Source: Thermofilum pendens Hrk 5
GTDB lineage: Archaea; Thermoproteota; Thermoprotei; Thermofilales; Thermofilaceae
NCBI RefSeq assembly: GCF_000015225.1
Contig: NC_008698.1
Coordinates: 1,200,001-1,232,000 of the forward strand
Reading direction: 5' to 3'
Length of the DNA stretch: 32,000 nucleotides
Below the pieces are notes generated by a model. The model was given only the letters and a program-made list of their open reading frames with translations. It had not been told where the DNA came from and made no database searches. How positions within the stretch are numbered: the stretch's first letter is position 1; the number at the start of each line of letters is the position of its first letter. Made by a program: the position numbers and the translations under genes. Below are positions 1 to 32,000 of this stretch, piece after piece.

Positions 1-24
1 TACTGCTGGGCGCGAGGTGAGCGC

Positions 25-732
25 GTGTTCTCCAGGTACGCCGCCCTCGTGAAGAACCTCAGGGGAGTCGTGCTCCTCGACCCCTCGGAGGAGGGCGCGA
101 AGGAGTCGCTACGCTGGCTCGCGGAGAGGTTCAGGTACAGGAACCTCGGGTTAACGCCGGCGGCGGCCGCAAGCCTTGGGTCTCCTCAGAAGCCTTTCAG
201 GGTCCTCGCGTACCCCCTGGAGGAGTACGAGCGCTTCGCGGGGGAGCTCGCTGGGTGCGCGGGGCTCGAGAAGGGGCTCACCGAGCTACTGGTTCTCTCC
301 TCCCTTTACGTGTCGCCGGCTATCCTCGTGGGGTACAGGTACAGGGAGGCTCTTGGCGCGGTCGCGGTCGACGAGGTGAGGGTTCGGGGGGCTATGGGCG
401 TCCAGCAGTGGAAGCTCCACCTGAGGATAGCCGACTACACCGTCCTGGACATGTACGAGTACTCCGTGGAGACGGCCGAGGAAGCCGTGCGGTCGTGCGG
501 GGACGAGGCTAAGGTAGCTAGTTTGCTCGAGGAGAGGGCGAGGCGCGTGGCGGCGGACAAGAAGAGGTACTGGAGGGTGTCGAGCGGGGAGGGAGACGTC
601 TTCATGTACTACGTGGACAACCTACGCGTGTACTGCTCGAGGTGCGGCTCCTCGGGGCTCTGCGGCAGGGACTGGCTGGCCGCGGCGCTAGCGGTGGTCC
701 CCGTAGTGGTGGTGCCTCCAGGCATGAAGTAG
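25..732 (+). CDS. hypothetical protein (no recognisable domain)
   Basis: 235-aa ORF with coding-like composition. The GTG start is preceded by GAGGTGA (14-20) at Shine-Dalgarno spacing, which suggests an internal operon gene. C-terminal Cys cluster CSRCGSSGLC. The frame is open to the window edge, so the start is not certain. Confidence 0.5.
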   Translation: MFSRYAALVKNLRGVVLLDPSEEGAKESLRWLAERFRYRNLGLTPAAAASLGSPQKPFRVLAYPLEEYERFAGELAGCAGLEKGLTELLVLSSLYVSPAILVGYRYREALGAVAVDEVRVRGAMGVQQWKLHLRIADYTVLDMYEYSVETAEEAVRSCGDEAKVASLLEERARRVAADKKRYWRVSSGEGDVFMYYVDNLRVYCSRCGSSGLCGRDWLAAALAVVPVVVVPPGMK

Positions 733-825
733 CTGAAATTTTTTCTTTTTAGAACCGCTGAAACCGGTAATTTTTACGGTTAAAACGCGAAAAGATAGAT
801 ATTTTCCACAAGGATTGGGGGAGAG

Positions 826-2220
826 ATGGAAACGCCTAGGCTAATGTGCACCCAGCACCCGGACTCCACGGTCAAGGTTCCAGTCCAGGAGGAAGTCGAG
901 GAGGCGGTGAGGAGCTTCCTCGTTTACGGTTGCGACGAAGTGATGTCTGACTACGAGGGGAAGCTTACGCCCTACGCTCAGCCGAAGGAGATAGTCGTGA
1001 AGGCGGGGGAGCTGGGAGTACCCGTGGGCGAGGGCTTCTACGTTACCGTTAGGGCTCCCAACCCGAGGCTGGAGGACTTCGACAGGGTCGACCTCGCGCT
1101 GGAAGCCGCCGTGCTGGCGAACTACTACTCGTACAAGCGGCTGGGAGTCCAGGCTGTGAGGTGGGTAGTCCTCCCCATGACGGACTCCGCGGAGACCGTT
1201 AGGCTCGTCCAGAGGCTCCTCGCCAGGAAGACCAGGGTGCTCTGCGAGGAGGTAGGCCAGCCCTGCGAGCAGGCACAGCTGGTCCCCCTCCTGGAGGACG
1301 TGGACTCGCTACTCCGGGTGCGCGAGATCCTGCGCGACCTCCACAGCGCCCTCGCCGAGCTCGGGTCCGACCCCGGGGTTCTCAGGGTCTTCCTGGGTAA
1401 GAGCGACAGCGCCTTGAAGGCGGGGCACATCGCGTCCGCCCTCTCGCTGCTCTACGCCCTCGGCGAGTCCGCGAAGGCGGGCGAGGAGCTCGGATTGGAG
1501 GTCAAGCCCATACTTGGGGGAGGCTCCCCGCCGTTCAGGGGAGGGGTGAACAACCCCCGCCTAGTCGGCGTCGAGGTGCAGCGGTACAGGGGCTACTCGA
1601 CGGTCACTGTGCAGTCGGCGGTTAGGTACGACGCCTCGTTCTCCGAGTACCAGGAGGTCCGCTCGAAGCTACTGGGAGGCGCGGGGGGAGAGCCCGGGGA
1701 CGCCGGGGGCAGGGTAGCCGAGCTGGCGCGGCTCGCGGCTTCGATGTACAGGTCGCTGGCCTCCAAGTACCTGGATTTCGTCAACGAGTATGCGCGGAGC
1801 GTCCCGACGACGAGGGACAGGGTCTCGTGGAGAGAGTACGGGAGGGCCCTGGAGCTCGAGGACAAGTTGTTCAGCGCGCCCAGGGCGATAGTCTATACGG
1901 CGGCGTGGTACTCGCTGGGGGTGCCGCCGACGTTCCTCGACGCGGACTTCGTGCTCGAGGCCTACAGGGGCGACTTCCTAGACGAGGTGCTCGGGTACCT
2001 GCCGGGGCTCGAGGAGGAGTGGAGGTACGACGCCCAGTTCTACCTGCCGAGGCTGGCGGGGGAGAGGCTGGGGGAGGAGCTCGTCAAGAAGGTGGATGAG
2101 GCACTCGACGCCATGGGGCTGAGGCCGGAGCCCCTCGAGCCCTACGAGAAGCTCGCGAGGACAGCCCCCGCGGAGCTCCGGGCGTTGCTGCTCGGAAAGG
2201 TGAGAGGCTTCCTCGGCTAG
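826..2220 (+). CDS. ppcA: archaeal-type phosphoenolpyruvate carboxylase
   Basis: 464 aa. The N-terminal PRLMCTQHPDS matches the hallmark (P)R(L/M)MxTQHPD motif of archaeal-type PEPC, and the length fits. An AT-rich promoter region lies at 733-825. Confidence 0.85.
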   Translation: METPRLMCTQHPDSTVKVPVQEEVEEAVRSFLVYGCDEVMSDYEGKLTPYAQPKEIVVKAGELGVPVGEGFYVTVRAPNPRLEDFDRVDLALEAAVLANYYSYKRLGVQAVRWVVLPMTDSAETVRLVQRLLARKTRVLCEEVGQPCEQAQLVPLLEDVDSLLRVREILRDLHSALAELGSDPGVLRVFLGKSDSALKAGHIASALSLLYALGESAKAGEELGLEVKPILGGGSPPFRGGVNNPRLVGVEVQRYRGYSTVTVQSAVRYDASFSEYQEVRSKLLGGAGGEPGDAGGRVAELARLAASMYRSLASKYLDFVNEYARSVPTTRDRVSWREYGRALELEDKLFSAPRAIVYTAAWYSLGVPPTFLDADFVLEAYRGDFLDEVLGYLPGLEEEWRYDAQFYLPRLAGERLGEELVKKVDEALDAMGLRPEPLEPYEKLARTAPAELRALLLGKVRGFLG

Positions 2221-2275
2221 CGCTGGGCACGCGACGGTTTTCCTCCGCGCGAAAGGTTCTTATCGCCGGGGGAGT

Positions 2276-3952
2276 ATGGGCTTCGTGTCCGGCTTGAGGG
2301 TGTATGCGTCGCTGGGCCTGCTAGCCCTCTCGGTGCCAGCCTTCCTGTTCCCGTCCATATGGCTCGTAGCAGTGGCCGTCGCCGCCTCGGCGCTCGCTTT
2401 GGCGCTGACTTTCGGGAGGCGCGCCGGCCTAGCCTTTCTGGCTGTCTACTCGCTTCTCTACCTGCTCCTCGTGCTCCTAGCGGTGCCTCTACCCCTCTAC
2501 GCCTTGCTCGTAGCCGTGTTCACGGCGTTCCTCCTCTCCGCGGCTACCCGGAGCCGCGCGTTCCTGGCAGCGATGCTAGCCCTCGCGGCCTTCCTCGTAG
2601 TCTTTCTGGCGCTCCAGGGGTACTTCCTGGCGTCGTGGCACGGGGGCGTCGTGAAGGTGGCGCCGCCTTCCGAGCTCGCATCGGTATTCTCGAGGTCCCC
2701 GGTTATCCTCGTGGGGCACAGGATGGCTGAGGGCGTGGCTGAGACGAGGCTCTCGCCTAACGAGAGGATAGCCGAGTGGGAGCAGATAGTCGTGAATGCC
2801 ACGCCGTACTGGGTCTTCGCGGTCACGCCGCTGAACACGATGAGCCAGAACTACGTCAGCAAGCTCATACTCGTGAACGCGCTCACCGGCGAGGCGCTCG
2901 TAGTCGAAGCCCGGATGCCGGTCGGTAGCGGGCTCTGGCTCTGGGGGAACATCGACCTAAACGCCTACCTGAGGTCCGGCGGCTCGGAGGTCGGCAACAC
3001 CTTCCCCGTCATCCACGGCGGCAAGCCCTACTTCGTCGCCGGGGTGCACCCGCTACTAGGCACCGTGCCGTCCCCTGGATACCTCTACGTCTACGACTCC
3101 ACGGGCAACCCCAGGGTCTACCCAGCCTTTTCGCGCGAGCTCGAGGACTGGCCCCAGAGCTACGACTGGGAGTACCTCGACAGGCTCGTCGGGACCTGGC
3201 TCTACCACCTCGCGGGCCTAGAGCCCCCCAGCTTCACGCCGCTCCCGAGGGGCTTCCTCTTCCTCCCGGCCTCGCCCTACAGCCAAAACCTCCTCAACAT
3301 GACGCTACTAGTGCCGGACGCGCGGGGGCACACCCAGAGGGTCTGGTTCGGCGTGAGCCCTGCGAGCCCCAACGCCCTCGCGAGCATAGTCGTAGCGAAC
3401 AACACTGGCGTGTACTACTTCGACGTCAGGAACCTCGGCATATACAGCCCCCACTACGTCCAGTCCCTCGTTCAGTCCAGGCTACCGGCGATAAGCGGCG
3501 GCACGCTCTACGCGAGGTACTCCCAGCTCCTCTGGCTCAACGGGACCTGGCTCTGGGTAACCCCCGTCTACGCCAAGACGGGCGTCACGACCCTCTGGGG
3601 CGTAGCAGTGACCAACGCCACGAACCCCACGGCGAGCGAGGTGTACCAGTACCCGGGAGGCGACTACCAAGCCTTCCTGAAGGCCTCGATCTCAGCGTTC
3701 CTCTCCTGGAGGCTCAGAGGGGCCCCCGCCGGGCGGTGCGCGTGGGTGAACGGCACTGTGACCGGGGTGTACCAGTTCGTCCACGGAGGCGAGACTAACG
3801 TAGCCATAGTCGTCGGGGGTAAGCCTTACCTCGCGAAGCCCTCGATGGGGGTCGAGGAGTTCCTGAAAGCCCTCGAGGTCAAGCCGGGGCAACGCGTCTG
3901 GCTGTGCGTCGCGGGCAACGAGGTCGTAGAGGTGAAAATAGAGGGTGGTTAG
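2276..3952 (+). CDS. integral membrane protein with large extracytoplasmic domain, function unknown
   Basis: 558 aa. The first ~120 residues form several hydrophobic Leu/Ala-rich helices, followed by a W/Y/N-rich domain with many N-x-T/S sequons. Confidence 0.6.
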   Translation: MGFVSGLRVYASLGLLALSVPAFLFPSIWLVAVAVAASALALALTFGRRAGLAFLAVYSLLYLLLVLLAVPLPLYALLVAVFTAFLLSAATRSRAFLAAMLALAAFLVVFLALQGYFLASWHGGVVKVAPPSELASVFSRSPVILVGHRMAEGVAETRLSPNERIAEWEQIVVNATPYWVFAVTPLNTMSQNYVSKLILVNALTGEALVVEARMPVGSGLWLWGNIDLNAYLRSGGSEVGNTFPVIHGGKPYFVAGVHPLLGTVPSPGYLYVYDSTGNPRVYPAFSRELEDWPQSYDWEYLDRLVGTWLYHLAGLEPPSFTPLPRGFLFLPASPYSQNLLNMTLLVPDARGHTQRVWFGVSPASPNALASIVVANNTGVYYFDVRNLGIYSPHYVQSLVQSRLPAISGGTLYARYSQLLWLNGTWLWVTPVYAKTGVTTLWGVAVTNATNPTASEVYQYPGGDYQAFLKASISAFLSWRLRGAPAGRCAWVNGTVTGVYQFVHGGETNVAIVVGGKPYLAKPSMGVEEFLKALEVKPGQRVWLCVAGNEVVEVKIEGG

Positions 3953-3994
3953 GTTTAATAGTTCCGGTGCGGAACTGAGTTCCGGTGCGGAACC
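3952..3994 (+). promoter_or_regulatory. TATA-like box plus two tandem 15-nt palindromic operator-like sites
   Basis: TTTAATAG (3953-3960) is followed by GTTCCGGTGCGGAAC at 3961-3975 and again at 3979-3993. Each copy is a GTTCC-N5-GGAAC inverted repeat, and the second ends 1 nt before the GTG start at 3995. Confidence 0.45.
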
Positions 3995-5023
3995 GTGAAG
4001 CTGTTCGACCCTAGGCCCAAGACCAGCAGGGACAGCCTCTTCGACAGGGAGAGGGAGCTCGAAGAGCTACACAGGGCGGTCGACCGCGGGCTACCCCTGG
4101 TCGCGTTGCTGGGCGTGAGGCGGGTCGGGAAGACTAGCGTGCTCAGAACCTTCCTCGGGGAGGTGAACGGGCTCTACGTCGACGCAAGGGGCCTCGTGAG
4201 GAGGGCAGACCTCGAGACAAGGGTCGCGGACGCCCTCTCGGAGTCCCTCGGGAGGCTTAGGAGGTTCCTGGAGGGCGTGAGGGGTGTCAGCGTGGCGGGC
4301 TTCTCCGTGGAGGTGAGGTGGAGGGGGAGGGACTCTGTCAGCCTCGCGGGCCTGCTGAGCGAGATAGACAAGAGGGGCGAGAGGTTCGTGTTCGCCCTCG
4401 ACGAGGTCCAGCAGTCCAAGCCCCCCGTCTCGGCGGAGCTGAGGAGCGTCCTGGCGTACGGCTACGACAACCTCGAGAACGTAACCTTCGTCGTCGTCGG
4501 AAGCGAGGTGGGGATGCTCAGGGACTTCCTGGCGCTCGAAGACCCCTCCTCGCCCCTCTACGGCAGGTACGCCTACGAGGTGCACGTCGAGAGGTTCAGC
4601 GAGGACCTCTCCAGGGAGTTCCTCGAGAGGGGCTTCAGGGAGGAGGGCGTCGAGCCCCCGCCGGGCGTCGTGGAGGAGGCCGTCGGATTCTTCGACGGGA
4701 TAGTCGGGTGGCTGGTGCTCTTCGGGAGGGGCTACGTCGATGGCGCGGGGAGCGTGGAGGAGCTCAAGCGGGCGGCCGTGAACTTGGCGGCGGAGGAGCT
4801 CGGGAAGCTCTCGCCCAGGGAGAGGATGGTGCTCAGGGCCGTCGCGGAGGGTTGCAGGTCGTGGAGCGAGGTGCGCAGGTACGTAGACGAGCGCTTCGGA
4901 GTCGCGTTGCCGAAGGCCACCCTCTCGAGGATAATCGAGAAGCTGGAGAAGCTCAGCATAATAAGGGGCTACGAGTTCCTCGACCCGGTCTACAGGGAGG
5001 CCGCCCGCCGCCTCACCACTTGA
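3995..5023 (+). CDS. archaeal ATPase family protein (Arch_ATPase/AAA with C-terminal winged-helix-like region)
   Basis: FDRERELEEL followed by Walker A GVRRVGKTS, and Walker B-like FVFALDEVQ. The C-terminal ~90 aa resemble a wHTH (PKATLSRIIEKLEKLSII). Confidence 0.75.
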   Translation: MKLFDPRPKTSRDSLFDRERELEELHRAVDRGLPLVALLGVRRVGKTSVLRTFLGEVNGLYVDARGLVRRADLETRVADALSESLGRLRRFLEGVRGVSVAGFSVEVRWRGRDSVSLAGLLSEIDKRGERFVFALDEVQQSKPPVSAELRSVLAYGYDNLENVTFVVVGSEVGMLRDFLALEDPSSPLYGRYAYEVHVERFSEDLSREFLERGFREEGVEPPPGVVEEAVGFFDGIVGWLVLFGRGYVDGAGSVEELKRAAVNLAAEELGKLSPRERMVLRAVAEGCRSWSEVRRYVDERFGVALPKATLSRIIEKLEKLSIIRGYEFLDPVYREAARRLTT

Positions 5024-5984
5024 TCGCGGAGACAGCCTCCCTAACCTTCTCCCGCGCAACGTCCCCCATAGGCCTGCCGAGGGCCTTGAGCGTCAGCCTG
5101 CAGAAGGAGCAGAGCTCGCCCTCCGACGGCGCCCCGCAGACCCTGCAGGCCCGGGGAGGGCTGCGCGGCCCTTGCCCCCAGAGCCCGGCGTTCCTCGCGA
5201 GCCCCCTGGCGAGCGATATCTTGAAGCCCGGCCTCCTAGCCTCCACGGAGTCCAGGAAAGCCCTGACCTCGCCCTCGACGGAGCGGTTCGGGGAGTACGG
5301 GCACCTCTCCTCTGTGAACGGTAGCCCCGAGAGGCGCGCGTAGAGCGAGGCCTCCGACTTGTAGACCTCGTAGAGGGGCCGCACCCTGCCAACCAAGCCG
5401 CCCGTGCTCTCGGTCTTCGGGCCCAGCTTCGCAAGCTCGGGGAGCCTCTGGAACAGGAAGTTCTTGACCGCGTACGCCAGCAGGTCGTCCGCGTGGTGCC
5501 CAAGCGCTACGACGTCAGCCCCCGCCTCGGCGGCAGCCACGTTGACGAGGTACCTCTTCACCGCCCCGCACACGCTGCAAACAGGCCTCCTAGCCCTCCT
5601 CGCGAGCTCCGGCAACCCCACCCCGGCTACCTCCGGGAGGCTCACCACCGCGAAGGGCACGCCGAGGGACCCGCAAAGCTCCTCCACCGCCCTCCTCGAA
5701 GCCTCCGAGAACCCCTCGATCCCGAGATCCACGTGGACAGCCGCCAGCCTGAAGCCGAGCGCCACCGAAGCCTTCGCGAGAACCCCGAGCATAGCCGCGC
5801 TGTCGGCGCCCCCCGACACGGCGGCCAGGACCCTCCACCCCCTCTCGACGAGCCTGTACCTCTCCAGGGCCCCGAGAACCTTCCCCTCCACGTACCCCGC
5901 GAAGTGCGCCCCGCAGAGCCACTTCCTAGCGTACTCTACCCTCGCAACCGCCGGTTCCCCGCAGACAGAGCACCTGGCGTGCAA
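5013..5984 (-). CDS. PP-loop ATPase, TtuA/NcsA(Ncs6)-family tRNA 2-thiolation protein
   Basis: N-terminal CxxC...CxxH zinc finger, PP-loop SGGADS, central CSVC plus a later CPYS (Fe-S ligand pattern), and a C-terminal CRVC...CSFC zinc finger. Confidence 0.75.
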   Translation of the reverse strand: MHARCSVCGEPAVARVEYARKWLCGAHFAGYVEGKVLGALERYRLVERGWRVLAAVSGGADSAAMLGVLAKASVALGFRLAAVHVDLGIEGFSEASRRAVEELCGSLGVPFAVVSLPEVAGVGLPELARRARRPVCSVCGAVKRYLVNVAAAEAGADVVALGHHADDLLAYAVKNFLFQRLPELAKLGPKTESTGGLVGRVRPLYEVYKSEASLYARLSGLPFTEERCPYSPNRSVEGEVRAFLDSVEARRPGFKISLARGLARNAGLWGQGPRSPPRACRVCGAPSEGELCSFCRLTLKALGRPMGDVAREKVREAVSAIKW

Positions 5985-6044
5985 GGCAACCCCCAGAAAG
6001 GTACCGCGATGCCTTTAAAAGTAACCCGCCGGGATAACGTTAGT

Positions 6045-9000
6045 ATGTCTTTGGGGACCGTGCGCCTCGCTGCTGCTACGGCCCTCCTGCTAGCCCTACT
6101 CCTACTCGCCGCCGCCCGCGGCGAACCCGTGACTGTGGACGGCTCAGGCTTCGACTGGCCGTACGACTCCTGCCACGCGCTCGACCCCCACGGCGACCTC
6201 CTCGACGCGACCCCCCACTGGTACGACAGCAGGGACCTCCTAGCCTGGTACTACGCTGTCGGCGACCAGTACGTCTTCATCAGGCTAGACCTCCTGGACC
6301 TAGCCTACGGCGCCGAGACGGCGAGCTACCCGGACGGCGGTGTCGCGGACGCCCTAAACATCTACGTGATGCTCGGGTGGGAGAACGCGCCGGGGTACCA
6401 AGAGTGGGCCCCCGACTACCTGCAGCTGAACGGCTACGGAGTCCACATAAGCGACTACCGCTGGGTCGTAGCTATCGCGGTGTACGACTCCGCACACTAC
6501 AAGGTGTACAGGTACGACTGGTCTGTCCTCGCCGAGAACAGCGGGCTACAGGTAGCCTTCAACAGCCAGTGGGACCTCGTCGAGATCGGCATACCCAGGA
6601 GCATGCTGGAGAGCTACGGCTGGACGCCTACATCCAGGGTGTGGGCCAAGATTGCAACCGCGCTCGTGAAGACGGGCGGCGCGAACGTCCTGGCGGACGC
6701 CATGCCGAACACGGTCAGCTTCGACGGGAACGCCGGCCGCTACGAGTGGAGCGGCGCCGTGTTCAGCGACCAGAAGTGCGGGACCGCCAAGGTAGCCTTC
6801 GTGCACCACGGGAACCAGCACCTCGCGGACAACAGAGCCCTCAACAAGCCTAACGCCGTCAACAGCTACGACTACATACTGAGGGTGCACGAAGAGCTCT
6901 CCGCGAAGGCAGGCAGGAGGATACCCGTGTGCGTCCACATGTCGGGAACCCTGGCGGCGAGCTACGTGTGGTGGGACCCGAGCATAGTGGCGCACCTGAG
7001 GAGCCTCGCCGCGAAGGGGCTAGCGTGCATAGTCGGGGGAACCTGGGCTGAGTACATCACGGCGTACTTCTACGACAACTTCAACGACCCCTCGTTCTAC
7101 CTCGGAAAGCTCTACGCCGAGGCACTGTTCGGCTACACCCCGCTCACCGCGTGGATACCCGAGAGGACGTGGGACGACGAGAGAACCGGTATCGCGTACA
7201 CAGTCAGCAAGCACTACTACGCGGTGATACTCGACGGCAACACGCACCACGATGACTGGAGCCCGAACACCAGCCCCTACAAGCCCCACCAGTACGACCC
7301 GTCGAAGACGGGGGGCAGGGAGCTCTACGTCTTCTTCATCGACTGGGAGATGCAGCAACTCCTCCTCGCGAACACGGACGGAGGGCTGAACATAAACCTG
7401 AGGAGGAAGCTCGCCTGGGCGGCCACCAACGCGGACCAGCAGATGCTGTTCCTCTACGCGGACGACTGGGAGAAGGCCGCCGGGATATCCAGCCCGAGCT
7501 GGGACCCCGGCAACCCGTACCGCTACAGGGACTCGCTGACCTGGATAGCCATGCACCCGTGGATACAGGTCGTAACGGTGGACGAGGTCGTCGGCTGGCT
7601 TAGGAGCGGCTCGTGGACGCCGGTGAAGTACTACTACTGCGGCTACGACACCTACTACTACCTCAAGACGTGGGTCCCGGGCTACCCGTACGACTACAGA
7701 AGGGCCTACGACGGGTGGTACTGGGGTACGAGCAGCGCGAAGAGTTTCGCCTGGTACGGTAGCGGCCAGCCGGGCTACTCGCTCCCCGACACCACGATGC
7801 CATTCGGCGACGTCTTCGGGTACACCACCTACAACGGGTCGCCCGCAAACACCGTGATATACAGGCTGCTGGCCCCGGGGAAGGCTCTGGACAGCGCGCC
7901 TAGAAACGAGCTGTGGAGGCTCGCGGTCATGGCGGCTAACGCGTTGCTCTACGAGACAGCCTGGCACGAGGGCTCCGACTGCGTCGGGTGGGGCCTCAAC
8001 CAGTGGAACCACTTGAGGCTCGTGAACGTGCTCCTACTCGCGTCCAAGTGGCTCGACGACGCGCGCCTCGGGAAGATCGCGGGCGCCTCCTACCTAGTCG
8101 GGGACTTCGACTGGGACGGCAGGCCCGAGGCGGTGATCTACAACCGGGCGGTGTTCGCCTACATAGACGACAAGGGAGGCGCGGCGCCCCTCATCTTCGC
8201 CTACAACAGGACCACCGACAGGGTCTACGTGTCCGTGGGCGCCCCGCTCGTGTACTGGGGCGTACTGGGCGACGCCTGGTACGGCGACAACCACGTGGGC
8301 TTCCTCGCGGACGACTACTTCGACGCCACGGGTAAGAACTACTACTCGTCCAGCTACCAGCTGGTCTCGGCTTCGAGGAGCGACGCCGAGGGGGGAGTCG
8401 TGGTCAAGCTCGCGGCTCCCGACATGGACGGGGACGGGCGCCCCGACTTCTACAAGTACTTCGTGCTCCGCGACACCGCCAACTACGTCGACGCGGTCTA
8501 CGAGCCCTCCGGGAAGGCTGGGACCGTGTACTCCGCCGTCGGCCTCTCGGTAGACCTGCTCGACAGCCTCTTCAACGGCGACAGGGCCGCCAGGGTCGGC
8601 GACCCCTCCGGGGCCTCGACGTTCGGCTACAGGAACGGCTACACGGGGGCCTACGCGTACGTCAAGCCGTTGCAGGGCGCGTCGTGGACGGGGCCCCAGG
8701 ACCTCTCCAAGTACACCCTCCAGTACGTTGCGAAGCTAGCAGTCAGCGTGTCGCAGGGCCAGTCGAAGGTGCGCCTCTACCTGCCCGGCGACCCCGGCCA
8801 GTACGCGCCCCGGTGCCAGCCCTCGGCCTACGCGACTATCGGCTTCCTCAGGTCCCCCGGGTCGACGGCGGTGCTCGTGGCTGTGTACGGCAACTCCAGC
8901 GCACCCGTGAACTCCTTCGAGGCTAGGGTTGTCGACGCGTCCGGCGCGGGCTCCTGGAGGCTCGACGCCAGGCTCGCCGGCGGCTCCCTCGGCTCCCCCT

Positions 9001-9386
9001 ACGCCTCCTTCCTCTTGAACCTGAGCTCGTCCCAGCTCGCTCCCGGGATGTACTACGTGGAGCTCAACGTGAGCCTGGGGGCCTCGAGGATCGTCGAGAG
9101 GGCGTACAGCGTCTACGTGAGGAGGCTCGAACGCGGCTACAACCTGGTGTCCCTCCCGTTCTTCTACAGCGCCGTCGTGAGCCCCTCGAAGGCCTCCGAG
9201 CTCGCCGAGACCGCGGGCACCAGCCTGCTCGCCGTGTGGAGGTGGGACGTGCAGGCGCAGAGGTTCAGGGGCTACGTACCCGGTGTGAGCGGGCCCGAGG
9301 ACGACTTCCCGCTGGAGCCCGGGAGCGGCTACTTCGTCTACGCGAAGTCTCCAGTCGTCGTGGTGTGGGTGGCCGGGAAATGCTGA
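6045..9386 (+). CDS. large secreted glycoside-hydrolase-family-57-like protein
   Basis: The in-frame ATG at 6045 gives signal peptide MSLGTVRLAAATALLLALLLLAAARG. A TTTAAAA box (6014-6020) lies ~25 nt upstream. GH57-like motifs: VAFVHHGNQH, HMSGTLAASY, AWIPERTWDDE, YADDWEKA. The portion of the track ORF upstream of 6045 is antisense to the thiolase gene. Confidence 0.55.
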   Translation: MSLGTVRLAAATALLLALLLLAAARGEPVTVDGSGFDWPYDSCHALDPHGDLLDATPHWYDSRDLLAWYYAVGDQYVFIRLDLLDLAYGAETASYPDGGVADALNIYVMLGWENAPGYQEWAPDYLQLNGYGVHISDYRWVVAIAVYDSAHYKVYRYDWSVLAENSGLQVAFNSQWDLVEIGIPRSMLESYGWTPTSRVWAKIATALVKTGGANVLADAMPNTVSFDGNAGRYEWSGAVFSDQKCGTAKVAFVHHGNQHLADNRALNKPNAVNSYDYILRVHEELSAKAGRRIPVCVHMSGTLAASYVWWDPSIVAHLRSLAAKGLACIVGGTWAEYITAYFYDNFNDPSFYLGKLYAEALFGYTPLTAWIPERTWDDERTGIAYTVSKHYYAVILDGNTHHDDWSPNTSPYKPHQYDPSKTGGRELYVFFIDWEMQQLLLANTDGGLNINLRRKLAWAATNADQQMLFLYADDWEKAAGISSPSWDPGNPYRYRDSLTWIAMHPWIQVVTVDEVVGWLRSGSWTPVKYYYCGYDTYYYLKTWVPGYPYDYRRAYDGWYWGTSSAKSFAWYGSGQPGYSLPDTTMPFGDVFGYTTYNGSPANTVIYRLLAPGKALDSAPRNELWRLAVMAANALLYETAWHEGSDCVGWGLNQWNHLRLVNVLLLASKWLDDARLGKIAGASYLVGDFDWDGRPEAVIYNRAVFAYIDDKGGAAPLIFAYNRTTDRVYVSVGAPLVYWGVLGDAWYGDNHVGFLADDYFDATGKNYYSSSYQLVSASRSDAEGGVVVKLAAPDMDGDGRPDFYKYFVLRDTANYVDAVYEPSGKAGTVYSAVGLSVDLLDSLFNGDRAARVGDPSGASTFGYRNGYTGAYAYVKPLQGASWTGPQDLSKYTLQYVAKLAVSVSQGQSKVRLYLPGDPGQYAPRCQPSAYATIGFLRSPGSTAVLVAVYGNSSAPVNSFEARVVDASGAGSWRLDARLAGGSLGSPYASFLLNLSSSQLAPGMYYVELNVSLGASRIVERAYSVYVRRLERGYNLVSLPFFYSAVVSPSKASELAETAGTSLLAVWRWDVQAQRFRGYVPGVSGPEDDFPLEPGSGYFVYAKSPVVVVWVAGKC

Positions 9387-10636
9387 GGAGAAGGGTCTAC
9401 GCCCTGGTACTACTGGCGCTGGCGGTGGCTTACGCCGCCACCCGGAACGCGTCCGCGCAGGTCCCAGTAACCGTCTGGGGCTACGTCAAGATGCCGGACG
9501 GCTCCCCAGCGGCCGGCGCCTCTGTGACCGTGTCCGCGGGCGGAGCCTCCGCCTCGACGGTAACGGACTCGACCGGGAAGTACAAGGTCGACCTCACGGT
9601 TTCCTCGACTCCCGTCACAGTCACCGTGACGGCATCGCTCGGAGGGTACGCGGGCTCGGCGTCGGCGTCCGGGGAGGGCGTCGTGCGGGTAGACGTCGTC
9701 CTCCAGCCACCCCCACCGCCACCGAAGAAGCCCACCTCCGTCTACGTCTCGGTCGACAGGCCGGAGTACGGCGTCGGGGACGCGGCGCTCGTCCAGGGCA
9801 GGCTGAGCCCCGCTATGCAGGCGGCAGTGAAGGTCGTGGTCGTAGCGCCGAACGGCTCGAGGTACGAGGTCAGTGTGAGCACGGGTAGCGACGGGTCCTT
9901 CACGGTCAGGATCCCGCTCACCTCTAGGGGCGCGTGGAGCATCTACGCCGCGTTCCCCGGGAGCGACGAGTACTCCCCGTCGACGAGCCAGGTCGTCACC
10001 GTCGTGGCCAAGGAGAAGACCTTCCTGAGCGTCTCCGCGAGGTCCCCCGCGCCGGGCATAGTGCAGGTTTCCGGGTCGCTAGCGCCGGCGCCGAGCGGGG
10101 CGGTAGTCGAGGTATACGTGAGCATAGACAACGGCTCCACGTGGGCCCGCCTGCTGAACGCCCCCGTGGGCGGGGACGGTAGCTTCTCGGCGAACCTCTC
10201 AACGGCGGTCTACGGGCGCATCCTGGTGAAAGCCGTCTTCCGCGGGACCTTCGACTACGCGCAGAGCGAGACAGCCCCAGTCGCCGTCGAGGTCAGCTCG
10301 CCGCGGGAGCTCCTGCTGACCCAGGAGAACGAGAGGCTCAAGGCTAGGGAGAAGGCGCTCAACGAGACGCTGGAGCGCCTGAGCGCCGAGGTAGGCGAGC
10401 TGAGGAGGCTCTCGGACGAGCTGAAATCATCCCTGAGCTCGTGCAACGCCACGGTGGAGGCTAGGGAGAGGGCGCTTGAAAACCTGGAGCGCGAGCTGGC
10501 GCTGCTGAGGGGCGAACTCGAGAAAACGCGGCTACTCGCCTACGCCGCCGTACCCGCCGCGGCCGCCCTCGGCGCGCTCGCGGGCTTCGCGCTCGGCCGC
10601 AGGAAGCGCGGAAAGCGGGAGGCACCTTCGGCCTAG
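9380..10636 (+). CDS. secreted, C-terminally membrane-anchored protein with carboxypeptidase-regulatory-like/Ig-like domains and a coiled coil
   Basis: The ATG at 9380 overlaps the upstream stop (ATGCTGA). Signal peptide MLRRRVYALVLLALAVAYA. A VWGYVKMPDGSPAAGASVTVS...TDSTGKYKV (CarboxypepD_reg-like) segment, a PPPPPPKKP linker, a C-terminal coiled coil, then a TM helix and RRKRGKR tail. Confidence 0.65.
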   Translation: MLRRRVYALVLLALAVAYAATRNASAQVPVTVWGYVKMPDGSPAAGASVTVSAGGASASTVTDSTGKYKVDLTVSSTPVTVTVTASLGGYAGSASASGEGVVRVDVVLQPPPPPPKKPTSVYVSVDRPEYGVGDAALVQGRLSPAMQAAVKVVVVAPNGSRYEVSVSTGSDGSFTVRIPLTSRGAWSIYAAFPGSDEYSPSTSQVVTVVAKEKTFLSVSARSPAPGIVQVSGSLAPAPSGAVVEVYVSIDNGSTWARLLNAPVGGDGSFSANLSTAVYGRILVKAVFRGTFDYAQSETAPVAVEVSSPRELLLTQENERLKAREKALNETLERLSAEVGELRRLSDELKSSLSSCNATVEARERALENLERELALLRGELEKTRLLAYAAVPAAAALGALAGFALGRRKRGKREAPSA

Positions 10637-10851
10637 CGCACGCGGAAGGTTTTAGGCGAGCGTTTCAGCCCTAAACTCTTGCCTCCATCCTTTTTCAAAG
10701 CTTCTTCGACTCTTCGCGTAGCCTTTCTCTTCGCTTCATCCTCTGCCTTGCTTTTCGCCCGCGCCTCATTTCTTTTCACCTCGACCTCGACGTACTCCTC
10801 GCCCGCATGCATCACCGCCACGCCGTCCTCGTAGCGCGCCCCATCCACCAT
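10633..10851 (-). CDS. small charged hypothetical protein
   Basis: 72-aa ORF, Lys/Glu/Ala-rich and helical-looking. It overlaps the previous gene's stop convergently. No domain recognised. Confidence 0.35.
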   Translation of the reverse strand: MVDGARYEDGVAVMHAGEEYVEVEVKRNEARAKSKAEDEAKRKATRRVEEALKKDGGKSLGLKRSPKTFRVR

Positions 10852-11041
10852 TTAAGGACGGGTTGTAGATGAGTGGGGAAATGATGGGGAGCGAAGATCA
10901 TAGTTGTAGACCGCCAGAAGGTCAGGTACGTACAGCCTACCCCCGCGTTCCTGGGGCTCGGCTAACAGCTTACTCTTCACCGCTCGAGGGCCGTAGGCTC
11001 GTCACAGCCCCTAAAGGCAAAGCGCCGGAGGCTTAAGACCT

Positions 11042-11860
11042 TTACCCCTCTATCTCCACGACGAGCCCGGCCCCGCCGTCGCCGTAGGCCTCGGGGTGCC
11101 TCTCCGCGAGGTACCTCTTCACGCCCTCGCCGCTACAGTGTAGCGGGTAGATCTTCTCGAAGCCGAGGGAGAGGAGCCCCTCGACGACCTCCTTCACTTC
11201 GCGCTGGGAGGCGCCGGCCATGTGGAAGCCTCCCAGCACGGCGTACGGCTTGGCCCCGACGTCGCGGATAGCCTGCCGCGCGATGTTGACGACCCCCGGG
11301 TGGCTACAGCCCACTACGAGCACGAGCCCCTTCCCCGTGACTATCGCGAGGGCCTCCTCGGGCGGAGGGCCCACGAGAGGCTTAACCACGTAGACCCCGG
11401 GCGCCAGCATGGTGGTCTCGTCGACCTCCACGGGCCTCAGACCGAGCCCGGAGACGTAGCCCGAGAGCCCCGAGCCAGCCGGCACGTAGACCCTCAGCCC
11501 GCGCCCGGCGAAGAGCCTCAGCCCGCCCACGTGGTCGTAGTGCCCGTGGCTCACCACCACGGCGTCGATGCGCGACAGGTCCACCCCCAGCCTCGCGGCG
11601 TTGCGCTCAAGCACGCCCGGCTCCGGCCCAGCGTCGAACAGGAGCCTGGCGCCCCCGGCCTCTACGTACACCGAGAGCCCCCACGCCGACTCGAGCCCGC
11701 CCAGCGCCTCGTTATCCACGAGGACCACGAGCCTAGCGGTTGCGGCGTGGGCGCGAGCCTCCCTCCGGACGGCGAGCCAGGCGAAGGGCGCGGCGGCCAG
11801 CAACGCTACCAGGGCGGCGTAGGCGTACCGCTTATCCACGGGTACGGTAGCTCCGCGCAC
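11042..11860 (-). CDS. metallo-beta-lactamase-fold hydrolase with N-terminal hydrophobic/signal segment
   Basis: HxHxDH motif VVSHGHYDHVGG, later GCSHPG and a GGFH histidine. N-terminal YAYAALVALLAAAPFAWLAV. GTG start with CTATATCC about 25-30 nt upstream on the minus strand. Confidence 0.75.
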   Translation of the reverse strand: MRGATVPVDKRYAYAALVALLAAAPFAWLAVRREARAHAATARLVVLVDNEALGGLESAWGLSVYVEAGGARLLFDAGPEPGVLERNAARLGVDLSRIDAVVVSHGHYDHVGGLRLFAGRGLRVYVPAGSGLSGYVSGLGLRPVEVDETTMLAPGVYVVKPLVGPPPEEALAIVTGKGLVLVVGCSHPGVVNIARQAIRDVGAKPYAVLGGFHMAGASQREVKEVVEGLLSLGFEKIYPLHCSGEGVKRYLAERHPEAYGDGGAGLVVEIEG

Positions 11861-11911
11861 GCGTATAAACCTGTGCGCAACGGATATAGGGGCCCTCCGA
11901 CAGGTAGCCTT

Positions 11912-13276
11912 ATGGGCTGCAGGGCCCTCCTTCTAGCGACCTGGGGCAACCCGGCCCAGTGGAACACCGCGAGGTACGAGCTGGGAGGAGAGAGCGACGA
12001 GTCCTTCACGAGCCTCGGGATCCTCTGCAGGCACCTCTCCAAGTCCGGGTGCGAGGCCAGAGCCCTCGTGCTCGTCCTGGAGAGCCTGCTCGACGCGAAG
12101 CTCGACAAGGAGCCCGACGGGAAGAGGCCCGGCTACGCGTACCTCTACGAGCGGAGGGAGGAGCTCGCGCGCCTTAGGGGTCTGCTCCTCGAGGGTAGGT
12201 ACGGCGAGGCGGTGGAGGGGCTCCGCTCCGTCGTCGAGGGCCTCGCGAAGAGCGCGGGCGCCGGGTGCAGCGGGGGAGTAGCGGTGGAGGTGCTACCGGC
12301 TATAGGCTCGTTCGGGGGCGGGGTGCGCTTCGCGGGCGACGTGCGGAACTTCCACTCCTTCGCGCTCCTCGCCGCCGCCAGGGAGGTGTTGCGAGGCGGC
12401 CCCGCGCCTTCGAAGATAGTGGTCGACCTCACCCACGGGGTGAACTTCATGCCGACCTACGCGTACGAGGTCGCCCGGGAGGCCGCGTCCCTATCGCTAC
12501 TCGCCGGCTCGCGGTCCGTCGAGATGGAAGTCTACAACTCGGACCCCTACCCGCCGGGCTCCGAGAAGCCCAGCCTCTCCCTGAACCTAGTGAGGAGGGA
12601 GGAGGTCCGCGAGATAAGGCTACCCTCCGAGGCGGGCAGCCTGGTGGAGTGGCGCGGCGGCAGGCCGCCGAGCAGGTTCGAGGAGTTCAGGGCCCGAGCG
12701 TCGAGGTTCATGGGCGAGAAGGTCTACCCCGTGGTAGCCTCCCTCTACTACCCGCTACCCCTAGCCCTCGTCTACCTAGCCTCGGCTCAGAGTTGGGAGG
12801 AGTACCTGGGCGTAGTCGAGGAGGCCAGGAGCCTCTGGGCCTCGTACACCAGGGTCTCCGGCGGGACCGTCGAGCGCCCAGTCTACGTGAACCCCCAGGC
12901 TGTCTACGCGGCGCTACTCGCGGCGGCAGCCTGCAAGGCGGTGAGGGAGGAGGGGCTCTCGAACGACGTCGAGTCGCTCGAGAAGCTGAACGAGAGGGTG
13001 TACAGGAGGGTCTCCGAGGTCCACTACGCGCTGATAGCGCAGGAGCTCTCCCAGGTCGAGGCCGGGAGGTTCGAGGAAGCCGCCTACCCCCGCAAGCCGG
13101 ACAAGAGGATCATGATCGCGCACGCCGGGTTGCAGAAGGGCTTCGTGAGGGTCGAGAGGGGTGAGAAGAAGCTCCTGCTCTACGTAGGCGCAGACGGGAA
13201 GCCCCTCAAGCCGGAAGACCCCTCGGCCGCCGAGAGCGTGCGAAGCCTCCTCGCGAAGGCCGGGCTGAAGCACTAG
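11912..13276 (+). CDS. csx1: CRISPR-associated CARF/HEPN protein, Csx1 family (DxTHG type)
   Basis: Start at ATG 11912; the track ORF upstream of that is antisense to the MBL gene. N-terminal LLATWGNPAQW...Y is CARF-like. DxTHG motif VVDLTHGVNF. C-terminal R-x4-H HEPN motif KRIMIAHAGL. Confidence 0.75.
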   Translation: MGCRALLLATWGNPAQWNTARYELGGESDESFTSLGILCRHLSKSGCEARALVLVLESLLDAKLDKEPDGKRPGYAYLYERREELARLRGLLLEGRYGEAVEGLRSVVEGLAKSAGAGCSGGVAVEVLPAIGSFGGGVRFAGDVRNFHSFALLAAAREVLRGGPAPSKIVVDLTHGVNFMPTYAYEVAREAASLSLLAGSRSVEMEVYNSDPYPPGSEKPSLSLNLVRREEVREIRLPSEAGSLVEWRGGRPPSRFEEFRARASRFMGEKVYPVVASLYYPLPLALVYLASAQSWEEYLGVVEEARSLWASYTRVSGGTVERPVYVNPQAVYAALLAAAACKAVREEGLSNDVESLEKLNERVYRRVSEVHYALIAQELSQVEAGRFEEAAYPRKPDKRIMIAHAGLQKGFVRVERGEKKLLLYVGADGKPLKPEDPSAAESVRSLLAKAGLKH

Positions 13277-13311
13277 AAAGGCAGATAAAGGGGCGCCCCG
13301 CAACCCCAGCG

Positions 13312-13360
13312 GTGATGAGTAAACAGTCGGCCGACGCGTGACGAGCCCGAAGTTTGCTGA
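13312..13360 (+). ncRNA. C/D box sRNA candidate (dual guide)
   Basis: GUGAUGA (C, 13312-13318), 12 nt, CCGA (degenerate D', 13331-13334), 3 nt, GUGACGA (C', 13338-13344), 12 nt, CUGA (D, 13357-13360). AGATAAAG TATA-like box at 13283-13290, ~25 nt upstream. Lies in the csx1/ABC intergenic region. Confidence 0.65.
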
Positions 13361-13398
13361 GAAAATTTTTGTACCGGGCGTGCGTCCAGGCGGGCGGT

Positions 13399-14310
13399 AT
13401 GATAGAGGTTAGGGGCGTCTACAAGAGCTTCGGGAAGGCGAGGGTCCTCGAAGACGTCTCGTTCTCCGTGAGGAACGGGGAGGTCGTGGGCTTCGTAGGG
13501 CTGAACGGCGCCGGCAAGACCACCACGATCAGGATAACCGTCGGCGTGCTACCCCCGGACGCGGGCGACGTCTTCATCGACGGGTACTCCGTGTCCGAGG
13601 ACAAGGTCGAGGCGTCGGCCAGGGTGGGCTGGGTGCCGGAGCTCCCGATATTCGAGTCCGAGTACAGGGCGCTCGACTACTTCGCGTACCTCGCCGGCTA
13701 CTACGGCTACTCGGAGGGGGAGGCGAGGAGGCTCGGGAGGGAGCTCTTCGAGAGGGTCGGGATAGGCGAGGCGGCGAACAAGAGGCTCGAGGAGTTCTCC
13801 CAGGGCATGAAGAAGAGGTTCGCCCTCGCAGTCTCGCTGATCAACGACCCGCCGAACTTCCTGTTCGACGAGGTTCTCAACGGGCTCGACCCCCAGGGGA
13901 TAGCCTTCTTCAGGGGGCTCGTGCAGGAGTTCAGGAAGGCGGGCAAGGCGGTCCTCTTCTCCTCGCATATACTGAGCGAGGTGGAGGGGCTGGCGGACAG
14001 GGTAGTCTTCATACACAGGGGCAGGATCGTCGGGACGTACACGATGGACGAGATCAGGCGGAGGGCTTCCGGAGAGCTACTCGTCTCGGTCTCCCCGCTG
14101 GACGACGGGGCCGCCAGCATAGCGGCGAAGTACGGCGAGCCGGAGAAGAGGGGCAACGCGCTTGCAGTGAAGGGCTTCTCGGGAGACCCGTCGAGCCTCG
14201 TAGCGGAGCTCGTAGCCGCCGGCTACAGGGTGGCCGAGGTGAAGCGGAGCGAGAAGAGCCTCGAGGAGTTCTTCTTCGAGCTCGTAGGGCTACGGGGTGA
14301 CGGCGCGTGA
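13399..14310 (+). CDS. ABC transporter ATP-binding protein
   Basis: Walker A GLNGAGKTT, signature-like FSQGMKKR, Walker B FLFDEVLNGLD, H-loop SSHIL. ATG 13399 is preferred over the TTG at 13354 because an AAAATTTTTG TATA-like box (13362-13371) lies inside the longer ORF. Confidence 0.85.
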   Translation: MIEVRGVYKSFGKARVLEDVSFSVRNGEVVGFVGLNGAGKTTTIRITVGVLPPDAGDVFIDGYSVSEDKVEASARVGWVPELPIFESEYRALDYFAYLAGYYGYSEGEARRLGRELFERVGIGEAANKRLEEFSQGMKKRFALAVSLINDPPNFLFDEVLNGLDPQGIAFFRGLVQEFRKAGKAVLFSSHILSEVEGLADRVVFIHRGRIVGTYTMDEIRRRASGELLVSVSPLDDGAASIAAKYGEPEKRGNALAVKGFSGDPSSLVAELVAAGYRVAEVKRSEKSLEEFFFELVGLRGDGA

Positions 14311-15764
14311 GGACACTCCTCTACGACTTCAGGAGGGCCCTCCTGAACTCATCCACCCTGGTGCTCCTAGCCGCGCTCGTAGCGGTCGGCGCCGCCGTCG
14401 GCTACATGGCCTACGCTCAGATGACGGGGCAGGGGAAGCTCTTCGGCATCGCGTACACCGTCACCCCGAACTCTTCCGCGGTGAAAGTAGAGGGCCTCGT
14501 CTACGACTACACGGGCAACCCCGTCAAGGACAACACTGTGACCGTCAAGCTCCTGGAGTGCTCCGAGGGAGGCGCCGGCGCCTCGATGCCCGCGTGCAGC
14601 GTTGTAGCGGAGTGGACTGCTAGAACCGGGGAGCGCTTCAAGGCGGAGCTCAGGCGCGGAAGCACCAACGCGAGTGTAAACCTGGAGATACGGGTCGCGA
14701 ACAGGTACGGCTCCTCCCTCTCCTGGTCCAGTGGGATTAGGTGTTTTCCAGCGGACATGCACACCTCGCTCGGCATAGGGTTCGGGTCGACGTTTAACAA
14801 GACGTGGCTCGCTGTAGGCGAGGTCATACCCCTCGAGGGGGGAGGGTACAGGCTAGCCGTGGCGGTAGCGCCCCCCGACTGCAACTACTCCGAGGTCGCC
14901 GGGAGCAAGCTGTACTACACCGTCTACAACGAGACCCCCGGGCGACTCGCCTACGCAGGCGAGCTGGGAGCAAGCGGGGTCGGGGTCTTCGACCTCAAGG
15001 CCGCGGGTAGCGGGAAGGCGCTCTACCTAGAGCTCGAAACGCGCCGGGGACGCGTGCGCCTAGACACCCCTGTGTCGCTCGCCGGGAGCTCGGCGCTCAA
15101 AGGGTGGATCGTAGCCGCGATGCTCGTATCGTCTAACGTACTCGCCTTCCTCTACCCGATAGCGGTGATGCTCACCGCATACAACCTCGTAGCGAAGCCG
15201 AGGTCCACCGGGGCTCTCGAATTCGTGCTCGCGAGGCCTGTTACGAGGCTCCAGCTCTTCCTCTCCAGGTTCGCCGCCGGCGCGCTGGCGTCCGCCGCCT
15301 CCCCGCTACTCGCAACAGCGGCCATGCACCTAGTAATCTCGTGGGCCGTTGGCTCGCCGCCACCCCTCGAGGACTCAGCCCTCCTCGCAGCCGGCATAGC
15401 CGCCTCGATGCTCGCGTACTACAGCGTGTTCTACTCGATAGCCGCATCAGCGAAGGGGAAGAGCTACCTCCTCCTCGCGGTAGTAGTCTACATAGTCTTC
15501 ACGGTGCTCTGGGCGCCGATAGCGTTCGCCATCGCGGTCGCAGTTAGAGGAACGCCGGACCCCGCGGCAGTCCAGCAGGCGTACTACTTCAACCCTTCGG
15601 TAGCCTTCCAGGCAGCAACGGAAGCCCTGCACCTCAAGTACGGGCAAGCAGCGGTGCAAGCCGCGCTGAAACCAGCCTACGTAGCCGCCGCGGCGGCAGC
15701 CTGGGTACTACTCCCACTCGTAGCCGCGTGGCTAGCATTCAGGAAGGCAAACCTCTCCCAGTAG
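14307..15764 (+). CDS. ABC-2-type transporter permease with large extracytoplasmic N-terminal domain
   Basis: GTG start overlaps the ATPase stop (GTGA). One N-terminal TM helix, a ~230-aa soluble domain, then about five hydrophobic helices. An oligo-T tract (15781-15785) follows the stop. Confidence 0.65.
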   Translation: MRTLLYDFRRALLNSSTLVLLAALVAVGAAVGYMAYAQMTGQGKLFGIAYTVTPNSSAVKVEGLVYDYTGNPVKDNTVTVKLLECSEGGAGASMPACSVVAEWTARTGERFKAELRRGSTNASVNLEIRVANRYGSSLSWSSGIRCFPADMHTSLGIGFGSTFNKTWLAVGEVIPLEGGGYRLAVAVAPPDCNYSEVAGSKLYYTVYNETPGRLAYAGELGASGVGVFDLKAAGSGKALYLELETRRGRVRLDTPVSLAGSSALKGWIVAAMLVSSNVLAFLYPIAVMLTAYNLVAKPRSTGALEFVLARPVTRLQLFLSRFAAGALASAASPLLATAAMHLVISWAVGSPPPLEDSALLAAGIAASMLAYYSVFYSIAASAKGKSYLLLAVVVYIVFTVLWAPIAFAIAVAVRGTPDPAAVQQAYYFNPSVAFQAATEALHLKYGQAAVQAALKPAYVAAAAAAWVLLPLVAAWLAFRKANLSQ

Positions 15765-15843
15765 CACGAACCCCCAAACCTTTTTCCGCGCCTCCCCGGG
15801 TAGCTACACGGAGGAGGATGGAGAAAAGGAGTACATAGAGTAC

Positions 15844-16197
15844 GTGATAAAGTACGAGGAACTCCACGGGAGGCGTGCCCAAAACGTTAGCTCAGAAAAG
15901 AAGGGTTACGACATCGAGTCGAAAGACAGGGAAGGCAACACCCGCTACATAGAGGTAAAGAAGAGAGACCTAAAGTACGGCTTCGTATTCCTAACGCACA
16001 ACGAGTTCATGAACTTCCTGAGGAACGAAAACTCCTGGCTCTACATCGTCTACAAGGAAAACGGCGAAACACGCGTGATAGAGATTAGCAGAGAAAAAGT
16101 ACTCAAACACGCCAAGCCAGAGCTGAAGTGGAGGGTAAGCCTGCGGAAGGAAGTAACCGGGCGCCGCGCGCGCAACCAGCGCCAAGACAGCACTTAA
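15844..16197 (+). CDS. DUF3883-like (PD-(D/E)xK nuclease-fold) domain protein, possibly 5'-truncated
   Basis: KGYDIES...RYIEVKK...FLTHNEF...WLYIVY matches the D...E-x-K layout and overall DUF3883 pattern. The frame stays open with domain-like sequence (EEDGEKEYIEYV) upstream of the GTG but has no start codon there. Confidence 0.5.
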   Translation: MIKYEELHGRRAQNVSSEKKGYDIESKDREGNTRYIEVKKRDLKYGFVFLTHNEFMNFLRNENSWLYIVYKENGETRVIEISREKVLKHAKPELKWRVSLRKEVTGRRARNQRQDST

Positions 16198-16221
16198 ATA
16201 CTTCCGGCGAGAGTATAACGC

Positions 16222-16755
16222 GTGTCCGTGTCCGCCGAGTACATCGTGAAGCTCTTCGAAGAAGACCCCAAGTCCAGGAAGAGGCTCGCAGAGCTACTAG
16301 TCTCCGAGCCGGACGTAAGGCTAGCGCTGATAAACGCAGTCATACGCGACGTCGCCACGAAGCACGACGTGGAGAAGCACTGGGAAGCAACGAGGCGAGA
16401 CATAGAGGGGCTGAGGAGGGAGCTTGAGGGGCTGGAGAGGGACGTCGCGAGTCTCGCTGAGAGAGTCTCAAGGCTCGAAGGAGCATACGCAGAGCTAAGC
16501 AAGAGGATAGACAGCCTCGGCGAGAGGATAAGCGACCTAGACAAGAGAATAGACTCGCTCGATAAGAGGATCGACGGGCTAGACAAGAGGATAGACTCAC
16601 TGGATAAAAGGATAGAGTCCCTGGACAAGAGGATAGACAGCCTGGACAAAAGGCTAGACCACATCGCGAAGATCTCCTACACCCTCACAGCCTCAGTCCT
16701 CGCAACACTCGCGGCAAGCATCATACTCCTCGCAATCATCAGGATACACCCCTAG
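16222..16755 (+). CDS. coiled-coil protein with heptad tandem repeats and C-terminal TM anchor
   Basis: 177 aa with a GTG start. The central run is (L/S)DKRIDS heptads. C-terminal hydrophobic helix YTLTASVLATLAASIILLAII. Confidence 0.6.
   Translation: MSVSAEYIVKLFEEDPKSRKRLAELLVSEPDVRLALINAVIRDVATKHDVEKHWEATRRDIEGLRRELEGLERDVASLAERVSRLEGAYAELSKRIDSLGERISDLDKRIDSLDKRIDGLDKRIDSLDKRIESLDKRIDSLDKRLDHIAKISYTLTASVLATLAASIILLAIIRIHP
16498..16665 (+). repeat. tandem 21-nt (heptad-coding) repeat, about 8 units
   Basis: Units of gacaagaggatagacagcctg type encode SKRIDSL/GERISDL/DKRIDSL/DKRIDGL/DKRIDSL/DKRIESL/DKRIDSL/DKRLDH. The copies differ mostly at synonymous positions. Confidence 0.7.
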
Positions 16756-16768
16756 CCCCGGACACCCG

Positions 16769-17206
16769 GTGAGAAGCCTGGAGGAGATTAAGTTCTACGA
16801 GATAGACCTCGAAAAAGTAGTCGAAACGCTGAAAAAGTACTTCGAGAAGAGAAGCGACGTCGCAGTAGCAGTCCTATTCGGCTCCGCGCTCAGAAGAAGA
16901 AAAGTCAGAGACATAGACATCGCGGTACACGCAGACTGGAGCCTAGAAGAACTACTCGAAGCCACCGCAGAGCTAGAAAAAGAGCTGGGAACCCCCGTAG
17001 ACATCGTACCCCTACCCAACGCCCCACCACAAGTAAGACTAAAAGCGCTGGCAGAAGGCCTACCCATAACCGTGAAAAACCACGCACTCTACACAGAGCT
17101 ACTCAAAGAGGCAATCGGGGAAACAAGAGACATGGAGGCAAAACTCAGAGAAGAACGCCGGGCAAAAGATCGTCGACAACGGCGAGGAGAGACGGCGAAG
17201 ACTTAA
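16769..17206 (+). CDS. minimal nucleotidyltransferase (MNT-type, Pol-beta superfamily) protein
   Basis: LFGSALRRRKVRDIDIAV gives the G-S...D-x-D nucleotidyltransferase motif. No adjacent HEPN/DUF86 partner is visible. The 3' end overlaps the convergent gene by ~60 nt. Confidence 0.7.
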   Translation: MRSLEEIKFYEIDLEKVVETLKKYFEKRSDVAVAVLFGSALRRRKVRDIDIAVHADWSLEELLEATAELEKELGTPVDIVPLPNAPPQVRLKALAEGLPITVKNHALYTELLKEAIGETRDMEAKLREERRAKDRRQRRGETAKT

Positions 17207-18128
17207 CCACAACCCCGAACTCGACGCTCCTGTACAGCGAGTCCCCCGTGAGGTTAGCACTCGAGAGCAAAACCTCCCCCTCAGACGCGTAGATATTCGC
17301 GTGCAGAGGCTTCTCCGTGAACTCAACGTCCAAGCCGGGGTACCGCGCAACCCCCTGACCCTTTACGGTCACGAGCGTAGCACTCCTCCCCGGGCCAGCC
17401 TCCCGCAAAGCCCTAACAACGAGCCCAAGCCCCTCGTCGTCCACGCGGGGCGTCACGAGCACGGGCTCCCTGTACGTGTACACCACGTGCGCGACGGCAA
17501 CCGCGACCACCGGCTCATCCTCCCTACCCCTAACGTACCAGTACTCCGCGGGCTCCCGGAGGTGCTCGCACCCAACGTAGAGCTGGTCAACCATCCGCTC
17601 AAACAAGGCGCTAACAACATAGCTGTTGAAGGGCTTCTCAGGGGCCTCGCCGCCCCCAGCAGGACTAACGGGGAGCCCCAGCCTCATCATAACGCCGTTC
17701 CAGTACCTCATCTCGCCCCCAAGCTCCCTCACGGCGTCCATAGCGTTGAAGCTACGGCGGGAGCAGAGGTACGAGAGGAAAACCCTCAAGGGATACCAGG
17801 ACAGCATAACCCTCCTCACAGCCTCGACGCACCCCCTACTCCCCGGCTCCGAGCAAGCACCAGCAACATCCCTCGCAAGCCTCGTCGCGTAGTAGGCTTT
17901 CCCGCTGTACGAGAGAAGCCCCGAGTGCCACCCCAGCCTCAGGTAGCCCGACGCGTCGCTAGGGTGGAGACCGAGAGCGTCTGCGATCGTCTTGGCGTCC
18001 ACCTTTCTCAACGAGGACGCGAGCCTCAGCATCTCGGCGAACTTCTCGAGGTCGAAGGACGTGACGCCCTTGCTTTCGAAGTACGTTTTCCCAGCGTCGA
18101 GGAGCGTCTTCACGAACCTAAGCTCCAA
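17145..18128 (-). CDS. PLD-like (HKD-superfamily nuclease-like) protein with helical/wHTH-like N-terminal region; variant active-site motif
   Basis: C-terminal LHANIYASEGEVLLSSANLTGDSL resembles HxK(x4)D(x6)GSxN but reads H-x-N...E...SSAN. TTG start, with GGTTAAAGTT ~35 nt upstream on the minus strand. Confidence 0.45.
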   Translation of the reverse strand: MELRFVKTLLDAGKTYFESKGVTSFDLEKFAEMLRLASSLRKVDAKTIADALGLHPSDASGYLRLGWHSGLLSYSGKAYYATRLARDVAGACSEPGSRGCVEAVRRVMLSWYPLRVFLSYLCSRRSFNAMDAVRELGGEMRYWNGVMMRLGLPVSPAGGGEAPEKPFNSYVVSALFERMVDQLYVGCEHLREPAEYWYVRGREDEPVVAVAVAHVVYTYREPVLVTPRVDDEGLGLVVRALREAGPGRSATLVTVKGQGVARYPGLDVEFTEKPLHANIYASEGEVLLSSANLTGDSLYRSVEFGVVVKSSPSLLAVVDDLLPGVLL

Positions 18129-18263
18129 GACCCATCCCAGTAATCCGTGCTACTGCTGAAACTTTAACCTTTCCCTTCTAGCACTACAGCTTTTTGCAAC
18201 ACGCACAGGGGCACGAGTCAACCTATTTTTACCCCCGCGGTAGTAAACTGAAGGGCGGCAGGT

Positions 18264-19022
18264 ATGGGCAAGCGGAGGTCCCGGGACCCGAGGAGCTACG
18301 ACTCCTCGAAGAAGGTTCTGCGAGGAAGGCTCGGCGAGGACTTGCGGTTCTACAACCCGAGGGAGGTCTACAACGCGCTGACATCCAACAAGAAGGTAGT
18401 CGGGTGGCTGAAGTTCATAGCGGAGAGCTACACCCCGCCACCGGAGAAGAAGGTCCTCCTGTTCTACCCCTGCAGCACGGTTAAACCCTACCACGAGTCC
18501 AGGTCCTACAAAGCGCTGTACAAGACGCTGGAAAGCCTCGGAGAGAAGCGCCGACTAATACACGTGGTGGCAGTCTCCGAGCCCTTCGGAGCGGTCCCCG
18601 AGGAGTACTTCTACGAGTGGGAGGAGTGGTACGACTGCCCCGGGCTCTTCGAGTGGTGGTGCAGGGCCCACGGGCAGCCCTACGAGAGGGAGTACGCCGA
18701 GAAAAGCATCGAGCTACTAGCGAGCTACGTAGCCGCCTTCCTCAAGAGGACAAAGAGCTCCTACGCGCACAGGGTAGCCTTCGTGCGCACGTACACGTCC
18801 AAGCTTAGGATTAGTCCTAGCCACACCCATAGAAGGATAATCGAGCTGGCATCCAAGGCGTCGGGCGTCGAAGTCGAACTACTACCACCCAAAGAGGTCG
18901 TAGAAGAAATAGTCAGAACCTACGGAGCAGGAGCATGGAACCGTCAAGGCGTGGCTCACCCAGCGGCCCAGGAGTACCTGCGCGGGTACCTGGAGCGCCT
19001 CCTGGTAAGACTCTCCCCGTAA
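18264..19022 (+). CDS. DUF5591 / archaeosine-synthase (ArcS) N-terminal-domain-like protein, stand-alone
   Basis: LLFYPCSTVKPYHESRSY fits the PC-x3-KPY-x2-S motif described for ArcS. 252 aa with no TGT or PUA domain attached. A CTATTTTTAC box lies ~40 nt upstream. Confidence 0.5.
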   Translation: MGKRRSRDPRSYDSSKKVLRGRLGEDLRFYNPREVYNALTSNKKVVGWLKFIAESYTPPPEKKVLLFYPCSTVKPYHESRSYKALYKTLESLGEKRRLIHVVAVSEPFGAVPEEYFYEWEEWYDCPGLFEWWCRAHGQPYEREYAEKSIELLASYVAAFLKRTKSSYAHRVAFVRTYTSKLRISPSHTHRRIIELASKASGVEVELLPPKEVVEEIVRTYGAGAWNRQGVAHPAAQEYLRGYLERLLVRLSP

Positions 19023-19290
19023 GCTCAACCCTCGGCGAGGGCCACTTCTACGCGAAGACCGGCGGAGACACCTCCGCGCACTCACGGCTCATGGGCTCTT
19101 TTCTACAAATTCCCGACAGAGGTCGGGAATTCGATTTTCTGTTTACGAATCCCTCTCGACGGGAAGAATCCCTGTTGAAAATGCCTCCCGTAAAATCCCG
19201 ATCTCTGTCGGGATTATCTCGTGTTTGCTTTCGAAGCTTCTCATGCGTGAATTTTGTCAAAGAGGCAGTTTTGCAGACTTCGACTCATTG

Positions 19291-19306
19291 AGAAAAGGAT
19301 TTATAG
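19291..19306 (+). promoter_or_regulatory. BRE/TATA promoter of CRISPR array 1
   Basis: AGAAAAGG-ATTTATAG ends ~24 nt before the first repeat (19331), at the end of a lower-GC leader (about 19085-19330). Confidence 0.6.
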
Positions 19307-19330
19307 ACCCTCAACCGTAGAAAGTGGTCG

Positions 19331-20080
19331 GAAGCAACTGTGAAAGCATTGAAAGGTAAGTAACGTTGGCAGTTACGAGGTAGCCCCGCGGAGCCCGAAG
19401 CAACTGTGAAAGCATTGAAAGTCTCCTCAAGCTTCTCCGCCAGTTGCCCGATCCTCTCGAAGCAACTGTGAAAGCATTGAAAGGAGGCACTGCTGGAGGC
19501 GGCCAGGGTGCTCAACGTCAGCGGAAGCAACTGTGAAAGCATTGAAAGGCTCATTACGCCTCACCCACCAGCAATGCGGCTTGGTAGACTGAAGCAACTG
19601 TGAAAGCATTGAAAGTTCGAGCAAATGAGCGTGGACGAGCTGCGGCAGGAAGTGCTGATGTGGGAAGCAACTGTGAAAGCATTGAAAGAAGTTTCACTCT
19701 TTCGAGCTCGTCGGTCGTCTTCTTTAGTATGAAGCAACTGTGAAAGCATTGAAAGTTACGTATGAGTTCATCGACACCGGCAAGCAGGTTCACGAAGCAA
19801 CTGTGAAAGCATTGAAAGACCAGGACCGAGAGCCGCTGCTCCAGCTCCGGGCTCAAGAAGCAACTGTGAAAGCATTGAAAGTTCGGAGGGATTTCCCAGC
19901 GGTTGCGACGTCTATTGCACGGAGAAGCAACTGTGAAAGCATTGAAAGTTACTCGCCAAGCGCTGTGAAAGGCTCGGCGCAGTGGGGGAAGCAACTGTGA
20001 AAGCATTGAAAGGGATATACGCCACGGAGGAGGTCGCCAGGAGCCTCGGCTCCGCGAAGCAACTGTGAAAGCATTGAAAG
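19331..20080 (+). CRISPR. CRISPR array 1: 12 identical 25-nt repeats GAAGCAACTGTGAAAGCATTGAAAG, 11 spacers (37-48 nt)
   Basis: Repeats start at 19331, 19397, 19459, 19524, 19591, 19664, 19731, 19794, 19857, 19924, 19988 and 20056. Plus orientation is supported by the upstream leader/promoter and by the 3' ATTGAAAG typical of crenarchaeal 8-nt crRNA 5' handles. Confidence 0.97.
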
Positions 20081-20105
20081 GCTCGTGCTCGCCGTGTAGC
20101 TTCCG

Positions 20106-20594
20106 TTACTGGTCTTCGACGCGTTGGCTCTGTCGTGGCCCGGAGGCTTCGCGGTCTCGGTGGGGCACAAGGCTTTGGGGCGTCCTGCTGTCGAGGAGTG
20201 GCCTGGACGCGGGTAGTCTTTCTGCGCGTCGTGGTGTTTGCTTTTCCCCGCCCACCCTGGAAAAAGTTGTTTTCGCGTGGAGGGCGAGTAGGACCGCGTT
20301 GTGGAGTGCTGCCGCTGCTCTCACCGCGGATGCCGCCGCTACTGGGGCGTTGGAGGCGCTGGGCGGGAGGCCTAGCTTCCCGGCTACTCTGCGCAGGGCG
20401 TAGGCTAGGAGCGCGAGGAGTAGGATTACGAGAACTTCTCTCAGGGCTAGGAGGAGGGGGTTTCCCAGGAGGGCGGCCGTGTTGGGGTTTGCCTCGTAGA
20501 ACGCCCCGGTGGAGAGGGCGGCGTATGTCGAGGCTATGTCGCAGGCGCTCGAAGCGGCGTACACCGATACCCAGAACTTCAGCCCTCTGCCCAC
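20106..20594 (-). CDS. small membrane protein, DUF5658-like N-terminal part with non-descript tail
   Basis: SACDIASTYAALSTGAFYEANP resembles the D..ST...G..E.NP pattern, and there are three hydrophobic helices. GTG start without a convincing promoter. The last ~55 aa are low-quality sequence that begins at a repeated motif (20250-20280). Confidence 0.35.
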   Translation of the reverse strand: MGRGLKFWVSVYAASSACDIASTYAALSTGAFYEANPNTAALLGNPLLLALREVLVILLLALLAYALRRVAGKLGLPPSASNAPVAAASAVRAAAALHNAVLLALHAKTTFSRVGGEKQTPRRAERLPASRPLLDSRTPQSLVPHRDREASGPRQSQRVEDQ

Positions 20595-20853
20595 CCGGGA
20601 AAAAGGGTTTTTCGCGGGGGCTTAGCGCTGGGAGGTTTTCAGCGCCCTGTAGACTTCTTTCGCGTCGTGCTTGAGCGCGCCGACCTCTTCGAGTATCCTG
20701 AGCATCTGGAGGTACACGCTACCGGCGTTCGTGGCTACCTCGACGGGTGCGTCGCCGCAACCGAACCCTCTAAGCTCCCCCTGGTTGCCAGGAGGATCTT
20801 CACGGTTCTCTCGGCGACTTCTTCCACGGCTCCCACCCCCAAGGGAAAAAACG

Positions 20854-21183
20854 CTACGCTTTCAGGGTGCGCGGAGCCGGGTAGAGCCTCCGGACGGCCT
20901 CCAGCAGTGCCTCCCCCTTCTCCGGGTCGAGGAGGGTCCAGTCCCTCCAGGAGAACGCCCTCGCGTAGACGGTGTTCTCCGGCACTCTCACAGCGACGAA
21001 GGCTCCCCCGACGCGCAGCGACAGCCTGTAGCCTGCAAGCCTCCACTCGCCCTCCCTGTACGCGTAGACCGCCCTCACGCGTAGCAGGGGGGCTAGGGAG
21101 CGCGCGTCCCGCGCAAGCGCGCCTGTAACGGCGTCCACGAACGCCTCGAAGCACCGCGGGGGCACAGGGCTAACGCGCCTCAC
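20854..21183 (-). CDS. hypothetical protein (109 aa)
   Basis: Coding-like composition. The start overlaps the upstream ORF stop by 4 nt. The stop is followed directly by a T6 tract on the minus strand (20846-20851). No domain recognised. Confidence 0.45.
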   Translation of the reverse strand: MRRVSPVPPRCFEAFVDAVTGALARDARSLAPLLRVRAVYAYREGEWRLAGYRLSLRVGGAFVAVRVPENTVYARAFSWRDWTLLDPEKGEALLEAVRRLYPAPRTLKA

Positions 21184-21536
21184 TCCTCGAAATCCCCCAC
21201 GACGACGTCCTCGCCTTTGAAGAGGTCGAGGAGCGCGGAGAGGAAGGAGCCTCCCCGCCTCAGCGGGGTAGACGCGACGAGCTCGCGGCCCAGGTAGACG
21301 GAGACGCGGTCCTCCTGCACCACCAGCACGTACTCGTCTATGCAGAGCTCCAGCTTAGCCTCCACGACTAGCCACTCGTCGGAAACCCCGTCGACCACGG
21401 AGACCTTCTCGAGCCTGAAGCAGTCGAAGAAAACCCTGGAACACACAACCCCCATCGCCGCCCCCGCAGGGTCCAAGTCGACGGCGCAGGCAAGCAACTC
21501 CGCGTAAGCCAAGACAACGGACCTCACACACCCCAC
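21180..21536 (-). CDS. hypothetical acidic protein (118 aa)
   Basis: Coding-like composition with an acidic C-terminus. GTG start at 21536, or the internal ATG at 21455. Translationally coupled to the downstream ORF. No domain recognised. Confidence 0.45.
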   Translation of the reverse strand: MGCVRSVVLAYAELLACAVDLDPAGAAMGVVCSRVFFDCFRLEKVSVVDGVSDEWLVVEAKLELCIDEYVLVVQEDRVSVYLGRELVASTPLRRGGSFLSALLDLFKGEDVVVGDFEE

Positions 21537-21539
21537 CCA

Positions 21540-22274
21540 GCGCGGAGAGAGGGAGCCCCGCCCTTCAAAGGCACCCCGAGCTTCGCCACCAGGCTAGCCG
21601 GGGCCGCCGCCCGAGGCACACAGCCCCGGACTCCACCCCCCGCTCATCCCCGCACCGAAGTCCAAGCAGGCTGTTCACCCGCCCGTCCCCCGGCGGAGGT
21701 CGCGAGGGGGAGCCCCACCCCCAGGCAACCCTGGGGGCTTGACCCCGGGTGGGAGGGGCTCCTCTCCCCCTCGTATCGCTGAAGGCGCTAGAAGCGTGTG
21801 AAGGGAGGGGGAGAGGGGGCTTGCCTCGGGGCGGGACTCGCCCCCCTCCCGCTTCCTCGTGGCCCGCCCGCCACCGGCGGGACGGCTTGCCTCCGGCAGG
21901 CCTTCGGGAGTAGCGACGTAACGCCGCCACCTCCTGGCAGGCCTTCATCGGCGCCCGGCGGGGAAGGCTTCATCCTCACAGCCCGCGGCTACACCCCTTA
22001 TCCGTTTCCCGGGGTTCGCGCGCGGGCTCGTCTATTCGCCGCCCGCCACGCCCTGTCCCCGCCTCGCGGCGGGGTGGGCCAGCGGCGGACGGGCACCCGC
22101 GCCCCCCTCTAGAAGAGGAGAAGCGCCCCGTAGGGGGGTTACCCTGATGCACTGCCCCCGCAACGCCTGAGAAGCGGGGGCGCCGGGCGCGGAGCATCCC
22201 CGGCCTTTAGCCGGGCGAGAGGCCCCGCGTCCCCGAGGAGCGCGTCCCCCCTAGGGCTCCCCGTTCGGGGAGCC
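21540..22274 (-). ncRNA. candidate large (~730 nt) GC-rich structured RNA or structured 5' leader, family unknown
   Basis: No credible ORF. 78-82% G+C in hand-counted lines versus ~62% in adjacent coding sequence. The promoter-like element at 22297-22311 sits at the right distance from a perfect 5' hairpin (22255-22274). There are many further perfect helices, and G-U pairs favour the minus strand. Confidence 0.4.
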
Positions 22275-22296
22275 TTCAGGATGTTCTACTTTCTTC

Positions 22297-22311
22297 CTTA
22301 AATACTTTTCG
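22297..22311 (-). promoter_or_regulatory. BRE/TATA-like promoter (minus strand)
   Basis: The minus strand reads CGAAAAG-TATTTAAG, inside the only AT-rich patch (~43% G+C in 22261-22320) between the ankyrin gene and the GC-rich segment. Confidence 0.45.
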
Positions 22312-22477
22312 GATAAGAGTCTCCGCTATCCGGGCTTCCTGGCATACCCGGCTTTAGCCCCTCGGGGCTCGGTCCCTCCGAAAGACTCCGGGCATCCGCG
22401 GAAAACACCTGCTTGCCCGGGCGAGTACTTCTGCGTCAACGTCTGCAGGCTGGTGCCCCGGGTATTCTTCGCCGCGC

Positions 22478-25090
22478 TTACCGAGTTTTCCTGAACCTGA
22501 ACATGTACCCTGAGAGCAGCGCGAAAGCGTCGGTGTCTCCTTTGATCACAGCGAGCTGTAGCGGGCTCAGCCCCTCGGAGTTCCTTATACTCGGATCCGC
22601 CCCGTGCTCTAATAGTAGCTCGATAGCTTCTCGCCGTTCCCTCCAGAAGGAATGCTCAATTACGTAGTGTAGTGGGGTGTTGCCTTCCCAGTCTCTCGCG
22701 TTGGGGTCCGCCCCGTGCTCCAGGAGCCACCTCGCGACTTCGAGGTGCTCGCGGGAGCCGAAAAACACGGCTATGTGGAGCGGCGTCTGGTCCCGGGAGT
22801 CCCTGGCGTTTACGTCTGCTCCGTGTATCAAGAGAAGCTCGGCGATCCTCAAGCAATTATCCCATGCGTTCTTGCTACACATATCTGCGTGTTCAGCTAC
22901 GTAGTGTAGCGGTGTCTCCCCGTGACTGTTCCTTGCGTTGGAGTCTGCGCCGTGCTTGAGCAGGAGCCTGACTATCTCCAGGTGCCCCCGGGCGGCGGCG
23001 TGGTGCAGTGGTGTCCCTCCGAAATCGTTCCTGGCGTCTACGTCGGCGCCGTGCTCCAACAGCAGTCTTACCGCCTCGACGTTCCCGCTGGACGTGGCTT
23101 TATGTAGCGGTGTTTCTCCGTCCTTGGTTCTCGCGTTAATGTCTGCCCCTCTCTCGATGAGGAACCTCGCAATCCCGGCGTCCCTGCACCCGGCGGCGCC
23201 GTGTAGCGGAGTCCTGTCAAACCAGTCCCTCGCGTTAATGTCTGCGCCTCTCTCGAGGAGCAGCGTGAAGACGTCCCAGCGACAACTCCTTGCCGCGTAG
23301 CAGAGCGCGTCCGCGTTTACCTCCGCGCCCCTCTCTAGTAGCAACTTCACTGCCTCGAAGTTTCCTCGCTCCGCGGCTACGTGTAGCGGTGTTTCCCCGA
23401 ACTTGTTCCTGGCATTAATGTCTGCGCCCCTCTCCAGCAGAATCTCGATAACCTCCACGTCCCCATTCCAGGCGGCGGCATGTAGCAACGTGTTGCCGTC
23501 GTTGTCCCTGGTATTGGGGTTCACGCCCCACTCAAGCAACTTCTTAACGCACTCCGGGCGCCCGCACCTTACCGCCGCGTGAAGACCGTTGCCAGGCTCT
23601 GCTCCGTGCTCCAACAGTAGCCTGATAAACTCGAGTGCTTTGTGCTCGCCTGTAAGCCAGTCCGTAATGTTATCATCGTAACAGAAAAAGGAGGAGATAA
23701 TAGCCAGCGGAGTTGAGCCTCCATACTCCTCGGCGTTCGGATCCGCCCCATGCTCTAGCAGAAGCTTCGCAGCCTCAGTGTCTTTCACAGTCGCCGCTAG
23801 GTGTAGCGGTGTCATCCCGGAGTCATTCCTTGCGTTGGGGTCTGCCCCGTGCTCGAGCAGGAGTTCTACTACCTCCGGACATCCCCGCTCCGCGGCCCAG
23901 TGTAGCGGAGTTCTTCCGTACTCGTCCTTTGCGTTAGCATCCAGACCTTTCTCTAGGAGGAGCCTGACAACCTTTGCGTAGCACCAAAAGGCCGCTTTGT
24001 GGAGTAGCGTGTAGCTATCCGAGCCGATGAGGCTGGGGTCTGCGCCCCGCTCCAGGAGTAGCCCGACGACCTTCAACGCTGTGAGCGCATCTGCGCGTAT
24101 ATACATATCCTGGCGGTGAGCCGCATAGGCTAACGGTGTAAGCCCATCGTTATCCTTAGCGTCCACATCTGCTCCGTGCTCTAGGAGTAGCTCGACGACT
24201 TCGACTTTTCCCAGTCCTGCGGCGAAGTGTAGCGGCGTCATCCCTGAGCTATTCTTCGCGTTGGGGTCTGCACCTTTCTCTAAGAGTAGCTTGGCAACCT
24301 CCATGTTTTTAAAGGCTAAGTGTAGGGGGGTATTTCCAAAGGCGTCCACAGCGCACGGGTCTGCGCCGCGCTCGAGCAAAAACTTCACCACCTCGGCGCT
24401 TCCCTCCATAGCTGCGCGGTGTAGCGGCGTTCGTCCCTCGTTGTTCCTGGCGTTTACGTCAGCCCCTCTCTCTAAGAGTAGCTTACTGACTTCTATGCTC
24501 CTAACAGCCAGGTGTAGCGGTGTATTGCCATACGTGTCCGTAGCTCCCGGATCGGCGCCCCGCTCGAGTAGCAACTTTGCGACTTCTGCGCTTCCTTGCT
24601 CAGCGGCGTAGTGAAGCGGTGTCTTCCCGGAGCTGTTCTTCGCGTTCACGTCTGCGCCTCTATCCAGCAGTAGCCTGGCTATGTCTGCAAACCCTAGTAG
24701 CGCCGCCAGGTGCAATGGAGTATTGCCTTCCTCGTCGGTGGCGTTCGGGTCTGCGCCGCGGTCGAGCAGTACCTCGGCTACGACGAAGTGCCCGTACACG
24801 GCGGCCCAGTGTAGCGGTGTCCTCCCTTTGCGACCCAGCTCGGAGCTGAGTACATCCCATGTGATCTTGTCCTTCACATTTGGGTCTGCGCCTCGCTCCA
24901 GGAGTAGCCTTGCGGCCTCGGCGTGCCCGAAGATGGCGGCGCAGTGTAGCGGAGCAAGCCCCGCGGGGCCCGCGGCGTTCGGGTCGACGCCCCCCTCTAG
25001 GAGGGCCTTCACCCTCTTCGCGTCCCCCGAGCAGACTGCCCTGAAGAGTTCTTCGACTGTTCCCGCGCGGTTCCCCTCCGGGCCCGGCAC
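22478..25090 (-). CDS. ankyrin-repeat protein (about 24 ANK repeats, 870 aa)
   Basis: Near-continuous 33-aa periodicity of G.TPLH.AA..G..E(V/I)(V/A).LLLE.GAD.NA.D. About 24 TPLH-type motifs counted. No signal peptide and no other domain. Confidence 0.9.
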   Translation of the reverse strand: MPGPEGNRAGTVEELFRAVCSGDAKRVKALLEGGVDPNAAGPAGLAPLHCAAIFGHAEAARLLLERGADPNVKDKITWDVLSSELGRKGRTPLHWAAVYGHFVVAEVLLDRGADPNATDEEGNTPLHLAALLGFADIARLLLDRGADVNAKNSSGKTPLHYAAEQGSAEVAKLLLERGADPGATDTYGNTPLHLAVRSIEVSKLLLERGADVNARNNEGRTPLHRAAMEGSAEVVKFLLERGADPCAVDAFGNTPLHLAFKNMEVAKLLLEKGADPNAKNSSGMTPLHFAAGLGKVEVVELLLEHGADVDAKDNDGLTPLAYAAHRQDMYIRADALTALKVVGLLLERGADPSLIGSDSYTLLHKAAFWCYAKVVRLLLEKGLDANAKDEYGRTPLHWAAERGCPEVVELLLEHGADPNARNDSGMTPLHLAATVKDTEAAKLLLEHGADPNAEEYGGSTPLAIISSFFCYDDNITDWLTGEHKALEFIRLLLEHGAEPGNGLHAAVRCGRPECVKKLLEWGVNPNTRDNDGNTLLHAAAWNGDVEVIEILLERGADINARNKFGETPLHVAAERGNFEAVKLLLERGAEVNADALCYAARSCRWDVFTLLLERGADINARDWFDRTPLHGAAGCRDAGIARFLIERGADINARTKDGETPLHKATSSGNVEAVRLLLEHGADVDARNDFGGTPLHHAAARGHLEIVRLLLKHGADSNARNSHGETPLHYVAEHADMCSKNAWDNCLRIAELLLIHGADVNARDSRDQTPLHIAVFFGSREHLEVARWLLEHGADPNARDWEGNTPLHYVIEHSFWRERREAIELLLEHGADPSIRNSEGLSPLQLAVIKGDTDAFALLSGYMFRFRKTR

Positions 25091-25155
25091 GGGTGCTAGG
25101 CGGCGTGGAGGGTAAAAAGCCCGTCGCTGAGAGATAACGCTGAAACTCGCGGGGG

Positions 25156-27243
25156 CTAGGCGGCTAAGAGCTCGTCGAGGGGTGGCTCGTAGAAGGCCTC
25201 GAAGCGCCTCCTTCTCCTGGCGACGGCTACAGCGACTAGAACGGTGGCTACGGCGGCTACGGCTACTAGGCGCGTGTAGTTCGGCGAGTAGGACACCGAC
25301 AGCGTTACGGGCGCGGTGACCAGTAGCCTTATCGAAGAGGCGTTCGGGTCCATGGTTACGAGCCCGCCGTACAGCGGCACGGGCTCCGCCTTCACCTCGA
25401 GCTGGGTGCCGGGCGCCAGGTACCTGCTGTACCTCTCCGTCCTCTCGCCGTTGACGAGCACCGGGTACTGGCTCGTAACGGTGACGAGGTAGTAGGGTTG
25501 CCAGGCTACCTCGACTGTTACCGGCGAGTCGACGCGGAACACCCCGCCGCTACTCAGGGGCGTGAACAGCGTCCCGTTCTCGAGCACTACCCGATCCGGG
25601 ACTTCGACGACTATGGAGGAGCCCGCGTCGAGCCACCCGGCGTAGCGCGTAGTCCTCGTACCGTTAACCGTTACGGGGAGGGGGCTGGAGACGACCACGA
25701 AGTGCTGAGCCTTGTAGCTCGACCTAACCTCGTAGTGCGTGAACCACGAGCTACTAGGAGTTATGGTCGGCGGGTCCTCGGTGAACCGCCCGTCCACGTA
25801 GTACCCTAAAAGCACGTACCTGGTGCGGTTGCCGTCGTACACGACGCTAGCCTTCTCGGCGAGCGTTACAGGGGAGTACACGTACCTGACGGAGCACTCC
25901 CCGGTCAACATGCTACAGTACCTGACGCTAGTCATCGGCAGGGCCGGTAGCCTCGGCCTCTCCGCGAGCTTAGCCGGGCTCAGCGCGCCTCTTTCCACGA
26001 CCGCGAAGCCGTCAGCGTACCGCACAGCCACGTTGGTAGCAGTCTCGTTTGTGCTCACGCCAAAGCTGTACAGATTCGGGAAAGGCGCCCAGCCGCCGCC
26101 CCTCCAGTAGGCAAGGGTGAGCCTCGCCTCCAGCTCGCTGAACGTAGCGTGCTCCGAGCAACAGAAACCGCAGAACACGAGCTCAACGTTCAGCGGGAGC
26201 CCACGCCCGTTCAGGTAGCTCGACGTAGCCACTATGCCGGCGCCTACGGCCGGCGGGTTAGTCCTTATGGTCACGTTGTCGTACCACGTTATAATCGCGG
26301 GCCTGTAGTCGCCGCTCTGAGCGGTGACGTAGCCGAAATCGACGTGTACAGCGCCGTTACTCGCGTAAGCCCTGACGACCAGGAAGCCTGCCAGGGGCAG
26401 GTCGCAGGGGCTGTAGGTGTACACGCACGCATAGTAGTACTCGTCCCTATCCCTGTACACACCACCGCAGCCGGATATCCTCTCGTCGCTTAGCAGGCTA
26501 AGCCGCCCCGTATTGTTCCAAATGTTGTTCCAAACCTGGTACATAATAGCCTTCTCCGTTTTGTTCTCGTACGAACGAGTACCCTCTATGCCGCCGACCA
26601 TGTTTTGAACCCAGTAGTACTGCTTCCTGCCGCCCGCCAAGGAAACCTCTACGACGGCGTTCAGCTGGAGGCTCCACGCGTCCGCCTCCGCGGCTCTACT
26701 GCTGTAGCTCTTAGCGGAGGCTGCGCTTACGTTGAAGAAGCCGAGAACCATGCTCGTATTCACCGCGACGTCCGGGTAGCTGGCAAGGCCCGCCGGCAAG
26801 CCGTAGTACCTAACGTAGACGTAGAGCCTCTCGTCCGAGTAGAAAAACACGTAGTACGAGCCGGGGCTATCTATCCTCAAGGAGACCACGCCGTAGCCTG
26901 GCACGCTAACCACCCTCAAAACCTCGATGTCACTACCCCCGCGCGCGAGGAAATGCTCACACTCCTCGGCAGTCGCCAGGTAAGCCACGGCCGGCCACGG
27001 CTGATGACTCACGAGCACGACGTACGCCGGCGCCGCGGAAACCCTAATGCTGTAGTAGCTTATCGAGCGAGGAAGCAGCGAAACCCTCTCGGCGCGCACG
27101 CATCGAGCTACGAGTAGAAGCAGGACTACCGCTACAAGCCCAACCCTAAACAACCAACGCGAAACCAGCAAACACCCCCACCTCGTGTGTATATCGACAC
27201 AAACCTCTGATTTTTGAACACATGGCGTTGCCAGCCCTACCAT
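25156..27243 (-). CDS. thermopsin-like (peptidase A5-like) surface protein with signal peptide and C-terminal TM anchor
   Basis: WSLQLNAVV...YYWVQNMVGG...VWNNIWNNTG resembles the thermopsin domain core. Many N-x-S/T sequons. C-terminal LVAVAAVATVLVAVAVARRRRR anchor. The coordinates give the maximal ORF; the true start is probably the TTG at 27171, because 27220-27252 looks like a CRISPR spacer. Confidence 0.55.
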   Translation of the reverse strand: MVGLATPCVQKSEVCVDIHTRWGCLLVSRWLFRVGLVAVVLLLLVARCVRAERVSLLPRSISYYSIRVSAAPAYVVLVSHQPWPAVAYLATAEECEHFLARGGSDIEVLRVVSVPGYGVVSLRIDSPGSYYVFFYSDERLYVYVRYYGLPAGLASYPDVAVNTSMVLGFFNVSAASAKSYSSRAAEADAWSLQLNAVVEVSLAGGRKQYYWVQNMVGGIEGTRSYENKTEKAIMYQVWNNIWNNTGRLSLLSDERISGCGGVYRDRDEYYYACVYTYSPCDLPLAGFLVVRAYASNGAVHVDFGYVTAQSGDYRPAIITWYDNVTIRTNPPAVGAGIVATSSYLNGRGLPLNVELVFCGFCCSEHATFSELEARLTLAYWRGGGWAPFPNLYSFGVSTNETATNVAVRYADGFAVVERGALSPAKLAERPRLPALPMTSVRYCSMLTGECSVRYVYSPVTLAEKASVVYDGNRTRYVLLGYYVDGRFTEDPPTITPSSSWFTHYEVRSSYKAQHFVVVSSPLPVTVNGTRTTRYAGWLDAGSSIVVEVPDRVVLENGTLFTPLSSGGVFRVDSPVTVEVAWQPYYLVTVTSQYPVLVNGERTERYSRYLAPGTQLEVKAEPVPLYGGLVTMDPNASSIRLLVTAPVTLSVSYSPNYTRLVAVAAVATVLVAVAVARRRRRFEAFYEPPLDELLAA
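27196..27219 (-). repeat. degenerate terminal CRISPR repeat of array 2
   Basis: CTGATTTTTGAAC (27207-27219) matches the distal half of the repeat (CTGATTTTGAAC) with one extra T, while the other half has decayed. It lies exactly 33 nt (spacer-sized) from repeat 27253. Confidence 0.5.
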
Positions 27244-27252
27244 CGCGGTTCG

Positions 27253-28098
27253 CTCTTAGTCTTGCTGATTTTGAACAGGGTGGCTTGATGGTGTGATCCA
27301 CAACCTTGCCTCTTAGTCTTGCTGATTTTGAACTAAGGACGTCGAGACTATGGAGCCACTCGCCTGTATCTCTTAGTCTTGCTGATTTTGAACTTGCACG
27401 GGGCGACCACGCCGATACCCGGTATGGCGACCACGGTTATTCTCTTAGTCTTGCTGATTTTGAACGCGACGCCGGGCGAGGCGATGTGGGCGCCGAAGGC
27501 GCTCTCTTAGTCTTGCTGATTTTGAACCGAGCTGGAGAGGCTTGCGATAATCGGGGCAATAAGCGATTTCTCTTAGTCTTGCTGATTTTGAACATGTAGC
27601 AGGCTACTGCGGAGTCGCGTCCGCCGCTAACTCTTAGTCTTGCTGATTTTGAACTCGCGAGATCCAAGACACTCAGAACTTGGTTCAAGCTTAATACTCT
27701 TAGTCTTGCTGATTTTGAACGGTGACGGGAAGCACAGGGTCTTCGAGTTCGTGGGCTTGCTCTTAGTCTTGCTGATTTTGAACGCGCATATGCGGGGGGA
27801 CGGAACCGACTAAACGTCTCTTAGTCTTGCTGATTTTGAACTTGAACGGAGCAGGCGGGGCGGGGTGAACCGGTAGGTTTTGGGCGCTCTTAGTCTTGCT
27901 GATTTTGAACGGCCCTCCAGAGGGAGGGCATACTGCCGCCTTAGCCAAGCTCCCTACTCTTAGTCTTGCTGATTTTGAACTCTGGCATGGTTGCTAGGGT
28001 AAGATCCGTTCCTCTTAGTCTTGCTGATTTTGAACTGAAGAACATAAACGAGGCTATACTAGGTACTAGCGCGCCTCTTAGTCTTGCTGATTTTGAAC
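27253..28098 (-). CRISPR. CRISPR array 2: 14 identical 24-nt repeats (plus strand CTCTTAGTCTTGCTGATTTTGAAC; transcribed form GTTCAAAATCAGCAAGACTAAGAG), 13 spacers (31-48 nt)
   Basis: Repeats start at 27253, 27310, 27370, 27442, 27504, 27570, 27631, 27697, 27760, 27818, 27887, 27957, 28012 and 28075. Minus orientation is inferred from the AT-rich leader and BRE/TATA on the right side and the degenerate repeat at the left end. The array itself is certain; its orientation is moderately supported. Confidence 0.95.
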
Positions 28099-28154
28099 TG
28101 AGGGGTTTGTGGGAGCCTTTTCCCGCAAATCCGGGTTTTATTTCTCTGTGGAGG

Positions 28155-28170
28155 TATAAAACGTTTTCTG
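28155..28170 (-). promoter_or_regulatory. BRE/TATA promoter of CRISPR array 2
   Basis: The minus strand reads AGAAAACG-TTTTATAC and closely resembles the array-1 promoter AGAAAAGG-ATTTATAG. It lies ~57 nt from the first repeat in the minus direction. Confidence 0.5.
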
Positions 28171-28278
28171 TTCCCTTCTTCCCATTGGGAACAAATCCCC
28201 GAAACACTTTTATAAATGACAGCGTCATATCAATTCGACGGGAAGACCCCTCAGAGGAAAAATTCCAGTAAAGCTTTT

Positions 28279-28306
28279 ACCCTTGACACTGTCAAGGGTT
28301 TATAAG
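28279..28306. promoter_or_regulatory. perfect palindrome abutting a TATA-like box
   Basis: ACCCTTGACA-C-TGTCAAGGGT (28279-28299, 10-bp arms) is followed directly by TTTATAAG (28299-28306), which is readable as a TATA box on either strand. Confidence 0.4.
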
Positions 28307-28515
28307 CCTTCCCAAGCGGGGGCTTTAAGGGTTGAAGCTGGGGCTGGGGAGGCTTGCCTGGAAGGTTTTGTCTGGTTCTACGTTGGTGAGGTTTGTTTGT
28401 TGCGTGTGGTGTGTTGTTGAATTGTTGTTGGCTGGCTTGGGGGTTGTGTTGTTTTTTCGTTGTTTTTCGGGTTACCGCGCAATCTATATTAGGATGCTTG
28501 TAACTATATTGTCGT

Positions 28516-28902
28516 ATGTCGGCGCCTCGTCTATCTGAGAAGGAGATTCTGGACTGGGGCGCTAGGATAGGCGTTTCGGCCCGCGTCGAGAACCTTAAGG
28601 GTTCTCAGATCGAGAACCTTATAGCCTCTCTGGACTCCTTCGAGGGCCGCGAGGCTTTGCTGGTTACCGCGGCTTTCGCTCAGAGGCAGGCGCAGAGGCT
28701 TGGGACTGGTAGGTCTACCGCGAGGCTCGTTACTCAGGCTTTGCTCGACGTCTACGAGAAGGGCGGGGGGAAGGAGGAGGCGAGGAAGCTTCTCGGGTTC
28801 GCGAAGTGGGTCTACGAGGCTACGGCGGGCTCTAGGCCCCACGTTAGGCCGGAGCAGGTGACGCTGGAGTCCCTGCTCAAAGCGATGGTGGGGGCTAGGT
28901 GA
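28516..28902 (+). CDS. cas11: type III CRISPR-Cas small subunit Cas11 (Csm2/Cmr5 family)
   Basis: 128-aa all-helical-looking protein directly upstream of RAMP genes. GSQIENLIASL and LLGFAKWVYEA resemble Csm2 conserved segments. A TCTATATTAG box lies ~35 nt upstream. Confidence 0.55.
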   Translation: MSAPRLSEKEILDWGARIGVSARVENLKGSQIENLIASLDSFEGREALLVTAAFAQRQAQRLGTGRSTARLVTQALLDVYEKGGGKEEARKLLGFAKWVYEATAGSRPHVRPEQVTLESLLKAMVGAR

Positions 28903-28908
28903 GCCTTC

Positions 28909-29622
28909 TTGCAGTACAACGACCTCGACAGGCTCGACCTCTTCACCAGGGTGACGGGGGTTCTCGAGAACCTCACGCCGCTGAGGGTGGGCGCTGGCAG
29001 GGAGGCTCAGCTCGGCTCCCCGGTCGACTTGGAGCCGTTGAGGGTTAGGCTCGGGGATAGGAGCGTCCCCTACATACCCGGTAGTAGCTTGAAGGGTGTG
29101 TTCAGGAGCCTGGCGGAGGCTATAGCGAGGGCTGAGGGGCACGTTATCCACGACCCGTGGGACTTCGAGGCGGCCGAGCAGGAGGCGCGGGACGGGAAGT
29201 ACTGCCTGATATGCGGCATATTCGGTAGCACGAGGCTGGCGAGCCACGTGAGGATCTACGACGCCTACCCGAAGGGGACTCCCACGCTGTTCATGAAGAC
29301 GGGCGTCGGGATTAACAGGGACTTCCGGGGGGCTCACCCGAACATCCTCTACACCGAGCGCCAGGTGGAGCCGGGGCACAGGTGGAGCTTCATGATGGAC
29401 ATCGTGAACATAAGGGTGTACCCGGAGCCCGGGGACGAGAGGGGCAGGATCCTGAGGAGGGTTCTCGACATGCTCGCCGAGGGGATGGTCCAGGTCGGCG
29501 CCAGGAAGACTGTGGGCTACGGGCTCCTCAGGCTAGTGGAGGGCGAGTACGTCGTGTACGGGGTTAGGGACGGCAGGCTCCAGCGCCTAGAGTCCGGGAA
29601 GATAGGGGGTGGTGCGGTTTGA
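28909..29622 (+). CDS. csm3: type III RAMP backbone subunit Cas7 (Csm3-like)
   Basis: LRVGAG...SPVD...VPYIPGSSLKGVFRS, CLICGIFGS, and the C-terminal G-rich loop VGARKTVGYG. TTG start with an AGGTGA SD 6 nt upstream. Confidence 0.8.
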   Translation: MQYNDLDRLDLFTRVTGVLENLTPLRVGAGREAQLGSPVDLEPLRVRLGDRSVPYIPGSSLKGVFRSLAEAIARAEGHVIHDPWDFEAAEQEARDGKYCLICGIFGSTRLASHVRIYDAYPKGTPTLFMKTGVGINRDFRGAHPNILYTERQVEPGHRWSFMMDIVNIRVYPEPGDERGRILRRVLDMLAEGMVQVGARKTVGYGLLRLVEGEYVVYGVRDGRLQRLESGKIGGGAV

Positions 29623-30542
29623 GCCAGGTCCCGTGGTCCTCGCACAGGGTCCTCCTCAGGGAGGCAGTCTTCAGGGGCTACCTCGTCGCCGAGTCTCCGC
29701 TGAGGGTGGGCGCTGGCAGGGAGGCGCCGCTGGGCTCCCCGGTGGACCTCTCGGTCCTCAGGGTTAGGCTTGGCGGTAAAAGCGTCCCCTACATACCCGG
29801 CAGTAGCCTGAAGGGTGTGTTCAGGAGCTTCTCCCAGTCCCTCGCAGTGGCGAAGGGGCTAAGCGTGTGCAGCGGGCTGAGCGGGGAGACGTGCATGGAC
29901 TACGAGGACCCGTCGCTGGGCGGCGAGAAGTTGCTGAGCTACTTGCAGGGGCTGATGAGGGAGGGGCACAGCCTGGAAGCCGTCAGGCTGTTCCACGAGA
30001 AGGCCTGCCTGATGTGCAAGGTCTTCGGCGCCCCCTCGTTCTCCGGGCACGTCGAGTTCAGCGACGCCTACCCCGTCGACGAGAAGGGGGGCGTCGTCGA
30101 CGTCTCCACCGGGGTGAGGACGGGCATAGCGATAAACAGGAGGACGGGCGCCGTCTACGAGAGGGCCCTCTACCAGGTCGAGTACGTCGAGCCGGGCGCG
30201 AGGTTCAGGTTCGAGGCTAGGACTACGAACCTCCCCAACTACGCGCTCGGGCTCCTCTCCGCCGTCATCAGGATGATGAACGAGGGCTGGGTCAGGGTGG
30301 GCGGCTTCAAGACGAGGGGCTTCGGAGAGGTGCGCGTGGAGGGCCTGGAGTTCGCGGCTAGGGGCGCGACTGTCCGCGGCTCGGTGCTGGTGAAGCTCGA
30401 CGACTACGACTCGGACGTCGACCTCTCGGGCCTCGCCGAGGCCAGGGACGGGTGGCTAAGGGCCTCCGGGGACTCCGCCTGGAAGGCGCTGGCTAAGCTC
30501 GAGGAGGTGTGGTCCAATGCAAGCTTCGGGAAGCGCGGTTAG
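29619..30542 (+). CDS. type III RAMP subunit, second Cas7 paralogue (Csm3/Csm5-like, with insertion)
   Basis: Same N-terminal block (LRVGAGREAPLGSPVD...VPYIPGSSLKGVFRS), CLMCKVFGA, VGGFKTRGFG. Its start overlaps the upstream stop. Confidence 0.75.
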   Translation: MSQVPWSSHRVLLREAVFRGYLVAESPLRVGAGREAPLGSPVDLSVLRVRLGGKSVPYIPGSSLKGVFRSFSQSLAVAKGLSVCSGLSGETCMDYEDPSLGGEKLLSYLQGLMREGHSLEAVRLFHEKACLMCKVFGAPSFSGHVEFSDAYPVDEKGGVVDVSTGVRTGIAINRRTGAVYERALYQVEYVEPGARFRFEARTTNLPNYALGLLSAVIRMMNEGWVRVGGFKTRGFGEVRVEGLEFAARGATVRGSVLVKLDDYDSDVDLSGLAEARDGWLRASGDSAWKALAKLEEVWSNASFGKRG

Positions 30543-31515
30543 AGTCGCGAGGCGGGCGCCGAGGAGCAGGAGCGTGCTCGAAGGGCTTGCGGGCCGCCTC
30601 GAGGTAGCGCTGGTCGCAGACAGCTACCTGCACGTGGGCTCCGGCGTCCAGCGCGTCTCCGTCCCAGTCGAGGAGGTCAGGTCCTCCGCATCCAGGGCTA
30701 GGACGAGGAGGGAGCTCGAGGACCTCGTAGCGAGGCTGTCGGGGAAAATCGAGCTCGACTACGCCCAGCCGGTCTACGCCGGGGGCAGGCTGGTGGTGCC
30801 GGGTAGCAGCGTCAAGGGGAACGTGAGGAGCAGGCTCGAGCTCAGCTTCAAGCCCAAGAACGGCGTGGCGAGGTCCTGCCTCATAAGGGCGACCGAGGGC
30901 CCGGTGGCCCCGCCGAAGAAGGGGGAGCAGGGCTGGAGGCACTTCAGGGTCTGGGAGGCCTCCCTCTCCTACCCCGGCAGGGAGGCCTGCGAGTACAGCG
31001 AGGACTCGCCCGAGGTCTGCCTGCTGTGCGACATCTTCGGCACCGCCGGCCTACAGGGGCTCGTCTACTTCGGGGACCTGGTCGCCGCGCGCGCCGAGAC
31101 GGAGCGCGTCGAGCTCTACGCGGGCGAGAAGCTCTTGGCGGTGAAGCCCGGCGGCAGGTTCGAGGGCGCCGTTACCTTCAGGAACCTCAAGCCGGCGGAG
31201 CTGGGGCTACTGCTCTACGGCATGGGCTTCAGGGACGGGAGGATGGGCAGGCAGGTCCTCCTCGGAAAGCACAAGTACAGCTCGCCCGGGGAGAGGTTCG
31301 GCGTCGTACACTTCGAGCTCGAAGGGCTGGCCCTCGCCCCGTTCTCCGAGAAGCTTGAGGTGGGCGGAGCGTCGCTCGCGCCGGGCTCCAGGGCTTCGGG
31401 CGCGGAGCTCGACCGCCTAGTCTCCGCCCTGGTGGGCGCGGCTAGGTCGGAGTTCGGGGACGAGTTGCTTGACGTAGACGAGGTGGGGGCGGTTGAGTCT
31501 CTCGCTGGAGCTTAG
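30517..31515 (+). CDS. type III RAMP subunit, third paralogue (Cas7-group; Csm5/Cmr6/Cmr1-like)
   Basis: LHVGSG...VVPGSSVKGNVRSRLE, CLLCDIFGT, and a glycine-rich GKHKYSSPGERFG. The ATG is preceded by a GAGGAGGTG SD (30501-30509). Confidence 0.65.
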   Translation: MQASGSAVRVARRAPRSRSVLEGLAGRLEVALVADSYLHVGSGVQRVSVPVEEVRSSASRARTRRELEDLVARLSGKIELDYAQPVYAGGRLVVPGSSVKGNVRSRLELSFKPKNGVARSCLIRATEGPVAPPKKGEQGWRHFRVWEASLSYPGREACEYSEDSPEVCLLCDIFGTAGLQGLVYFGDLVAARAETERVELYAGEKLLAVKPGGRFEGAVTFRNLKPAELGLLLYGMGFRDGRMGRQVLLGKHKYSSPGERFGVVHFELEGLALAPFSEKLEVGGASLAPGSRASGAELDRLVSALVGAARSEFGDELLDVDEVGAVESLAGA

Positions 31516-32000
31516 GGAGCCGTACCCCGTGTACAGGGCGTTCAGGGTCCCCGTCTGGGGGAGGTGCGGCCCGGTCAGCGTGAGGAGGGTCGAGCCGGGC
31601 GACGTGAAGGCCCTGGAGTGGTTCATCGGGGCGGCCAGGAGGCTGGCGGAGAGGCTCGCCGCGGAGGCCCGGGACGACTACGAGAAGCTGGAAGTCGTCG
31701 CGAACGTCGCCGCCGTGCTCCTCAAGGCCCCTCTCTCGCGGGAGCTCTCGCCCGTGCACCCGAGCCCTATGAAAGCCCAGGTGGCGCTCCTAGCCCTCCC
31801 CGACGCCCTCTTCAAGAGGTACTTCGGGCTGGTGAAGGGCGACGTCTACTCGATGCTCCGCGACGTCCTCGGGCTCGACCTGGGGGCCATGGGGCTCGGC
31901 GAGGTCTTCGGGCGCGAGGCCTACGAGAACGTGTACAGGCTGTGGGTAGCGTTCCCGGCTGACACGAGGCCCGGGTACAACACGTCGAGCCTAGCCGCCC
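31493..32000 (+). CDS. cas10: Cas10-like large subunit (Csm1/Cmr2 family), 5' part; continues beyond the window
   Basis: Open-ended ORF not in the supplied track (frame of 31493). TTG start preceded by a GAGGTG SD (31480-31485), with no stop to the window end. WVAFPADTRPGYNTSSL resembles the PADTR-P-x-H-S segment of the Cmr2/Cas10 N-terminal domain. Its position after the RAMP genes fits. Confidence 0.45.
   Translation, partial: MSLSLELREPYPVYRAFRVPVWGRCGPVSVRRVEPGDVKALEWFIGAARRLAERLAAEARDDYEKLEVVANVAAVLLKAPLSRELSPVHPSPMKAQVALLALPDALFKRYFGLVKGDVYSMLRDVLGLDLGAMGLGEVFGREAYENVYRLWVAFPADTRPGYNTSSLAA

Follow-up and report, generated by a model that had tools for sequence, protein, structure and literature searches.

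A G+C-rich, hairpin-dense non-coding element ahead of two orphan genes in Thermofilum pendens: a candidate structured leader

What is the function, if any, of an exceptionally G+C-rich segment that lies between two CRISPR arrays of the Thermofilum pendens Hrk5 chromosome and appears to encode no protein? The locus came to attention through a prediction, made from sequence alone, that it specifies a new large structured RNA with a promoter of its own. We have analysed it within its window, by which we mean the whole 32,000-nt stretch of DNA under study, and positions below are those of the window. The segment is indeed non-coding, G+C-rich, dense in hairpins and preceded by a promoter, but neither a defined fold nor a terminator of its own was found. 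The reading that we tentatively prefer, at somewhat less than an even chance, is that the element is the transcribed 5′ leader, ~740 nt long, of a two-gene operon specific to T. pendens, or a precursor co-transcribed with it. We regard it as a clearly delimited candidate rather than a discovery: with no relatives found, it is at most a putative new structured RNA.

A non-coding G+C outlier between CRISPR arrays

The element has, as originally noted, a CRISPR array on either side (19331-20080 and 27253-28098) and lies upstream of two genes of unknown function, ORF118 and ORF109; the minus strand carries all the neighbouring genes. Its coordinates proved correct (Table 1), and 60-nt G+C counts made by hand for the original prediction (47, 49, 37 and 26 of 60) were exact on recount, although the overall G+C content is 74.7% and not the ~80% proposed. 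Even so, no other 735-nt segment of the window reaches this value, the window mean being 63.2-63.3% (sd 5.3%), and individual 60-nt lines across the element range from 65 to 82%. Other non-coding stretches in the window have 46-64.5% G+C, non-coding DNA elsewhere in it being richer in A+T than the genes are.

The element is a non-coding outlier in which the signals of a hidden coding sequence are absent. Both flanking genes are strongly codon-periodic whereas the element is flat throughout, the G+C content of its three phases being 0.73, 0.75 and 0.75 compared with 0.88, 0.33 and 0.73 in the adjacent ORF. The frames that do cross it had been dismissed as shadow frames rich in Arg, Gly and Pro, and this view is borne out: in the four of at least 60 aa these residues make up 45-51% of the total, and an exact look-up of all four in a collection of 15 billion proteins returned no entry. 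A protein search with a shadow ORF of 127 aa found no homologue and not even an annotation of the frame itself.

Table 1. Features of the element and its downstream genes (window positions; probabilities are predicted base-pair probabilities)
Feature	Positions	Strand	Remarks
BRE/TATA promoter-like element CGAAAAG-TATTTAAG	22297-22311	minus	Sequence reading
Element body	21540-22274	minus	735 nt, 74.7% G+C, hairpin-dense, no codon periodicity
Perfect 8-9 bp hairpin GGCUCCCC-GAAC-GGGGAGCC	22255-22274	minus	Probability 0.90 at 85 °C
Stem CGCGGGGC/GCUCCGCG around hairpin CCCGGC-UAAAG-GCCGGG (22199-22215)	22188-22229	minus	Probabilities 0.86 and 0.94 at 85 °C
8-bp stem GCCCCCGC/GCGGGGGC, 14-nt loop	22153-22182	minus	Sequence and MFE structures
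7-bp hairpin CCCCGCC-GCGA-GGCGGGG	22057-22074	minus	Sole GNRA loop of the element, minus strand only
Helix GGAG-GUGGCGGC...GUCGCUAC-UCC	21907-21934	minus	6-bp core, two G-U pairs, probability 0.89 at 85 °C
Nested or competing long helices	21703-21816	minus	9 bp with probability 0.86 at 85 °C
Weak alternative TATA-like CTTTGAAG	21563-21570	minus	~30 nt upstream of GTG 21536, no BRE
Shine-Dalgarno-like GGGUGGGG (21531-21538) and two candidate GTG starts (21536, 21527)	21525-21538	minus	
ORF118, hypothetical protein found only in T. pendens	21180-21536	minus	Strong codon periodicity
ORF109 (ABL78680.1 / WP_011752945.1), orphan	20854-21183	minus	Predicted alpha-beta3-alpha
T6 run	20846-20851	minus	3 nt past the ORF109 stop; first strong oligo-T terminator after the promoter

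Local hairpins and global fold

The hairpin density of the element is above chance and above what its composition would lead one to expect. Measured against 60 dinucleotide shuffles, the minimum free energy (MFE) of the whole element has z-scores of -5.1 (minus strand) and -4.0 (plus strand) at 37 °C and of -4.3 and -4.8, respectively, at 85 °C, so that folding energy lies below that of the shuffles on both strands equally. T. pendens grows at about 85-90 °C. In sliding windows of 150 nt, z ranges from -1.3 to -4.3 within the element and is around zero in the flanking genes, local values being consistently negative inside the element only. The hairpins originally pointed out (at 22255-22274 and 21718-21737, GCCCCCGC/GCGGGGGC, CCCGGC/GCCGGG and at 21907-21934) are all there, and the CGCGGGGC/GCUCCGCG stem is found at 37 °C as well as at the higher temperature. 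In the region of the long helices, a 10-bp helix (21703-21712/21764-21773) encloses another (21709-21720/21751-21762) together with the apical 21718-21737 hairpin; a 12-bp pairing (21761-21772/21805-21816) is also predicted there, and not all of these helices can form at once.

A defined large RNA architecture is, by contrast, not indicated by the folding models. The minus-strand ensemble at 85 °C is no better defined than those of the shuffles (z of -0.01 for diversity and -0.45 for entropy), and no more than 46 pairs stay robust at 37 °C as well as at 85 °C. Nor does structure reveal the strand. It had been argued that the G-U pairs of the 21907-21934 helix, which exist only on the minus strand, fix the orientation of the RNA. 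The helix and its G-U pairs are real features of the sequence but the argument fails, since folding is equally significant on the two strands, the most robust helices are nearly all pure Watson-Crick, and GNRA and UNCG loops occur at background frequency without enrichment. Only one of the 26 tetraloop hairpins in the element has a GNRA loop, which equals the window background of ~4%, and the GCGA loop at 22057-22074 is for this reason no evidence for strand. Assignment of a strand from structure was accordingly rejected, z-scores, G-U counts and special tetraloops all showing no preference. The short internal direct repeats that had been noted do exist, but at chance level and without periodicity, and neither Tandem Repeats Finder nor autocorrelation detected tandem or modular repeats in the element.

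Promoter, downstream genes and a possible leader

The predicted minus-strand BRE/TATA, CGAAAAG-TATTTAAG, is present at 22311-22297 and fits the local consensus, resembling the promoters of PEP carboxylase (GCGAAAAGATAGATATTTT), the CRISPR-1 leader (GAGAAAAGGATTTATAG) and gene 2276 (GCGAAAGGTTCTTATCG). No promoter match in the window is better. In the 64 kb of both strands, nine sites show [CG]GAAA[AG] with an AT-rich octamer after it, compared with 5.0 ± 2.0 in shuffles, and three of the eight other sites lie directly upstream of gene starts. The centre of the TATA element is ~26 nt upstream of the 22255-22274 hairpin and, because this is the standard archaeal spacing between TATA and start, the transcript would be expected to begin at this 5′ hairpin, about 22274-22279. 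Of the two marks of a stand-alone RNA gene, a promoter of its own is thus predicted, from sequence evidence only, while an oligo-T terminator of its own before the next gene is missing. There is no minus-strand run of at least four T between 22400 and 21434; the sole such run before T6 is a T4 at 21433-21430, already inside ORF118, which makes a stand-alone gene doubtful. The proposal of an independent gene therefore stands as regards the promoter and falls as regards the terminator, the first strong one following ORF109.

The arrangement downstream looks like that of an operon. The start of ORF109 overlaps the stop of ORF118 by 4 nt, and the next gene, encoding a DUF5658 protein, has a BRE/TATA of its own (GCGAAAAACCCTTTTTCCC at 20615-20597) that delimits the unit running from the promoter to ORF109. 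The database protein for ORF118 begins at 21527, and the SD-like GGGUGGGG that precedes the ORF is more in keeping with an internal start behind a leader than with leaderless translation. The simplest reading is a single unit composed of promoter, structured leader of ~740 nt, ORF118, ORF109 and T6. Such an arrangement would be out of the ordinary: crenarchaeal mRNAs are mostly leaderless and only rarely carry several hundred nucleotides of leader.

Were this reading correct, transcription would start at ~22274-22279 under the direction of the BRE/TATA at 22311-22297, and the RNA would open with a perfect G-C hairpin. The polymerase would then traverse 735 nt of stable local stem-loops, meeting no oligo-T terminator, and continue through ORF118 and ORF109 to stop at the T6 run directly after the latter. 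The G+C-rich hairpins could hold the RNA folded at growth temperature and that at the 5′ terminus might shield it from 5′-end decay, while the 3′ end of the leader might occlude GGGUGGGG and the GTG starts. In this way the leader may set the stability and the translation of two small orphan proteins.

Several observations count against a leader. The weak CTTTGAAG, if active, could give ORF118 its own promoter, as may be supposed from its sequence, and a T4CTT at 21433-21427 could end a stand-alone RNA of ~840 nt. The poorly defined minus-strand ensemble also tells against it. Occlusion of the start codons is not a robust prediction, being seen at 37 °C only: the SD/GTG stretch (21525-21538) pairs with 21770-21800 in the MFE structure at that temperature but is mostly open at 85 °C. 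Finally, no homologues that could lend a function evolutionary support were found in our searches.

The two proteins offer few clues. Nothing significant was found for either in Pfam, NCBIfam or PADLOC, and neither belongs to a PADLOC defence family; a 'ribonuclease P' match of ORF118 was discarded as noise (E = 0.12; 12.8 bits where the cut-off is 175). AlphaFold2 models were built from single sequences and are of poor to moderate quality, that of ORF118 being uninformative (pLDDT 45). The predicted beta-hairpin of ORF109 resembles SnoaL/NTF2-like repeats, the match being to one 954-aa SnoaL/NTF2-repeat protein.

Contigs of the Logan runs SRR9438659 and SRR9438660 were considered as transcript evidence and set aside, since they read as low-coverage genomic DNA. 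Two of them end within the element, and the same run gives a multi-gene contig of 6.2 kb. A literature search found no paper on T. pendens transcriptomes, on the locus or on these runs.

Relatives, rival explanations and known systems

Searches for relatives of the element were uniformly unsuccessful. The original prediction had been unable to place it in a known RNA family, and none was found here: cmscan with 4227 families of Rfam 15 gave no match at gathering score in the whole 32-kb window. Relaxed searches with 801 and 1801 nt yielded only generic hairpins of miRNA precursors (E 0.2-10, 14-22 bits compared with thresholds of 34-108). Two exact motifs from the element gave a single chance match among viral contigs, to a contig of 69% G+C, with no extended similarity. 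Three distant archaeal loci of low G+C, none of them from T. pendens, were fetched through the neighbouring DUF5591 gene and not through the element itself, and contain no copy of it. ORF118 and ORF109 are similarly isolated, finding no relatives besides themselves in 5.8 billion protein clusters or in metagenome or viral contigs.

This isolation favours the strongest rival to a leader, which is that the element is an inert or DNA-level feature, a G+C-rich remnant of foreign or mobile DNA that arrived together with the orphan ORF118/ORF109 cassette. Its inverted repeats, which are short and mostly perfect, would then reflect G-run and C-run composition or mutational processes and not selection on RNA. 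We consider this unlikely on balance. The strand-symmetric structure signal, the pure Watson-Crick nature of the robust helices and the ill-defined global fold are all as it would predict, and in the element runs of at least four G or C reach 2-3 times the density seen in most of the window's 1-kb bins. Against it, the neutral non-coding DNA of the window has 46-64% G+C, so that a value of 75% needs explaining, and a promoter of consensus quality is directed into the element. Equally, terminal inverted repeats were not seen, the window holds no further copy, blastn gave no match to plasmid or phage records, and canonical G-quadruplex motifs are absent. A spacer of the adjacent CRISPR array shares 17 exact nucleotides with ORF109; this stretch is in codon register and hints, weakly, at descent from a mobile element. 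However, the spacer matches at just 27 of 40 positions overall, which is no outlier. The same spacer is absent from the viral contigs searched, and CRISPR spacers do not match the element.

The second rival, in essence the original prediction, is a stand-alone structured non-coding RNA of ~740-840 nt, transcribed from the 22311-22297 promoter and acting in trans or in a particle. It might be partnered with the two small downstream proteins, and either processing or weak termination at the T4CTT might free it. This too is unlikely, and we place it below an inert remnant. A strong predicted promoter followed by ~740 nt without an ORF recalls the CRISPR leader promoter, while 75% G+C in a hyperthermophile, hairpins above chance and a hairpin at the 5′ terminus are what might be expected of such an RNA; the weak internal TATA could uncouple the ORFs from it. 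ORF109, with its alpha-beta3-alpha prediction, has dsRNA-binding domains among its top matches to solved structures, though these are far from significant (E 0.4-1, TM 0.2-0.33). On the other side stand the lack of a canonical terminator at the end of the element, of any Rfam match and of any homologue or paralogue in our searches, and hence of covariation. Folding significance shared by both strands, an ensemble resembling those of shuffles with its few robust pairs, and special tetraloops at background frequency also speak against it. More specifically, a lineage-specific RNA of this size, with its own promoter, might form a new ribonucleoprotein with the co-transcribed ORF118 and ORF109, which we regard as improbable. 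Its position among defence genes, comprising CRISPR arrays, Csx1 and RAMPs, suggests a possible link of such a particle, if it exists, to defence.

The remaining rivals are largely refuted. A hidden or decayed protein gene, for instance a frameshifted Gly/Pro/Arg-rich protein, is very improbable: although the minus-strand frame 22206-21568 is open but for one stop, such frames are expected at 75% G+C, and the flat phase composition, the Arg/Gly/Pro content and the lack of a homologue for the 127-aa ORF are joined by the failure of 12 degenerate 24-nt seeds, back-translated from two frames of the element, to match metagenome contigs or, for the first six, viral contigs. Least probable of all is a divergent known RNA that was missed (RNase P, SRP, an rRNA fragment, a group II intron or an H/ACA or C/D guide), for while size and G+C content fall within the range of archaeal structured RNAs, and a GGAGUCCGGGGC stretch is loosely reminiscent of the P4 strand of RNase P, cmscan offered only the generic hairpins described above and ARAGORN found no tRNA or tmRNA gene in the window.

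Comparison with known systems yields only partial likenesses. Composition screens by Klein, Misulovin and Eddy in 2002 reportedly found G+C-rich non-coding RNA genes of hyperthermophiles (Hgc; HgcC, E, F and G in Rfam). Like these, the element is a G+C-rich island in the non-coding DNA of a hyperthermophile, with an archaeal promoter and stable helices. Hgc RNAs, however, are of 100-300 nt, come from genomes rich in A+T, end in terminators of their own and are shared between species, whereas the element has 735 nt, lies in a region of 63% G+C, and has no homologue found, no terminator and no match to an Hgc model. With OLE, GOLLD, HEARO, ROOL and raiA it shares a length of several hundred nucleotides, many helices, non-coding status and, in some cases, a place beside partner protein genes. 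Those families, however, are all from bacteria or phages and owe their definition to covariation in many genomes. The element matches none of them and lacks both found relatives and a demonstrably defined global fold. Type III toxin-antitoxin systems of the ToxIN kind similarly combine promoter, non-coding RNA and small protein genes, and the defence surroundings are also alike. Their RNA antitoxins, however, consist of short tandem repeats (units of ~30-40 nt) followed by a terminator, whereas the element has neither tandem periodicity nor terminator and its proteins have no PADLOC match.

There is also a resemblance in layout to structured 5′ leaders such as riboswitches, ribosomal-protein leaders and RNA thermometers. 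The element likewise lies between a promoter and a first ORF with no terminator in between, and its 3′ end can pair, though not robustly, with the SD-like and start-codon region; it differs in being ~5-10 times longer than known ones and in containing no known aptamer. The value of the case is limited by the apparent confinement of the element to one species, which leaves no room for a comparative proof of structure and in which any function may be idiosyncratic. Should the RNA prove real and stable, it would join the handful of large structured RNAs other than ribosomal ones, or of very long structured leaders, that are known from Crenarchaeota, and would provide a test case for the maintenance of RNA structure near 90 °C.

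Composition, coding status and folding

In the Thermofilum pendens Hrk5 chromosome, from which the window derives, the element (21540-22274) has a G+C content of 74.7%, ranging from 65 to 82% in single 60-nt lines. It is the most G+C-rich 735-nt stretch of the window (735-nt mean 63.2%, s.d. 5.3%), in sharp contrast with the remaining non-coding stretches at 46-64.5%. The original prediction had put the figure at about 80%, which is too high, but its description of the segment as a compositional outlier stands and its four 60-nt hand counts were exact on recount. The element is also non-coding, as had been proposed. Its G+C hardly varies with codon phase (0.73/0.75/0.75), making it, together with the CRISPR arrays, the least periodic DNA of the window; the values are 0.88/0.33/0.73 for ORF118 and 0.87 at the third position for ORF109, the two orphan genes just downstream. 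The four ORFs of at least 60 aa in the element are shadow frames composed to 45-51% of Arg, Gly and Pro.

Every hairpin quoted in the original prediction was found where it had been placed, and the element is denser in hairpins than chance would give, on both strands. Whole-element folding z-scores, from 60 dinucleotide shuffles, are -5.1 at 37 °C and -4.3 at 85 °C for the minus strand; the plus strand gives -4.0 at 37 °C and -4.8 at 85 °C. In sliding 150-nt windows z lies between -1.3 and -4.3 all across 21525-22274 and around 0 in the flanking genes. G-U pairs had been thought to fix the strand, an argument that does not hold, since the two strands fold with equal significance; of the seven most robust helices, six contain at most one such pair. 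GNRA and UNCG tetraloops are no more frequent than the background of the window, and the short internal direct repeats remarked upon earlier lack periodicity and are as frequent as expected by chance.

Competing folds are numerous in long G+C-rich sequences, this one included. Just seven helices, with 46 base pairs between them, are probable at 37 as well as at 85 °C (see Table), and on the minus strand at 85 °C ensemble diversity (z -0.01) and positional entropy (z -0.45) are at shuffle level, the plus-strand ensemble being slightly better defined (z about -2). The element therefore contains many stable local stem-loops, while a unique large architecture is not demonstrable. The feature itself is real, and its non-coding status, compositional anomaly and hairpin excess are shown. 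One of its motifs, GCATCCCCGGCCTTTAGCCGGG (22194-22216), reappears in diverged form as GCATACCCGGCTTTAGCCCC at 22342-22365, in the 3' region of the ankyrin gene just upstream of the promoter; this could reflect either a small duplication or coincidence.

Coordinates and characteristics of the element, its signals and neighbouring features
Feature	Position	Strand	Remarks
Element	21540-22274	minus	735 nt
BRE/TATA promoter-like sequence	22312-22296	minus	CCGAAAAGTATTTAAGG; matches promoters of clear genes in the window
Comparison promoter, PEP carboxylase			GCGAAAAGATAGATATTTT
Comparison promoter, gene at 2276			GCGAAAGGTTCTTATCG
Comparison promoter, CRISPR-1 leader			GAGAAAAGGATTTATAG
Comparison promoter, gene at 18128			GGAAAGGTTAAAGTTT
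Robust helix, 5' hairpin			probable at 37 and 85 °C
Robust helix, CCCGGC/GCCGGG hairpin			within CGCGGGGC/GCUCCGCG stem; probable at 37 and 85 °C
Robust helix	21912-21928		contains G-U; probable at 37 and 85 °C
Robust helix, 9 bp			UCUCCCCCU/AGGGGGAGA; probable at 37 and 85 °C
ORF118	21180-21536	minus	T. pendens hypothetical protein P0001
ORF109	20854-21183	minus	identical to ABL78680.1 / WP_011752945.1
CRISPR array 1	19331-20080		repeat GAAGCAACTGTGAAAGCATTGAAAG
CRISPR array 2	27253-28098		repeat CTCTTAGTCTTGCTGATTTTGAAC
Csx1 gene	11222-13276		
RAMP gene	29619-30542		

Proposed transcription unit

The promoter string of the original prediction is present. The BRE-plus-AT-octamer pattern has nine sites on both strands of the window (5.0 ± 2.0 in shuffles), and three of the other eight lie immediately upstream of gene starts. 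The centre of an archaeal TATA box lies about 26 nt upstream of the transcription start, and the predicted start would fall at around 22274-22279; the perfect hairpin GGCUCCCC-GAAC-GGGGAGCC has its first base at this predicted start.

Judged from sequence, a consensus promoter points into the element, and no terminator precedes the ORFs. Downstream on the minus strand, the first run of at least four T is a T4 at 21433-21430, within ORF118, and the first strong oligo-T is a T6 at 20851-20846, 3 nt past the ORF109 stop codon. The reading frames of ORF118 and ORF109 share 4 nt, the Shine-Dalgarno-like GGGUGGGG precedes the annotated ORF118 start (GTG 21527), as is expected where a start is leadered or internal, and DUF5658, the gene that follows, carries a BRE/TATA of its own (20615-20597). 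Together these features make a single unit the simplest architecture: it would comprise the promoter, a G+C-rich leader of about 740 nt, ORF118, ORF109 and the T6. In the 37 °C MFE model the ORF118 start-codon region pairs with 21770-21800, a possible interaction that is mostly gone at 85 °C.

We infer that the element is transcribed from the minus strand, and that its high G+C content and hairpins are maintained by selection for an RNA that is stable at high temperature. Neutral non-coding DNA of the window is A+T-richer than genes, which makes 75% G+C difficult to account for in another way. Our leading, though tentative, reading is that the element forms a long, structured 5' leader of the orphan ORF118-ORF109 operon, or a precursor transcribed together with it. 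In this model the RNA would gain stability from its 5' hairpin, and ORF118 translation might be modulated by the leader.

Relatives and alternative origins

ORF118 and ORF109 had no homologue but themselves in 5.8 billion protein clusters. A full HMMER scan, in which ORF109 was run against 1.84 billion representatives, added one match, a 954-aa protein with six SnoaL/NTF2-like repeats (CaMKII_AD/DUF4440), whose C-terminal β-hairpin residues 35-82 of ORF109 resemble (E = 2.3e-8); the same residues match all six repeats. The predicted ORF109 fold is α-β3-α (pLDDT 68.6), and its best Foldseek matches in the PDB include dsRNA-binding domains, not significantly (E above 0.3).

Relatives of the element were sought through two translated open frames, giving 12 degenerate 24-nt seeds. 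None of the 12 found one in metagenome contigs, nor did the first six in viral contigs, and exact motifs scanned in the viral collection gave one chance match. A genome-collection scan with the neighbouring DUF5591 gene returned three distant low-G+C archaea lacking the element, and not T. pendens itself. Two contigs from independent public Logan short-read assemblies, 19815-21864 (L001, SRR9438660) and 20186-21635 (L002, SRR9438659), match the window at 100% identity, and each stops within the element, at 21864 and 21635, respectively. They are read as genomic rather than as transcripts because a 6.2-kb contig carrying several genes came from the same run and the literature gave no citation of the runs; the breaks are consistent with low-coverage genomic DNA and drop-out at G+C-rich hairpins. 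The novel large structured RNA originally predicted is unproven, comparative proof being impossible with present public data.

It is unlikely, if the best of the alternatives, that the element is a remnant of foreign DNA, either inert or a DNA-level feature, that arrived together with the orphan cassette. The element has no plasmid or phage similarity; one spacer in CRISPR array 1 (19484-19523) hints weakly at mobile-element ancestry, as its first 17 nt exactly match the ORF109 coding strand (20874-20913), 1.4 kb away, in codon register (EALLEA...; EALLEAARVLNVS versus EALLEAVRRLYPA). Elsewhere, 27 kb of the window holds no chance 17-mer repeats (expectation about 0.03), but the total identity of 27/40 is unremarkable and no outlier. 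A mobile-element homologue of ORF109 is a possible source of the spacer.

Close to this in probability, and marginally less likely, is a stand-alone large ncRNA. Two features would allow for it: a weak, BRE-less TATA-like CTTTGAAG lies about 30 nt before GTG 21536, and the T4CTT run at 21433-21427 could terminate an RNA of about 840 nt. The element resembles G+C-rich RNA genes from composition screens in hyperthermophiles, large bacterial ncRNAs and structured leaders, but lacks an Rfam match, a terminator of its own and conservation in the collections searched. Type III antitoxin RNAs have tandem repeats, whereas the element shows no tandem periodicity, ruling out a tandem-repeat array; it also has no G-quadruplex motifs and no second copy within the window. 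A lineage-specific large RNA or ribonucleoprotein is distinctly improbable.

A decayed coding gene is most improbable: the longest shadow ORF found no homologue in a protein search, and all four are absent from a collection of 15 billion proteins, so no annotation pipeline called a gene here. Least likely of all is a missed member of a known RNA family, cmscan with Rfam 15 having matched none at gathering score in the whole window; relaxed scans of 1.8 kb and 0.8 kb gave generic hairpin models (miRNA precursors) alone, far below threshold at 14-22 bits. No tRNA was detected, which rules out that class.

Genomic neighbourhood

The surroundings are a defence-rich region, with CRISPR arrays, Csx1 and RAMP genes. 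From 27243 down to 20106 all genes are on the minus strand, in the order thermopsin, an 870-aa ankyrin-repeat protein, the element, ORF118, ORF109 and the DUF5658 membrane protein. About 10 nt separate the end of the last CRISPR array 2 repeat from the thermopsin ATG downstream of it (27243-27276; gene 25156-27243). This leaves the gene no space for a promoter of its own, and it may be transcribed by read-through from the array. The ankyrin-repeat protein (22478-25090), directly upstream of the element, is built of ankyrin repeats along nearly its whole length (Pfam Ank, E = 9e-221, 21 repeats), which is unusual in a crenarchaeon and suggests horizontal acquisition.

The window's second most G+C-rich stretch (72%) lies at 11042-11860. 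In the plus-strand Csx1 ORF about 235 residues precede the CARF domain and overlap a 272-aa minus-strand ORF; the gene boundaries there are tentative. A 327-aa minus-strand protein (17145-18128) adjoining CRISPR array 1 has a C-terminal stretch resembling the phospholipase-D-like DISARM protein DrmC, at E = 2e-5, well below the family cut-off. Finally, a 21-nt tandem repeat of eight copies (16492-16659) encodes a heptad-like pattern within a 177-aa coiled-coil protein (16222-16755).
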